Source: Macrostomum lignano (lineage: Eukaryota). Taken from it: a stretch of DNA of 64,000 nucleotides. A program made the position numbers and the translations under genes. This document shows positions 1-64,000 of this stretch, piece after piece. Position 1 is the first letter of the stretch. Each line of letters starts with the position of its first letter. The stretch spans positions 95,813 to 159,812 of the forward strand of contig NIVC01002364.1 in NCBI GenBank assembly GCA_002269645.1, read 5' to 3'. The notes under the pieces were generated by a model. It searched no databases, had not been told where the DNA came from, and saw only the letters and a program-made list of their open reading frames with translations.

Positions 1-170
1 GACAGGAGATATTTACCTGTTAGACATGTTAGACAGGAGATCTTTATCTGTTAGACATGTTAGACAGGAGATATTTACCTGTTAGACATGTTAGACAGGA
101 GATTCTCACCTGTTAGACATGTTAGACAGGAGATCTTTACCTGTTAGACAGGAGAACTTTGCCTGTTAGA
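1..170. repeat. 31-bp minisatellite
   Basis: Unit ACCTGTTAGACATGTTAGACAGGAGATATTT. Confidence 0.85.
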
Positions 171-305
171 CACGAAATCTTAAGCCATTAGATAGTAGTA
201 TTTTCAATTAAACAAAGAACTGCTAGACAGGAAAAGATTTCATAAATTACGACTAAATGTGTCTGAAACTCCCAAAATCTGATCAGTTAGAAAATTCGAG
301 CTTAC

Positions 306-5847
<5,542 letters not shown>

Positions 5848-6016
5848 TATTTGTTAGAAATAAATAAATAAAACTATCACACTAGTTGTTTGAATTCCTC
5901 TAGTTAAAAAGATAAACCAGAATAAACTAGTTCCATATTTTCTCGTATTTACACCAGTTTTTCAGTCGGGCCACGATCTGTTTCATAGAAATAGCTCTGC
6001 TCTGCTCTCTCTGTCT

Positions 6017-6045
6017 CTCATTGGCTGAAATCGCGCCAACCAATC
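6017..6045. promoter_or_regulatory. Paired inverted CCAAT boxes, candidate ITPR-like promoter
   Basis: ATTGG and CCAATCAG lie ~170-200 bp upstream of the ITPR-like ATG in a short GC-richer patch. Confidence 0.3.
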
Positions 6046-6409
6046 AGGGCCGGCTGCACCAGCATTCAGCTTATTACAATACAAATGGTTACTAAGCACA
6101 GACATGAGTTGTATGATTCATACTAAAAAGCCTGCAGTTATTTAAAAGTTCATTTTTTGTTAATTGGCTTTCAATTGAAAAAGTTTGAAATGCTCTGGAA
6201 CCGGATTCTGAGACCTTTTTCACGACCTCAGTTGATTTTAACAAAAGCGAGTGCTTTCTGGAAGGCCTTGCTAACGTTTTTAATTGGAATTGAGGGCCTC
6301 TTTGCATCTTCTGCTTTATTTTTTAAGGGAAAATTTGAACAGAAGAATGGAGCTTCACAATTTTCAATTATTTAATTTAAGCTAATGAGTTTCAATAATG
6401 GAAAGGAAA

Positions 6410-6870
<461 letters not shown>

Positions 6871-7494
6871 GACAAACACTGAAAGACAGGCAATAGGACA
6901 AACACTGAAAGACAGGCAATAGAGCAGACACGAACTTGAATTTCCAGAAGCAGCCAAGGCTAGCCTGAGCAGAGCAAGGAACTGGAGAATGCCGCACTGT
7001 CTATGGTCGATACAAATCTGCCGGCCTGTCTATCCCCGTCAATCAAACTTCTGGCCTTCAGTCTCTAAGGAGACGCCGCGTGAACTCTTAACTGGCTTGA
7101 TTCTTGCGCTCAAGTTGAGAAAATCTTTTGGAATCCGAAAGCCCAAGGCAAGGATTGCTAGATAAAAATGAGAAAATCCTCCTTGCTCGCTTCTTCATTT
7201 TTCTGCTTTCGCAGATACTGTGAGTTCTTAGAAAACTCAAGTTTTTTCTTCAGTACGGAAATGCAACGTCTGTGGGTGCTCGAGTTCCAGATTCTAGCAA
7301 AAGCAAATCTAAGAGTCCTGTTCTCATTAGGCTGCGCAGAGTACACGAACAGAGGGCGATTAATATTCGTAGCTTTTTTGGAAGCAAAGAATAATTAAAA
7401 AATACCTGCTTCTTCCGATTGCAAAGGTCGACCAGGCCAGATTGACTTTTTATTTAACAGCGCAACGGAAACAACTTCTTTTCGCTCATAATGA

Positions 7495-7860
7495 GCCACC
7501 CAAAGCGGCACCCAAAGCGGCACCCAAAGCGCAACCCAAAGTGCCACCCAAAGCGCAACCCAAAGTGCCACCCAAAGCGCCACCCAAAGCACCACCCAAA
7601 GCACCACCCAAAGTGCCACCCAGAGCGCCACCCAAAGCGCCACCCAAACCACCACAAAAGCGCCCACAAGGGGCCACCTGAAGCGCCACCCAAAGCGCCA
7701 CCCAAACCACCACAAAAGCGCCCACAAGGGGCCACCTGAAGCGCCACCCAAAGCGCCACCCAAACCACCACAAAAGCGCCCACAAGGGGCCACCTGAAGC
7801 GCCACCCAAAGCGCCACCCAAACCACCACAAAAGCGCCACCTGAAGCGCCCCCAAAGCGC
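7495..7860. repeat. 12-bp-based minisatellite with ~61-bp higher-order units
   Basis: GCGCCACCCAAA repeats. Confidence 0.9.
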
Positions 7861-8309
7861 TTCCCCTCCGCAACAGCCAATAGAAATAACTTTTTTCTAA
7901 ACTTGACCCTTCATGCCTCAGACAACTGAAAGCATTCGCGCGAAGGGCCAGCTCAAAGGTCAGCCTACCAGAGTAGGCGGTTTTTATAGAAATGTTCGGC
8001 CCATAAAACAACAAAATGCACTCAAGACGGTTTCAACTAACCTAGCTTGTAGTGTTCACTTCGATTTTGTGCTCACCTCTTGAGCACGATTTTGATGGAG
8101 CAGTGACACGAATAGGTTGACCTTTTCCAGCTCAAGTTCAAGGAAGAGAATAGTACGAAAAACACTTTTTTTACCTGGCTTGTCAACAATTTTCGAAAAA
8201 TAGGTCATAGAAACTAAATTTCTTCTTTTAGCCTGCAGTATTCCAGCGTAGTTGTCCAAACTTATAGTGCATCATATAATGAACCAGATGTTTTCTTTAA
8301 AAATCTGAT

Positions 8310-8612
8310 TATCTAGCATCACTCAGCATCACCCAGCATCATTCAGCATCACACAGCATCATTCAGCATCACCCAGCATCACCCAGCATCATTCAGCATC
8401 ACCCAGCATCACCCAATATCATCCAGCATCACTCAGTATCATCCGGCATCACCCAGCATCATCCGGCATCACCCAACATCATCCAGCATCACCCAGCATC
8501 ATCCAGCATCACCCAGCATCATTCAGCATCACCCAGCATCACCCAATATCATCCGGCATCACCCAGCATCATCCGTCATCATCCAGCATCACCCATCATC
8601 ATCCGGCATCAT
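8310..8612. repeat. ~10-bp minisatellite
   Basis: CAGCATCACC / CAGCATCATC repeats. Confidence 0.9.
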
Positions 8613-9017
8613 CTGACATTAGCCGGAATAATCGAAAACCATCTAAAATGAGCACCTTTTAAAAAACGCATTTAAAGCAAGTTTTTTGTTTATTTCTACT
8701 TATAGTAGTTATAGTAAAAACATTCAAATTAATGCGCAGTTTGTTTATTTAATTGTTAATCGATCGAAACGAAAGTTAAAACTTTCCAAATTTTCGCATG
8801 GATTCAAAATCCGGAGAAAAGTTAAGCGAGTCAGGAAAAATAGATGTTACAGATCTAATTTGTGGGAAGCAGGTTTTAGGGGCATCTGGAGTTTCACCAA
8901 AACAATTGTAGACTAAATATATTTTACGATGTTACACAATCATAACATTTTTGAGAAGCCTCAATCAATGGTATTTCAGGATGAAAGACTGCGCACAACA
9001 TTAAAGTTTCCAGGTGC

Positions 9018-12000
9018 TCAAATGAAAGCAAAATCAATAAACAAGTCATTGTCGTACACAGCAAACATGGCAACAAAGATTTTGCTGATGAAAAGAATCT
9101 GCAAGTTTGGAGATAGCGCTGTTCCACCGCCAAAAAGTCTCAGCGTAATGTAGCTTTGAGTCTCGTTCGACAAATCAGAACTCGGTGAAGATGTGACAAA
9201 GTCGGTGACATTGTCGTCTGGCCAGTGAGCTGAGGACTCAATGCTCGCAGTTGAAGTCTCAGGTTCCATGTACGCGGTTGAAGTTGTAGGATTTGCAGGG
9301 CTGAAGTTTGTTTTTAAATTTGAGAATTTGCGGTCTAACGAAAGAAGTGTGCAATGTGCTCTCTGAGAATCTGCAGGGTGTGCATTCTCCTGTCTAATCT
9401 CCCTCTGATCTCTCTGATCTCGCTTCCTCTCCTTTCTCTAATCTCACCCCTTTCTTTTCTAATCTGACTCCCTCTCCCTTCTCTAATCTCCCTCTCTCAC
9501 CTCTCCGTTTGCTAATCTCCTACTCTCACCTCTTCCTTCTCTAATCTCACTTTCTCACCTCTCTATTCTCTAATCTCCCTCTCTCACCTCTCCCTTCTCT
9601 AATCTTCCTCTCTCACCTCTCCCTTCTCTAATCTCCCTCTGTCACGTCTTTCTTCTCTAATCTCCCTCTCTCACCTCTCCGTTTTCTAATCTCCTAGTCT
9701 CACCTCTCACTTCTCTAATCTCCCTTTCTCACCTCTCACTTCTCTAATCTCGCTCTCACCTCTCAATTCTCTAATCTCACTCCCTCACCCCTCTCTAATC
9801 TCCCCCTCTCCCTTCTCTAATCTCCCTCTCTCCTATCTTCCTTCTCTAATCTCAATTTCTCACCTCTCTATTCTCTAATCTCCCTCTCTCACCTCTCACT
9901 ACTCTAATCTCGCTCTCACCTCTCACTTCTCTAATCTCACTCGCTCACCCCTCTCTAATCTCCCCCCTCTCCCTTCTCTAATCTCCCCCTCTCCCTTCTC
10001 TAATCTCCCTCTCTCCTATCTTCCTTCTCTAATCTCAATTTCTCACCTCTCTATTCTCTAATCTCCCTCTCTCACCTCTCACTACTCTAATCTCGCTCTC
10101 ACCTCTCACTTCTCTAATCTCACTCGCTCACCCCTCTCTAATCTCCCCCCTCTCCCTTCTCTAATCTCCCCCTCTCCCTTCTCTAATCTCCCTCTCTCCT
10201 ATCTTCCTTCTCTAATCTCAATTTCTCACCTCTCTATTCTCTAATCTCCCTCTCTCACCTCTCACTTCTCTAATCTCCCTTTCTCACCTCTCACTTTTCT
10301 AATCTCGCTCTCACCTCTCACTTCTCTAATCTCACTCCCTCACCCCTCTCTAATCTCCCCCCTCTCCCTTCTCTAATCTCACCCCTTCACTCACTCATCT
10401 CCCGCAGAACTCACCTGGTCTCAGCTAAATCAGTAGACTCATCTTCTTCATTCTGCCGGTTCGTACAGGCCAAGCTTCTATTGTCAGCCCTCACCAGCAC
10501 CGGCTTGCAGTCCACTGCGAATGTCCAGACGCACTCAGATGCGGTATGAGCTTCAGTCTGAGCGCTGACCAGCCTGAATTAGACAGGAGTCAGTTGTTGA
10601 AGTCTGTGAATACGCTCGTATGTGCATCAGATACATACGCCGGTTCTTACTCCCAATCTGCCTGTCACTTATTCTCACTCCTAATCTGTCTGTCACACTT
10701 ATTCTCACTCCTAATCTGTCTGTCACACTTATTCTCACTCCTAATCTGTCTGTCACACTTATTCTCACTCCTAATCTGTCTATTACACTTATTCTCACTC
10801 CTAATCTGTCTGTCACACTTATTCTCACTCCTAATCTGTCTGTCACACTTATTCTCACTCCTAATCTGTCTATCACACTTTTTCTCAATTCTAATCTGTC
10901 TGTCACACTTATTCTTACTCCTAATCTATCTGCCACACTTATTCTCACTTCTAATCTATCTGTCACACTTATTCTCACTCCTAATCTGTCTGTCACACTT
11001 ATTCTCACTCCTAATCTGTCTGTCACACTTATTCTCACTCCTAATCTGTCTGTCACACTTATTCTCACTCCTAATCTGTCTGTCACACATTTTCTCAATT
11101 CTAATCTATCTGTCACGTAATATTCTCACTCATAATCTATCTGTCACAATTATACTCAATTCTAATCTATCTGTCACGTAATATTTTCACTCCTAATCTA
11201 TCTGTCACACTTATTCTCACTCCTAATCTGTCTGTCACACTTATTCTCACTCCTTATCTGTCTGTCACACTTATTCTCACTCCTTATCTGTCTGTCACAC
11301 TTATTCTCACTCCTAATCTGTCTGTCACACTTATTCTCACTCCTAATCTGTCTGTCACACTTTTTCTCAATTCGAATCTATCTGTCACGTAATATTCTCA
11401 CTCATAATCTATCTGTCACACTTATTCTCACTCCTAATCTGTCTGTCACGTAATATTCTCACTCCTAATCTGTCTGTCACACTTATTCTCACTCCTAATC
11501 TGTCTGTCACGTAATATTCTCACTCCTAATCTGTCTGTCACACTTATTCTCACTCCTAATCTGTCTGTCACACTTATTCTCACTCCTAATCTATTCTATC
11601 TGTCACACTTTTTCTCAATTCTAATCTATCTGTCACGTAATATTCTCACTCCTAATCTGTCTGTCACACTTATTCTCACTCCTAATCTGTCTGTCACACT
11701 TATTCTCACTCCTAATCTATTCTATGTGTCACAATTATACTCAATTCTAATCTGTCAGCCATCTTCTCTCCAAACGATCTGTCACTTTCGCTTACTCGGT
11801 GCAACTCTGCTCCACAGTCCGGTAGCTGGAGCCCGTCCGATACACAGCCCGACACTCGTGCAGGCAGTGCCCTGACCAGCCAAAATATTTCCTATAGATC
11901 AGCACTCGCCCCTGGCCGCCGCTCCCGCCTCTCTCCCGCAGGACGCTGATACGGACAGGCCATAGACTATTGATGACAGCGTCGGCTAGGAATGCCAAAT

Positions 12001-14778
12001 GACGGCTGCCATTGAAGTCTGTAGAAAAATATGAATGATAAATATATGAATCTATGGGATGAAAACAACTAAATTGGTAGTACTGACAAGCTGTCTTCGT
12101 TAATTTACTTGATGCCTGAGATAACTTATGAGACTTATCATATAACAATTATCTCCAATCTTACTGACTAGATCTCTAACCCCAATGACTAGATCTCCAA
12201 CCCTCTAGATCCTCAACCATACTGACTAGATAAACACCTGTAGAAGCAAAACAAACTCATTGACGATCTTACACTGCACAACGGAGTAGCTGTACTTTAT
12301 AAACAGAGTGTTGTCGAATCCAAAATCATTGTTGATCGACGAAACTTTCGGCCAAAACTGATCCGGATTGCTCACGAACGTTGTCGTCCGATCCAAGCAG
12401 GTGAAATTTTGGTTAGAGATGTCAGTTTCAACTAGCTGACCGCCGCTTGTCAGATGCCACTGACAATTGTCAGCGGCTGGCCAAGGTGCTTCCGGAGTTG
12501 ACAAACTGCAATTTAGTAGGTTTCTTGCAAGTTAAAGCATGTCCCTTCATCTCTGTGCCTTCATCTCTGTGCCTTCATCTCTGTGCCTTCATCTCTTGGA
12601 TCTTCATCTCTGTCCCTTCATCTCTGTTCCTTCATCTCTGTGCCTTCATCTCTGTGCCTTCATCTCTGTCCCTTCATCTCTTGGATCTTCATCTCTGTCC
12701 CTTCATCTCTGTTCCTTCATCTCTGTCCCTTCATCTCTGTGCCTTCATCTCTGTGCCTTCATCTCTTGGATCTTCATCTCTGTCCCTTCATCTCTGTGCC
12801 TTCATCTCTGTGCCTTCATCTCTGTCCCTTCATCTCTTGGATCTTCATCTCTGTCCCTTCATCTCTGTTCCTTCATCTCTGTCCCTTCATCTCTGTGCCT
12901 TCATCTCTGTGCCTTCATCTCTGTCCCTTCATCTCTGTCCCTTCATCTCTGTCCCTTCATCTCTGTCCCTTCATCTCTTGGATATTCATCTCTGTCCCTT
13001 CATTTCTGTCCCTTCATCTCTGTCCCTTCATCTCTGTCCCTTCATCTCTGTCCCTTCATCTCTGCCCCTTCATCTCTGTCCCTTCATCTCTGTCCCTTCA
13101 TCTCTGTCCCTTCATCTCTGTCCCTTCATCTCTGTCCCTTCATCTCTGTCCCTTCATCTCTGTCCCTTCATCTCTGTCCCTTCATCTCTGTCCCTTCATC
13201 TCTTGGATATTCATCTCTGTCCCTTCATCTCCGTCCCTTCATCTCTTGGATCTTCATCTCTGTCCCTTCATCTCTGTCCCTTCATCTCTGTCCCTTCATC
13301 TCCGTCCCTTCATCTCCGTCCCTTCATCTCCGTCCCTTCATCTCTGTTCCTTCATCTCTGTCCCTTCATCTCTTGGATCTTCATCTCTGTCCCTTCATCT
13401 CCGTCCCTTCATCTCTTGGATCTTCATCTCTGTCCCTTCATCTCTGTCCCTTCATCTCCGTCCCTTCATCTCTGTCCCTTCATCTCCGTCCCTTCATCTC
13501 TTGGATCTTCATCTCTGTCCCTTCATCTCTGTCCCTTCATCTCGCTACTTACTCGGAACAGTTGCTAAAAGCTCCAACAGAACTGTAAGTGCACAGGCAT
13601 CGCAGACCCGTGAGATTCAATAACAATGGGAAAACATCGGAGCCTGTAGCATTGTCTCCAGTCAGCTGCTGTGTTGATCCGAGAAATTCTGGACCTGAGG
13701 CCTGGTGCAGTCCCGGCACACCGTCTATGGTCACGGTGGCTCTGGTGTAGGGCATCAGGGAACCGCCCACGTCTGCGAATGCGAACAAAATCAACGGTGG
13801 AACGGATGGAGTGACTCTTTGGTGTGATTGATCTTTTACTAGAGTGATTGTCTGGAGTGATCATATACTCGAGTCACCATCTAATTGATTGACTATCTAG
13901 TGTGACCATCTAGTGTGACCACCTGGAGTGATAACCTACTAGAGTGACTATCTGGAGTGACTATCTGGAGTGACCATCTAGAGTGACTATCTAGAGCGAC
14001 TATCTAGAGTGACCATTCTAGAGTGACCATCTAGAGTGACCATCTAGAGTGACCATCTAGAGTGACCATCTTGAGTGACCATCTAGAGTGACCATCTAGA
14101 GTGACCATCTAGAGTGACCATTCTAGTGTGACCATCTTGAGTGACCATCTTGAGTGACCATCTAGAGTGACCATCTAGAGTGACTATCTAGAATGACCAT
14201 CTAGAATGACTATCTAGAGTGACTATCTGGAGTGAGCATCTAGAGTGACCATCTAGAGTGACCATCTGGAGTGACCATCTGGAGTGACTATCTAGAGTGA
14301 CTATCTAGAGTGACTATCTGGAGTGACTATCTAGAGTGACCATCTGGAGTGACCATCTGGAGTGACTATCTAGAGTGACTATCTAGAGTGACTATCTGGA
14401 GTGACTATCTAGAGTGACCATCTGGAGTGACCATCATAGCACCGGGCATTGCAAGACTTCAGATAACTGTATAAGAACACCAATGCTCCCAAAAGCAATA
14501 ACATATAGAACTGAAACAGCATTCCAGAGTCCATAATAGCTCGTACAAACATTGAGAAAATTCTCACAGGCACAAGCAGCCAATACTCAGAGGCACTTAC
14601 ACTCGCTAGCTAAAACCATTGAATTGAGACGAGCAGTTCTACCAGATACATCCGAGCAGCCGTGGGTTTTCGTTGATGAAGCTGCAATACCCGTTGTCGG
14701 GGATGCAGCCGACAATTGGACAATGAGAATTGCCGCCGCAACGGATAGCAACTGCCTAGCAACGGGGGCAGCAACCAT
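9018..14778 (-). CDS. Orphan secreted/cell-surface protein, 431 aa, 6 exons (14778-14601, 13772-13553, 12505-12273, 12018-11796, 10573-10415, 9300-9018)
   Basis: GT-AG junctions join in frame (phases 1,2,1,2,2; 1296 nt). It has an N-terminal hydrophobic signal-like segment (QLLSVAAAILIVQLSA), a Cys-containing middle, a Ser/Thr-rich stalk and a hydrophobic C-terminus. The last acceptor was chosen to preserve frame and is the least certain junction. Confidence 0.75.
9410..10385. repeat. CT-rich intronic minisatellite
   Basis: Recurrent CTCTAATCTC core. Confidence 0.9.
10650..11757. repeat. 30-bp intronic minisatellite
   Basis: Unit CTAATCTGTCTGTCACACTTATTCTCACTC. Confidence 0.95.
12545..13542. 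repeat. 14-bp intronic minisatellite
   Basis: Unit CTTCATCTCTGTCC. Confidence 0.95.
13880..14436. repeat. 13-bp intronic minisatellite
   Basis: Unit AGAGTGACCATCT. Confidence 0.95.
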
Positions 14779-15519
14779 TCCGATCTTCTTGGCTAGCCAG
14801 TCCTGTTACGGTAGAAAGGGAGTCGATATAGGAGATATGCATACTTTTTTCCTCAGTGTAGCTATGGAAATCCCGTGAGTGAGTTTTGTGTCAGTCACCC
14901 ACGGGAAAGTGGATGGGAAAGGACACTTGTGCAAACAGACAGACAGGCAGATAGGCTCAAAAAATGAAGCTATGAAAACAAAGGAAGGATTTGAGAGGAG
15001 GGGTGAGAATGGGAGAGGGGAGAAAGTCCGGGACCCCCGCTGCCTACCAGCGGGGTGGGAAAGGATGCGAGTGGAGTAGTGGTTAATTAGCATTAATGAT
15101 GGGGAACAGGGAGCTGAGAATCGAAGGGACGGGATTTGATGGTTGAGGATTAAGAAATGTTAGAAAGAAAAATTAACTACCAGGTAGGTAGGTAGGTGGA
15201 TCCGTTGAGTGTAGGTAAATAGATTGGTAGGTGGACTGGAAGATAGGTAGGTAGATCAGTAGATAGATATACATAGATTGATTGATAGGTAGATTAGTAG
15301 ATAGGTAGGTAGATTAGTTAGGTAGATAGATTAGTACGAGCTAAAGTAGCCAGGTAACCAAGGTATTGTATGTCAGATAGATAGGTAACTCGATACTCTG
15401 GTAGTTAGATAACTATGTGGGTAGACAGGAGGTAACTAGGTAGGTATAAGGATATTAAGGAAGCTAGGTACGTTTTAAAGCAGATTAGAAGGTACAAATT
15501 AATAGACAAACGTGTAGGT

Positions 15520-15958
15520 CAGGGGTCGGCAATCCTTTTTTACCTCAAGGGGCGGATAAAAAATCCAGCTCATGGCTGCTGGTAATATGAGAGTGGAAAG
15601 GAGAGAGAATAAATGAGAGAAGAGAAGAGAAGACGAGAGAAAAAGAAGAGAAGGGAGAAAGGGAAGAGGGGAGAGAGGGGAGAGAGGGGAGAGGGGAGAG
15701 AGTGGAGTGGAGAGGGTGGAGAGAGGAGAGAGAAGAGAGGTGAGAGAAGAGAGGGAAGAGGAGAGGGGAGAGAGTAGAGGGGAGGGGAGAGAGTAGATGG
15801 GAGGGAGAGGAGAGAGGAGAGAAGGGATGGAGCTGAGAAAAGACACAAACATTGAGCGGTCTGGATGGCTATTGTGAACTTTCAGAGGACACGACGGCCG
15901 GATAGAGAGGCTTCAAGGGGCCGCATGTGACCCGCGGGCCGGAGTCAGTCGGCCCCTG
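15520..15958. mobile_element. hAT-type MITE
   Basis: Imperfect TIRs CAGGGGTCGGC / GTCGGCCCCTG, 8-bp flanks GTGTAGGT (15512-19) and ATGTAGGT (15959-66), subterminal GGGCCGCATGTGACCCGCGGGCCG, and a GA-rich filler. Confidence 0.75.
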
Positions 15959-16269
15959 ATGTAGGTATTTAAGGTGGGTAGCTAGATTTGTAGACAAGTA
16001 GAAAAAGATTGAAAATATAAGAAAATATAGAAGAAGCAGTAGTTAAACCATGTCGTCAACAATTGACATTTGAATAAACAGACGACTAAACCCAGGGGCC
16101 GACAGTTTAAACTGACTGACAGAATTCAGTACTCGCTTTGATATTGACAAGATCAAACATCACTTGAGTAAGCAGTGCAGTGAGCTGGAATTCTTTATAC
16201 TCGCTGCTATCAAACGGAAATGTTAGTTCAAAACAGCTCTAAAATTTCTTTCCGAGACAATAGACCACT

Positions 16270-18445
16270 CATGTGACAGAGGGGAGGGAGTCACTACTGT
16301 AAGAATGGCATCTCACTGCTGTGTGACAGAGAGGAGTCACTACTGTAAGAATGGCATCTCACTGCTGTGTGACAGAGAGGAGTCACTACCGTAAGAATGG
16401 CATCTCACTGCTGTGTGACAGAAGGAGTCACTACCGTAAGAATGGCATCTCATTGCTGTGTGACAGAGGAGTCACTACCGTAAGAATTGACTGTGTGACA
16501 GAGGAGAGTCACTACCGTAAGAATTGACTGTGTGACAGAGGAGAGTCACTACCGTAAGAATGGCATCTCATTGCTGTGTGACAGAGAAGTCACTACCCTA
16601 AGAATTGGCTGTGTGACAGAGGAGAGTCACTACCGTAAGAATGGCATCTCATTGCTGTGTGACAGAGGAGAGTCACTACGGTAAGAATGGCATCTCATTG
16701 CTGTGTGACAGAGAAGTCACTACCGTAAGAATTGACTGTGTGACAGAGGAGAGTCACTACCGTAAGAATGGCATCTCACTGCTGTGTGACAGAGGAGAGT
16801 CACTACCGTAAGAACGGCATCTCATTGCTGTGTGACAGAGGAGAGTCACTACCGTAAGAATGGCATCTCATTGCTGTGTGACAGAGGAGAGTCACTACCG
16901 TAAGAATTGACTGTGTGACAGAGGAGAGTCACTACCGTAAGAATGGCATCTCATTGCTGTGTGACAGAGAAGTCACTACCCTAAGAATTGGCTGTGTGAC
17001 AGAGGAGAGTCACTACCGTAAGAATGGCATCTCATTGCTGTGTGACAGAGGAGAGTCACTACCGTAAGAATGGCATCTCATTGCTGTGTGACAGAGAAGT
17101 CACTACCGTAAGAATTGACTGTGTGACAGAGGAGAGTCACTACCGTAAGAATGGCATCTCACTGCTGTGTGACAGAGGAGAGTCACTACCGTAAGAACGG
17201 CATCTCATTGCTGTGTGACAGAGGAGAGTCACTACCGTAAGAATGGCATCTCATTGCTGTGTGACAGAGGAGAGTCACTACCGTAAGAATTGACTGTGTG
17301 ACAGAGGAGAGTCACTACCGTAAGAATTGACTGTGTGACAGAGGAGAGTCACTACCGTAAGAATGGAATCTCATTGCTGTGTGACAGAGAAGTCACTACC
17401 GTAAGAATGGAATCTCATTGCTGTGTGACAGAGAAGTCACTACCGTAAGAATTGACTGTGTGACAGAGGAGAGTCACTACCGTAAGAATGGCATCTCATT
17501 GCTGTGTGACAGAGAGGAGTCACTACCGTAAGAATGGCATCTCATTGCTGTGTGACAGAGGAGAGTCACTACCGTAAGAATGGCATCTCATTGCTGTGTG
17601 ACAGAGGAGTCACTACCGTAAGAATTGACTGTGTGACAGAGGAGAGTCACTACCGTAAGAATTGACTGTGTGACAGAGGAGAGTCACTACCGTAAGAATG
17701 GAATCTCATTGCTGTGTGACAGAGAAGTCACTACCGTAAGAATTGACTGTGTGACAGAGGAGAGTCACTACCGTAAGAATGGCATCTCATTGCTGTGTAA
17801 CAGAGAGGAGTCACTACTGTAAGAATGGAATCTCATTGCTGTGTGACAGAGAAGTCACTACCGTAAGAATTGACTGTGTGACAGAGGAGAGTCACTACCG
17901 TAAGAACGGCATCTCACTGCTGTGTGACAGAGAGGAGTCACTACTGTAAGAATGGAATCTCATTGCTGTGTGACAGAGAAGTCACTACCGTAAGAATTGG
18001 CTGTGTGACAGAGGAGAGTCACTACCGTAAGAATTGACATCTCATTGCTGTGTGACAGAGAAGTCACTACCGTAAGAATTTACATCTCATTGCTGTGTGA
18101 CAGAGAGGAGTCACTACCGTAAGAATGGCATCTCACTGCTGTGTGACAGAGAAGTCACTACCGTAAGAATTGACTGTGTGACAGAGAAGTCACTACCGTA
18201 AGAATTGACTGTGTGACAGAGGAGAGTCACTACCGTAAGAATGGCATCTCATTGCTGTGTGACAGAGAGGAGTCACTACCGTAAGAATGGCATCTCATTG
18301 CTGTGTGACAGAGGAGAGTCACCACCGTAAGAATTGACTGTGTGACAGAGGAGAGTCACCACCGTAAGAATTGACATCTCATTGCTGTGTGACAGAGGAG
18401 AGTCACTACCGTAAGAATTGACATCTCATTGCTGTGTGACAGAGG
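16270..18445. repeat. 46/37-bp minisatellite
   Basis: GTGTGACAGAGGAGAGTCACTACCGTAAGAAT(GGCATCTCATTGCT | TGACT). Confidence 0.95.
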
Positions 18446-18855
18446 GAAGGCCACAGTCTCTCACTGTCAGAAGTAACTCATATAATTACTGCACAAAATG
18501 CTAAACATGATTACTTACCCGTGTGAAAATTCTCCTAGAATTTCGAATTTCGATAGAATTTCCCCAAGTGAACAACAGCGCCAATATCTGCGTTCAAAGG
18601 CTCAAGTTGGTGCAGCAGCTGAGGCTACTCAAAATATAAATGGGCAGCATTGTTGCAGTGAATTTTTGGCAAGCAGTTTTATGGTCTAACTAGTACAGAC
18701 TCTAATCAGGGGTGCATGCGATTGGTCAGATATAATTTAGGGCTGCATGCAGGCCAATGAAGTTAAGCGATGAGTGGGTATAATACTGGACCTACTAGTG
18801 AGTAGTGCAGGCGAATGCAACTATTGAATAGTGTTCTAGTACCCCCAACACTATG

Positions 18856-18986
18856 ACCAGGTGGTCTAGCACGGCGCTTTCATGTGCCAGCGGCCCAGGT
18901 TCGATTCCAAGTGCAGTTGGCATGTGCGTATGACTGCGTACGTATCCGCGCGCTTGTGTCAACGGAATGCGCCAGGTTGCACATAG
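18856..18986 (+). mobile_element. Internally deleted copy of the same SINE
   Basis: B-box GGTTCGATTCC at 18898, followed by CAAGTGCAG and the body motif ATCCGCGCGCTTGT. Confidence 0.65.
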
Positions 18987-19899
18987 CTTCCTGCCTCTAA
19001 CAGAAACCCGCCATGACCCTCTATAAGTGTAAAACCAAGTTTCATATGACCTCAGGACCCACAAGTTTCATAAAAATTGATGTATTATCATATAATTGAC
19101 TGATTCAAGCCTCAGAATCGATTACAGTCAATAGGGAAATCTGTTTCTACAGTTGCTACGGAGTGATTTTGAAGCACTATTATTATTGTAGGGCATTACG
19201 TATAGTAGCGCCTCACTTCCCCCATCTGGCGGCCACTATACAAAGACACCGGATCTTCAACTTCAAATAAAAGGCAGTCACGTCTGTTCCCCTAGCCCTG
19301 CCGACACTGCTTCAGCTGTGCCCCATTGTTCCCCAGCGTGGGCCGTGCAGACTGCCACAATGGGGCTAGCCAGAGCCGGTAGAGATGAATTATTTAATAA
19401 AAAAACTTTGAACAATAAGTGCGCCGCTAATAATAATGCATGGGCATACTACACTACCTGTGCAAGTATTATACATACGAGCTGTATAGCCTTGGCAACT
19501 ACTTGTAAGGCCCTGATATATAATAACTGATTGAGCAGCAAATTAAGTAAAATTGATTAGTCTACTTTTTCCCGATCCGTCTGGCTCTAGTTATATGGTG
19601 TCTCACAATGCACTTTCTTAAATCATATTTTAACTTTAGCACAGAATACCGGTATTGATTTTATAGCTCAAGTAAGGGTTTTTAAAGATGACAATAAAAG
19701 TATGCACTTGAATAGAGAGAGGCTTCAGCTACAGACTGAGGATATGCCTGGTGAGCAGAGAACAATACAGATCGCTAGCGAGCATTGACGTCAGCTATCT
19801 CACAATGGGAACGCCCACGCATCATTGCTACGTGCCCTCTCATTGCCTTCTCGCTACTTATGTTTTATACAGATGATGTGAAATCACTTTGTCTGCGAC

Positions 19900-20331
19900 A
19901 GGCAGATACACAGGCAGACAGACAGACAGGCGGGCAGACAGACAGGCAGACAGGCAGACAGACAGACAGACAGACAGGCGGATAGACAGACACACACACA
20001 GACAGACAGACAGACAGACACAGACAGGCAGACACAGAGACACAGACAGACAGACAGACGGACAGACAGACACATAGACAGATAGATACACAGACAGACA
20101 CACACACACAGGCAGGCAGACAGACAGACAGACAGACAGTCAGACAGACAGACAGACACAGACAGGCAGACACAGAGACACAGACAGACAGACAGACGGA
20201 CAGACAGACACATAGACAGATAGACACACAGACAGACACACACACACAGGCAGGCAGACAGACAGACAGACAGACAGACAGACAGTCAGACAGACAGACA
20301 CAGAGACACAGACAGATAGACAGACAGACAC

Positions 20332-20364
<33 letters not shown>

Positions 20365-20680
20365 TGGACAGACACAGGCAGACAAACACATAAAAATAGA
20401 CAGACTCAGACAGGCGGACAGACACAGACACATAGAGATACAGACAGACACAGACAGACAGAGATACAGACAGACACAGACAGACAGATACAGACAGACG
20501 CAGACACACAGAGATACAGACAGACACAAACAGACAGACACAGACACACAGAGATACAGACAGACACAAACAGACAGAGATACAGACAGACACAGACAGA
20601 CAGATACAGACAGACACACAGAGATACAGACAGACACAGACACAGACAGACACAGACACACAGAGATACAGACAGACACT
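19900..20680. repeat. Degenerate (GACA)/(CA) microsatellite
   Basis: Directly visible. Confidence 0.92.
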
Positions 20681-21048
20681 ATAACATTCCTACAACTAAA
20701 CCAGTAAACAGACGGCAGAACACAGGCTCTGCACACATGTACAGCCAGTTACAGGTAACGCACAATACAAAAATGGCATGAGCAGAGCTCACCCAATGCC
20801 CATCCCAGCAACCTGACAGACAGAGCAGACACCGGTCAGTCTTATCGCAAGCAGGCTTAGAATAAAAGCAGAGCCAAGCAAAGAGCGTTCATTTTTGTAA
20901 TCACTGAGTAAGATATGAGGCAGAAAAGCAACGAAAAGCACAATGTCAAAAGAGCTATATCTACCTACGTACGTACCTCCTACCTACCTACCTACGTAGA
21001 GTTATAAAAGAAAGTTTTAAGCCGAAAGTTTTGCTAGGTTAATATCAG

Positions 21049-21461
21049 TCCCCAGGGCAAGCAATACAACAGCAACAATGAGCGTCTCATTCAGCGGATT
21101 GAAAGACTCTCAGCAGCAACTGAAGGACAGCACTGACAGACAGCTGCAGATGTACCTGGACTACAGACGCAGCAGGGAGCAGGTGTCCAGAACTCTGCGT
21201 CACACATCAGCCGGTGTGGTCCTATTCTGGACTCTGATCACTTTCCCAACATTCTTGGACGTCTGCTCGAGCGCCCGCGGTGCCAGCTGTTTCGACTGGT
21301 ACCCGGTCGTGGTGGCGACTGGCTTCTGCCTGACCGCGCCGCCGATCCTGCTGCTCATGTTCCAGCTGGACAAGCGGCTGCGGGCCAGCTGGGCGCTACT
21401 GCGCTTCTCCTGGAGGAACGGAGCGCCCAGGGATCCCAGGAAGCGCTGGTCGCAGGACTGA
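21049..21461 (+). CDS. Probable terminal exon of a 7TM/GPCR-like receptor (TM6-TM7-like); upstream exons not resolved
   Basis: Acceptor atatcag at 21042-21048, GC-rich coding-like composition, and two hydrophobic segments (AGVVLFWTLITFP; VVATGFCLTAPPILLLMF) followed by a basic DKRLR helix-8-like segment and a stop. Confidence 0.45.
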
Positions 21462-21559
21462 TGAGTTCTCTTAGTTCTAACAGGGTTTATCTAAAGCCAA
21501 ATGCTAGCATTTATTTCACTTTTTCATTGCTGCCGACCTTCCTTGTTTGGCTCCGATTC

Positions 21560-22185
21560 CCTTTTGGCGCCAGTTCTCTATGGCGCCAGTTCTCTATGGC
21601 GCCAGTTCCCTATGGCGCCAGTTCTCTATGGCGCCAGTCCCCTTTTGGTGCCAGTTCTCTATGGCGCCAATTCCCTTTTGGCGCCAGTTCCCTTTTGGCG
21701 CCAGATCTTTTTTGCGCCAAATCCCTTTGGCACGTCCTTTGGCGCCAGTTTCCTATGGCGCCAGTTCCATTGATGCTATAGTTGCCTTTAGCGCCAGTTC
21801 CCTTTTTGGCACCAGTTCCCTTTGGCACCAGTTCTCTTTGGCACCAGTTTCCTATGGCGCCAGTTCCATTGATGCTATAGTTGCCTTTAGCGCCAGTTCC
21901 CTTTTTGGCACCAGTTCCCTTTGGCACCAGTTCTCTTTGGCACCAGTTTCCTATGGCGCCAGTTCCATTGATGCTATAGTTGCCTTTAGCGCCAGTTCCC
22001 TTTTTGGCACCAGTTCCCTTTGGCACCAGTTCTCTTTGGCACCAGTTTCCTATGGCGCCAGTTCCATTGATGCTATAGTTGCCTTTAGCGCCAGTTCCCT
22101 TTTTGGCACCAGTTCCCTTTGGCACCAGTTCCCTTTGGCACCAGTTCCCTTTGGCACCAGTTCCCTTTCGACACCAGTTCCCTGA
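21560..22185. repeat. TGGCGCCAGTTCC-based minisatellite with ~104-bp higher-order repeats
   Basis: Directly visible. Confidence 0.9.
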
Positions 22186-22744
22186 AGCCATTTCTCTTTC
22201 AGCGCAGGTACTTAGCTTGTAAAAAATGACTAAATTATATTCAAAAAGTACAAATGCACAAATTAGTGTACAATAAAAGTCTAAGCTCTTTAACTCTTTT
22301 AACCTGAACAGATTTAAAAGTAAGTTATCAAAATTCCAATAATGCTAGCATAATTTTCCTACGAATTAATTACTGCGATGCAATACTGTCATAATGTCAT
22401 TTTTACTAAATTGAATAAATATATTGAAGAGAAGACAGTTTTCTGTTTAATTCCTAGGAGCGCAAAAGACAGCATAATCATCGCGCAAATTTGTTTCGGC
22501 CATTTCATAAGAAATTATAATTATCAATTAAATATGACTTTAACAGCAATGAAATCATGCAATATAATATAATATACTTGGAGATGACAAAATGCTATAA
22601 AAATTAATTTTTCTATCATTAAAAATAGCCCACTCTTGTACTTAATTTGCCGAATTTGGACTGCACTTTTGTTACAATTACAGCATTTGATGAAGTAGTC
22701 TTTGTACTGATCCATTGCAGGGCATGCACGTTTAAGATATAATC

Positions 22745-25145
22745 TTCTAACTGCACTAATCATAGTCTCAGTGATTTATAACCTAGTCTTTGTTCTAACA
22801 GCACTAATCATATAGTCTCGGTGATCTATAACCTACAGTCTTTGTTCTAACTGCACTAATCATATAGTCTCGGTGATCTATAACCTACAGTCTTTGTTCT
22901 AACTGCACTAATCATATAGTCTCGGTGATCTATAACCTAGTCTTTGTTCTAACAGCACTAATCATATAGTCTCGGTGATCTATAACCTACAGTCTTTGTT
23001 CTAACTGCACTAATCATATAGTCTCGGTGATCTATAACCTACAGTCTTTGTTCTAACTGCACTAATCATATAGTGTCAGTGATCTACAACCTACAGTCTT
23101 TGTTCTAATTGCACTAATCATATAGTGTCAGTGATCTACAACCTACAGTCTTTGTTCTAATTGCACTAATCATATAGTGTCAGTGATCTACAACCTACAG
23201 TCTTTGTTCTAATTGCACTAATCATATAGTCTCAGTGATCTACAACCTACAGTCTTTGTTCTAACAGCACTAATCATATAGTCTCGGTGATCTATAACCT
23301 AGTCTTTGTTCTAACAGCACTAATCATATAGTCTCGGTGATCTATAACCTACAGTCTTTGCTCTAACAGCACTAATCATATAGTCTCGGTGATCTATAAC
23401 CTACAGTCTTTGTTCTAACTGCACTAATCATTTAGTCTCGGTGATCTATAACCTACAGTCTTTGTTCTAACTGCACTAATCATATAGTCTCGGTGATCTA
23501 TAACCTAGTCTTTGTTCTAACAGCACTAATCATATAGTCTCGGTGATCTATAACCTACAGTCTTTGTTCTAACTGCACTAATCATATAGTCTCGGTGATC
23601 TATAACCTACAGTCTTTGTTCTAACTGCACTAATCATATAGTGTCAGTGATCTACAACCTACAGTCTTTGTTCTAATTGCACTAATCATATAGTGTCAGT
23701 GATCTACAACCTACAGTCTTTGTTCTAATTGCACTAATCATATAGTCTCAGTGATCTACAACCTACAGTCTTTGTTCTAATTGCACTAATCATATAGTCT
23801 CAGTGATCTACAACCTACAGTCTTTGTTCTAATTGCACTAATCATATAGTCTCAGTGATCTACAACCTACAGTCTTTGTTCTAATTGCACTAATCATATA
23901 GTCTCAGTGATCTACAACCTACAGTCTTTGTTCTAATTGCACTAATCATATAGTCTCAGTGATCTACAACCTACAGTCTTTGTTCTAATTGCACTAATCA
24001 TATAGTCTCAGTGATCTACAACCTACAGTCTTTGTTCTAATTGCACTAATCATATAGTCTCAGTGATCTACAACCTACAGTCTTTGTTCTAATTGCACTA
24101 ATCATATAGTCTCGGTGATCTACAACCTACAGTCTTTGTTCTAATTGCACTAATCATATAGTCTCGGTGATCTACAACCTACAGTCTTTGTTCTAACAGC
24201 ACTAATCATATAGTCTCAGTGATCAATAACCTACAGTCTTTGTTCTAACTGCACTAATCATATAGTCTCAGTGATCTATAACCTACAGTCTTTGTTCTAA
24301 CTGCAGTAATCATATAGTCTCAGTGATCTATAACCTAGTCTTTGTTCCAACTGCACTAATCATATAGTCTCAGTGATCTATAACCTAGTCTTTGTTCCAA
24401 CTGCACTAATCATATAGTCTCAGTGATCAATAACCTACAGTCTTTGTTCTAACTGCAGTAATCATATAGTCTCAGTGATCTATAACCTACAGTCTTTGTT
24501 CTAACAGCACTAATCATATAGTCTCAGTGATCTATAACCTACAGTCTTTGTTCCAACTGCACTAATCATATAGTCTCAGTGATCTATAACCTACAGTCTT
24601 TGTTCCAACTGCACTAATCATATAGTCTCAGTCATCTATAACCTACAGTCTTTGTTCTAACTGCACTAATCATATAGTCTCGGTGATCTATAACCTACAG
24701 TCTGTTCTAACAGCACTAATCATATAGTCTCAGTGATCTATAACCTGCAGTCTTTGTTCTAACTGCAGTAATCATATAGTCTCAGTGATCTATAACCTAG
24801 TCTTTGTTCCAACTGCACTAATCATATAGTCTCAGTGATCAATAACCTACAGTCTTTGTTCTAACTGCACTAATCATATAGTCTCAGTGATCTATAACCT
24901 AGTCTTTGTTCCAACTGCACTAATCATATAGTCTCAGTGATCAATAACCTACAGTCTTTGTTCTAACTGCAGTAATCATATAGTCTCAGTGATCTATAAC
25001 CTACAGTCTTTGTTCTAACTGCAGTAATCATATAGTCTCAGTGATCTATAACCTACAGTCTTTGTTCTAACTGCAGTAATCATATAGTCTCAGTGATCTA
25101 TAACCTACAGTCTTTGTTCTAACTGCAGTAATCATATAGTCTTAG
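22745..25145. repeat. 52-bp minisatellite
   Basis: Unit TAGTCTCGGTGATCTATAACCTACAGTCTTTGTTCTAACTGCACTAATCATA. Confidence 0.96.
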
Positions 25146-25266
25146 TGAATAATCAGTGATAATCTTACAAATCTACCTTTAAAACCCAAATATGCTGTTT
25201 ATTTTATTTTACAACCAGTATAACAAAGCAGATATGAATGCAACAGAACGCATATAAAATTGGTCT

Positions 25267-25746
25267 TTAGTTTTTGCTTCCAGAAACGGTGTCAGCGCTA
25301 GAATGCGGTGCTGCCGTTCCATCAGACTCGCAACCGACACTGCCGTTCTGTTGATCAGTGCCATCCCGGATTCGCTCATAACAGAGCGGGCACAGCACGC
25401 CACGCTCGTGCCTGTTGCCGCAGCTGGGACAGGACACCACCCTAGCAGTAGCCATCATCGGCACAACAATGTTAGCAAACCGCGTGATTCGCCTGGTAGC
25501 TCGAGTTTCGATTGTTCGCCGTCGTTTCGGCACAGCCAGACGAATTTGCTCGTCTTTGAGATTAATAACTGGCAGCGGATGCTGGGCACAGGGAGAGTCC
25601 GTTACAGCAGCCAGGGCTGGACTAAACGATGGCGGAAAGAATCTGATTGACAGCTGGTTTATTAAACTAGTCAGTGCACATCTGGCGCGAGCTAATCCTG
25701 ATAGGGACATTGCTGGGGCATGCAAGTTTATGCCATTAGGTGACAT
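25267..25746 (-). CDS. MRPL32: Mitochondrial ribosomal protein L32 (bL32m), intronless CDS; start may be the second ATG at 25710
   Basis: AVPKRRRT motif followed by a CPSC...CPLC zinc ribbon, with a targeting-peptide-like N-terminus. Confidence 0.92.
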   Translation of the reverse strand: MSPNGINLHAPAMSLSGLARARCALTSLINQLSIRFFPPSFSPALAAVTDSPCAQHPLPVINLKDEQIRLAVPKRRRTIETRATRRITRFANIVVPMMATARVVSCPSCGNRHERGVLCPLCYERIRDGTDQQNGSVGCESDGTAAPHSSADTVSGSKN

Positions 25747-25797
25747 TGTTTAGTAATTTATAGATTTTATAAACTTTCATCGTATAGTTAGACTGAC

Positions 25798-27495
25798 TTA
25801 AATAATTATCCTCTGATTAATAATTATCCTCTGATTAATAATTATCCTCAGATTAATAATTATCCTTAGATTAATAATTATCCTCAGATTAATAATTATC
25901 CTCAGATTAATAATTATCCTCAGATTAACAATTATCCCTAGATTAATAATTATCCTCAGATTAATCATTATCCTCAGATTAATAATTATCCCCAGATTAA
26001 TAATTATCCTCAGATTAATAATTATCCACAGATTAACAATTATCCCTAGATTAATAATTATCCTCAGATTAATAATTATCCTTAGATTAATAATTATCCT
26101 CAGATTAATAATTATCCTCAGATTAATAATTATCCTCAGATTAATAATTATCTTCAGATTAATAATTATCCTCAGATTAATAATTATCCTCAGATTAATA
26201 ACTATCCTCAGATTAATAACTATCCTCAGATTAATAATTATCCTCAGATTAATAAATATTCTCAGATTAATAATTATCCTCAGATTAATAACTATCCTCA
26301 GATCAATAACTATCCTCAGATTAATAATTATCCTCAGATTAATAACTATCCTCAGATTAATAATTATCCTCAGATTAATAATTATCCCCAGATTAATAAT
26401 TATCCCCAGATTAATAATTATCCTCAGATTAATAACTATCCTCAGATTAATAACTATCCTCAGATTAATAACTATCCTCAGATTAATAATTATCCCCAGA
26501 TTAATAATTATCCCCAGATTAATAATTATCCTCAGATTAATAATTATCCCCAGATTAATAATTATCCACAGATTAACAATTATCCCTAGATTAATAATTA
26601 TCCTCAGATTAATAATTATCCTCAGATTATTAATTATCCTCAGATTAACAATTATCCTTAGATTAATAATTATCCTCAGATTAATAATTATCCTCAGATT
26701 AATAATTATCTTCAGATTAATAATTATCCTCAGATTAATAATTATCCTCAGATTAATAACTATCCTCAGATTAATAACTATCCTCAGATTAATAACTATC
26801 CTCAGATTAATAAATATTCTCAGATTAATAATTATCCTCAGATTAATAACTATCCTCAGATCAATAACTATCCTCAGATTAATAATTATCCTCAGATTAA
26901 TAATTATCCTCAGATTAATAACTATCCTCAGATTAATAATTATCCTCAGATTAATAATTATCCCCAGATTAATAATTATCCCCAGATTAATAATTATCCT
27001 CAGATTAATAACTATCCTCAGATTAATAACTATCCTCAGATTAATAACTATCCTCAGATTAATAATTATCCCCAGATTAATAATTATCCCCAGATTAATA
27101 ATTATCCTCAGATTAATAATTATCCTCAGATTATTAATTATCCCCAGATTAATAATTATCCTCAGAGTAATAATTATCCTCAGAGTAATAATTATCCTCA
27201 GAGTAATAATTATCCTCAGATTAATAATTATCCTCAGAGTAATAATTATCCTTAGATTAATAATTATCCTTAGAGTAATAATTATCCTCAGATTAATAAT
27301 TATCCTCAGATTAATAACTATCCTCAGATTAATAATTATCCTCAGATTAATAATTATCCCCAGATTAATAGTTATCCTCAGATTAATAATTATCCTCAGA
27401 TTAATAATTATCCCCAGATTAATACTCATCCTTAGATTAATAATTATCCTCAGATTAATAATTATCCTCAGATTAATAACTATTCTCCGATTAAT
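25798..27495. repeat. 18-bp AT-rich minisatellite
   Basis: Unit ATTAATAATTATCCTCAG. Confidence 0.96.
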
Positions 27496-27929
27496 CCTCG
27501 TTTCTAAAAAAACTATTTCGGAGAGAAAAGGACAAACTATTTTTTTAACATTAGCATTAATAAATAACAGCTGCAAGCAAGTGTATTTATTAAGGCATAC
27601 GAAATTACAGAAGTACATTTACAATGAAAAAATTTACACACATACTTAGGATAAAAATGTAACGAAGACACATAGTTATATTAACACCCAGAGAGTAACA
27701 TTATAACCATATCTGGATTGGTAACGAGCAGAGCCAGTAAATAAAAAAGCAATGAAGCTTGGATTGTTGTCATTTTATTGGAATGTAACAGCGAAATACG
27801 CTAAATCAGTTGATATGTAATAAATTTTATGGATAAGTCCGTGTGGAATGAACTCCATGGGAATGTTGTTATACACAGCTAATACCAAAGTTCCATATTT
27901 TAATAAATGTAAACACCGCATCAAATGAT

Positions 27930-28375
27930 ACTGGCCCAGCAACCGTCGATCCGGGAGGCTGGCCCAGCAACTGAGGATCTGGGAGGCTGGCCCAGCAACT
28001 GAGGATCTGGGAGGCTGGCCCAGCAACTGAGGATCTGGGAGGCTGGCCCAGCAACTGAGGATATGGGAGGCTGGCCCAGTAACTGAGGATATGGGAGGCT
28101 GGCCCAGCAACTGAGGATCTGGGAGGCTGGCCCAGCAACTGACACTCTGGGAGGCTGGCTCAGCAACTGAGGATCTGGGAGGCTGGCCCAGCAACTGACA
28201 CTCTGGGAGGCTGGCTCAGCAACTGAGGATCTGGGAGGCTGGCCCAGCAACTGACACTCTGGGAGGCTGGCTCAGCAACTGAGGATCTGGGAGGCTGGCC
28301 CAGTAACTGAGGATATGGGAGGCTGGCCCAGCAACTGAGGATATGGGAGGCTGGCCCAGCAACTGAGGATCTGAG
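27930..28375. repeat. 28-bp minisatellite
   Basis: Unit GGCCCAGCAACTGAGGATCTGGGAGGCT. Confidence 0.95.
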
Positions 28376-28904
28376 AGGGCGGCAGTGGCACAGCAACAGA
28401 AGAAAGTACAACACACTGCAAGTAAAAAAATACGATGACATAACCGACATGAACCGCAAGAACTCCACGTGCGAAACAATGCTACATAACCATTTTTGTG
28501 GAATGTATTAAAAACTGAAAACTAGGAAAGCATAAAAGCTACTGTTTGAAACGTGCTTAAACTATTTTAGCATTTTTAAGAAAAAAATAGTGAAAATGTT
28601 AATAATTAAAACAATTATTTACAATAAAGCAATTTAATGAAAGCCAATTTTAATAAAATTAAAGAGAAAAAAATTCATGCCTACATTTTAACTTGATACA
28701 TCTATGCATATAATAGCTATAGCAGAAAAAATACGACTGTATTTAATTAAAAGAACAGATTTTGTTTTTTAAATAAAGTTGAAATTTAAATTGCCACAAA
28801 ATCGTATTATTTTACCAGTTTTGATAAATATCCATAGCAAAATCGATTAGCACTACTGTTGCAGTTGGTTTGAAGTAGTGTAATAAAGACATCAAATGAT
28901 TAAA

Positions 28905-31900
28905 TTAGATTTGACTTTCATTTTTTGCAGAAATAAAGTCTTGCCTAAAAGCGTCCGAGAAAGCGTCCTCGGGCGGCACGTACGTGTCCGGATCGTAGCG
29001 CTGTGTCCGAACTAGCAAGACGATAATGCCAACAAGCGCTATCAGGCAGATAAACAATACAATACCGAGCACATAAGTTGCTATCTGAGCTTCGTACAAT
29101 GGATAAGGAAACTCAGTGGGCACAGGTTCGATTGGTTCAGCCACGAGTCCGTATCTCTGGCGCCAGAATGCCATCTGGTTCGGCCGGTAGGCTCTCCGAT
29201 TCGATGCATTGATAAACAGGTGAGCATAGCTCTGCTCATGGAGAGTATAGGGCAGCCAGGAGAAGTTTCTATTCTCATACGGTGTTGGATTCTCGTAGCG
29301 CATAAAATTAACCCACATCTGCATAACAAATTCGCTCATATTATAATCCAGGATTCGATCCCAGGGGAACAGTGTGGGCGGCGGTTGAGGCGTTAGCAAT
29401 TCTCGCCACCAGCTCGTGTTCATGAACGGCAAACCGAACAGGAACTGACTGGTGGTGCCCTGATAAATGCCCAACGCCTTTGGCGTGCTGTCGTTCAAGC
29501 CGCGATAGGCAAATTCGTAAGCGTACGTGATTGGCTGCCGCTGCGAGTGCATCTTGATAGCGTAGTCCAGACCGGACCTCACGCCCCAGTCCGAGATTAG
29601 GGCTATGAACTGTTCCCGCCTGGCTGTCATGTTGTCCGGCTGGCTCCACCAGTTGTAGCGGAAGAACACCTCTTCGTATGTGTCATTCATGTGGCGCACC
29701 TGCAGCGAGGGGATTTTGCGCCAATCATGAAAGGGATTATGTAAACACTAGGGGATTTTTGCAGACATTAGACGGGGGAGAGAAGACAGGAGTGAAGAGA
29801 GGAGGCAGAAGAGATGGAGAGAGGGGAGACAGGAGAGAGAAAGAGGGAGACACAAGACAAGAGAGGGGAGAGATGAGACAGGAGAGGGGGAGAGATGAGA
29901 CAGGAGAGACGGGGAGAGAGGAGACAGGAGAGGGAGAGAGGAGACAGGAGTGAGAGGGAGAGGAGACAGGAGAGACGGGGAGAGAGGAGACAGGAGAGGG
30001 AGAGAGGAGACAGGAGTGAGAGGGAGAGGAGACAGGAGAGACGGGGAGAGAGGAGACAGGAGAGGGAGAGAGGAGACAGGAGAGGGGTGATAGGAGACAG
30101 GAGAGGGGGAGAGAGGAGACAGGAGATTGGAAGAGAAGAGACAGGAGAGAGAGAGAGAGGGAGAGAGGAGACAGGAGAGAGAGAGAGAGGGAGAGATGAG
30201 ACAGGAGAGGGGGAGATAGGAGACAAGAGAGAGAAGACAGGAGAGAGAAGACAGGAGAGGGGAGAGAGGAGCCAGGAGAGGGGAGAGAGGAGACAGGAGA
30301 GAGGAGGAGACAGGAGACAGGAGAGGGGAGAGAGGAGACAGGAGAGAGGAGGAGACAGGAGACAGGAGAGGGGAGAGAGGAGACAAGAGAGAGGAGGAGA
30401 GAGGAGACAAGAGAGAGGAGGAGAGAGGAGACAGGAGAGGGGAGAGAGGAGACAGGAGAGGGGAGAGAGGAGACAGGAAAGAGGAGGAGACAGGAGACAG
30501 GAGAGGGGAGAGAGGAGACAGGAGAGAGGAGGAGACAGGAGACAGGAGAGGGGAGAGAGGAGACAAGAGAGAGGAGGAGAGAGGAGACAGGAGAGAGGAG
30601 GAGACAGGAGACAGGAGAGGGGAGAGAGGAGACAGGAGAGAGGAGGAGACAGGAGACAGGAGAGGGGAGAGAGGAGACAAGAGAGAGGAGGAGAGAGGAG
30701 ACAAGAGAGAGGAGGAGAGAGGAGACAGGAGAGGGGAGAGAGGAGACAGGAGAGGGGAGAGAGGAGAGGGGAGAGGGGAGAGAGGAGAGAGGAGAGGGGA
30801 GAGAGGAGACAGGAGAGGGGAGAGAGGAGACAGGAGAGGGGAGAGAGGAGACAGGAGAGGGGAGAGAGGAGAGGGGAGAGGGGAGAGAGGAGAGAGGAGA
30901 GGGGAGAGAGGAGACAGGAGAGGGGAGAGAGGAGACAGGAGAGGGGAGAGAGGAGAGAGGAGAGAGGGGGACAGAGGAGACAGGAGAGAGGAAATCAAAA
31001 AGGACACACAGAAACTGCTCACCTTCAAATAGTCTAGAAACTTTTCAATCGCCTTGGCAAAATCGCTGTCGGTGAAATCCGCACCAGAGCTCAGCGGAGT
31101 GATGCCCCATTCCCGCAGCCTCCTATCCGCATCTTTAGCCAGCTCGTCGTGAGTGAATCCCATAATAGCTGGCGGGGCAGCAAACCGGCCCTGGGATCTT
31201 TCCACTACGGGCTCGCGCGGTATGAGGCCGACCTCGCCGTCTACTACAGGTGTCCACACGTAGGGCGAGGCCGGGTGATGAGGCTTCACGGCGGAGGCTG
31301 CACTGAGCATTGCGGCCGAGTCCGGGTGCAGGTAGCTGGCGGTTGTTGGGGATGGGAAATAGGCTTTATTCAAGGACGCTTCTTAGAAAGAATCAGAGGC
31401 GATTATTAGAAAAGATCAGAGATGATTCTTTGAAAGAATCAAAGGCGATTCTTAGAAAGGATCAGAGATGATTCTTTGAAAGAATCAAAGGCGATTCTTA
31501 GAAAGGATCAGAGATGATTCTTTGAAAGAATCAAAGGCGATTCTTAGAAAGGATCAGAGATGATTCTTTGAAAGAATCAAAGGCGATTCTTAGAAAGGAT
31601 CAGAGATGATTCTTTGAAAGAATCAAAGGCGATTCTTAGAAAGGATCAGAGATGATTCTTTGAAAGAATCAAAGGCGATTCTTAGAAAGGATCAGAGATG
31701 ATTCTTTGAAAGAATCAAAGGCGATTCTTAGAAAGGATCACAAACGATTTTTAGAATGTAGCAGAGGCGATTCTTAGAAAGTATCAGAGATGATTCTTAG
31801 AAGGGATTAGAGGCGATTCTTAGAAGGGTTCAGGGGAGATTCTTTAAACAGGAGCAAAGGAATTTTCTAGTAATTTAGGGCGATAAAGTAGTCAGAGACT

Positions 31901-34900
31901 ATTATTCCAATGGCTGAAGTAGAGTTGCACCTCTCAAATGTGGATTTTTTCAAACGATAATTACTTTCTAGACGCATACGAGTAGACCAGCTACCATTCG
32001 TACATAAAATCATGCGGTTAGTTGAAAAAACAGTCTCACCGAATACAGTACACCATATAGTAGGTGTCCCTAGTGCTGCAGCCAAGACGCTTAGCCAACT
32101 CCTTAGCGTAGTCCATTGTTCTCACTAGCAACGGGTTAGCAACGCTCCAAGCGCCAAGATCGCTGCCGGACATCAAGGCCACCCGGTGGAACAGGCCCAG
32201 CTCCCTGGACACCGGTGACACCAGATGGATGCCAACAGAGTCTGCACCGCTGCCTTCGCCGGTTAGCGTTACTGAGCTCGGATCGCCGCGGAAGTATCTG
32301 CAAAACAAATGCGAGTTCGAATAGTTTGTACTATTAAGAATCCTGAGACTTGATCTCGAATGGGATTAAGAATCCTGAGACTTGATCTCGAATGGGATTA
32401 AGAATCCTGAGACTTGATCTCGAATGGGATTAAGAATCCTGAGACTTGATCTCGAATGGGATTAAGAATCCTGAGACTTGATCTCGAATGGGATTAAGAA
32501 TCCTGAGACTCGAGTTCGAATGGGATTAAGAATCCTGAGACTCGAGTTCGAATGGGATTAAGAATCCTGAGACTCGAGTTCGAATGGGATTAAGAATCAT
32601 GAGACTCGAGTTCGAATGGGATTAAGAATCCTGAGACTCGAGTTTGAATGGGATTAAGAATCCTGAGACTCGGATTCGAATGGGATTAAGAATCCTGAGA
32701 CTCGAGTTCGAATGGGATTAAGAATCCTGAGACTCGAGTTCGAATGGGATTAAGAATCATGAGACTCGATTTCGAATGGGATTAAGAATCCTGAGACTCG
32801 AGTTCGAATGGGATTAAGAATCCTGAGACTCGAGTTCGAATGGGATTAAGAATCATGAGACTCGAGTTCGAATGGGATTAAGAATCCTGAGACTCGAGTT
32901 TGAATGGGATTAAGAATCCTGAGACTCGGATTCGAATGGGATTAAGAATCCTGAGACTCGAGTTCGAATGGGATTAAGAATCCTGAGACTCGAGTTCGAA
33001 TGGGATTAAGAATCCTGAGACTCGATTTCGAATGGGATTAAGAATCCTGAGACTCGAGTTCGAATGGGATTAAGAATCATGAGACTCGAGTTCGAATGGG
33101 ATTAAGAATCCTGAGACTCGAGTTTGAATGGGATTAAGAATCCTGAGACTCGGATTCGAATGGGATTAAGAATCCTGAGACTCGAGTTCGAATGGGATTA
33201 AGAATCCTGAGACTCGAGTTCGAATGGGATTAAGAATCATGAGACTCGATTTCGAATGGGATTAAGAATCCTGAGACTCGAGTTCGAATGGGATTAAGAA
33301 TCCTGAGACTCGAGTTCGAATGGGATAAGAATCTTGAGACTCGAGTTCGAATGGGATTAAGAATCCTGAGACTCGAGTTCGAATGGGATTAAGAATCCTG
33401 AGACTCGAGTTCGAATGGGATTAAGAATCCTGAGACACGAATTTGAATTGGATTAAATGATATCGCACACAAATCTCACCTGATATTATCCCTAACCCAT
33501 TTCATAGCCTCAATCTGATCCCACAGTCCATAGTTGCCAGTCGAAGCAAAATCGCCAGTACTAAGGAAGCCGAAAACGCCCAATCGATAATTGAAGGTGA
33601 CGACTACGGCTCCCTGGCTGGCCAATGCGTGTCCCGGATACAGGTGAGCGCTACCGTGAGCGAAGTCGCCGCCGTGAATAAATATTAGCACAGGATACAG
33701 CATAGTCTGTGGCTCGTATGTGTTGTTAGGATAGAACAGGTTCAGATATAGGCAGTCTTCGTTGAAATCGTTGAACCCTGGTATGCGTTCCTGCATGTAG
33801 GCCGGGTTCTGCATGCAGGCCGACCTGTAGCGCTTGGCCTGCCACGCGTGCCTGGCGATGGTGGATGGGGCATCGGTGAAACCCGCCTCTGCCCTCTGCT
33901 GTGTCCACTCTGTGTCTGGCTTCTGCCCTCTGCTGTGTCCACTCTGTGTCTGGCTTCTGCCCTCTGCTGTGTCCACTCTGTGTCTGGCTTCTGCCCTCTG
34001 CTGTGTCCACTCTGTGTCTGGCTTCTGCCCTCTGCTGTGTCCACTCTGTGTCTGGCTTCTGCCCTCTGCTGTGTCCACTCTGTGTCTGGCTTCTGCCCTC
34101 TGCTGTGTCCACTCTGTGTCTGGCTTCTGCCCTTTGCTGTGTCCACTGATGAACCCGCTTCTGCCCTCTGCAGTGTCCCCTGATGTAACCGCTTCTGCCC
34201 TCTGCTGTGTCCCCTGATGTAACCGCTTCTGCCCTCTGCTGTGTCCCCTGATGTAACCGCTTCTGCCCTCTGCAGTGTCCCCTGATGTAACCGCTTCTGC
34301 CCTCTGCAGTGTCCCCTGATGTAACCGCTTCTGCCCTCTGCAGTGTCCCCAGATGTAACCGCTTCTGCCCTCTGCAGTGTCCCCTGATGTAACCGCTTCT
34401 GCCCTCTGCAGTGTCCCCTGATGTAACCGCTTCTGCCCTCTGCAGTGTCCCCTGATGTAACCGCTTCTGCCCTCTGCTGTGTCCCCTGATGTAACCGCTT
34501 CTGCCCTCTGCTGTGTCCCCTGATGTAACCGCTTCTGCCCTCTGCTGTGTCCCCTGATGTAACCGCTTCTGCCCTCTGCTGTGTCCCCTGATGTAACCGC
34601 TTCTGCCCTCTGCTGTGTCCCCTGATGTAACCGCTTCTGCCCTCTGCTGTGTCTCTACTGGTGGGACCGCTTCTGCCCTCTGCTGTGTCCACTGATGAAA
34701 CCGCATCTACCCTCAAAGTTACATTGCCACACGACTTGCCGATTGTACATATTACATATTACATATTATGAGAATATAAAGAATATAAGAAACTAACAAA
34801 CCTGACATCCAAAAACGCAGGCCTGGGAATCCGAAATCTCTGGTCATTAACAGGCGGAGCGGCATACGGAATGCCAAGGAAATAATTGACAAAACGACCT

Positions 34901-35193
34901 TTAGGCGCGGGCCACTGAGTCCAGGTGTAATCATAGTCAACCCAGCCTGAGTGGCCAATATAAGCGCCCATACCAGCCTTAGGCACATTCACAATAACGT
35001 CGTATTCATTTGGCGACAACGAAGTAATGTAGGGAGTGTGGGTGAACCGAGAGTTCGGCACAGGAGTGAAGTAAGGCGTCATAAATCCCTGCAACACAGC
35101 CTCCCAGTTCCACCAGTACTGAGCCAGTGCCATTTGGAGTGGCATAGCTAATACCAATAGCAACATTGATCCGAGCAACCCAGTCAGTGTCAT
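28905..35193 (-). CDS. Neuroligin-like, non-catalytic type-B carboxylesterase-domain single-pass membrane protein, 709 aa. Exons 35193-34802, 33851-33480, 32297-32040, 31335-31023, 29699-28905
   Basis: Signal peptide; FLGIPYAAPP, EDCLYLN, VLIFIHGG, VTFNYRLGVFGFL, GNYGLWDQ and WVRDNIRYFRGDP esterase motifs. The nucleophile elbow reads GEGSG (no Ser), and there is a TM helix and a C-terminal ESQI. The GT-AG exons total 2130 nt in frame. Confidence 0.92.
29765..30990. repeat. GA-rich intronic low-complexity repeat
   Basis: AGGAGACAGGAGAGGGGAGAG-type units. Confidence 0.93.
31380..31850. repeat. 46-bp (2x23) intronic minisatellite
   Basis: GATTCTTAGAAAGGATCAGAGATGATTCTTTGAAAGAATCAAAGGC. Confidence 0.93.
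32330..33455. repeat. 32-bp intronic minisatellite
   Basis: GAATGGGATTAAGAATCCTGAGACTCGAGTTC. Confidence 0.95.
33885..34705. repeat. 34-bp intronic minisatellite, two subtypes in adjacent blocks
   Basis: Shared core GCTTCTGCCCTCTGC(T/A)GTGTCC. Confidence 0.95.
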
Positions 35194-35634
35194 ATTTGCA
35201 TCAGAGGATTATAATATTTACAAATACTATGTTAATTCTAGAAAATGATTTGCCAGAATAATATAACCTAGCCAAGTACTTTATTACATAAAAGAAACAA
35301 GTCATCTGCTCATTATCTACAATTTAACTAGGTTATTATGGCATAGCATGTGTCATGGCACCTTAAAATTAATTTTGGCATTGGGCCATCTTGAATTCAA
35401 ACCATGAATGCTGAGGAAACTTCAAACCAAGTGTCTTGCTGCTCAGGCACTGAAGCTATCAAGGGTAAATTGTATAGACAATTGCCCATACTTATTCAGT
35501 AAAGAATTAGGAAATTAAACATAGAATTATAAGTAGAAAAGATGACTAGGCCTATAGCAGCATAATAGCCATAGAAGAGAAACCCCATTACAACTTGGTG
35601 ACAAGGGGTGGGATTTTTTATAGAAAGGATTATA

Positions 35635-36230
35635 CTATACCTTTTCACATTCAATTTTGATCAAAGTCCAGTTCTAAAAAAACTAGCAGAAATTCAATTC
35701 AGACAATTTAGACTTGGGCCAAGTCTAACCCTAGCTCAAATTTTTTTTATTATAGGCAGGGGGGTTGTGTGCACCCTGGCGCACTGTAAGCGACATAGGC
35801 ACACAACCGGCGAGAGGCATTACTGCCCATTCCGCGACTTCCCTGAGCAGGCATACAAGCGCGCGGATACGTTACGCAGGCACACACTCACACAGGAGTG
35901 TACAGCGGCCCTAACTTTATCAATTGTTAGGCATGTACACTTCACTGCGCCTTGGGGGGTTGGCTCTCAAGGCCGTTAATTGCACAAGCGAGCCAAGCCG
36001 AGATTCTAATTCAGCCCCAAATTAATGTGGCTGCACTTGGAATCGAGCCTGGGTCGCGGCACACCAGAGCAGCTACGCTACCGCTGGGCTACGGCCCCCA
36101 ACCCTAGCTCAAAACATTCTAACCAAAGTAAGGTTTAGCCATAGACAAAATTTTCCTCAGTCTGAATTGAATTTCTGCTAGTTTTTTTTAGAACTAGACT
36201 TTGATCAAAATTGAATGTGAAAAGGTATAG
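35635..36230. mobile_element. MITE with ~70-bp TIRs and TA flanks (Tc1/mariner-like), interrupted by a SINE
   Basis: 35635-35704 is the near-perfect reverse complement of 36160-36230, with TA on both sides. Confidence 0.8.
35741..36099 (-). mobile_element. Full-length tRNA-derived SINE
   Basis: Head has an A-box TAGCCCAGCGG and a B-box GGCTCGATTCC, there is an A-rich tail, and a 14-bp TSD AACCCTAGCTCAAA lies at 35727-35740 and 36100-36113. Confidence 0.85.
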
Positions 36231-36355
36231 TACTACAACAACTTAGTGGCATTAGTGAGAGTAGAATAAGGAAACAAAGAAATCTACAACATATATTAGG
36301 CCTATTTTCTAATATGATATTTGATTATATTATTATAAGAAACTTCAAATCACTT

Positions 36356-36472
36356 GGCCATTTCTATTGGCAACACACACATATAAGTTGCTATTGGCTG
36401 AGAGCAGTCATATGACTACTATTCTGTCCAATAGCAACTTACATGTATGTGTGTTGCCAATAGAAACAGCCA
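36356..36472. repeat. Fold-back hairpin (~45-bp arms), possible tiny MITE
   Basis: TTTCTATTGGCAACACACACAT-ATAAGTTGCTATTGG pairs with CCAATAGCAACTTACATGTATGTGTGTTGCCAATAGAAA. Confidence 0.7.
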
Positions 36473-39400
36473 GATAATGACAAGCCATAAAAGGTTAAAT
36501 GGAAAAATTCTCATTGCTTTTTATATGAAAAAGTGCCTTTATAGAACACTTTCTACCTATAACATGCCTTGCCTACAAGACTAGCATGGGTCAGCTATTT
36601 TGTTGCAACTGTGCTGCACAATACTGCAATGATTATAAGACAAGAATACATGGCAATTTTCTTTCTCATTGATTTCTTGAATGGAATAGGAGTACAAGTA
36701 TTCAATATATGGTTCTATGACTATTTATTTCTAGATAAGGCTTAGGTACTCAAATACTTAATAGGCTCTACTACTCATCCCCTATAAAGACTATTACTTA
36801 TTTCTACTTATAAAATATTGCTTCTCATTGTAGGGAGAGATATTTATGCTAGAATTGGTGCCTCTAGGCCTTTTAACATCTAAAATCCAAAAATATACGT
36901 TTACTTTTTGGCAAAAAAATCTGCTTATCTGTGTATCTGTGTATCTTTCTTGGTCAATATTTTTTGTTTTGCATATGCATTTTTGGGGCCATATGGGTTT
37001 TTGGCCCCTTGAAAATTTCATTAGCAACAGAATTTTAGGCATCAGGGGCCAATCTGGCAACTTCATTTTCTTTGTGCCAGTTGCCAATTTCAAAAAATGA
37101 TTTTGTAAGTGTAATAAAAGTGCCATATAAATTAATATGATGGAATTATTAGTTTGTTATTATTTGCAGAATATATAGCAATCTTAAAGTTAAGAGAATT
37201 AATTTTTGCTTTTCAAATGTAGCCTTGGAAAAATCTATCCTTTAGAATTTGTCTAAATTTGGCTAGTTGCCAATAGGCAACCAAAAATAGCCATCGGCAA
37301 CTAGATTTTGAGCCCCAAGGCCAGCTGGCAACTGGATTTCTAACCTTAAAAAACCCAGTAATCTGCACGCATGATATATGAAGTAGGCCTACACCTTGGG
37401 ATAGGGGGTTGGTATAGGCTTCCAAACAATCTGGGGACAAGACGATCCAACGAAAGACAATCCAGCAATAGTCAAATCCACAATAGACAATCTAATAACA
37501 AATTTTGCATTGTATTTTATGGATTTTAGATACAAACAAAATTTAACATGAACTCTATTTTTTATTTTATATGTAGATAATTTATTTGGGACAACTAATA
37601 TCTTTTCTAAAAAAATAATAGGCCTTACATTATGTCCATTTTCTAACAGTTTTGGCCATGACACATCAAATACATTTCAATGTAATAATGTATCTGCAGA
37701 TGAAAAACTAGTATGTGGCCTTTAGTGAAAATAAAGAATGCATCAATTTAATGTAGTTTCCCATTTTTAAGCAATACATGTATATCATGTGTACATGTGT
37801 GCTAGTGTATGCTTCTGTTTTATTAATTACTAGTAGGACTATCTACTAAGAACCTTTACTATTCTTTGTGCCTGATAAAATGCCTATTACAATTCATACA
37901 TGTAAATTAGCCAATTAATAACCATGTTAAATTCGCGCGCAAACTAGAAACTAATTTTAGCATTTGTTTTACTACGTAAAATATTATCAATAAATATTTT
38001 TGTTATAAACATAGCCATCTATAACAGTATATATACAAGTGAATTTTGCCCAAATAAAAGTAACCTTTTCTTGCACTCAAAATATTTGTGTGCTATAATA
38101 TTAGTTTGTTCTATATTCTTAGATAAACTTTGAAATCTTATTGAGTTAATTATTTTAAGGAAAGAGGGAGTAACAGTGCTCAGAAAATTGCTAAGAGAAG
38201 GGATTGGGAGATATACAAAGGAAATTCAAAGAGTTGTGCTGTGACCCTCTAATCCCAGTGAATGCCCGATTAGGACTATCTACTAATTCATGTACCAATA
38301 CTAGACCACTCAGGCCATAAGCTACCAGAACACTACCAGAAACGCTACTAAGAACGCTACCCAGAAATATTCAAATGAAATTCTAAGAAACAGTTAGAAA
38401 CATTAGGGCAAGATTTAGTGTCAGCAGTAGAAATTTAATAGAGGAAATTAAAAACCTGTCATAGCTGGTGGTAATTAGTAGGATATTTGGAGGACAGAAG
38501 TAAGCCCTACAACAACTTTGGTGGCAGCGGTGGGATTTTGTATCGTACGGGAACCACACCTAGCACAACTTGGTGTCAGCGGTTGAGATTATCTAGAGAG
38601 ACCAGAAAGGCCTAGCACACATGCATAATCATTATAAAAAACAAGCTATTAATAGTTGGTCGAAATCGGCACATTTTGACCCTGGTAAATTCCAATTCAT
38701 GGAACTATTTTTGCATTCATTCTAATAAATAATAAAAACTAATAACAATAATAGCAATTATAGGCCTAATAATTATAACAATCAAAGCTCTTTCTAATCT
38801 GTTTAAATAACAATAGCTGTTTATATGTATTAGCTCTTTGCTACAATTTTTGCCAGATTGACTGTTGCCAGATCGTCTGTTAGGCCTACTGGATCGTCCT
38901 GTTGCCAGATTGACTAGATACCTTGGCTTGGTATATGGGCACTGGCCCACTGGGTGAGGGAGGATCCATGGTTACACTGTACGAAAATGTTTGCTAGTTA
39001 ATCTTTTATGCTTGACCTCAACTTATAGACGCGTGTATGATGCTAGTGGCAGGGGGCCTACCTAACCAGTCATTTTTACAGTACAGTATACTATAGTGTA
39101 CTGAACAGACAGAACAGTACATTGTACTGTACACTGTAAAACTGTACAGTAAAAACAACGATAGACTTCGTAGTTAATCTTTGATAAGGGAGCAATGTAG
39201 GCTATATAGCATATATATTGACTATCAATATATTTAAATCTCGTGCCCATAGTGCTTCCGCTTTAACATCTTTATATGCTAGCATAAACACACTACACTA
39301 CACTAGTTTAAATTCTGTTCCGCCTCTTTTCTTGGAACATGTGGACTTTTTGAAAAAACGTATAAATTGTACATCTTAACAAATTTAAAAACTTCATACC

Positions 39401-40388
39401 TACAATTTAATTGCTTTTATAGTAAAACAATGTTTTTTTCTTCAAAAACATATTTATTATTTTTCATTTTTTATAATATCATTGATAGGTAATACATAAA
39501 AGTTTCTGTGCATACTTTTAACATTAAAATTTTCTTTCATTTTAATAACCTATTCTTAATTAATATAACCGTGCAGCCTAATCCCAGTCAACAACTTGTC
39601 ATTTATCTCTTTTTTATTTTTCATTCAAAAAAGATTCAAAAAATATTCTTTTTGGGTAAGAATAGTGAATTTTCACGTCTCAGGCATTCAACAGAATGAT
39701 ATTCTTCTGGAAAAATCGATCAATACCAATACAGTTAGTTGTCGGGGGCATTGTTTACAAAGTATGTAGTCAGTAAGAAGCTTATTGTTGTTTCTCGTTG
39801 TTGTTAGGAATTCTTTTTGACTGATTACTACTGGGTAAAGTATACTGAAAATTTAATTCTTCGACCCCATACAAGTGTTAGCAGTATTTATTAACTGGCA
39901 TGAGTTGCGTGTTGCATCTTGGATTTTCGACTGATGCGATAACAATAACAAGCATCAGTTAACTCAGATGATAAATTTGATCTATCCCGATTAAAATAAA
40001 CTTGGATAAACTATAAAATGAGTTTCATTGTTTTTAGTACTAGCAGCATCTTTGAATCATAATGTGCGCTCGTAGTAGTGACTACGTGACTACTGGATGT
40101 ACGAGCTACGTATAGATTACTGCAATATCTTCTTGCGGAACATTATTTAATGTTTATTTTATTACGCACTGTCGACACAGTAATGAAACCAAAAATTGTA
40201 TCTTAGCTATTAGATAAATTTCTAAATGTCTTTCCAATCAAAGTAATTTTAGCTGCCTAATGTGTAAGAAACAAAGTTTTTCAAATTGCAATTTTTTATT
40301 TTAATGTTTTTTTTTCTGTACTATAAATACCTGTCTTATGTACAAAACTTTAAGACTTTAATAATGCAAATATTTTTTCAGCTTAAAT

Positions 40389-40661
40389 ATGGCCGCCGCA
40401 GCCGCCGATGGAGCAGCAACAGCTGCCACCTGTGTCCGACCGAAGGCCTGGAGCGAACAGGTGGAGGACGCCTACCGATTCCAGTTGGCCGGCTACCGGG
40501 ACGCCCAGGAGTACCGGTCTGTGCGTGGAAGCGATCCAGAACGCTGGAACGGCTCCGGTTTTATTAAAAAGCTCGAACGACGCGACGGGAGTTTCTATTA
40601 TTTTAACAAAGTTCGAGAATGCGCTGACAAAGAAGTTCAACAGTGCAAGCTGTACCACTAA
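40389..40661 (+). CDS. MEIG1: Meiosis-expressed gene 1 protein
   Basis: 90-aa ORF with the family signature ([18 protein letters not shown]...[29 protein letters not shown]). Confidence 0.95.
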
Positions 40662-40974
40662 AGCTGATTAAATGTGAAATGAACGTGAAAGGTGAACTGC
40701 CGAATTTTCAGTGTGACTTTTCTTCTATTTTCTAATTTTCTTAGATTTTTACTGCACAATGTTTTGTCTGTACTACAAACTATAATATCTATTTTTTCTG
40801 GACCGTACTTATTTTGCCATAGTTGGTAAGCATTACACATTATACACATGTCTGCAGAACAGTGCACTGTAGTGTAGGGCAGTTGGGGGTTGCTCCTCCA
40901 AAAACGAAATCACAGGAGCTTGAATTAGTTGTAGTTGCAACTTAGTAAACTAGTTGTAAAGCTTACTTGGGTTC

Positions 40975-41295
40975 CACTGAGGGGACTCCACCGAGGGGGA
41001 TTCCAGTGAGAGGGATTCCGCTGAGAGGAGGATTTCCCTGAGAGGGATTCCACTGGAGGTGATTTCCCTAAGGGGATTCCATTAAGGGGGATTCGATTCC
41101 ATTGAGGGGGGTTACACAAAGAGGGGTTTCCAAAGAGGGAGGTTCCACTAAAAGTGGGATTTCCCTGAAGGGGATTCCACTGAAGGGGATTCCACAGAGG
41201 GGGATTCCACTGAGGGGGATTCCATCAAGGGGGATTCCACAAAGAGGAGATTTTACTGAGGGGGTTTTCCCTGAAGGGGATTCCACTGACAGGGA
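40975..41295. repeat. Degenerate GGGGATTCC repeat cluster
   Basis: Directly visible; related to 50100-50570. Confidence 0.85.
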
Positions 41296-41965
41296 TTTAA
41301 CTATGTTGGCCTAAGTAACCCTAGTGTGTAAAGCTACATACGAGTAGATCTTTACGAACATTTGTCCGATGATAAATAGGGTAATTATTGCGAATGTAAT
41401 AAATTCATATGATATAATACGCTCGTACAAACAAACAACAATTTAATCTTTTATTTTTTTATACTACTTTTTTATATTTTTTGCCTCGTGTATACCAGCC
41501 TTTGCACTTTTATTTGACTCAAACAGAAATTATCAGTTGGCAATATCGACTTATACAATATACACGAAATTAAAAGCAATATCTCGTAATAAAGCCTGTT
41601 TGTCTCTATCGATCTATGAGTACAATAGATATGTTCGTTATCGTTCAACGTGAATACAGCGCTTACCCTGAAAGCTCTAAAAATTATCAATACTAAATGA
41701 AAGCCAAACAATTTTTACGAGGTTTTCAAACTGAGACAGGGAAGAATGAAAGTTAGAAAGCCAGTTCATTGATCAATGACTCACGACAAACCACCTGGCC
41801 AGTGAGGTTTAAATAACAGAGGTTTCGGCCATAGACATTGATGTTAGCAAAAATCATTTACAGCACAGCACGACTAAGCTTATATAACGAATTCATCCCA
41901 TATTAAAAACTGGCTTGTATATTTACTATATATAAAAAAATTGAAACTTTCAACAAATCGAAATA

Positions 41966-44900
41966 ATGGATGCCCAGACTGTTCGACTGGCGAGTTTCAG
42001 AGCCGAGGAGCTGGAGAACTTTGTCAGACACCCAAAGACTCGGCCTGCGCACCTCTCCAGCCGCACCATGGAGGCGCTCTTAATCGGCCATCCGCTCACT
42101 CGAATGCCTAAGGAGGCTTTCCGGTCTGCCGACGAAGGTGAGAGTTCGGCCTTCTGCTGAACCGGATGTAGCGCTGTTCCCTTGAGTCAATTCCTAGATA
42201 TATTTACCGGAAGTTCAGTCGTTCCCTGAATAAAAATCGGACAACTCTTCTTCTAGGGGAAGAAGACACGAAATTAACAGCCCGCTGTACACTCCTGTGT
42301 GAGTGTGTGCATGTGCGTGTGACTGCGTACGCATCCGCGCGCTTGTGTGCCTGCTCAGGGGAGTCGGCGGAATGGGCAGTAATGCCTCTCGCCGGTTGTG
42401 ACAATGTCGATTAAAGTCCGCCAGGATGCACACCACCCCTGCCTCTAATAAAAAAAATAGCAGTCTCTTCCTGGCTTTTCAAATTAATCAGTTCTTTGAA
42501 CTCAAAATTATGAGCCAATTATTTTTCATCTTAAGATCAATGATTAGTTATTTATGTTGGCAACAGATATGCATTCAAAAAGTTTTGTTTCGTTGACGCA
42601 TTTGCTAATTGAAGTTGCGCGAAAGCAAAATGCTGTCTGCATGCTGACGCCACAGGTAATTACTAGCTGGTCGAGGGGGGCTTAGAAATTTTTTGATAAT
42701 AGCTTTAATTTTCAGATACACCTGCATTGACGAATTAACAGGTGGCACCGAAGCACTGATTTCTCTATTGCATCTGTTAGCTGGAAACGCCACAATGTCA
42801 GGGTAATTTGTCAGTAAATTGGTTTATCCAGGGTGTAACTGTGATGTTTCGCACCGAAAAATATCTATGAATGTTGCAGTAAGGGGGTTTATCATAAGCA
42901 GGGGGCAGTGTGCACCCTGGCGCACTTTAAGGCACAACCGATTCAGGGCCACTGAGCTAGCTGCTAAAAATAGCTACGACCGCCTACGAATATAATTAGG
43001 GAATCCAAATCGTATTGAAATCTTCGAGAGAAGACAGTGGTAAATACCTGGATGCTAAAAATAGTTATCATGGGAATCCCCGTGGTAGTAAATCCGACAA
43101 TTTAGTGAGAACGAATTAGCTGCTAAAAATAGCTATAATTGCAAATTGCCAGGGAATCCTAATCGCATTGAAATCGTCGTAAAGACGGTGGTAAATATCT
43201 TGGGTACTAAAAATAGCTATCATCGGAAATCCCGGTGCTGGTAAATCCGACAATTCAGTGAGAATGAACTAGCTGCTAAAAATAGCTATAATTAGGGAAT
43301 CCCAACCGCATTGAAATCGTCGAGAAGAAAGTGGTAAATACCTGGATGCTAAAAATAGCTATCAGGGGAAATCCCGGTGCTGGTAAATCCGACAATTCAG
43401 TGAGAATGAATTAGCTGCTAAAAATAGCTATAGTTAGGGTATCTCTGTGTGTTCAGATCTCAAACAAGACGATACAAAAGCTGTGGCCATCAAACCGCAC
43501 TCTCACACAGGCAAGTCCGTCAGTGAAACGTTGAGCCTGAGCGAGCTGGGCAGCTCTCTGATGAACCTGTTCAGACGCCTGCTGGTGCCCTACATCCTGG
43601 CCTTCATAACTTGCACCTTTCTGTACCGCCTGTACCTCAAATTCAGTGACGAAGATGCTTTTTCTATGCGGATGCAAGGCCGTCCTAAAGGACGAAAATG
43701 TGAAAAAATTTCCCCCATTTATCCGAATAAAATCATTTGCTACGGGATCCTTGGTTTTACCTGCTTGTTTTTTACTGCGCTCGCCAGCTCGATTCGAAAA
43801 TTAGCTATTCGGTTCACCGACTTTATTGCGCTTCGAACTATCACCATGGCAACGTGTCATATCATGAGCCGGATTAGGCATTTGTATGGTCTGCTGCAAA
43901 CCACGGATCCCAATTGTGAGCCGACGTACTCAAAATTTTGTATTCTTTGAAAATCAACGCCCTCCAGGTGGCGCCATTCTTTATTGGGTCCTTCCGGTGG
44001 CGCCGTTACTTTATTGAATCCTTCAGGTGGCGCCATTCTTTATTGAGTCCTTCAGGTGGCGCTATTCTTTTATTGAATCCTTCAGGTGGCGCCACTCTTT
44101 ATTGAGTCCTTCAGGTGGCGCCATTCTTTATTGAATCCTTCAGGTGGCGCCATTCTTTATTGAGTCCTTCAGGTGGCGCCATTCTTTATTGAGTCCTTCA
44201 GGTGGCGCCATTCTTTATTGAATCCTTCAGGTGGCGCCATTCTTTATTGAATCCTTCAGGTGGCGCCACTCTTTATTGAGTCCTTCAGGTGGCGCCATTC
44301 TTTATTGAATCCTTCAGGTGGCGCCATTCTTTATTGAGTCCTTCAGGTGGCGCCATTCTTTATTGAATCCTTCAGGTGGCGCCATTCTTTATTGAATCCT
44401 TCAGGTGGCGCCATTCTTTATTGAATCCTTCAGGTGGCGCCATTCTTTATTGAAACCTTCGGGTGGCGCCACTCTTTATTGAGCCCTTCAGGTGGCGCCA
44501 TTCTTTATTGAGTCCTTCAGGTGGCGCCATTCTTTATTGAATCCTTCAGGTGGCGCCATTCTTTATTGAATCCTTCAGGTGGCGCCATTCTTTATTGAAT
44601 CCTTCAGGTGGCGCCATTCTTTATTGAATCCTTCAGGTGGCGCCATTTTTTATTGAATCCTTCAGATGGCGCCATTCTTTATTGAGTCCTTCAGGTAGCG
44701 CCATTCTTTATTGAGTCCTTCAGGTGGCGCCATTCTTTATTGAGTCCTTCAGGTGGCGCCACTCTTTATTGAGTCCTTCAGGTGGCGCCATTCTTTATTG
44801 AATCCTTCAGGTGGCGCCATTCTTTATTGAGTCCTTCAGGTGGCGCCATTCTTTTATTGAATCCTTCAGGTGGCGCCACTCTTTATTGAATCCTTCACGT

Positions 44901-47900
44901 GGCGCCACTCTTTATTGAATCCTTCAGGTGGCGCCACTCTTTATTGAATCCTTCAGGTGGCGCCATTCTTTATTGAATCCTTCAGGTGGCGCCATTCTTT
45001 ATTGAATCCTTCAGGTGGCGCCACTCTTTATTGAATCCTTCAGGTGGCGCCACTCTTTATTGAATCCTTCAGGTGGCGCCACTCTTTATTGAATCCTTCA
45101 GGTGGCGCCATTCTTTATTGAATTCTTCAGGTGGCGCCATTCTTTATTGAGTCCTTCAGGTGGCGCCATTCTTTATTGAATCCTTCAGGTGGCGCCATTC
45201 TTTATTGAATCCTTCAGGTGGCGCCATTCTTTATTGAATCCTTCAGGTGGCGCCATTCTTTATTGAATCCTTCAGGTGGCGCCATTCTTTATTGAATCCT
45301 TCAGGTGGCGCCATTCTTTATTGAGTCCTTCAGGTGGCGCCATTCTTTATTGAGTCCTTCAGGTGGCGCCACTCTTTATCGAGTCCTTCAGGTGGCGCCA
45401 TTCTTTATTGAGCCTTCAGGTGGCGCCATTCTTTATTGAATCCTTCAGGTGGCGCCATTCTTTATTGAATCCTTCAGGTGGCGCCATTCTTTATTGAATC
45501 CTTCCGGTGGCGCCGTTACTTTATTGAATCCTTCAGGTGGCGCCATTCTTTATTGAGTCCTTCAGGTGGCGCCATTCTTTTATTGAATCCTTCAGGTTGC
45601 GCCACTCTTTAATGAGTCCTTCAGGTGGCGCCATTCTTTATTGAATCCTTCAGGTGGCGCCATTCTTTATTGAATCCTTCCGGTGGCGCCGTTACTTTAT
45701 TGAATCCTTCAGGTGGCGCCATTCTTTATTGAGTCCTTCAGGTGGCGCCATTCTTTTATTGAATCCTTCAGGTGGCGCCACTCTTTAATGAGTCCTTCAG
45801 GTGGCGCCACTCTTTATTGAGCCCTTCAGGTGGCGCCATTCTTTATTGAGTCCTTCAGGTGGCGCCATTCTTTATTGAGTCCTTCAGGTGGCGCCATTCT
45901 TTATTGAATTCTTCAGGTGGCGCCATTCTTTATTGAGTCCTTCAGGTGGCGCCATTCTTTATTGAATCCTTCAGGTGGCGCCACTCTTTATTGAGCCCTT
46001 CAGGTGGCGCCATTCTTTATTGAATCCTTCAGGTGGCGCCATTCTTTATTGAATCCTTCAGGTGGCGCCATTCTTTATTGAATCCTTCAGGTGGCGCCAT
46101 TCTTTATTGAATCCTTCAGGTGGCGCCATTCTTTATTGAATCCTTCAGGTGGCGCCATTCTTTATTGAGTCCTTCAGGTGGCGCCATTCTTTATTGAGTC
46201 CTTCAGGTGGCGCCACTCTTTATCGAGTCCTTCAGGTGGCGCCATTCTTTATTGAGCCCTTCAGGTGGCGCCATTCTTTATTGAATCCTTCAGGTGGCGC
46301 CATTCTTTATTGAATCCTTCAGGTGGCGCCATTCTTTATTGAATCCTTCCGGTGGCGCCGTTACTTTATTGAATCCTTCAGGTGGCGCCATTCTTTATTG
46401 AGTCCTTCAGGTGGCGCCATTCTTTTATTGAATCCTTCAGGTTGCGCCACTCTTTAATGAGTCCTTCAGGTGGCGCCATTCTTTATTGAATCCTTCAGGT
46501 GGCGCCATTCTTTATTGAATCCTTCCGGTGGCGCCGTTACTTTATTGAATCCTTCAGGTGGCGCCATTCTTTATTGAGTCCTTCAGGTGGCGCCATTCTT
46601 TTATTGAATCCTTCAGGTGGCGCCACTCTTTAATGAGTCCTTCAGGTGGCGCCACTCTTTATTGAGCCCTTCAGGTGGCGCCATTCTTTATTGAGTCCTT
46701 CAGGTGGCGCCATTCTTTATTGAGTCCTTCAGGTGGCGCCATTCTTTATTGAATTCTTCAGGTGGCGCCATTCTTTATTGAGTCCTTCAGGTGGCGCCAT
46801 TCTTTATTGAAACCTTCGGGTGGCGCCACTCTTTATTGAGCCCTTCAGGTGGCGCCATTCTTTATTGAATCCTTCAGGTGGCGCCATTCTTTATTGAATC
46901 CTTCAGATGGCGCCATTCTTTATTGAGTCCTTCAGGTAGCGCCATTCTTTATTGAGTCCTTCAGGTGGCGCCATTCTTTATTGAATCCTTCAGGTGGCGC
47001 CATTCTTTATTGAATCCTTCAGGTGGCGCCATTCTTTATTGAATCCTTCAGGTGGCGCCATTCTTTATTGAATCCTTCAGATGGCGCCATTCTTTATTGA
47101 GTCCTTCAGGTAGCGCCATTCTTTATTGAGTCCTTCAGGTAGCGCCATTCTTTATTGAGTCCTTCAGGTGGCGCCACTCTTTATTGAGTCCTTTAGGTGG
47201 CGCCATAACCTCTTACTGCGCCATTAACGTGACCCTGTTAACTAATATTGTTTTAGTTTAGTAAAGACAATTCTAGTTAATAAATTTGTGATTATTAATT
47301 ACACCAGCCATCAAAGACAGGCCAAAGCCAATAAGCTACCACATCTGCTATCTGTTTGAGTCGTTTCTGCGCAGCCGTCTGCTCATGCTCGTCTGCAACT
47401 GCGTCCCGATCCTGCTCTGCATCATCTGCGTCATGGTGGACACCAGAATGGAACAACTGCTGATTCGATGGCAGCTCCTTATTGGTGAGACAATTAGCCA
47501 ATCTGCCAGTCTGCTTCCAATCTGCCAGTCTGCTTCCAGTCTGCCAGTCTGTTTTCAATCTGCCAGTCTGTTTCCAATTTGCCAGTCTGTTTCCAATCTG
47601 CCAGTCTGCTTCCGATCTGCCAGTCTGTTTCCAATCTGCCAGTCTGTTTTCAATTTGCCAGTCTGTTTCCAATCTGCCAGTCTGTTTCCAATCTGCCAGT
47701 CTGTTTTCAATCTGCCAGTCTGTTTTCAATTTGCCAGTCTGTTTCCAATCTGCCAGTCTGTTTCCAATCTGCCAGCCTGTTTCCAATCTGCCAGTCTGTT
47801 TTCAATTTGCCAGTCTGTTTCCAATCTGCCAGTCTGTTTCCAATCTGCCAGTCTGTTTCCAATTTGCCAGTCTGTTTCCAATCTGCCAGTCTGTTTCCAA

Positions 47901-50900
47901 TCTGCCAGTCTGTTTCCAATTTGCCAGTCTGTTTCCAATCTGCCAGTCTGTTTCCAATTTGCCAGTCTGTTTTCAATTTGCCAGTCTGTTTCCAGTCTGC
48001 CAGTCTGTTTTCAATTTGCCAGTCTGTTTTCAATTTGCCAGTCTGTTTTCAATTTGCCAGTCTGTTTCCGTATTATCTTATCAAAGTCAAATTTAAATTC
48101 TTAAAACGTTTTTTCAGCATTTCTACACGTATTTCTATTAAGCTGCGTCCTGTCAACCAGTTTAAAATCTGTTCTCTGGTTCAAGGCCTTCCACCTGATG
48201 TGCCTGGCGGTGTCTCTACTGTTTATTAATAAAATTCTCAACATCCACGAATTGATTTTGACAGCGTGGCAAATGCCAATATTTTTCTTTCAGGCTATCA
48301 GGTATAAACACTTGATTACCTGTTGATTTTAGAGTGCACTAGTGAGTGATACCTGTTGATTAGAGTGCACTAGTGAGTGATACCTGTTGATTAGAATGCA
48401 CTAGTGAGTGATACCTGTTGATTAGAGTGCACTAGTGAGTGATACCTGTTGATTTTAGAGTGCACTAGTGAGTGATACCTGTTGATTTTAGAGTGCACTA
48501 GTGAGTGATACCTGTTGATTAGAGTGCAGTAGTGAGTGATACCTGTTGATTTTAGAGTGCAGTAGTGAGTGATACCTGTTGATTAGAGTGCACTAGTGAG
48601 TGATACCTGTTGATTAGAATGCACTAGTGAGTGATACCTGTTGATTTTAGAGTGCACTAGTGAGTGATACCTGTTGATTTTAGAGTGCACTAGTGAGTGA
48701 TACCTGTTGATTAGAGTGCACTAGTGAGTGATACCTGTTGATTTTAGAGTGCACTAGTGAGTGATACCTGTTGATTTTAGAGTGCAGTAGTGAGTGATAC
48801 CTGTTGATTAGAGTGCACTAGTGAGTGATACCTGTTGATTAGAGTGCAGTAGTGAGTGATACCTGTTGATTAGAGTGCAGTAGTGAGTGATACCTGTTGA
48901 TTTTAGAGTGCACTAGTGAGTGATACCTGTTGATTAGAGTGCAGTAGTGAGTGATACCTGTTTATTTTAGAGTGCACTAGTGAGTGATACCTGTTGATTA
49001 GAGTGCACTAGTGAGTGATACCTGTTTATTTTAGAGTGCACTAGTGAGTGATACCTGTTGATTAGAGTGCACTAGTGAGTGATACCTGTTGATTTTAGAG
49101 TGCACTAGTGAGTGATACCTGTTGATTAGAGTGCAGTAGTGAGTGATACCTGTTGATTTTAGAGTGCACTAGTGAGTGATACCTGTTGATTAGAGGTGCA
49201 CTAGTGAGTGATACCTGTTGATTAGAGTGCACTAGTGAGTGATACCTGCTGATTAGAGTGTACGGTAGATTGTGACACCTGTTAATCGACTAATTCCAAT
49301 CTAAAAGAATCAAACTAACACGCAGATCTGTGGAAGTGTTCAACAGGACTTCAGAGGATCTAGAATCAGTATTAAAAAAATATGACAGCCTCAGAGAATC
49401 AAATTGGTTTTTTACTAACATCTTGCACGTGGCGTACATACTGACCGTCAGTCTGCTATTGAGGCTGGTTAACTTTCAAAAGCATCTTAATCTGCTTCAG
49501 GTGCTGTTTAGGTAAGTCTAAAAAAGGTTCCTAAATTGTATACAGAAAAATGGAAAATAATCACCTAAAACATTTTTTTCGAGAATAACACTATTTTAGA
49601 AATCTTTAATAAGACGGGCAGAACAGCTGAGCAGAGTGTACATCCCTGACTGATTAGAAAGTCGGGGTCGCTGTACACCCAGTGTGAGCTGTGTGGATGA
49701 GTGCGTGCCCTGCGTACAGCATTGGCTCTTGTCTGTGCTCAGGGAGTCAGAGAAATGAATTTCTTTTACAAAGAGCAACTACAAAAAACCGTCAACAATG
49801 CAGATACAACTTCCTGATGGACCCTGTTGAGTCTATCCTATTCCTTGTGGCTGTCTGCCAGCTACCGCCGCTAACCAGCATTCTCATTCTGCGACCGCAG
49901 CTGTCGAAACTCACTGAATCAGAGATGCAAAGCCTGCTGCTAATCGGATCTGTGCAGTGCCTTCTCACCAGTGCCAGGCCCTATCACCTGGCGCATAAGG
50001 ATTTTGTGCTGGGTTCTAGGATCATTTGCACGCTAGGTTTGGCTTTTTTCATTTTTAATAAACATTCTCCCTCGCTGAAGAATTACCCTAATCTCACAGG
50101 AATTCACCCCTAGCAGAACTTCCCCGCGGAATTCTCTTCGAAAGCATTCCCTCGCATGGATTTCCTTCAGTAAGATTCCCCATACAGGGAATCCCCTCAA
50201 AGAGATTCTCCTCAGAGGGATTCCCCTCAAAGAGGGATTCCCCTCAAAGAGGGATTTCCCTCACAGGGATTCCCCTCAAAGGAACTCACCTCATAGGGAT
50301 TCCTCTCAAATGGATTCCCCTCACAGGGATTCCTCTCAAATGGATTCCTTCAAAGGGATTCTCCGCACAGGGATTACCCTCACAGGGATTCTCCACAAAA
50401 TTCCCAAATTGATTCTCATTGCAGGGATTTCCCCACAGAAATTCCCCTCACAGGGATTCCCCTCATAGAGATTCCCCTCAAAGGGATTCTCCACAAAGAT
50501 TCCCTAAAGTGATTCTCATTGCAGGGATTCCCCTTCGCAGAGATTCCACTAACAGGGGTTCCCATCACACGGGGAATGAGCATGTCCCTGCGTTCATCAG
50601 GCTGCTAAATTCAAAACTATATTTTGTTTATCCCTAATCCCCCGGCTTCTAGGTCCCCTAGCAACTGTGTGCGCCACATTCGTGTCCAGTATAGTTTACC
50701 CTAGCAACAGCGACCAGAAGTCAGTCCTGCTGCAGCATAGTCAAGCGATAGTAACTCGCAATCAGTCCCTATCGCGCGGTCTCCGACGCCTGTTGGTGAA
50801 CAAAACTAGGATGGTCTGTCGCCTGCTGCTGCTGCTCATTGTGTCCCACTGCATCTTGGATCGGTGCGCTTATTATTTTCAAGTGATATTCAGCCTTACG

Positions 50901-52115
50901 TTGCATAAGTGAGTAACATTTTCCGTGAATTGAGCTCGATGTGGTTCAGAGCGTTGCTATTGGCAACTCCACAGTGAAATTATTTCATATCAATGTTATT
51001 TTACGAAACAAAGGTTTATATTAAATTAGCACCGGCTTTTACATAAGCAACATTAATTACATTAGTAACATTTTAATTACATTAGCAACAACAGGTTACT
51101 TAGCAACATTAATTACATTAGCAACAACAGGTTACTTAGCAACATTAATTACATTAGCAACAACAGGTTACTTAGCAACATTAATTACATTAGCAACAAC
51201 AGGCTACTCAGCAACAACAGGTTACTCAGCAACGACGAGTTACTTAGCAACAACAGGTTACTTAGCAACGACAGGTTACTTAGCAACGACAGGTTACTTA
51301 GCAACGACGAGTTACTTAGCAACGACGAGTTACTTAGCAACGACGAGTTACTTAGCAACGACAGGTTACTTAGCAACGACGAGTTACTTAGCAACGACAG
51401 GTTACTTAGCAACGACGAGTTACTTAGCAACGACGAGTTACTTAGCAACGACAGGTTACTTAGCAACGACGAGTTACTTAGCAACGACAGGTTACTTAGC
51501 AACGACGAGTTACTTAGCAACGACAGGTTACTTAGCAACGACGAGTTACTTAGCAACGACAGGTTACTTAGCAACAACAACGTCAGTCCAATTCGCTTCC
51601 AATTTTGCAGCAGCTTGATTTCGCTGCAAGAAGCCGCTCTAACCATCGGAAGAATGATCCTGATCAGCACCGGAAGTTACATGCGCAGTGCCGGAAACTT
51701 CTACGAAAGTCTTCTAACTGGCAGATTAGCGGTAGACGACGTCCTTAGCCAGGAGCTGCTCCTACACGACGTGTATCCGCTGCTGCTCAGCTCGCCGACA
51801 AGTTTCATTCAAGGAGCCAAATCTTGCAATGCCTGGTGGAAGATTAAACTGAGTTTACAGCGAATGTTCGAATTTAGAATAGCACCGCTGCTCAGTACAA
51901 AACTGTCGCACACGGTGTTTCTACTGCTGCTGCGAGTCATCCAGAATGGCCGACAAGAGATGCTGGTCTTTGTCTGCCTACTGATGGTGAACCTGCGGCG
52001 TAGGGAACGCTTGAACTTGCTGATGTCTCTGCCGAAGCTGGCGCTGTGCCACGTGGCTGTACTGGTGCTGGTGCTTGTTATTGTCAACTTCGTCACTTCC
52101 GTGGAGATGTTCTAA
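41966..52115 (+). CDS. Orphan polytopic membrane protein, ~723 aa, 8 exons (41966-42137, 43457-43915, 47308-47484, 48118-48301, 49326-49511, 49804-50036, 50653-50908, 51611-52115)
   Basis: Seven GT-AG introns with matching phases (1,1,1,2,2,1,2) give a 2172-nt uninterrupted frame containing roughly 10-12 hydrophobic segments. Family not recognised. Confidence 0.72.
42283..42458 (+). mobile_element. 5'-truncated copy of the same SINE with poly-A tail
   Basis: Matches the SINE body (GCTGTACACTCCTGTGTGAG...AATGCCTCTCGCCGGTTGTG...CCCCTGCC) and ends in TAATAAAAAAAA. Confidence 0.75.
42950..43440. repeat. ~160-bp degenerate tandem repeat, ~3 copies
   Basis: Recurrent TAGCTGCTAAAAATAGCTA...GGTAAATCCGACAATT(C/T)AGTGAGAA. 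Confidence 0.8.
43960..47206. repeat. 29-bp intronic minisatellite, ~110 copies
   Basis: Unit CCTTCAGGTGGCGCCATTCTTTATTGA(A/G)T. Confidence 0.97.
47497..48070. repeat. 19-bp intronic minisatellite
   Basis: Unit GCCAGTCTGTTTCCAATCT. Confidence 0.95.
48320..49260. repeat. 31/33-bp intronic minisatellite
   Basis: Unit GATACCTGTTGATT(TT)AGAGTGCACTAGTGAGT. Confidence 0.95.
50100..50570. repeat. Degenerate GGGATTCCCC repeat cluster (intronic)
   Basis: Directly visible. Confidence 0.85.
51040..51580. repeat. 18-bp intronic minisatellite
   Basis: Unit GTTACTTAGCAACGAC(A/G)(G/A). Confidence 0.93.
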
Positions 52116-52212
52116 GCTTCCGCCTGTATGGACTGTTTTGTAACATTGAGTGACTTGTTACCGTCTAATTTTATTGGAGGGGGCCGCAATCCGTAGGATT
52201 TTTCTAATCTGA

Positions 52213-52352
52213 GGCTGTGTGCACCCTGGCGCACTTTAAGCGACATTGTCACACAACCGGCGAGAGGCATCACTGCCCATTCCGCAGACTCCCCTGAGCA
52301 GGCACACAAGCGCGCGGATACGTACGCAGTCATACGCACAGGCACACACACA
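52213..52352 (-). mobile_element. 3' fragment of the same SINE
   Basis: GTGTGCACCCTGGCGCACTTTAAGCGACA...CAAGCGCGCGGATACG is shared with 35766-35880. Shorter traces occur at ~42897-42942 and ~49670-49750. Confidence 0.7.
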
Positions 52353-53230
52353 CAAACGTGCACGAGGCACTTATTGGCCAAGTGTGCAAAAGCTTGCACA
52401 TATTGGGACTGCTCCGACACACGAAAAATCACACACACACACGTCCCCACACAGGCAATTTTCAACCCACCAAATCGATTTTTATTGACAACATGCTTTT
52501 GGCTTACTGAAAACAGTTGGAAAGCATTTTTCGAGGTGCATTGAACTCACAACAGATTGTACATGTATACTTGTCTAAAACAGAATTAAAAAACCCTGGT
52601 GTCTTGCTGAATTCCACTTAAGGCAATAATATCAGCGCGTCAAATTTCACCAGATAATTTCAGCGATCATAGATTATAGAAGACAGGATGGTAAATGGCA
52701 AGGGACTTTAAGGTTATCGAAAACAAACGACATTGACACATATCAAAAAAATTTTACGATCTGAATAAACAAAATTTGCTACATTTAGTGCCACTGGGAA
52801 AAAACAATTCTGTAGCGAAACTCCACTGTTCATAAAAATGTACTTTATTGATTATGACACAATCACTAGAATTACTCAAAAGGTACATGTCAGCTATTCG
52901 GACCCACAGAATGCTATGTAAAAGGATGCGGAAATGAACCACACTATAGCAGAAGCCAGCACACACTATAGTATAGGGCTGTCCCAACAATTCCACCATA
53001 GCCAGTGTGGATGGGGCTGTCCCAACAATTCCACCATAGCCAGTGTGGATGGGGCTGTCCCAACAATTCCAGCATAGCTTGAAAAAGAATATACACAAAT
53101 ACTATAAAAAGCAAATGCTAGAGCTCTACCGCGGTCATTGCACCGGGTTTTATTAGAAACAGACTGCAAAAAAATGCGTCCTCTGAATAATATTCCAGTG
53201 AAGCACACAACAGTTAATCGGCTTCTCGAT

Positions 53231-53451
53231 TCAGAAACTTAAAAAATAACCAGCTCCGCCAGAAAACTCATCAATTAACTGACTGCCGGCACGGATAGCG
53301 GCTGCTGCTGCTGCTGCTGCTGCTGCTGCGGCTTGTGAGCAGCAAGTGAACCAAATGACGGATGCAGCGGCGAGATCAGAATGCTCGCTGCTGATCGTTA
53401 AAGCGCATTCTTGTCTCTTAGGCATGTCGCTGGCGTTGCTGACTTCAGAAG
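53231..53451 (-). CDS. Putative terminal exon of the gene hosting the exon array
   Basis: Same acceptor (tttcttttcctcgcag) as the array units, but a diverged 3' end (SQLIDEFSGGAGYFLSF-stop). An AATAAA lies on the minus strand at 53153-53148. Confidence 0.5.
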
Positions 53452-53938
53452 CTGCGAGGAAAAGAAATCAATTAAGATAGGCTTGCTTTAGTAATCATTA
53501 ATAGGCTATAAAGGAACCCTTTAATAGAACGTGTTCAACTAATGCTGGGTCTGTTTTGAAAAGTCAGAACTCAGAAGTAGTCGCGATTAGAATCAGTATT
53601 GTCCCAATAAGTGCGACCCAACAAATGCTGTTCAAAAAATAGGCCTGGCTGCAATGTCCCAATAAATGCCCAACAAATTACTAGCCTTGAGCTAGGCTGG
53701 GCTGTGTTTACTATTCATTGCGTTTGTAGCTTGTGTCCCAACAATGCCACTGAGATTGTTGCATTGCTTTTGAATTGTGCTCTACCAGGTAACACAAGTA
53801 CTCTGGTGTACAATACTTCTACAGCAGATAATACTCACCCAAAACAGATCGTCTCTTTCTCTTTAATCCTGTGCCAGACGGGTTTTCTTCAGATCCACCA
53901 GAAAATTCACAAATAGACTGACTGCCTGCACGGATAGC

Positions 53939-53971
<33 letters not shown>

Positions 53972-54582
53972 GGCTTGTGAGCAGCAAGGGAACCAAATGA
54001 CGGATGCAGCGGCGAGATCAGAATGCTCGCTGCTGATCGTTAAAGCGCATTCTTGTCTCTTAGGCATGTCGCTGGCGTTGCTGACTTCAGAAGCTGCGAG
54101 GAAAAGAAATCAATTAAGATAGGCTTGCTTTAGTAATCATTAATAGGCTATAAAGGAACCCTTTAATAGAACGTGTTCAACTAATGCTGGGTCTGTTTTG
54201 AAAAGTCAGAACTCAGAAGTAGTCGCGATTAGAATCAGTATTGTCCCAATAAGTGCGACCCAACAAATGCTGTTCAAAAAATAGGCCTGGCTGCAATGTC
54301 CCAATAAATGCCCAACAAATTACTAGCCTTGAGCTAGGCTGGGCTGTGTTTACTATTCTTTGCGTTTGTATAGCTTGTGTCCCAACAATGCCACTGAGAT
54401 TGTTGCATTGCTTTTGAATTGTGCTCTACCAGGTAACACAAGTACTCTGGTGTACAATACTTCTACAGCAGATAATACTCACCCAAAACAGATCGTCTCT
54501 TTCTCTTTAATCCTGTGCCAGACGGGTTATCTTCAGATCCACCAGAAAATTCACAAATAGACTGACTGCCTGCACGGATAGC

Positions 54583-54618
<36 letters not shown>

Positions 54619-55244
54619 GGCTTGTGAGCAGCAAGTGAACCAAATGACGGATGCAGCGGCGAGATCAGAATGCTCGCTGCTGATCGTTAAAGCGCATTCT
54701 TGTCTCTTAGGCATGTCGCTGGCGTTGCTGACTTCAGAAGCTGCGAGGAAAAGAAATCAATTAAGATAGGCTTGCTTTAGTAATCATTAATAGGCTATAA
54801 AGGAACCCTTTAATAGAACGTGTTCAACTAATGCTGGGTCTGTTTTGAAAAGTCAGAACTCAGAAGTAGTCGCGATTAGAATCAGTATTGTCCCAATAAG
54901 TGCGACCCAACAAATGCTGTTCAAAAAATAGGCCTGGCTGCAATGTCCCAATAAATGCCCAACAAATTACTAGCCTTGAGCTAGGCTGGGCTGTGTTTAC
55001 TATTCTTTGCGTTTGTATAGCTTGTGTCCCAACAATGCCACTGAGATTGTTGCATTGCTTTTGAATTGTGCTCTACCAGGTAACACAAGTACTCTGGTGT
55101 ACAATACTTCTACAGCAGATAATACTCACCCAAAACAGATCGTCTCTTTCTCTTTAATCCTGTGCCAGACGGGTTATCTTCAGATCCACCAGAAAATTCA
55201 CAAATAGACTGACTGCCTGCACGGATAGCGGCTGCTGCTGCTGC

Positions 55245-55623
55245 TTTTCTTTCTTTCTTTCTTTTTCGGGTCACGGACATTGTAGCTAGACGTAGCTAAT
55301 AGGACCGGGGCGTAGCCCCATGCAGCCGGGGCGCTGACCCTGCGCGGGCGGGCAGTAGACGGCGGAATCCAATTTGCGGCCTGCGGCGGGTGGCCAGAGA
55401 GCGTGGGGACCCGAGTCCCGGTGCGCAGGGCTCCTCCGCAGACCGACTTACGCTGTAAAAACCGCCATCCACCGCCAACCCAACGTTGGGGGACAGCTCT
55501 CCCAGGCTGCATACCCGGAGGTGAGACCAATTCGTCACCCCGTCGATGGCAGGGACGCACGGAGCTCCTGCCACATTGGCGGGGTGTCCAGGGGCGCGAC
55601 GTGGACGCTGGTCTCGTGCCACC

Positions 55624-55624
<1 letters not shown>
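55245..55624 (-). mobile_element. 380-bp non-autonomous retroposon (SINE/SIDE-like) with a 5' ribozyme and 3' (GAAA)n tail, inserted in a (CAG)n tract
   Basis: Present in only one array unit and absent from the others. It is GC-rich, splits the CTG run, and has the tail GAAAAAGAAAGAAAGAAAGAAAA on the minus strand. The two flanking tracts together are longer than any intact tract, consistent with a target-site duplication. Confidence 0.85.
55523..55624 (-). ncRNA. HDV/CPEB3-like self-cleaving ribozyme (predicted nested double pseudoknot)
   Basis: GGGUGGC-AC-GAGACCA-GCG-UCCACGU-CGC-GCCCCU-GG-A-CACCCCG...CGGGGUG-ACGAAU-UGGUCUC. P2 (7 bp), P3 (3 bp), L3 UCCACGU, P1.1 CC/GG, P4 and the J4/2 C-G-A-A are all in the canonical order. 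P1 needs a bulged U. Confidence 0.85.
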
Positions 55625-55656
<32 letters not shown>

Positions 55657-56265
55657 GGCTTGTGAGCAGCAAGTGAACCAAATGACGGATGCAGCGGCGA
55701 GATCAGAATGCTCGCTGCTGATCGTTAAAGCGCATTCTTGTCTCTTAGGCATGTCGCTGGCGTTGCTGACTTCAGAAGCTGCGAGGAAAAGAAATCAATT
55801 AAGATAGGCTTGCTTTAGTAATCATTAATAGGCTATAAAGGAACCCTTTAATAGAACGTGTTCAACTAATGCTGGGTCTGTTTTGAAAAGTCAGAACTCA
55901 GAAGTAGTCGCGATTAGAATCAGTATTGTCCCAATAAGTGCGACCCAACAAATGCTGTTCAAAAAATAGGCCTGGCTGCAATGTCCCAATAAATGCCCAA
56001 CAAATTACTAGCCTTGAGCTAGGCTGGGCTGTGTTTACTATTCATTGCGTTTGTAGCTTGTGTCCCAACAATGCCACTGAGATTGTTGCATTGCTTTTGA
56101 ATTGTGCTCTACCAGGTAACACAAGTACTCTGGTGTACAATACTTCTACAGCAGATAATACTCACCCAAAACAGATCGTCTCTTTCTCTTTAATCCTGTG
56201 CCAGACGGGTTTTCTTCAGATCCACCAGAAAATTCACAAATAGACTGACTGCCTGCACGGATAGC

Positions 56266-56301
<36 letters not shown>

Positions 56302-56910
56302 GGCTTGTGAGCAGCAAGTGAACCAAATGACGGATGCAGCGGCGAGATCAGAATGCTCGCTGCTGATCGTTAAAGCGCATTCTTGTCTCTTAGGCATGTC
56401 GCTGGCGTTGCTGACTTCAGAAGCTGCGAGGAAAAGAAATCAATTAAGATAGGCTTGCTTTAGTAATCATTAATAGGCTATAAAGGAACCCTTTAATAGA
56501 ACGTGTTCAACTAATGCTGGGTCTGTTTTGAAAAGTCAGAACTCAGAAGTAGTCGCGATTAGAATCAGTATTGTCCCAATAAGTGCGACCCAACAAATGC
56601 TGTTCAAAAAATAGGCCTGGCTGCAATGTCCCAATAAATGCCCAACAAATTACTAGCCTTGAGCTAGGCTGGGCTGTGTTTACTATTCTTTGCGTTTGTA
56701 GCTTGTGTCCCAACAATGCCACTGAGATTGTTGCATTGCTTTTGAATTGTGCTCTACCAGGTAACACAAGTACTCTGGTGTACAATACTTCTACAGCAGA
56801 TAATACTCACCCAAAACAGATCGTCTCTTTCTCTTTAATCCTGTGCCAGACGGGTTTTCTTCAGATCCACCAGAAAATTCACAAATAGACTGACTGCCTG
56901 CACGGATAGC

Positions 56911-56943
<33 letters not shown>

Positions 56944-57551
56944 GGCTTGTGAGCAGCAAGTGAACCAAATGACGGATGCAGCGGCGAGATCAGAATGCTC
57001 GCTGCTGATCGTTAAAGCGCATTCTTGTCTCTTAGGCATGTCGCTGGCGTTGCTGACTTCAGAAGCTGCGAGGAAAAGAAATCAATTAAGATAGGCTTGC
57101 TTTAGTAATCATTAATAGGCTATAAAGGAACCCTTTAATAGAACGTGTTCAACTAATGCTGGGTCTGTTTTGAAAAGTCAGAACTCAGAAGTAGTCGCGA
57201 TTAGAATCAGTATTGTCCCAATAAGTGCGACCCAACAAATGCTGTTCAAAAAATAGGCCTGGCTGCAATGTCCCAATAAATGCCCAACAAATTACTAGCC
57301 TTGAGCTAGGCTGGGCTGTGTTTACTATTCTTGCGTTTGTAGCTTGTGTCCCAACAATGCCACTGAGATTGTTGCATTGCTTTTGAATTGTGCTCTACCA
57401 GGTAACACAAGTACTCTGGTGTACAATACTTCTACAGCAGATAATACTCACCCAAAACAGATCGTCTCTTTCTCTTTAATCCTGTGCCAGACGGGTTTTC
57501 TTCAGATCCACCAGAAAATTCACAAATAGACTGACTGCCTGCACGGATAGC

Positions 57552-57584
<33 letters not shown>

Positions 57585-58193
57585 GGCTTGTGAGCAGCAA
57601 GTGAACCAAATGACGGATGCAGCGGCGAGATCAGAATGCTCGCTGCTGATCGTTAAAGCGCATTCTTGTCTCTTAGGCATGTCGCTGGCGTTGCTGACTT
57701 CAGAAGCTGCGAGGAAAAGAAATCAATTAAGATAGGCTTGCTTTAGTAATCATTAATAGGCTATAAAGGAACCCTTTAATAGAACGTGTTCAACTAATGC
57801 TGGGTCTGTTTTGAAAAGTCAGAACTCAGAAGTAGTCGCGATTAGAATCAGTATTGTCCCAATAAGTGCGACCCAACAAATGCTGTTCAAAAAATAGGCC
57901 TGGCTGCAATGTCCCAATAAATGCCCAACAAATTACTAGCCTTGAGCTAGGCTGGGCTGTGTTTACTATTCATTGCGTTTGTAGCTTGTGTCCCAACAAT
58001 GCCACTGAGATTGTTGCATTGCTTTTGAATTGTGCTCTACCAGGTAACACAAGTACTCTGGTGTACAATACTTCTACAGCAGATAATACTCACCCAAAAC
58101 AGATCGTCTCTTTCTCTTTAATCCTGTGCCAGACGGGTTTTCTTCAGATCCACCAGAAAATTCACAAATAGACTGACTGCCTGCACGGATAGC

Positions 58194-58226
<33 letters not shown>

Positions 58227-58836
58227 GGCTTGTGAGCAGCAAGTGAACCAAATGACGGATGCAGCGGCGAGATCAGAATGCTCGCTGCTGATCGTTAAAG
58301 CGCATTCTTGTCTCTTAGGCATGTCGCTGGCGTTGCTGACTTCAGAAGCTGCGAGGAAAAGAAATCAATTAAGATAGGCTTGCTTTAGTAATCATTAATA
58401 GGCTATAAAGGAACCCTTTAATAGAACGTGTTCAACTAATGCTGGGTCTGTTTTGAAAAGTCAGAACTCAGAAGTAGTCGCGATTAGAATCAGTATTGTC
58501 CCAATAAGTGCGACCCAACAAATGCTGTTCAAAAAATAGGCCTGGCTGCAATGTCCCAATAAATGCCCAACAAATTACTAGCCTTGAGCTAGGCTGGGCT
58601 GTGTTTACTATTCTTTGCGTTTGTATAGCTTGTGTCCCAACAATGCCACTGAGATTGTTGCATTGCTTTTGAATTGTGCTCTACCAGGTAACACAAGTAC
58701 TCTGGTGTACAATACTTCTACAGCAGATAATACTCACCCAAAACAGATCGTCTCTTTCTCTTTAATCCTGTGCCAGACGGGTTTCTTCAGATCCACCAGA
58801 AAATTCACAAATAGACTGACTGCCTGCACGGATAGC

Positions 58837-58872
<36 letters not shown>

Positions 58873-59481
58873 GGCTTGTGAGCAGCAAGTGAACCAAATG
58901 ACGGATGCAGCGGCGAGATCAGAATGCTCGCTGCTGATCGTTAAAGCGCATTCTTGTCTCTTAGGCATGTCGCTGGCGTTGCTGACTTCAGAAGCTGCGA
59001 GGAAAAGAAATCAATTAAGATAGGCTTGCTTTAGTAATCATTAATAGGCTATAAAGGAACCCTTTAATAGAACGTGTTCAACTAATGCTGGGTCTGTTTT
59101 GAAAAGTCAGAACTCAGAAGTAGTCGCGATTAGAATCAGTATTGTCCCAATAAGTGCGACCCAACAAATGCTGTTCAAAAAATAGGCCTGGCTGCAATGT
59201 CCCAATAAATGCCCAACAAATTACTAGCCTTGAGCTAGGCTGGGCTGTGTTTACTATTCATTGCGTTTGTAGCTTGTGTCCCAACAATGCCACTGAGATT
59301 GTTGCATTGCTTTTGAATTGTGCTCTACCAGGTAACACAAGTACTCTGGTGTACAATACTTCTACAGCAGATAATACTCACCCAAAACAGATCGTCTCTT
59401 TCTCTTTAATCCTGTGCCAGACGGGTTTTCTTCAGATCCACCAGAAAATTCACAAATAGACTGACTGCCTGCACGGATAGC

Positions 59482-59517
<36 letters not shown>

Positions 59518-60126
59518 GGCTTGTGAGCAGCAAGTGAACCAAATGACGGATGCAGCGGCGAGATCAGAATGCTCGCTGCTGATCGTTAAAGCGCATTCTT
59601 GTCTCTTAGGCATGTCGCTGGCGTTGCTGACTTCAGAAGCTGCGAGGAAAAGAAATCAATTAAGATAGGCTTGCTTTAGTAATCATTAATAGGCTATAAA
59701 GGAACCCTTTAATAGAACGTGTTCAACTAATGCTGGGTCTGTTTTGAAAAGTCAGAACTCAGAAGTAGTCGCGATTAGAATCAGTATTGTCCCAATAAGT
59801 GCGACCCAACAAATGCTGTTCAAAAAATAGGCCTGGCTGCAATGTCCCAATAAATGCCCAACAAATTACTAGCCTTGAGCTAGGCTGGGCTGTGTTTACT
59901 ATTCATTGCGTTTGTAGCTTGTGTCCCAACAATGCCACTGAGATTGTTGCATTGCTTTTGAATTGTGCTCTACCAGGTAACACAAGTACTCTGGTGTACA
60001 ATACTTCTACAGCAGATAATACTCACCCAAAACAGATCGTCTCTTTCTCTTTAATCCTGTGCCGGACGGGTTTTCTTCAGATCCACCAGAAAATTCACAA
60101 ATAGACTGACTGCCTGCACGGATAGC

Positions 60127-60159
<33 letters not shown>

Positions 60160-60766
60160 GGCTTGTGAGCAGCAAGTGAACCAAATGACGGATGCAGCGG
60201 CGAGATCAGAATGCTCGCTGCTGATCGTTAAAGCGCATTCTTGTCTCTTAGGCATGTCGCTGGCGTTGCTGACTTCAGAAGCTGCGAGGAAAAGAAATCA
60301 ATTAAGATAGGCTTGCTTTAGTAATCATTAATAGGCTATAAAGGAACCCTTTAATAGAACGTGTTCAACTAATGCTGGGTCTGTTTTGAAAAGTCAGAAC
60401 TCAGAAGTAGTCGCGATTAGAATCAGTATTGTCCCAATAAGTGCGACCCAACAAATGCTGTTCAAAAAATAGGCCTGGCTGCAATGTCCCAATAAATGCC
60501 CAACAAATTACTAGCCTTGAGCTAGGCTGGGCTGTGTTTACTATTCATTGCGTTTGTAGCTTGTGTCCCAACAATGCCACTGAGATTGTTGCATTGCTTT
60601 TGAATTGTGCTCTACCAGGTAACACAAGTACTCTGGTGTACAATACTTCTACAGCAGATAATACTCACCCAAAACAGATCGTCTCTTTCTCTTTAATCCT
60701 GTGCCGGACGGGTTTTCTTCAGATCCACCAGAAAATTCACAAATAGACTGACTGCCTGCACGGATA

Positions 60767-60801
<35 letters not shown>

Positions 60802-61409
60802 GGCTTGTGAGCAGCAAGTGAACCAAATGACGGATGCAGCGGCGAGATCAGAATGCTCGCTGCTGATCGTTAAAGCGCATTCTTGTCTCTTAGGCATGTC
60901 GCTGGCGTTGCTGACTTCAGAAGCTGCGAGGAAAAGAAATCAATTAAGATAGGCTTGCTTTAGTAATCATTAATAGGCTATAAAGGAACCCTTTAATAGA
61001 ACGTGTTCAACTAATGCTGGGTCTGTTTTGAAAAGTCAGAACTCAGAAGTAGTCGCGATTAGAATCAGTATTGTCCCAATAAGTGCGACCCAACAAATGC
61101 TGTTCAAAAAATAGGCCTGGCTGCAATGTCCCAATAAATGCCCAACAAATTACTAGCCTTGAGCTAGGCTGGGCTGTGTTTACTATTCATTGCGTTTGTA
61201 GCTTGTGTCCCAACAATGCCACTGAGATTGTTGCATTGCTTTTGAATTGTGCTCTACCAGTAACACAAGTACTCTGGTGTACAATACTTCTACAGCAGAT
61301 AATACTCACCCAAAACAGATCGTCTCTTTCTCTTTAATCCTGTGCCGGACGGGTTTTCTTCAGATCCACCAGAAAATTCACAAATAGACTGACTGCCTGC
61401 ACGGATAGC

Positions 61410-61442
<33 letters not shown>

Positions 61443-63961
61443 GGCTTGTGAGCAGCAAGTGAACAAATGACGGATGCAGCGGCGAGATCAGAATGCTCGC
61501 TGCTGATCGTTAAAGCGCATTCTTGTCTCTTAGGCATGTCGCTGGCGTTGCTGACTTCAGAAGCTGCGAGGAAAAGAAATCAATTAAGATAGGCTTGCTT
61601 TAGTAATCATTAATAGGCTATAAAGGAACCCTTTAATAGAACGTGTTCAACTAATGCTGGGTCTGTTTTGAAAAGTCAGAACTCAGAAGTAGTCGCGATT
61701 AGAATCAGTATTGTCCCAATAAGTGCGACCCAACAAATGCTGTTCAAAAAATAGGCCTGGCTGCAATGTCCCAATAAATGCCCAACAAATTACTAGCCTT
61801 GAGCTAGGCTGGGCTGTGTTTACTATTCATTGCGTTTGTAGCTTGTGTCCCAACAATGCCACTGAGATTGTTGCATTGCTTTTGAATTGTGCTCTACCAG
61901 GTAACACAAGTACTCTGGTGTACAATACTTCTACAGCAGATAATACTCACCCAAAACAGATCGTCTCTTTCTCTTTAATCCTGTGCCGGACGGGTTTTCT
62001 TCAGATCCACCAGAAAATTCACAAATAGACTGACTGCCTGCATGGATAGCGGCTGCTGCTGCTGCGGCTGCTGCTGCGGCTTGTGAGCAGCAAGTGAACC
62101 AAATGACGGATGCAGCGGCGAGATCAGAATGCTCGCTGCTGATCGTTAAAGCGCATTCTTGTCTCTTAGGCATGTCGCTGGCGTTGCTGACTTCAGAAGC
62201 TGCGAGGAAAAGAAATCAATTAAGATAGGCTTGCTTTAGTAATCATTAATAGGCTATAAAGGAACCCTTTAATAGAACGTGTTCAACTAATGCTGGGTCT
62301 GTTTTGAAAAGTCAGAACTCAGAAGTAGTCGCGATTAGAATCAGTATTGTCCCAATAAGTGCGACCCAACAAATGCTGTTCAAAAAATAGGCCTGGCTGC
62401 AATGTCCCAATAAATGCCCAACAAATTACTAGCCTTGAGCTAGGCTGGGCTGTGTTTACTATTCATTGCGTTTGTAGCTTGTGTCCCAACAATGCCACTG
62501 AGATTGTTGCATTGCTTTTGAATTGTGCTCTAAGTAACACAAGTACTCTGGTGTACAATACTTCTACAGCAGATAATACTCACCCAAAACAGATCGTCTC
62601 TTTCTCTTTAATCCTGTGCCGGACGGGTTTTCTTCAGATCCACCAGAAAATTCACAAATAGACTGACTGCCTGCACGGATAGCGGCTGCTGCTGCTGCTG
62701 CTGCTGCTGCTGCGGCTTGTGAGCAGCAAGTGAACCAAATGACGGATGCAGCGGCGAGATCAGAATGCTCGCTGCTGATCGTTAAAGCGCATTCTTGTCT
62801 CTTAGGCATGTCGCTGGCGTTGCTGACTTCAGAAGCTGCGAGGAAAAGAAATCAATTAAGATAGGCTTGCTTTAGTAATCATTAATAGGCTATAAAGGAA
62901 CCCTTTAATAGAACGTGTTCAACTAATGCTGGGTCTGTTTTGAAAAGTCAGAACTCAGAAGTAGTCGCGATTAGAATCAGTATTGTCCCAATAAGTGCGA
63001 CCCAACAAATGCTGTTCAAAAAATAGGCCTGGCTGCAATGTCCCAATAAATGCCCAACAAATTACTAGCCTTGAGCTAGGCTGGGCTGTGTTTACTATTC
63101 TTTGCGTTTGTAGCTTGTGTCCCAACAATGCCACTGAGATTGTTGCATTGCTTTTGAATTGTGCTCTACCAGGTAACACAAGTACTCTGGTGTACAATAC
63201 TTCTACAGCAGATAATACTCACCCAAAACAGATCGTCTCTTTCTCTTTAATCCTGTGCCGGACGGTTTTCTTCAGATCCACCAGAAAATTCACAAATAGA
63301 CTGACTGCCTGCACGGATAGCGGCTGCTGCTGCTGCTGCTGCTGCTGCTGCGGCTTGTGAGCAGCAAGTGAACCAAATGACGGATGCAGCGGCGAGATCA
63401 GAATGCTCGCTGCTGATCGTTAAAGCGCATTCTTGTCTCTTAGGCATGTCGCTGGCGTTGCTGACTTCAGAAGCTGCGAGGAAAAGAAATCAATTAAGAT
63501 AGGCTTGCTTTAGTAATCATTAATAGGCTATAAAGGAACCCTTTAATAGAACGTGTTCAACTAATGCTGGGTCTGTTTTGAAAAGTCAGAACTCAGAAGT
63601 AGTCGCGATTAGAATCAGTATTGTCCCAATAAGTGCGACCCAACAAATGCTGTTCAAAAAATAGGCCTGGCTGCAATGTCCCAATAAATGCCCAACAAAT
63701 TACTAGCCTTGAGCTAGGCTGGGCTGTGTTTACTTTCATTGCGTTTGTAGCTTGTGTCCCAACAATGCCACTGAGATTGTTGCATTGCTTTTGAATTGTG
63801 CTCTACCAGTAACACAAGTACTCTGGTGTACAATACTTCTACAGCAGATAATACTCACCCAAAACAGATCGTCTCTTTCTCTTTAATCCTGTGCCAGACG
63901 GGTTTTCTTCAGATCACCAGAAAATTCACAAATAGACTGACTGCCTGCACGGATAGCGGCA

Positions 63962-63993
<32 letters not shown>

Positions 63994-64000
63994 GGCTTTG

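What the first reader, a model, noticed from the sequence alone, without database searches (positions are those of the whole stretch)
53231..64000. The 642-bp 'satellite' looks like a tandem array of in-frame poly-Ala exons
Seen: on the minus strand each unit has a textbook acceptor (cttaattgatttcttttcctcgcag) and donor (TTGG|gtgagta) bounding a phase 1-1 exon, for example 54093-53839 (255 nt). Only one frame is open: ASEVSNASDMPKRQECALTISSEHSDLAAASVIWFTCCSQ-A(n)-IRAGSQSICEFSGGSEENPSGTGLKRKRRSVLG, ending in an NLS-like KRKRR. The leftmost copy diverges into a stop followed by AATAAA, as a terminal exon would. A common variant (TCT>TCC) is synonymous and another is E>D. Inference: this is either a giant repeat protein with 16 or more poly-Ala/NLS modules or a bank of alternative cassette exons. 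Four copies carry 1-bp deletions (~58783, ~61464, ~63263, ~63914) that may be long-read errors.
Basis: partly seen in the sequence, partly recalled or inferred. Interest (0 to 1): 0.72.

Follow-up and report, generated by a model that had tools for sequence, protein, structure and literature searches.

The report
Spliced exon array in flatworm repeat
The 642-bp tandem repeat is a chain of near-identical exon-plus-intron units from the flatworm Macrostomum lignano that public RNA-based gene models splice together, but it lies inside a multi-copy element with inverted-repeat ends and shows no sign of encoding a conserved protein.

Summary
On the minus strand, 53452-64000 is a 642-bp tandem array, more than 99% identical between copies. 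Each unit is an AG|249-258-nt open, phase 1-1 exon|GTGAGT plus a 387-nt intron. A diverged last copy supplies the stop codon and AATAAA.

The organism is Macrostomum lignano. Public gene models, including the RNA-seq-derived NCBI set, join unit to unit at exactly the predicted junction, so the "exon array" reading is supported.

The "giant poly-Ala/NLS protein" reading is not supported:
- Exon and intron carry the same substitution density.
- One paralogous array has a stop codon in 11 of 15 units.
- Isoforms switch between the poly-Ala and poly-Gln frames.
- No homologue or confident fold exists.
- 4 of the 15 complete exons in this window are broken.

New here: the array is the core of a composite element, 2.46 kb + (642)n + 0.9 kb. 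It has sharp common boundaries and imperfect ~55-bp terminal inverted repeats. It sits at five or more sites, and the three whose outer flanks could be compared share none.

Most likely this is a young, mobile or duplicated, transcribed and spliced repeat. Whether its ORF is translated is unproven.

The parts
53452..64000 (-). Tandem array of 642-bp exon+intron units: 15 complete units plus one cut by the window edge. It continues beyond 64000.
   Evidence: Units are more than 99% identical. (GCA)n length varies in steps of 3.
53839..54093 (-). Example 255-nt phase 1-1 exon. Main acceptor A1 is at 54093 and main donor D3 is after 53839. Alternative acceptor A2 starts at 54029. Alternative donors are D1 after 53923 and D2 after 53880.
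   Evidence: All six donor x acceptor junction peptides occur in public gene models.
53452..53838 (-). Example 387-nt intron. It has stop codons in all frames and four same-orientation copies of the motif (A/T/C)TT(G/A)TTGGG(A/T)C, which resembles the core of the element's terminal repeats.
   Evidence: 76 matches in the window against 16.5 expected; 67 of them lie in the array and its 38-bp flank repeat.
53231..53451 (-). Terminal exon: an older, diverged partial copy of the unit ending ...GGAGYFLSF*, with TGA at 53233-53231.
   Evidence: The same terminal exon ends NCBI model P0002.
53149..53154 (-). AATAAA polyadenylation signal, 77 nt after the stop codon.
   Evidence: Conserved in L001 and L003.
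52976..53078 (.). 38-bp tandem repeat (2.7 copies), each copy carrying ATTGTTGGGAC on the minus strand. It is part of the shared 0.9-kb 3' arm.
   Evidence: Present with variable copy number in L001 and L003.
52358..52410 (-). 3' terminal inverted repeat of the composite element. Similarity to the other loci stops at about 52340-52358.
55236..55625 (-). 390-bp GC-rich retroposon inserted in the (GCA)n run of one exon, in sense orientation, with a (GAAA)n-type A-rich tail. It is absent from all other units and loci.
55523..55624 (-). HDV-like (CPEB3-like) self-cleaving ribozyme fold at the very 5' end of the insertion. The insertion begins at the predicted cleavage-site G1.
   Evidence: RF00094, 26.8 bits, E 0.08, below the gathering score of 50. 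(P1, P1.1, P2, P3 and P4 all pair; the P2 pseudoknot GAGACC/GGUCUC is not part of the Rfam model).

Best explanation
The array is the internal tandem-repeat core of a young, species-restricted composite element of Macrostomum lignano. Its layout is: inverted-repeat end, 2.46-kb arm, (642 bp)n, 0.9-kb arm, inverted-repeat end.

Each 642-bp unit is one symmetric (phase 1-1) exon plus an intron built from motifs resembling the terminal repeats. The 5' arm ends in a 3' splice acceptor that opens a truncated first exon. This acceptor is probably a spliced-leader trans-splice site. The last, diverged copy provides the stop codon and AATAAA.

The element is transcribed on one strand and the units are spliced head to tail, with noisy use of 3 donors and 2 acceptors.

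The array probably arose by unequal crossing-over between two ancestral copies of consensus segment 66-200 lying 642 bp apart. Copy number now drifts, and each locus homogenises its own variants.

The poly-Ala ORF is open because the family is very young and the exon is symmetric, not because selection demonstrably keeps it open. Its translation is possible but unproven.

Shown: anatomy, multi-locus distribution, common boundaries, inverted repeats, junctions in public gene models, and the lack of any constraint signal. Inferred: mobility, trans-splicing, the origin by unequal exchange, and the non-essential status of the ORF.
For: Splice-bounded units. The donor GTGAGT and acceptor CAG match the M. 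lignano cis-splice motifs GT[G/A]AG and CAG (PMC8629364).

All hits are M. lignano. The predicted junction peptides for all six donor x acceptor pairs are found in public models. The NCBI models are RNA-seq derived. No public model matches the 101-aa antisense ORF or the 80-aa intronic ORF.

The four Mlig_3_7 arrays all begin at consensus position ~66-68, after the acceptor cacgcacag|GTTCATCC. Both arrays whose distal end is assembled (L001, L003) and the window's array end at consensus position ~200, in the same terminal exon. Copy numbers are 7.5, 10.5, at least 4.5, at least 16.5 and at least 16.8.

The 5' boundary is identical in L001, L003 and L004. The 3' boundary is identical in L001, L003 and the window. 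Sequence beyond the boundaries is unrelated.

The ends form an imperfect inverted repeat: score 39 against 16.1 +/- 3.2 in shuffles, 0 of 3000 reaching it, and 17 in direct orientation. Possible 9-bp (L001) and 8-bp (L003) flanking direct repeats exist.

Locus-specific variants fill whole arrays: A>D and N>H in L003, W>stop in L002.

Three models start exactly at the first base after the first acceptor. The 35-nt SL ends in ATG.
Against: No reads were examined directly. Short-read transcript assembly in a 99%-identical array can invent or misplace junctions. The method behind the UniProt/WormBase models was not verified.

The inverted repeats are imperfect (about 75% identity). Target-site duplications are ambiguous because the flanks are TG-rich and GTTT abuts both ends in every copy. 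No transposase or empty site was seen, so segmental duplication is not excluded.

The first acceptor (GCACAG) does not match the enriched trans-splice motif [T/C]TNCAG.

The constraint tests rest on only 4 exonic and 3 intronic fixed differences, so power is low.

Some features favour coding. L003 has 8/9 and L001 5/6 intact units. The first genomic ATG of the spliced RNA is in the poly-Ala frame. A diverged unit, P0033 (about 48% identical), keeps the same frame and junction.
Confidence: 0.6

Rival explanations
1. A genuine protein-coding gene family. The spliced array is translated from the first genomic AUG (MPKRQEC...) into a modular protein of n x 85 residues. Each module has a hydrophobic Ala-rich segment, four Cys and a KRKRR motif (NLS or furin-type cleavage site). 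Protein length would be set by repeat copy number.
For: The exon is open and symmetric, and the terminal exon is in frame with a stop codon and AATAAA. The first ATG of the spliced RNA is in this frame and there is no ATG in the first exon. Most units are intact in L001 and L003, and 11/15 in the window. The window's 1-bp deletions lie in short runs and could be sequencing errors. Diverged unit P0033 keeps the frame and the junction. UniProt labels some models 'Secreted protein'.
Against: L002 carries an in-frame TAG in 11/15 units. Substitution density is 2.4% in the exon and 2.3% in the intron. Three of four fixed exonic differences change the protein, one to a stop. Many isoforms shift into the poly-Gln frame and terminate. 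If the SL is added, its AUG opens a 55-aa poly-Gln-frame ORF instead. There is no homologue outside M. lignano among 1.8 billion representatives, no real Pfam domain, and AF2 mean pLDDT is 38. A retroposon breaks one unit.
Confidence: 0.25
2. A bank of mutually exclusive or alternative cassette exons that diversifies one protein.
For: There are many tandem symmetric exons, and alternative donors and acceptors are in use.
Against: Units are more than 99% identical, so choosing among them yields almost no diversity. Public models contain several units in series rather than one per transcript. No constant upstream coding exons exist in the 2.46-kb arm.
Confidence: 0.03
3. An inert satellite. The gene models would be artefacts of ORF-calling and short-read assembly on a repeat, with only background read-through transcription.
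For: The window is 57% tandem repeats. The models are short, partial and inconsistent in frame. Several carry implausible names such as Dymeclin or UCH domain.
Against: Two independent annotations use exactly the GT-AG sites predicted from the DNA, for six site combinations. Only the sense exon parts appear in models, never the equally long antisense or intronic ORFs. The NCBI pipeline required RNA-seq support. The arrays are not anonymous: all have the same acceptor-bearing start and, where the end is assembled, the same polyA-bearing end.
Confidence: 0.07
4. The transcribed array is the same, but the copies spread by segmental duplication or ectopic conversion between TG-rich tracts rather than by transposition.
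For: Both boundaries lie in TG-rich sequence. GTTT abuts both ends in every copy. No transposase was seen. The M. lignano assembly is known to be highly duplicated (PMC5730564).
Against: Three copies share each boundary to the base, with unrelated flanks. The ends are significantly inverted-complementary. Flank-specific 8-9-bp direct repeats are present. The end motif is reiterated internally, as in subterminal transposase-binding repeats.
Confidence: 0.2

Closest known systems
DNA transposons and foldback elements that carry expandable internal tandem repeats (Tetris of Drosophila virilis, PMC4079207; Helentron-borne satellite-like arrays in the Pacific oyster, PMC7492417)
   Same: Inverted-repeat ends. 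An internal tandem array whose copy number differs between insertions. Repeat units that share motifs with the element's ends. Dispersal of short arrays to many euchromatic sites.
   Different: Here the unit is 642 bp and is a complete exon+intron module with working splice sites, an open symmetric frame, its own entry acceptor and a terminal stop plus polyA signal. I did not find spliced unit-to-unit transcripts in the abstracts of those papers; I did not read their full texts. The superfamily, the target-site duplication and an autonomous partner are all unresolved here.
Tandem exon duplication that builds modular repeat proteins from phase 1-1 exons (general principle of exon shuffling; from my own knowledge, not tested here)
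   Same: Symmetric phase 1-1 exon with its flanking intron duplicated in tandem, so any copy number stays in frame.
   Different: Known cases show diverged, selectively maintained modules with recognisable folds. These units are more than 99% identical, show no constraint signal, have no fold or homologue, and one paralogous array is full of stop codons.
Macrosatellites with an ORF in every unit and a flanking polyA signal that serves only the last unit (human D4Z4/DUX4; from my own knowledge)
   Same: One ORF per repeat unit. A unique distal flank supplies the polyadenylation signal. Copy number is polymorphic.
   Different: D4Z4 units are 3.3 kb, each a self-contained ORF, and they are not spliced to one another. 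Here units are joined by splicing into one reading frame.
HDV-like ribozymes at the 5' end of non-LTR retrotransposons (R2, L1Tc/NARTc; PMC3774820, PMC3185411, PMC4035085). This applies only to the 390-bp insertion.
   Same: A nested double-pseudoknot fold at the extreme 5' end. The inserted copy starts at the cleavage-site G. An A-rich 3' tail. Short and non-coding, like NARTc.
   Different: It scores below the Rfam gathering threshold and has a bulged U in P1. The partner LINE is unknown and cleavage is untested. It sits in sense orientation inside a spliced exon, so if active it would cut the host transcript.

Membership tests
Tandemly duplicated coding exons of a modular repeat protein | Each unit is bounded by an AG acceptor and a GT donor with the same intron phase on both sides | tested here: met
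   16 acceptors and 16 donors. Eleven of 15 complete exons are 249-258 nt and phase 1-1.
Tandemly duplicated coding exons of a modular repeat protein | Units are joined to each other in mature RNA | tested here: met
   This is indirect. Junction peptides for D1/D2/D3 x A1/A2 occur in public models. The NCBI models are RNA-seq based. No reads were inspected.
Tandemly duplicated coding exons of a modular repeat protein | The reading frame is maintained by purifying selection | tested here: not met
   Exon 2.4% against intron 2.3% variable sites. Fixed differences are 4/211 exon (3 protein-changing, 1 a stop) against 3/387 intron. L002 has TAG in 11/15 units. Power is low because the copies differ by less than 1%.
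Tandemly duplicated coding exons of a modular repeat protein | The protein product is detected or has homologues or a fold | tested here: not met
   No homologue outside M. lignano. Only sub-threshold Pfam noise. AF2 mean pLDDT 38. Proteomics cannot be tested with these tools.
Classical non-coding satellite DNA | Long head-to-tail arrays of a homogenised monomer | tested here: met
   At least 16.8 copies at more than 99% identity. Locus-specific homogenisation.
Classical non-coding satellite DNA | No gene-like processing signals or mature transcripts | tested here: not met
   Splice sites, terminal stop and AATAAA are present, and public spliced models exist.
Non-autonomous DNA transposon with terminal inverted repeats and internal tandem repeats | Terminal inverted repeats at both ends | tested here: met
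   Imperfect ~55-bp inverted repeat starting 4 nt inside both boundaries. Score 39 against 16.1 +/- 3.2; 0 of 3000 shuffles reach it.
Non-autonomous DNA transposon with terminal inverted repeats and internal tandem repeats | Several copies with identical ends in unrelated flanking DNA | tested here: met
   5' end shared by L001, L003 and L004. 3' end shared by L001, L003 and the window. Flanks do not align.
Non-autonomous DNA transposon with terminal inverted repeats and internal tandem repeats | Target-site duplication of fixed length | tested here: inconclusive
   L001 has 9-bp GTGTGCATG (18/5000 shuffles). L003 has 8-bp GTATGTGT (93/5000). The offsets differ, the flanks are TG-rich, and GTTT abuts both ends in every copy.
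Non-autonomous DNA transposon with terminal inverted repeats and internal tandem repeats | An autonomous partner encoding a transposase, or an empty site | not testable with these tools
   No M. lignano genome can be searched here. No ORF longer than 143 aa lies in the arms of L001.
SL trans-spliced gene of M. lignano | 5'-most acceptor without an upstream cis donor, with the SL on the mature RNA | tested here: inconclusive
   Three models begin at the first base after the acceptor. The SL ends in ATG, in the poly-Gln frame. The acceptor lacks the [T/C]TNCAG motif. SL-containing reads were not available.
HDV-like self-cleaving ribozyme (insertion at 55523-55624) | Nested double pseudoknot with P1, P1.1, P2, P3, P4 and a C in J4/2 | tested here: met
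   All helices pair: P1 has 6 bp including G1-U35 with U4 bulged, P1.1 2 bp, P2 6 bp, P3 3 bp, P4 7 bp. J4/2 is ACGAAUU.
HDV-like self-cleaving ribozyme (insertion at 55523-55624) | Reaches the Rfam gathering score | tested here: not met
   RF00094 26.8 bits against 50, E 0.08. RF00622 14.4 bits against 35. No hit in the gathering-threshold scan.
HDV-like self-cleaving ribozyme (insertion at 55523-55624) | Self-cleavage 5' of G1 | not testable with these tools
   The only supporting fact is that the inserted copy starts exactly at G1.

The most novel reading that the evidence does not exclude
A mobile element carries its own trans-spliced, polyadenylated gene made of a self-expanding chain of symmetric exons. 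Unequal crossing-over would then directly tune the length of a translated modular (possibly secreted and furin-processed) protein, independently at each insertion site. This would be a transposon-borne 'accordion gene' caught at birth.
Probability: 0.12. Interest if true: 0.75.

Novelty: new variant of a known kind. Interest (0 to 1): 0.45.

Why it matters
If the picture holds, three usually separate things coincide at one locus: satellite-like amplification, transposon-like dispersal, and exon-intron structure with real splicing.

It gives a concrete, very young example of how a tandem repeat can enter the transcriptome as dozens of in-frame exons. That is raw material for new repeat proteins, or a source of misleading gene models. 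M. lignano annotations already hold 31 'proteins' from it, some with misleading names.

It is also a practical warning for annotation of repeat-rich flatworm genomes. Since M. lignano has transgenesis (PMC5730564), copy-number-dependent splicing or translation could be studied there.

The ribozyme-headed retroposon sitting in sense orientation inside one exon is a natural test of what a self-cleaving RNA does to a host transcript.

Tried and rejected
- Rfam at gathering thresholds over the whole window found nothing. tRNA scan found nothing.
- Pfam on multi-unit models gave only summed sub-threshold noise, for example Bd3614_N with no single stretch passing.
- Exhaustive HMMER against 1.8 billion representatives found no relative outside M. 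lignano. The weak hits P0032, P0034 and P0035 are unrelated repeat proteins.
- AlphaFold2 on P0002 was run without an alignment and gave mean pLDDT 38, so no fold search was attempted.
- UniProt-only models could not be located on contigs. The DNA of the diverged unit P0033 is in none of the fetched loci.
- I considered that the four Mlig_3_7 loci and the window were homeologous copies of one locus. I rejected this because sequence beyond the common boundaries does not align even with sensitive settings.
- I considered that the array lies in an intron of the antisense TIR-domain gene seen in L003. That gene's first exon is absent from the window and from L001, so it is specific to that one insertion.
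- I considered an SL RNA gene array and rejected it. The SL is 35 nt and its gene 109 bp, and the units have acceptors.
- A literature search for the four gene identifiers found nothing. The paper I expected to describe the UniProt/WormBase gene set was not held under the PMC id I tried, so the method behind those models is unverified.

Full report
**1. What is in the sequence**

Read on the minus strand, 53452-64000 is a head-to-tail array with a 642-bp period. The 12-mer acceptor TTTTCCTCGCAG and the donor G|GTGAGTA each occur 16 times at regular spacing. TRF with a long maximum period reports 13.0 copies of 642 bp (55625-63990) and 3.1 copies of 647 bp (53251-55245).

Fifteen exons have both splice sites inside the window. 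Eleven of them are 249-258 nt, divisible by 3, and open in one frame only. That frame reads SEVSNASDMPKRQECALTISSEHSDLAAASVIWFTCCSQ(A)nIRAGSQSICEFSGGSEENPSGTGLKRKRRSVL. A split GCT codon sits at each junction, so the exons are phase 1-1. The 387-nt remainder of the unit has 5-9 stop codons in every frame.

The last copy (53451-53231) diverges after IRAGSQ to LIDEFSGGAGYFLSF*. AATAAA follows the stop codon by 77 nt.

The deletions lie in short runs.

An open frame of this length appears in 6.8% of shuffles. The sixteen copies are replicas of one event, so the ORF alone is weak evidence.

**2. Organism and independent evidence for splicing**

A two-unit peptide retrieved 30 proteins, all from Macrostomum lignano. 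An exhaustive search of 1.84 billion representatives found nothing significant outside that species.

Four of the proteins are NCBI BOX15_Mlig models from assembly GCA_002269645.1. The annotation of that assembly was built solely from RNA-seq (StringTie/TACO), a de novo transcriptome and TransDecoder (PMC5730564). These models join units as ...KRKRRSVL-A-SEVSNASD..., which is exactly the junction predicted from the DNA. P0002 runs through three units into the terminal exon ...GRAGYFLSF.

The UniProt/WormBase models also reveal one alternative acceptor and two alternative donors:
- A2: cagcag|CG at unit position 65.
- D1: GCA|GTCAGT after position 171.
- D2: CCC|GTCTGG after position 214.

I spliced all six donor x acceptor pairs in silico, for both allelic unit types. 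Every predicted junction peptide occurs in the public proteins.

As a control, the 101-aa antisense ORF and the 80-aa intronic ORF present in every unit match no public protein. The donor and acceptor fit the species' cis-splice motifs (PMC8629364).

I therefore accept that the array is transcribed on one strand and spliced unit to unit. Two caveats apply. I saw gene models, not reads. I could not verify how the UniProt set was made.

**3. Anatomy of the whole locus**

I fetched four loci from the public assembly:
- L001, about 7.5 units.
- L002, at least 16.5 units, running to the contig end.
- L003, about 10.5 units.
- L004, at least 4.5 units, then interrupted by an insertion that begins TG....

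Every array starts at consensus position ~66-68, directly after a unique acceptor: ttttcttttgtgcgcccacgcacag|GTTCATCCGCATTC. Both arrays whose end is assembled (L001, L003), and the window's array, finish at about position 200, in the same terminal exon and 3' region.

An array that begins and ends in the same 66-200 segment is what unequal exchange would produce between two ancestral copies of that segment lying 642 bp apart. This is inference.

Three public models (P0026, P0027, P0029) begin with V encoded by the very first base after the entry acceptor. M. lignano adds a 35-nt spliced leader that ends in ATG. This suggests, but does not prove, a trans-splice site.

If the SL is added, its AUG opens the poly-Gln frame. 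With the main donor, that gives a 55-aa product. The first exon has no ATG of its own. The first genomic ATG of the spliced RNA is MPKRQEC in the second exon, in the poly-Ala frame.

**4. The array is the core of a multi-copy, inverted-repeat-bounded element**

Similarity between loci is 96-99% across three parts: a 2.46-kb 5' arm, the array, and a 0.9-kb 3' arm. It then stops abruptly.
- The 5' limit is the same base in L001, L003 and L004: gttt|GTGCATTAGGCATTTCTTGGGAC.
- The 3' limit is the same base in L001, L003 and the window: ...CCTCGTGCAC|gttt, at window 52358.

Sequence beyond these limits does not align, even with sensitive settings.

The two ends are imperfect inverted repeats of about 55 bp. 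They score 39 against 16.1 +/- 3.2 in shuffles, with 0 of 3000 shuffles reaching 39. The direct-orientation control scores 17.

Flank-specific direct repeats could be target-site duplications: 9 bp in L001 and 8 bp in L003. The TG-rich context and unequal offsets leave this open.

A motif close to the core of the end repeat, (A/T/C)TT(G/A)TTGGG(A/T)C, occurs four times per intron and once in each copy of the 38-bp repeat of the 3' arm, always in one orientation. Counts are 76 against 16.5 expected, and 67 of the 76 lie in the array or that 38-bp repeat.

No long ORF lies in the arms of L001.

The simplest reading is a non-autonomous DNA transposon with an expandable internal array. Segmental duplication between TG tracts is the alternative.

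The repeat is at several sites, at least five, but as a structured, transcribed element rather than an anonymous satellite.

**5. Is the ORF under selection?**

I aligned 44 complete units from the window and three loci.
- Variable sites seen in at least two units are 5/211 in the exon (excluding the GCA run) and 9/387 in the intron, that is 2.4% against 2.3%.
- Fixed differences between locus consensus sequences are 4 exonic (A>D, N>H, W>stop, one synonymous) and 3 intronic.
- In L002 the TGG>TAG change has spread to 11 of 15 units.
- L004 has 3 of 4 units broken, and the window 4 of 15.
- Many public isoforms leave the poly-Ala frame for the poly-Gln frame and terminate.
- Pfam gives only noise. 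A single-sequence AlphaFold2 model has mean pLDDT 38.

Some evidence points the other way:
- L003 (8/9) and L001 (5/6) are largely intact.
- The (GCA)n run changes only in triplets, as slippage would give anyway.
- UniProt A0A1I8FV09 (P0033) shows a unit only about 48% identical, without poly-Ala, still open and spliced in frame to a canonical unit. Its DNA was not retrievable, so I could not tell constraint from ascertainment.

Overall there is no positive evidence of constraint. Because the copies differ by less than 1%, the tests have little power.

**6. The insertion**

The 390-bp insert is GC-rich, ends in gaaaaagaaagaaagaaagaaaag, and is unique to this unit.

Its first 102 nt match the Rfam HDV-ribozyme model end to end. 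The score is 26.8 bits with E 0.08, below the gathering score. The CPEB3 ribozyme model matches more weakly.

Checked by hand, all helices of the double pseudoknot pair:
- P1 G1-C7/G30-U35, with a G-U closing pair and one bulge.
- P1.1 C21C22/G36G37.
- P3 3 bp.
- P4 7 bp.
- P2 pseudoknot GAGACC/GGUCUC, which the covariance model cannot score.
- J4/2 is ACGAAUU.

The inserted DNA begins at G1. That is expected if the RNA 5' end was made by self-cleavage, as described for R2 and L1Tc/NARTc retrotransposons.

The insert is in sense orientation. If active, it would cut this array's transcript between the 13th and 14th visible exons. This is inference.

**7. Verdict**

The exon-array idea is supported by independent gene models. 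The giant poly-Ala/NLS protein and the cassette-bank ideas are not supported.

The best explanation, at confidence about 0.6, is a young, species-restricted, probably mobile composite element. Its internal satellite is made of splice-competent symmetric exons, it gives noisy multi-unit spliced RNAs, and translation is unproven.

The nearest known relatives are transposons that carry expandable tandem repeats, such as Tetris and Helentron-borne arrays. The exon-intron nature and unit-to-unit splicing are the differences. The locus is already annotated as 'hypothetical protein', so the novelty lies in the interpretation, not in the sequence. Interest is moderate.

**8. Rest of the window**

57% of the window is tandem repeat. 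Between the repeats lie three genes:
- A carboxylesterase/neuroligin-like gene on the minus strand (28905-35193), whose introns are filled with minisatellites.
- A mitochondrial bL32-like ORF (25267-25746, minus strand).
- A single-exon MEIG1 homologue (40389-40661, plus strand).

Noticed in passing
window 55236-55625 (minus strand); ribozyme 55523-55624: A 390-bp retroposon with an A-rich (GAAA)n tail whose first 102 nt fold as an HDV-like/CPEB3-like double-pseudoknot ribozyme. The insertion starts at the predicted cleavage-site G. It is unique to this unit and lies in sense orientation to the array.
   Followed up: partly
window 52358-52410, and L001 4443-4497 / 12395-12447: Imperfect ~55-bp inverted repeats mark the common ends of a 2.46 kb + array + 0.9 kb element. 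The element is found at five or more sites, and the three whose outer flanks could be compared share none. Possible 8-9-bp target-site duplications.
   Followed up: partly
window 40389-40661 (+): An intron-less 90-aa ORF that matches Pfam Meiosis_expr (MEIG1) end to end (E 1e-33).
   Followed up: partly
window 28905-35193 (-): Carboxylesterase/neuroligin-like gene. It has a signal-peptide exon at 34759-35193, COesterase exons at 33476-34078 and 28905-29699, and a C-terminal membrane helix. Its introns are almost wholly minisatellites with 21-, 32-, 34- and 46-bp periods.
   Followed up: partly
window 25267-25746 (-): A 159-aa ORF with a Ribosomal_L32p match (CxxC...CxxC), probably mitochondrial bL32. 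It is squeezed between a 52-bp x 47 array and an 18-bp x 94 array.
   Followed up: partly
window 1-53200: Extreme minisatellite load. 50% of this stretch (57% of the whole window) is tandem repeat, in dozens of unrelated families with periods of 4-183 bp, for example 29 bp x 112 at 43961-47206.
   Followed up: no
protein P0033 (UniProt A0A1I8FV09); DNA not found in any fetched locus: A diverged unit (about 48% identical, lacking poly-Ala) that is still open and spliced in frame to a canonical unit. It hints at an older family member or at constraint.
   Followed up: partly
proteins P0015, P0024-P0030: Short models made only of repeat units carry UniProt names such as Dymeclin, UCH domain-, BAF250_C domain-, Rho-GAP domain- and DRIM domain-containing protein. 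This is either mis-naming or a trace of chimeric transcripts with host genes.
   Followed up: no
L001 15493-15702: An interstitial telomere-like (TAGGGT)35 tract, a rotation of TTAGGG, about 3 kb beyond the element's 3' end in locus L001.
   Followed up: no
L004 11385 onward: In this copy the array is cut within an intron by an insertion beginning TGAAGTG... (possibly an LTR element), and the contig ends 3.5 kb later.
   Followed up: no
L003 1-20371 (locus minus strand): Here the whole element lies antisense inside the first intron of a 981-aa TIR_2-domain gene model. That gene is absent from the window and from L001.
   Followed up: partly

What the first reader, a model, noticed from the sequence alone, without database searches (positions are those of the whole stretch)
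55523..55624. HDV/CPEB3-like self-cleaving ribozyme hidden on the minus strand
Seen: the minus strand reads GGGUGGC AC GAGACCA GCG UCCACGU CGC GCCCCU GG A CACCCCG [UGGCAGG..CCUGCCA inner stem] CGGGGUG ACGAAU UGGUCUC. Every element of the HDV-like nested double pseudoknot is present in order: P1 ending in a G1-U wobble, a perfect 7-bp P2, a 3-bp P3 with a 7-nt L3, P1.1 CC/GG, a two-part P4, and J4/2 with the candidate catalytic C followed by GAA. Known: the P3-L3-P1 core is close to the mammalian CPEB3 ribozyme as I recall it (GCG UUCACGU CGC AGCCCCU). Caveat: P1 is 6 bp with a bulged U4. Activity is inferred, not shown.
Basis: partly seen in the sequence, partly recalled or inferred. Interest (0 to 1): 0.92.

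Follow-up and report, generated by a model that had tools for sequence, protein, structure and literature searches.

The report
HDV-like ribozyme capping a flatworm retroposon
The sequence is a convincing candidate for a hepatitis-delta-type self-cleaving RNA, sitting at the first base of a 379-bp parasitic retroposon inserted into a CAG repeat in a Macrostomum flatworm genome; this is a new example of a well-known arrangement, not a new kind of thing.

Summary
On the minus strand, 55624-55523 contains every element of the HDV-type nested double pseudoknot: P1 (6 bp with G1-U wobble and bulged U4), a perfect 7-bp P2, a 3-bp P3, a 7-nt L3 (UCCACGU), a two-G-C P1.1, a two-part P4, and J4/2 reading A-C-GAAU.

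Rfam gives only sub-threshold matches: HDV_ribozyme 26.8 bits (cut-off 50) and CPEB3 14.4 bits (cut-off 35). A descriptor scan finds this motif once in the window and almost never in random sequence.

- The window is Macrostomum lignano or a very close relative.
- 53.3-64 kb is a 642-bp satellite in which every unit carries (CAG)9-11.
- One unit is interrupted, inside its CAG run, by a 379-bp insert.
- The insert's first base is the predicted cleavage-site G1. Its 3' end has a hairpin and a (GAAA)n tail. CAG repeats flank both sides, 14-15 in total.
- A second, near-identical copy lies in the poly-Q tract of an M. lignano WD-repeat gene model.

Best reading: a short non-autonomous non-LTR retroposon whose 5' ribozyme cuts it out of read-through transcripts, as in R2 SIDEs, Dong and L1Tc/NARTc. 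Cleavage and covariation could not be tested. It is a new member of a known kind.

The parts
55625..55660 (-). Upstream target flank: CCG(CAG)10C of the interrupted satellite unit. C55625 is the -1 nucleotide of the predicted cleavage site.
   Evidence: same flank as in intact units, ending ...CAGCAGC directly before G55624
55523..55624 (-). HDV-like ribozyme, 102 nt. Predicted scission is 5' of G1 (55624).
55618..55624 (-). P1 5' strand GGGUGGC (G1 = 55624; bulged U4 = 55621)
55609..55615 (-). P2 5' strand GAGACCA, preceded by J1/2 AC at 55616-55617
   Evidence: 7 Watson-Crick pairs with 55523-55529
55596..55608 (-). P3-L3-P3' hairpin GCG UCCACGU CGC. In L3, U20 = 55605, C21/C22 = 55604/55603 (P1.1 partners) and G25 = 55600.
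55588..55595 (-). P1 3' strand GCCCCU (55595-55590), then G36 and G37 of P1.1 (55589-55588)
55536..55586 (-). P4: outer stem CACCCCG/CGGGGUG, internal loop, inner stem UGGCAGG/CCUGCCA, 13-nt loop
   Evidence: both stems also appear in the unconstrained MFE and centroid folds
55530..55535 (-). J4/2 ACGAAU. The candidate catalytic cytosine is C91 = 55534.
   Evidence: aligned by the HDV model to the C of GGCuAAu
55523..55529 (-). P2 3' strand UGGUCUC
55246..55624 (-). Whole inserted element: 379 bp, 65% G+C, no protein-coding capacity of its own. The 3' boundary is uncertain by about 2 nt.
   Evidence: absent from the other 15+ satellite units, single copy in the window
55283..55298 (-). 3' hairpin UAGCUA-CGUC-UAGCUA just upstream of the tail. 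It is a candidate recognition element for a partner reverse transcriptase (inferred).
   Evidence: the 6-bp stem is present in both MFE and centroid
55246..55267 (-). A-rich simple-repeat tail GAAAAAGAAAGAAAGAAAGAAA
   Evidence: not present in intact units
55231..55245 (-). Downstream target flank AG(CAG)4C, followed by the normal satellite sequence CGCUAUCCG. Together with the upstream run this makes 14-15 CAG repeats, against 9-11 in intact units, so a target-site duplication of about 12-15 bp is likely.

Best explanation
Window 55624-55246 (minus strand) is one copy of a short, non-coding, non-autonomous non-LTR retroposon of Macrostomum. Its first 102 nt fold into an HDV-type self-cleaving ribozyme.

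Proposed mechanism; every step is inferred from anatomy and from what is established for R2, R2 SIDEs, Dong, R4, baggins and L1Tc/NARTc:
1. The element has no promoter of its own and is transcribed as part of a longer host transcript running through a (CAG)n tract.
2. The ribozyme folds co-transcriptionally and cuts between C55625 and G55624. This discards the upstream host RNA with a 2',3'-cyclic phosphate and leaves an element RNA that starts with a 5'-OH at G1.
3. The 3' hairpin and (GAAA)n tail are recognised in trans by the reverse transcriptase and endonuclease of an unidentified autonomous LINE.
4. That LINE nicks (CAG)n DNA in a fixed orientation and copies the RNA by target-primed reverse transcription. 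This gives an insert whose 5' end is exactly G1, flanked by duplicated CAG repeats.

Shown here: the fold, the insertion boundaries, the tail, the CAG flanks, and a second copy at another locus. Not shown: cleavage, the partner element, and transcription.
For: 1. Complete double-pseudoknot architecture with the core residues known to matter in HDV at equivalent places: G1-U wobble, U20 and G25 in L3, C21/C22 pairing with GG, and C followed by GAAU before P2 (roles of these residues as summarised in bioRxiv 10.1101/2022.09.22.508989).
2. The best Rfam match is HDV_ribozyme, full length. P2, which that model ignores, is a perfect 7-bp complement.
3. Chance expectation is negligible.
4. As a control, the bare core string GCGTYCACGTCGC..TGG..CGAAT(T) occurs 9 times in IMG/VR and 37 times in metagenomes. 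None of these has both P1 and P2. The full architecture, not the core string, is what is special.
5. Alignment with intact satellite units places the insertion's 5' edge at G1 to the base. The 3' edge comes after a (GAAA)n tail, with excess CAG repeats as expected of a target-site duplication.
6. A second copy exists. M. lignano protein A0A1I8HT69 (P0006) reads ...QQQQQQQPQR|GWHETSVHVAPLDTPPMWQEL..., which is the element from its first codon, directly after a poly-Q tract. A further 51 identical residues come from the element body, in a different gene and in the same orientation relative to CAG.
7. Its GWH codons (GGN UGG CAC), with the reading frame kept through to APLD, imply the same U4 and the same 6-nt P1 3' strand. 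The irregular P1 is therefore a family trait, compatible with recent mobility.
8. Literature: ribozymes at the exact 5' end of R4, Dong, baggins and L1Tc. Dong lies in (TAA)n and releases the upstream TAA repeats. R2 SIDEs keep only the ribozyme plus the 3' UTR (PMC3774820; PMC3414825; PMC6765202).
Against: - It is below the curated Rfam thresholds (26.8 against 50; 14.4 against 35).
- P1 has a bulged U in mid-helix. Published cases link P1 mismatches to weak or absent in vitro cleavage in horseshoe crab R2, sunflower and Anopheles funestus (PMC3774820).
- No DNA of any other copy could be obtained, so there is no covariation test.
- The nested MFE fold (-43.1 kcal/mol) extends P2 into P3 and J4/2. 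It competes with the native fold, which comes to roughly -40 kcal/mol when the helices are summed.
- Folding energy is not better than shuffles (z = -0.8).
- The target-site duplication cannot be separated rigorously from microsatellite length variation.
- No partner LINE was identified.
Confidence: 0.75

Rival explanations
1. The fold descends from a ribozyme, but this copy, or the whole family, no longer cleaves. The bulged U4 disrupts P1, so the motif is a fossil at the 5' end of a dead retroposon. The 5' end might instead have been set by an internal promoter, as Pr77 also does in L1Tc.
For: Mid-helix irregularity in P1. The bulged P1 duplex is 3.8 kcal/mol weaker than it would be without U4. 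P1 mismatches correlate with loss of in vitro activity in several HDV-like ribozymes (PMC3774820). A competing nested fold exists.
Against: The second copy shares U4 and is identical at all 72 aligned residues that can be compared, at a different locus. An RNA carrying this P1 was therefore mobilised recently, and with its 5' end at G1. Active ribozymes with irregular P1 are known: human CPEB3 has a bulged C7 at the top of P1, and a jewel wasp R2 has a 4-nt P1. All catalytic-core residues are intact.
Confidence: 0.2
2. Chance resemblance in G+C-rich DNA; no ribozyme ancestry.
For: Sub-threshold Rfam scores. The core 13-mer plus short flanking motifs recur by chance in bacterial DNA.
Against: The descriptor statistics give a chance rate of order 1e-12 per base or lower once P4 and CGAA are included. 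None of the 46 chance core matches has both P1 and P2. The motif starts at the exact base where an insertion begins.
Confidence: 0.03
3. A host-domesticated regulatory ribozyme in the manner of the mammalian CPEB3 intron ribozyme, or an integrated cDNA of a deltavirus-like circular RNA.
For: The P3-L3-P1 core is close to CPEB3. HDV-like agents exist in invertebrates (PMC7936874, listed).
Against: It lies in one unit of a satellite array, not at a conserved genic position. It has retroposon hallmarks: tail, flanking repeat duplication and a second dispersed copy. There is only one ribozyme, of one polarity, and no delta-antigen-like ORF in 379 bp.
Confidence: 0.02

Closest known systems
R2 SIDEs (Short Internally Deleted Elements) of Drosophila (PMC3414825)
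   Same: A non-coding element of a few hundred bp, made of a 5' HDV-like ribozyme joined to a 3' end recognised by a LINE's machinery. It is released from a co-transcript by self-cleavage and inserted site-specifically by target-primed reverse transcription.
   Different: The target here is (CAG)n, not the 28S rRNA gene. The host is a flatworm. The L3 sequence differs: UCCACGU against the CCUCCUCGUGG core quoted for R2. The tail is (GAAA)n. The partner element is unknown, so R2-clade membership is not established.
Dong and R4 non-LTR retrotransposons
   Same: Ribozyme cleavage at the very 5' end of the element. Dong inserts in a trinucleotide microsatellite, (TAA)n, and its ribozyme releases the upstream repeats (PMC3774820).
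   Different: Dong and R4 are autonomous and encode RT and endonuclease; this element is 379 bp with no ORF. The repeat is different (CAG).
L1Tc / NARTc of Trypanosoma cruzi (PMC3185411, PMC3383444)
   Same: An autonomous and non-autonomous pair sharing a 5' HDV-like ribozyme that frees the element from long co-transcripts.
   Different: Pr77 doubles as an internal promoter, and insertion there is not microsatellite-specific. The taxa are unrelated.
Mammalian CPEB3 ribozyme (Rfam RF00622)
   Same: P3 GCG/CGC and a 7-nt L3 with the ACGU palindrome. The two share 19 of 22 positions from P3 through P1' and CGAAUU in J4/2. The P1 helix is irregular in the human version.
   Different: CPEB3 has U21 and a weak one-pair P1.1; this one has C21, C22 and two G-C pairs as in HDV. 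CPEB3 has a short P4 and sits in a conserved intron of one mammalian gene. The score of 14.4 bits is below the cut-off of 35. The likeness is most simply explained by shared constraint on the catalytic core.
Genomic HDV ribozyme (Rfam RF00094)
   Same: Same topology. The numbering of G1, U20, C21, C22 and G25 is even the same. Two-G-C P1.1, and C-GAAU before P2.
   Different: P1 is 6 bp with a bulge instead of 7 bp. L3 is 7 nt rather than 8. P4 is much longer (51 nt). The score of 26.8 bits is below the cut-off of 50. It is cellular and retroposon-borne, not viral.

Membership tests
HDV-like ribozymes (structural class) | Nested double pseudoknot with P1, P2, P3, P1.1 and P4 in the canonical order | tested here: met
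   all helices listed pair by pair
HDV-like ribozymes (structural class) | Cleavage-site G1 forming a G-U wobble at the base of a continuous 6-7 bp P1 | tested here: inconclusive
   The G1-U35 wobble and six pairs are present, but U4 is bulged. The effect on activity is unknown.
HDV-like ribozymes (structural class) | 3-bp P3 closing a 7-8 nt L3 whose 2nd and 3rd residues pair with the two residues after P1 (P1.1), with the U20/G25 equivalents present | tested here: met
   L3 is UCCACGU, with C21-G37 and C22-G36
HDV-like ribozymes (structural class) | Catalytic cytosine at the start of J4/2, immediately before the P2 3' strand | tested here: met
   C91 (55534) in ACGAAU, aligned to the C75 position by the HDV model
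HDV-like ribozymes (structural class) | Mg2+-dependent self-scission abolished by mutating the catalytic C | not testable with these tools
   Needs a wet-lab assay
HDV-like ribozymes (structural class) | Helices supported by covariation among homologues | not testable with these tools
   No eukaryotic genome collection is searchable here. Protein-level and metagenome routes gave only one other copy, without DNA.
Rfam RF00094 HDV_ribozyme | Score at or above the gathering cut-off (50 bits) | tested here: not met
   26.8 bits
Rfam RF00622 CPEB3_ribozyme | Score at or above the gathering cut-off (35 bits), and location in the mammalian CPEB3 intron | tested here: not met
   14.4 bits. The host is a flatworm and the site is in a satellite.
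Ribozyme-capped non-LTR retroposons (R2 SIDE, Dong, NARTc type) | Ribozyme cleavage site coincides with the 5' end of the inserted element | tested here: met
   the insert begins at G55624. The second copy also begins with GWHE directly after poly-Q.
Ribozyme-capped non-LTR retroposons (R2 SIDE, Dong, NARTc type) | Hallmarks of target-primed reverse transcription: simple-repeat or A-rich 3' tail and target-site duplication | tested here: met
   (GAAA)n tail. 14-15 CAG repeats flank the insert, against 9-11 in intact units. The size of the duplication is uncertain because the target is itself a repeat.
Ribozyme-capped non-LTR retroposons (R2 SIDE, Dong, NARTc type) | Non-autonomous: no RT or endonuclease ORF | tested here: met
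   379 bp. The translations resemble no protein except the gene model that contains a copy.
Ribozyme-capped non-LTR retroposons (R2 SIDE, Dong, NARTc type) | An autonomous partner sharing the 3' end (and often the ribozyme) | not testable with these tools
   None in the window. The host genome is not searchable.
R2 clade specifically | Insertion at the R2 site of the 28S rRNA gene | tested here: not met
   No rRNA anywhere in the window. The target is (CAG)n.

The most novel reading that the evidence does not exclude
This is the founding observation of a family of (CAG)n-specific, orientation-specific, ribozyme-capped SINE-like retroposons in free-living flatworms. The family preferentially lands in transcribed CAG tracts, including poly-Q or poly-Ala coding repeats of genes, where it is co-transcribed with the host RNA and cleaves it. 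That would make it a microsatellite-targeting non-autonomous element with an HDV-type ribozyme whose core combines a CPEB3-type L3 with an HDV-type P1.1.
Probability: 0.3. Interest if true: 0.5.

Novelty: new member of a known kind. Interest (0 to 1): 0.4.

Why it matters
HDV-like ribozymes are already known to define the 5' ends of many non-LTR retrotransposons, so this does not change the picture. It does add three things.

- A clean candidate in Macrostomum. The two literature searches made here turned up no paper describing a ribozyme in that genus.
- An apparently CAG-repeat-specific, non-coding element. This would broaden the short list of microsatellite-targeting ribozyme elements, of which Dong in (TAA)n is the known example. 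Such an element could disrupt poly-Q-coding exons.
- A natural P1-bulge variant that appears to have been mobile recently. That makes it a convenient test case for how much P1 irregularity the HDV fold tolerates.

It also shows that the CPEB3-type L3 is not confined to mammals.

Tried and rejected
- The whole-window Rfam scan at gathering thresholds found nothing.
- I first guessed that the ribozyme recurs in every ~642-bp satellite unit, which would have made it a retrozyme-like tandem array. It does not: it is single-copy in the window.
- Searching for further copies through translated frames of the element found only A0A1I8HT69.
  - Its DNA is not on record.
  - Exact look-ups of seven local ORFs found nothing.
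- A strict 22-nt pattern in metagenomes gave 0 hits.
- Loose core patterns gave 37 hits in metagenomes and 9 in viral contigs. All are chance matches in G+C-rich, apparently bacterial DNA and lack combined P1 and P2 pairing.
- The paralogous M. lignano locus L047 does not reach the satellite and has no copy of the element.
- A full-text search for the core 13-mer returned nothing relevant.
- Plain MFE folding is uninformative for a pseudoknot; its z-score was -0.8.
- The 54-nt gap in the gene-model copy was considered as a real deletion of P4, J4/2 and P2. It is bounded by GT...AG and removes an in-frame stop, so it is more likely a predicted intron (read against the sequence).

Full report
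**Observation.** I wrote out every proposed pair.
- P1: G1-U35, G2-C34, G3-C33, G5-C32, G6-C31 and C7-G30, with U4 (55621) bulged.
- P2: seven Watson-Crick pairs (GAGACCA with UGGUCUC).
- P3: GCG with CGC.
- L3: UCCACGU.
- P1.1: C22-G36 and C21-G37.
- P4: an outer 7-bp stem (CACCCCG/CGGGGUG) and an inner 7-bp stem (UGGCAGG/CCUGCCA).
- J4/2: A-C-G-A-A-U, with the candidate catalytic cytosine at position 91, window 55534.

The residues that published work singles out in HDV all have counterparts, several at the same numbering. These are the G1-U wobble at the scissile site, the U20/G25 pair in L3, the two G-C pairs of P1.1 and the cytosine opening J4/2 (summarised in bioRxiv 10.1101/2022.09.22.508989).

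**Is it more than chance?**
- Rfam at curated thresholds reports nothing in the 64 kb.
- With permissive thresholds, the best match at the site is HDV_ribozyme. It is aligned end to end (model 1-89) at 26.8 bits, against a cut-off of 50, with E = 0.087 for 601 nt and 0.02 for 136 nt, against all 4227 families. CPEB3_ribozyme scores 14.4 bits against a cut-off of 35.
- The structure line of that HDV model covers P1, P3 and P4 but not P2. The perfect 7-bp P2 is therefore additional evidence that the model does not score.
- My own descriptor required P1 of 6-7 bp with at most one bulge and a G-U base, P3, L3 with CC, GG, P2 and a C in J4/2. It hits only this site in the window.
- With P2 of 7 bp it gives 1 hit in 80 Mb of Markov sequence with window composition, and 18 in 80 Mb with the element's 65% G+C composition.
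- Adding CGAA in place and a P4 of at least 7 bp multiplies those rates by about 1e-5. Even a genome-wide chance expectation is then well below one.
- As a negative control, the core string alone (GCGTYCACGTCGC, then TGG, then CGAAT/CGAATT at the right spacings) occurs 9 times in IMG/VR and 37 times in metagenome contigs. All are in G+C-rich, apparently bacterial DNA, and none combines a full P1 with a full P2.

**Context, which changes the picture.**
- From about 53.3 kb to the end of the window there is a tandem array of at least 17 units of about 642 bp, roughly 99% identical. On the minus strand each unit carries CCG(CAG)9-11CCGCUAUCC.
- The ribozyme is not part of the unit; it is single-copy in the window.
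- One unit is 1041 bp long because a 379-bp segment (55624-55246) interrupts its CAG run.
- Read on the minus strand, the junctions are ...(CAG)10 C | GGGUGGC... at the 5' side and ...CCCGAAAAAGAAAGAAAGAAAGAAA | AG(CAG)4 CCGCUAUCC at the 3' side.
- The first base of the insert is therefore the predicted cleavage-site G1.
- The insert ends in a (GAAA)n-type tail preceded by a 6-bp palindromic hairpin, UAGCUA-CGUC-UAGCUA, at 55298-55283.
- The interrupted unit carries 14-15 CAG repeats in total against 9-11 elsewhere. This is what a 12-15 bp target-site duplication would give.
- The element is 65% G+C and has no meaningful ORF.

**Organism.** An intronless ORF at 40389-40661 is a MEIG1 homologue (Pfam PF15163, E = 1e-33). 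It is 99% identical to a Macrostomum lignano protein. That protein's locus in assembly GCA_002269645.1 (NIVC01000126.1) matches the window at about 95% DNA identity. The window is therefore from M. lignano or a very close relative, either at a paralogous or homeologous locus or from a different assembly. The two literature searches made turned up no paper describing a ribozyme in this genus.

**A second copy.**
- Searching the protein databases with translated frames of the element returned a single hit: UniRef100_A0A1I8HT69, a WD-repeat gene model of M. lignano.
- Its sequence runs ...GQPQQQQQQQPQR-GWHETSVHVAPLDTPPMWQEL-PWESCPQRWVGGGWRFLQRKSVCGGALRTGTRVPTLSGHPPQAANWIPPSTARPRR-KQQK....
- tblastn places residues 271-291 on window 55624-55562, 21 of 21 identical. 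Residues 297-347 fall on the element body at 55491-55339, all identical in a second frame.
- The 54 nt that the model skips begin with GT, end with AG and contain an in-frame stop. They are most simply a predicted intron rather than a deletion; this is an inference from the sequence.
- This copy starts at the same first codon (GGN UGG CAC), directly after a poly-Q (CAG) tract. It is in the same orientation relative to CAG, and in an unrelated gene.
- Because GWH and the downstream frame are preserved, this copy also has U4 and a 6-nt P1 3' strand. The bulge is therefore a family feature, not a private lesion.
- The near identity of the two copies suggests recent mobility.
- The exact junction differs by two nucleotides (CAG CGN | GGN against CAGC | GGG). 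That is within the junction variation usual for target-primed insertions (PMC3414825).

**Interpretation.** The anatomy is that of a ribozyme-capped, non-autonomous non-LTR retroposon.
- Published work establishes that R2, R4, Dong, baggins and L1Tc carry HDV-like ribozymes that cut the element RNA out of a co-transcript, in several cases exactly at the element's 5' end.
- Dong sits in (TAA)n and releases the upstream TAA repeats.
- Drosophila R2 SIDEs and T. cruzi NARTc are short non-coding derivatives that keep the ribozyme and the 3' recognition sequences (PMC3774820; PMC3414825; PMC6765202; titles).
- By analogy, I propose read-through transcription from a host CAG-containing transcript, then self-cleavage 5' of G55624, then recognition of the 3' hairpin and tail by a partner LINE, and finally orientation-specific target-primed reverse transcription into (CAG)n.
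- Both observed copies lie in the sense orientation of a plausible host ORF. One is the 82-aa poly-Ala ORF of the satellite unit; the other is the WD-repeat gene. This fits co-transcription but is only two data points.

**Caveats.**
- P1 is irregular. The bulged duplex is computed to be 3.8 kcal/mol weaker than the same helix without U4.
- P1 mismatches have been linked to poor in vitro cleavage in several HDV-like ribozymes.
- On the other hand, active ribozymes with irregular P1 exist: human CPEB3 has a bulged C7, and a jewel wasp R2 has a 4-nt P1.
- The nested MFE (-43.1 kcal/mol) extends P2 into P3 and J4/2. It competes with the native fold, which is about -40 kcal/mol when the P1/P3/P4 and P2 contributions are summed.

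**Relation to CPEB3.**
From P3 to the end of P1 the sequence matches the Rfam CPEB3 consensus at 19 of 22 positions, and both have CGAAUU in J4/2.
- This RNA has C21 and C22 and a two-G-C P1.1 like HDV, where CPEB3 has U21 and a weak P1.1. It also has a long P4, fails the CPEB3 threshold, and sits in a flatworm satellite.
- The likeness is best read as shared constraint on the catalytic core, not family membership.

**Verdict.** This is a real, statistically solid HDV-like ribozyme motif. Its function as the 5'-processing device of a CAG-targeting SINE/SIDE-like retroposon is well supported by anatomy, but it has not been tested biochemically. It is a new member of a known kind, of moderate interest.

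Noticed in passing
window 1-48100: More than 30 different micro- and minisatellite arrays are packed almost back to back. Periods range from 4 to 183 bp and each array is 0.3-3.2 kb. Strand composition skews are strong and alternate. The arrays include (TAGA)n, (GACA)n and (ACAG)n, plus 29-, 52- and 18-bp minisatellites of 1.7-3.2 kb. The origin of this architecture was not explored.
   Followed up: no
window 53298-64000: At least 17 tandem units of a ~642-bp satellite, about 99% identical. Each has (CAG)9-11 and an ATG-initiated 82-83-aa minus-strand ORF that reads the repeat as poly-Ala (MPKRQECALTISSEHSDLAAASVIWFTCCSQ(A)nIRAGSQSICEFSGGSEENPSGTGLKRKRRSVLGEYYLL). There is no Pfam match above cut-off. 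Whether it is a transcribed tandem gene family is unknown. This matters because the retroposon sits in the sense orientation inside this ORF.
   Followed up: partly
window 40389-40661 (+): Intact intronless MEIG1 homologue (PF15163, E = 1e-33), 99% identical to M. lignano BOX15_Mlig026870g1. It identifies the source organism.
   Followed up: yes
window 34759-35193 (-): Probable first exon, with a signal-peptide-like start, of a carboxylesterase-family gene (PF00135, 26.3 bits, just under the cut-off of 27). The paralogous locus L047 carries a 710-aa COesterase gene at the matching position.
   Followed up: partly
L047 8779-19576 against window 39157-48067: M. lignano scaffold NIVC01000126.1 matches the window at only about 95% identity, including the 29-bp minisatellite at 43961-47206. 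The window is therefore a paralogous or homeologous copy, another haplotype, another assembly, or a sibling species.
   Followed up: partly
UniRef100_A0A1I8HT69 (P0006) residues 260-352: A deposited M. lignano WD-repeat gene model translates about 75 codons of the retroposon, ribozyme included, as protein. It bridges the element's stop codon with an apparent 54-nt GT-AG intron. This is probably an annotation artefact caused by a TE insertion in a poly-Q tract.
   Followed up: partly
window 55283-55298 (-): The perfect palindrome UAGCUA-CGUC-UAGCUA forms a 6-bp hairpin 16 nt upstream of the (GAAA)n tail. It is a candidate binding site for the partner reverse transcriptase.
   Followed up: no

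What the first reader, a model, noticed from the sequence alone, without database searches (positions are those of the whole stretch)
55245..55624. Ribozyme-capped 380-bp SINE-like retroposon inserted into a (CAG)n microsatellite
Seen: the insert's 5' boundary coincides to the base with the predicted ribozyme cleavage site (G+1). The 3' end is a (GAAA)n tail, there is no tRNA/7SL/5S head and no recognisable protein, and 16 sister units show the empty site. Known: R2, RTE and L1Tc non-LTR elements use 5' HDV-like ribozymes to cut themselves out of read-through transcripts, and R2 has internally deleted non-autonomous derivatives (SIDEs). Inference: this is a complete, recent, promoter-less non-autonomous element mobilised by target-primed reverse transcription from a partner LINE, possibly with a preference for CAG/CTG repeats. 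I know of no described family with this sequence.
Basis: partly seen in the sequence, partly recalled or inferred. Interest (0 to 1): 0.85.

Follow-up and report, generated by a model that had tools for sequence, protein, structure and literature searches.

The report
Ribozyme-capped short retroposon in CAG repeat
A 380-base non-coding mobile element, probably from the flatworm Macrostomum lignano, starts exactly at the cut site of a hepatitis-delta-like self-cleaving RNA motif and sits inside a CAG repeat; a second near-identical copy also sits in a CAG repeat, so it looks like a new, repeat-targeting example of a known kind of parasitic retroelement.

Summary
Window 55245-55624 is a clean 380-bp insertion (sense on the minus strand) in the (CTG)n tract of one unit of a ~642-bp tandem array. 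The other units are empty and 99.4-100% identical. The first 102 nt fit the HDV/CPEB3 ribozyme fold with a canonical core, and the predicted cut lies exactly at the insert's first base. The Rfam score is below threshold (26.8 bits against 50) and P1 has one bulged U. The 3' end is GAAAAA(GAAA)3GAAAA. There is no protein domain, tRNA, 7SL or 5S head, or B box. The filled repeat tract is 11 nt longer than both neighbouring tracts and out of triplet phase, which points to a target-site duplication of about 11 nt (or 14).

New evidence: a Macrostomum lignano gene model (UniRef100_A0A1I8HT69) carries a near-identical copy at another locus, directly after a polyQ (CAG) run and in the same orientation.

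Best reading: a young, non-autonomous non-LTR retroposon, like R2 SIDEs or NARTc. It would be read through from host transcripts, trimmed at its 5' end by its own ribozyme, and inserted into CAG repeats by an unidentified LINE.

Not shown: ribozyme activity, the partner LINE, and copy number, because the host genome was not searchable. It is a new member of a known kind, of moderate interest.

The parts
55245..55624 (-). Whole 380-nt element: 64% G+C in a ~45% G+C array, non-coding.
   Evidence: It is the only interruption among 17 near-identical array units. There is no other copy in the window. No Pfam domain is found in any long frame. As RNA the whole element folds far better than shuffles, z = -4.84.
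55523..55624 (-). HDV/CPEB3-like self-cleaving ribozyme motif (element nt 1-102), with the predicted cut 5' of G at 55624.
- P1: GGGUGGC/GCCCCU, 6 bp, with G1.U35 and a bulged U4.
- P2: GAGACCA/UGGUCUC, 7 bp.
- P3: GCG/CGC.
- L3: UCCACGU.
- P1.1: GG with the CC of L3.
- P4: long, CACCCCG...CGGGGUG with an inner UGGCAGG/CCUGCCA.
- J4/2: ACGAAU, with C91 aligned to the catalytic C75 of HDV.
   Evidence: Full-length alignment to RF00094 at 26.8 bits, and a weaker hit to RF00622. P2 and P4 also appear in the minimum-free-energy fold. The descriptor scan finds this site alone in the window, and such a site is rare in shuffles.
55319..55513 (-). Central ~195-nt long imperfect hairpin (element nt 112-306). 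Its function is unknown. A candidate role is a structured RNA handle for the partner reverse transcriptase.
   Evidence: Fold of 55313-55517: -112.6 kcal/mol, z = -3.73, and 0 of 200 shuffles fold as well.
55283..55319 (-). Two short 3' hairpins just upstream of the tail: GGGGC-UAC-GCCCC and UAGCUA-CGUC-UAGCUA.
   Evidence: Seen in the MFE and centroid folds. Not significant on their own: z = -0.2.
55245..55267 (-). 3' simple-repeat tail GAAAAAGAAAGAAAGAAAGAAAA.
   Evidence: Read directly from the sequence. It abuts the resumed GCAGCAG tract.
55625..55635 (-). Upstream copy of the candidate 11-nt target-site duplication GCAGCAGCAGC. It lies within the upstream (CAG)n tract, 55625-55660.
   Evidence: The anchor-to-anchor tract is 85 nt in the filled unit (1 mod 3), against 65-74 nt in all the empty units (all 2 mod 3) and 74 nt in both neighbours. 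The excess is therefore 11 nt, which is 2 mod 3.
55234..55244 (-). Downstream copy of the candidate target-site duplication. The downstream tract is only 14 nt long (55231-55244). First-strand priming is inferred from the 3'-OH after C55244 on the plus (CTG) strand.
   Evidence: The exact length (2, 5, 8, 11 or 14 nt) cannot be fixed inside a microsatellite.
53285..64000 (.). Host target: a tandem array of ~642-bp units, each with a (CTG)10-13 tract. It runs off the end of the window.

Best explanation
This is a complete, very young copy of a short non-autonomous non-LTR retroposon. The host is probably Macrostomum lignano.

Proposed life cycle:
1. A copy sitting in a CAG tract in sense orientation is transcribed as part of a longer host transcript. 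This is inferred. The second copy lies in sense orientation inside a protein-coding gene model.
2. [quoted passage not shown] This is inferred from the fold and the boundary coincidence; no assay was done.
3. The structured body and the (GAAA)n tail are recognised in trans by the reverse transcriptase/endonuclease of an unidentified LINE (inferred).
4. That enzyme nicks the CTG strand of a CAG/CTG microsatellite (here 5'-...CTGC^TGCTG-3') and primes cDNA synthesis from the tail (target-primed reverse transcription). A staggered second nick gives a duplication of about 11 nt. The junction sequences and the out-of-phase tract excess are observed; the mechanism is inferred.

The element carries no protein and no pol III head. 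In design it is a SIDE/NARTc-type parasite, not a classical SINE.
For: - Clean single insertion in 1 of 17 units that are 99.4-100% identical.
- Tract excess of 11 nt, out of triplet phase, as expected for a target-site duplication and not for repeat slippage.
- Full-length HDV-model alignment with G1 at the first inserted base. It includes L3 UCCACGU, J4/2 CGAAU as in the HDV and CPEB3 consensus lines, a G1.U wobble, P1.1, a 7-bp P2 and a long P4.
- A descriptor hit unique in the window and absent at nt 1 in 20000 shuffles.
- Simple-repeat 3' tail.
- No domain, tRNA, 7SL, 5S or B box.
- Second copy. UniRef100_A0A1I8HT69 reads ...QPQQQQQQQPQR|GWHETSVHVAPLDTPPMWQEL... and matches the element's translation without an amino-acid difference over 21 + 5 + 51 residues.
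- The rest of that protein has no match in the window, so it is another locus.
- Literature. HDV-like ribozymes define the 5' end of R4, Dong, baggins and L1Tc. R2 SIDEs consist of a ribozyme plus a 3' UTR (PMC3774820, PMC3414825). NARTc shares the L1Tc ribozyme (PMC3383444). LINEs that target microsatellites are known (PMC3812793, PMC4640811).
Against: - The Rfam score is well below the gathering threshold. The hit is not listed in the whole-window, all-family search at E<=10; scaling the small-region E-value to the window gives about 9.
- P1 has a bulged U4. P1 mismatches are uncommon in HDV-like ribozymes and have been linked to loss of in vitro cleavage (PMC3774820).
- Only two copies are known.
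- The second copy is known only through a spliced gene model. Its junctions are therefore inferred from codons, and its 5' junction either has 2 extra nt or hides a predicted intron.
- No autonomous partner was found in the window.
- The six-frame protein searches found only P0001 and no LINE protein sharing the element's sequence.
- The species assignment rests on that one protein. A carboxylesterase exon of the window found no homologue in the database.
Confidence: 0.72

Rival explanations
1. The element is a real retroposon, but the HDV-like motif in it is inactive or only resembles a ribozyme. The 5' end would then be set by something else, such as an internal promoter or a transcription start site, and the match to the cut site would be fortuitous or a relic.
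For: The Rfam score is 26.8 bits, below the gathering score of 50. The hit is not reported in the whole-window searches. P1 has a bulge, and P1 defects abolish or weaken cleavage in other HDV-like ribozymes (PMC3774820). The 5' strand GGGUGGC has a perfect complement GCCACCC at element nt 231-237, within an 18-nt, 83% complementary repeat that spans the junction. That pairing could compete with P1.
Against: All the core positions are canonical, and the cut site coincides with the insert's first base. Such a hit arose at nt 1 in 0 of 20000 shuffles. The family is young, so a functional 5' processing device is expected to be intact. No pol III boxes were found.
Confidence: 0.12
2. The two copies are dead-on-arrival, internally deleted or otherwise defective copies of an autonomous LINE. 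They would not be members of a non-autonomous family that propagates on its own.
For: R2 SIDEs arise by internal deletion of full-length elements (PMC3414825). One reading frame stays open through the whole 380 nt, starting from an ATG 8 nt after the ribozyme. That could be a remnant of the parent's ORF.
Against: The second copy covers element nt 1-63 and 112-286 colinearly with only a 1-nt indel, and its inferred 3' junction lies in the tail. The same short architecture therefore occurs at two loci, which argues that the short form itself was copied. No frame shows RT or endonuclease similarity.
Confidence: 0.08
3. The insert is an assembly or sequencing artefact: a chimeric read or misjoin inside a nearly identical tandem array.
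For: The array units are 99.4-100% identical, which makes this a hard region to assemble. No independent contig containing either junction could be retrieved.
Against: Both flanks continue the same unit in register, with only the 11-nt tract excess. The insert has biologically coherent ends: a ribozyme cut site and a repeat tail. The same sequence occurs in an independent gene model, in the same kind of target.
Confidence: 0.03
4. The insert is a viroid-like, deltavirus-like or retrozyme-type circular RNA replicon captured as DNA.
For: Its size (380 nt), high G+C content, strongly structured rod-like centre and HDV-type ribozyme recall small circular RNAs.
Against: There is one ribozyme, in one polarity only. 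No ribozyme hit is found on the other strand, there is no tandem or dimeric arrangement and no delta-antigen-like ORF. The simple-repeat tail and the target-site-duplication signature point to LINE-mediated insertion.
Confidence: 0.02

Closest known systems
R2 SIDEs (Short Internally Deleted Elements) of Drosophila (Eickbush & Eickbush 2012, PMC3414825)
   Same: Short and non-coding. They have a 5' HDV-like ribozyme that trims the element out of a host co-transcript, plus a 3' region recognised by a LINE enzyme. They insert at a specific site by target-primed reverse transcription, and their 5' junctions vary.
   Different: SIDEs insert at the R2 or R1 site of 28S rDNA and share their ends with a known R2 or R1. 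This element sits in a CAG microsatellite, carries a (GAAA)n tail, comes from a flatworm, and its partner is unknown.
NARTc / L1Tc (and RIME/ingi, SIDER) of trypanosomatids (PMC3383444, PMC3185411, PMC4035085)
   Same: A non-autonomous short element carries the same 5' HDV-like ribozyme as its autonomous LINE. Cleavage occurs at the element's first nucleotide.
   Different: In L1Tc and NARTc the first 77 nt also act as an internal promoter (Pr77). The tail is poly(A), no microsatellite is targeted, and the host is a protist.
Dong / R4-clade LINEs
   Same: Dong inserts specifically into a microsatellite, (TAA)n (PMC3812793). R4 and Dong are listed among the elements whose HDV-like ribozyme cuts at the element's 5' end (PMC3774820). 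This is the closest combination of 'ribozyme cap plus microsatellite target'.
   Different: Dong is autonomous and several kb long, and its target is TAA. No sequence relationship to this element could be tested.
Other microsatellite-specific LINEs: Waldo (ACAY), Mino (AC), Kibi (TC), Koshi (TTC), Togen (TG), some HERO (PMC3812793, PMC4640811)
   Same: They integrate in a sequence-specific way into one strand of a simple repeat.
   Different: None of the sources I could read lists a CAG/CTG target. All of these are autonomous elements.
HDV genomic ribozyme (RF00094) and mammalian CPEB3 ribozyme (RF00622)
   Same: The same double-pseudoknot layout. P3-L3-P3 is GCG-UCCACGU-CGC here, against GCG-UUCACGU-CGC in the CPEB3 consensus. 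J4/2 is CGAAU as in both consensus lines, and the cut site has a G1.U wobble.
   Different: The scores are below both gathering thresholds. P1 has a bulged U, P4 is much longer, and the genomic context is a mobile element.
Perere-3 (RTE clade) of Schistosoma mansoni with a 5' twister-variant ribozyme (PMC8501958)
   Same: A flatworm non-LTR element with a 5' self-cleaving ribozyme next to the target-site duplication, a short tandem-repeat 3' tail ((GTAA)n) and transcription from host promoters.
   Different: It uses a different ribozyme class, is autonomous, and is not site-specific.

Membership tests
HDV-like self-cleaving ribozyme | Nested double pseudoknot with helices in the order P1-P2-P3-P3'-P1'-P1.1-P4-P2' | tested here: met
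   Full-length alignment to RF00094. By hand: P1 6 bp, P2 7 bp, P3 3 bp, P1.1 2 bp, P4 7+7 bp. The descriptor hit is unique in the window.
HDV-like self-cleaving ribozyme | Uninterrupted ~7-bp P1 closed by a G1.U wobble at the cut site | tested here: inconclusive
   The G1.U35 wobble is present, but U4 is bulged, giving 3 + 3 bp. P1 defects are uncommon and linked to weak in vitro cleavage (PMC3774820).
HDV-like self-cleaving ribozyme | Catalytic C in J4/2 and a CC in L3 that pairs with GG (P1.1) | tested here: met
   C91 in ACGAAU aligns with the model's C. L3 is UCCACGU, followed after P1' by GG.
HDV-like self-cleaving ribozyme | Score at or above the Rfam gathering threshold | tested here: not met
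   RF00094 scores 26.8 bits against 50, and RF00622 scores 14.4 against 35. There is no hit at gathering.
HDV-like self-cleaving ribozyme | Site-specific self-cleavage | not testable with these tools
   Needs a co-transcriptional cleavage assay.
Non-autonomous non-LTR retroposon of the SIDE/NARTc type | Short, with no RT/endonuclease ORF | tested here: met
   380 nt. No Pfam hit in any frame. Protein searches find only a host gene model that carries another copy.
Non-autonomous non-LTR retroposon of the SIDE/NARTc type | Insertion hallmarks of target-primed reverse transcription: a 3' tail at one junction and a target-site duplication or small target change | tested here: met
   The (GAAA)n tail abuts the target. 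The tract is 11 nt longer than in the neighbours and out of triplet phase. The exact duplication length cannot be resolved.
Non-autonomous non-LTR retroposon of the SIDE/NARTc type | Multiple dispersed copies | tested here: inconclusive
   Two loci are known: the window and UniRef100_A0A1I8HT69. The genome-wide copy number could not be obtained.
Non-autonomous non-LTR retroposon of the SIDE/NARTc type | 5' and/or 3' end shared with an autonomous LINE of the same genome | not testable with these tools
   No flatworm genome can be searched here. No RT was found in the window's large ORFs, though the whole window was not scanned in six frames.
Classical SINE | Head derived from tRNA, 7SL or 5S, with an internal pol III promoter | tested here: not met
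   No such Rfam hit at E<=10. ARAGORN finds nothing. No B box in the element.
R2 SIDE in the strict sense | Insertion at the R2 (or R1) site of 28S rDNA | tested here: not met
   The target is a (CAG)n tract in a 642-bp satellite, and there is no rRNA in the window.
Microsatellite-specific retroelement | Independent copies lie in the same repeat motif and in the same orientation | tested here: met
   2 of 2 copies follow a CAG run with the element's sense strand on the CAG strand. The sample is only two, and the second copy is read from protein only.
Retrozyme, or viroid- or deltavirus-like circular RNA | Ribozymes of both polarities or in tandem repeats, and circular RNA | tested here: not met
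   A single ribozyme on one strand and a single unit. Circularity cannot be tested.

The most novel reading that the evidence does not exclude
This is the first retroelement family with true specificity for CAG/CTG repeats. It inserts in sense orientation, so that any transcribed CAG tract, including polyQ-coding exons such as the WD-repeat gene model carrying the second copy, supplies its promoter, and an HDV-like ribozyme then frees it. Such a family would be a natural, orientation-specific mutagen of polyglutamine tracts. Its unknown partner would be an endonuclease/RT that recognises CAG/CTG DNA.
Probability: 0.45. Interest if true: 0.65.

Novelty: new member of a known kind. Interest (0 to 1): 0.42.

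Why it matters
If the family is confirmed genome-wide, it adds three things.
- A flatworm example of the 'ribozyme cap plus LINE 3' handle' strategy, so far documented for R2 SIDEs and trypanosomatid NARTc-type elements.
- A microsatellite target (CAG/CTG) that none of the sources I could read lists for target-specific retroelements.
- A hint that such elements can land in coding polyQ tracts and be partly exonised in gene models.

The partner enzyme would be a CAG/CTG-recognising nickase and reverse transcriptase. That is of interest for how LINE endonucleases acquire repeat specificity. The ribozyme, with its bulged P1, is a natural test case for how much P1 distortion the HDV fold tolerates. 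The design principle itself is already known, so this extends existing knowledge and does not overturn it.

Tried and rejected
Searches for further copies:
- Rfam at gathering found nothing on the whole window. A whole-window E<=10 search does not list the HDV hit. Only the 571-nt search does.
- blastn and a pattern search found no other copy in the window.
- A protein search with all six frames of the element concatenated, and a phmmer scan of 1.84 billion representatives with the open frame, found only P0001.
- A search for paralogues or empty-site alleles of the P0001 gene found none.
- Exact-product look-ups found nothing on record. They covered P0001, four ORFs overlapping the element or its junctions, and a satellite ORF. 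I therefore obtained no independent contig and no source record.
- Exact scans found nothing in metagenome contigs or genome contigs, and the degenerate-core scan of viral contigs also found nothing.

Relatives of the ribozyme core:
- A degenerate-core scan of metagenomes gave 16 loci. Most are G+C-rich chance matches.
- L002, L004 and L005 look like genuine HDV/CPEB3-like ribozymes of unidentified eukaryotes, but none has an RT downstream. They do not identify a partner clade.

Species check:
- The carboxylesterase exon found no homologue at E<=1e-5.

Partner LINE in the window:
- The large ORFs are almost all translations of tandem repeats. The only real domain is COesterase.

Readings rejected:
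- Classical SINE, because there is no pol III head.
- Helitron (MINE-1-like), because the ends are not TC...CTRR.
- R2 SIDE in the strict sense, because the target is not in rDNA.
- Deltavirus-like or retrozyme, because there is a single ribozyme in one polarity.
- Other P1 registers, including upstream CAG bases, pair worse than the bulged-U4 model.

Full report
**What is in the sequence.**
From 53285 to the end of the window there is a tandem array of ~642-bp units. Each unit contains a (CTG)10-13 tract between two fixed anchors. Seventeen units are visible. In 15 complete units the anchor-to-anchor segment is 65-74 nt. The last unit is cut by the window end but shows an intact (GCT)12. In the unit starting at 55215 the segment is 465 nt, because 380 bp (55245-55624) are inserted into the tract. 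With the insert removed, that unit is 99.4-100% identical to all the others. The insertion is therefore younger than the last homogenisation of the array. The insert is 64% G+C in a ~45% G+C background and occurs once in the window.

**Orientation and ends.**
On the minus strand the junctions read ...CAGCAGCAGC|GGGTGGCACGAGACC... and ...GAAAAAGAAAGAAAGAAAGAAAA|GCAGCAGCAGCAGCCGC. The element's sense strand is therefore the CAG strand. G at 55624 is the first base that cannot be part of the tract.

The tract segment of the filled unit, without the insert, is 85 nt. All empty units have 65, 68, 71 or 74 nt, all 2 mod 3, and both neighbours have 74. The excess of 11 nt is not a multiple of three, so repeat slippage alone does not explain it. 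A target-site duplication of length 2 mod 3 does. The simplest case is 11 nt (GCAGCAGCAGC). The maximum is 14 nt, because the downstream tract is only 14 nt long.

On the target-primed reverse transcription model, the CTG strand was nicked after C55244 (5'-...CTGC^TGCTG-3') and cDNA synthesis started on the GAAA tail. This step is inference.

**The ribozyme.**
A 571-nt Rfam search aligns the complete HDV_ribozyme model (positions 1-89) to 55522-55626 on the minus strand. The model's G1 falls on 55624, exactly the first inserted base. Reading the alignment gives these parts:
- P1: GGGUGGC/GCCCCU, with the characteristic G1.U wobble but a bulged U4.
- P2: GAGACCA/UGGUCUC.
- P3: GCG/CGC.
- L3: UCCACGU.
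- P1.1: GG pairing with the CC of L3.
- P4: a long helix, CACCCCG...CGGGGUG with an inner UGGCAGG/CCUGCCA.
- J4/2: ACGAAU, whose C aligns with the catalytic C.

The L3 and J4/2 strings are nearly the same as in the HDV and CPEB3 consensus lines printed by cmscan. P2 and P4 are also found by plain MFE folding.

The statistics need care. The score is 26.8 bits against a gathering score of 50. E = 0.083 for 571 nt x 4227 families, or about 2e-5 for this family alone. The hit appears neither at gathering nor in the whole-window E<=10 search. Taken blind, it would not stand out.

As a control I wrote an HDV-like descriptor. It was written after seeing the sequence and allows one P1 bulge, so it is somewhat biased. 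It finds one site in the 128 kb of both strands, with its cut at 55624. Sixty block-shuffled windows give 0.017 hits on average. Of 20000 shuffles of the G+C-rich element, 15 contain any hit and none has a hit at nt 1.

The coincidence of fold and boundary is therefore far beyond chance. Activity is untested. The P1 bulge is a real caveat: Eickbush and co-workers note that P1 mismatches are uncommon in HDV-like ribozymes and go with loss of in vitro cleavage (PMC3774820).

**The rest of the element.**
No long frame has a Pfam domain. There is no tRNA, 7SL, 5S or snRNA similarity at E<=10, no ARAGORN hit and no B box.

As RNA the whole element is much more stable than shuffles (z = -4.84). This is because nt 112-306 form one long imperfect hairpin (z = -3.73). 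Two small hairpins precede the tail. I take the structured body plus the tail as the likely handle for a LINE enzyme. That is inference.

One frame is open through all 380 nt, from an ATG 8 nt after the ribozyme. In 64% G+C sequence that is weak evidence, but it could be a remnant of a parent ORF.

**A second copy and the probable host.**
I searched the six translated frames of the element, concatenated, against the 5.8-billion-protein collection. The single hit was UniRef100_A0A1I8HT69, a 428-aa WD-repeat gene model of Macrostomum lignano. Its residues 271-347 are element sequence:
- GWHETSVHVAPLDTPPMWQEL corresponds to element nt 1-63.
- WESCP and QRWVGGGW...STARPRR correspond to nt ~112-286, with no amino-acid difference over those 21, 5 and 51 residues.
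- A frame change there is explained by one missing C in a C5 run.
- There are two predicted GT..AG introns inside the element.

The rest of the protein has no match in the window, so this is another locus.

Directly upstream the model reads QPQQQQQQQPQR. The second copy therefore also follows a CAG run in the same orientation. Its 5' junction codons (CAG CGN GGN TGG) imply one of two things: two extra nucleotides relative to the copy here, which would be ordinary 5'-junction variation for this kind of insertion (PMC3414825), or a predicted splice acceptor in the CAG tract.

Downstream, 'RRKQQK' fits a splice acceptor in the (GAAA)n tail followed by AAGCAGCAGAAG. That would be tail, then a short CAG run, then the host sequence. 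This is inference from codons.

Two of two copies lie in CAG tracts in the same orientation, and their sequences are nearly identical. That supports a young family that targets CAG repeats. It also makes M. lignano, or a very close relative, the likely source of the window. A carboxylesterase exon of the window found no database homologue, so the species call rests on this one protein.

**What could not be obtained.**
No flatworm genome can be searched with these tools. Exact-product look-ups found nothing for P0001, four ORFs overlapping the element or its junctions, and one satellite ORF. The phmmer scan of the representative library found only P0001. The metagenome and genome exact scans and the viral degenerate-core scan were empty.

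A degenerate scan for the ribozyme core in metagenomes gave 16 loci. L002, L004 and L005 look like real HDV/CPEB3-like ribozymes of unidentified eukaryotes, but none has a reverse transcriptase behind it. The window itself holds no RT among its large ORFs, which are nearly all translated tandem repeats.

Copy number, the distribution of 5' ends, target statistics and the autonomous partner therefore remain open.

**Mechanism proposed.**
1. A resident copy in a transcribed CAG tract is read through from a host promoter. This is inferred. The second copy is in sense orientation inside a gene model.
2. The ribozyme cuts 5' of G1 and defines the RNA's 5' end. This is inferred from the fold and the boundary.
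3. A LINE protein binds the structured 3' part and tail in trans (inferred).
4. The CTG strand of a CAG/CTG repeat is nicked, cDNA synthesis is primed on the tail, and a staggered second nick gives the ~11-nt duplication. The junctions and the phase shift are shown; the enzymology is inferred.

I put 0.72 on this overall reading. The rivals are:
- A ribozyme relic that no longer cuts (0.12).
- Defective copies of a LINE that do not form a self-propagating short family (0.08).
- An assembly artefact (0.03).
- A captured circular-RNA replicon (0.02).

**Comparison with what is known.**
The design is that of R2 SIDEs: a ribozyme plus a LINE 3' end (PMC3414825). It is also that of NARTc, which shares the L1Tc ribozyme (PMC3383444, PMC3185411). 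Ribozyme cleavage at the element's own first base is reported for R4, Dong, baggins and L1Tc (PMC3774820). Dong is also microsatellite-specific, for (TAA)n (PMC3812793).

The other microsatellite targets described in the sources I could read are ACAY, AC, TC, TTC and TG (PMC3812793, PMC4640811). I found no mention of CAG/CTG. I also found no paper linking Macrostomum to such ribozymes or elements.

In flatworms, the schistosome element Perere-3 uses a twister-type ribozyme in the same position and has a (GTAA)n tail (PMC8501958).

This element is not a classical SINE, because it has no pol III head. It is not an R2 SIDE in the strict sense, because it is not in rDNA. It works like a SIDE. Whether it is related to any named LINE clade cannot be tested here.

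**Verdict.**
I rate it a new member of a known kind: a ribozyme-capped non-autonomous non-LTR retroposon with a probable new target specificity. Interest is moderate (0.42). It would rise if a genome-wide survey confirms strict CAG targeting and hits in coding polyQ tracts.

Noticed in passing
window 53285-64000: A tandem array of at least 17 units of ~642 bp that are 99.4-100% identical. Each unit has a (CTG)10-13 tract and a conserved 82-83-aa ATG ORF on the minus strand (MPKRQECALTISSEHSDLAAASVIWFTCCSQ(A)n IRAGSQ...). Whether the array is transcribed or coding is unknown.
   Followed up: partly
window 55383-55400 and 55612-55629: An 18-nt, 83% complementary inverted repeat. It pairs the element's 5' end plus 5 nt of upstream CAG flank (GCAGCGGGUGGCACGAGA) with internal nt 225-242 (UCUCUGGCCACCCGCCGC). 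It includes a perfect complement of the P1 5' strand. It could compete with P1, or it could be chance: I estimate roughly 0.2 for any such pair arising in this region.
   Followed up: partly
window 36345-36482: A near-perfect ~60-bp-stem palindromic hairpin: -81.7 kcal/mol, z = -14.3. It gives sub-threshold hits to the mir-249 and mir-96 models on both strands. It looks like a MITE or a foldback.
   Followed up: partly
window 28905-29699 (-): An exon-like ORF matching the C-terminal part of the carboxylesterase/cholinesterase fold (Pfam COesterase, 5e-19), followed by a hydrophobic segment. It resembles neuroligin or another cholinesterase-like adhesion protein. It found no homologue at E<=1e-5 in the 5.8-billion-protein collection.
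   Followed up: partly
window 740-2200, 6385-7000, 19860-20780, 25800-27650, 43961-47206, 47498-48069, 48317-49260: The window is dominated by micro- and minisatellite arrays. Examples are a 29-bp unit x112, a 19-bp unit x30, a 31-bp unit x30 and a ~1.8-kb array that produces a spurious 606-aa ORF. Almost all long ORFs are translations of repeats.
   Followed up: no
L004 1276-1340 (-) and L005 542-606 (-); L005 2096-3135 (+): Metagenome contigs of an unidentified eukaryote carry an HDV/CPEB3-like ribozyme candidate with the same P3-L3-P3 core (CAGCGUCCACGUCGC) and a perfect 7-bp P1 (GGGGGAC/GUCCUCU). It scores 25.4 bits against RF00622, E = 0.0022. It lies ~1.5 kb upstream of an 18S rRNA gene on the opposite strand, among ~400-bp repeats and an (ATCT)n tract.
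   Followed up: partly
L002 1-70 (+): Another metagenome contig starts inside an apparent HDV-like ribozyme with the same core, a CACAUCAC/GUGAUGUG P4 and an ACUAAU J4/2. The 5' strands are cut off by the contig end, and there is no RT-like ORF in the 1.7 kb downstream.
   Followed up: partly
UniRef100_A0A1I8HT69 (P0001), residues 271-347: This M. lignano WD-repeat gene model contains 77 residues translated from the retroposon, in two frames joined by predicted introns. Either the element has been exonised or, more likely, this is an annotation artefact worth flagging in that proteome.
   Followed up: yes
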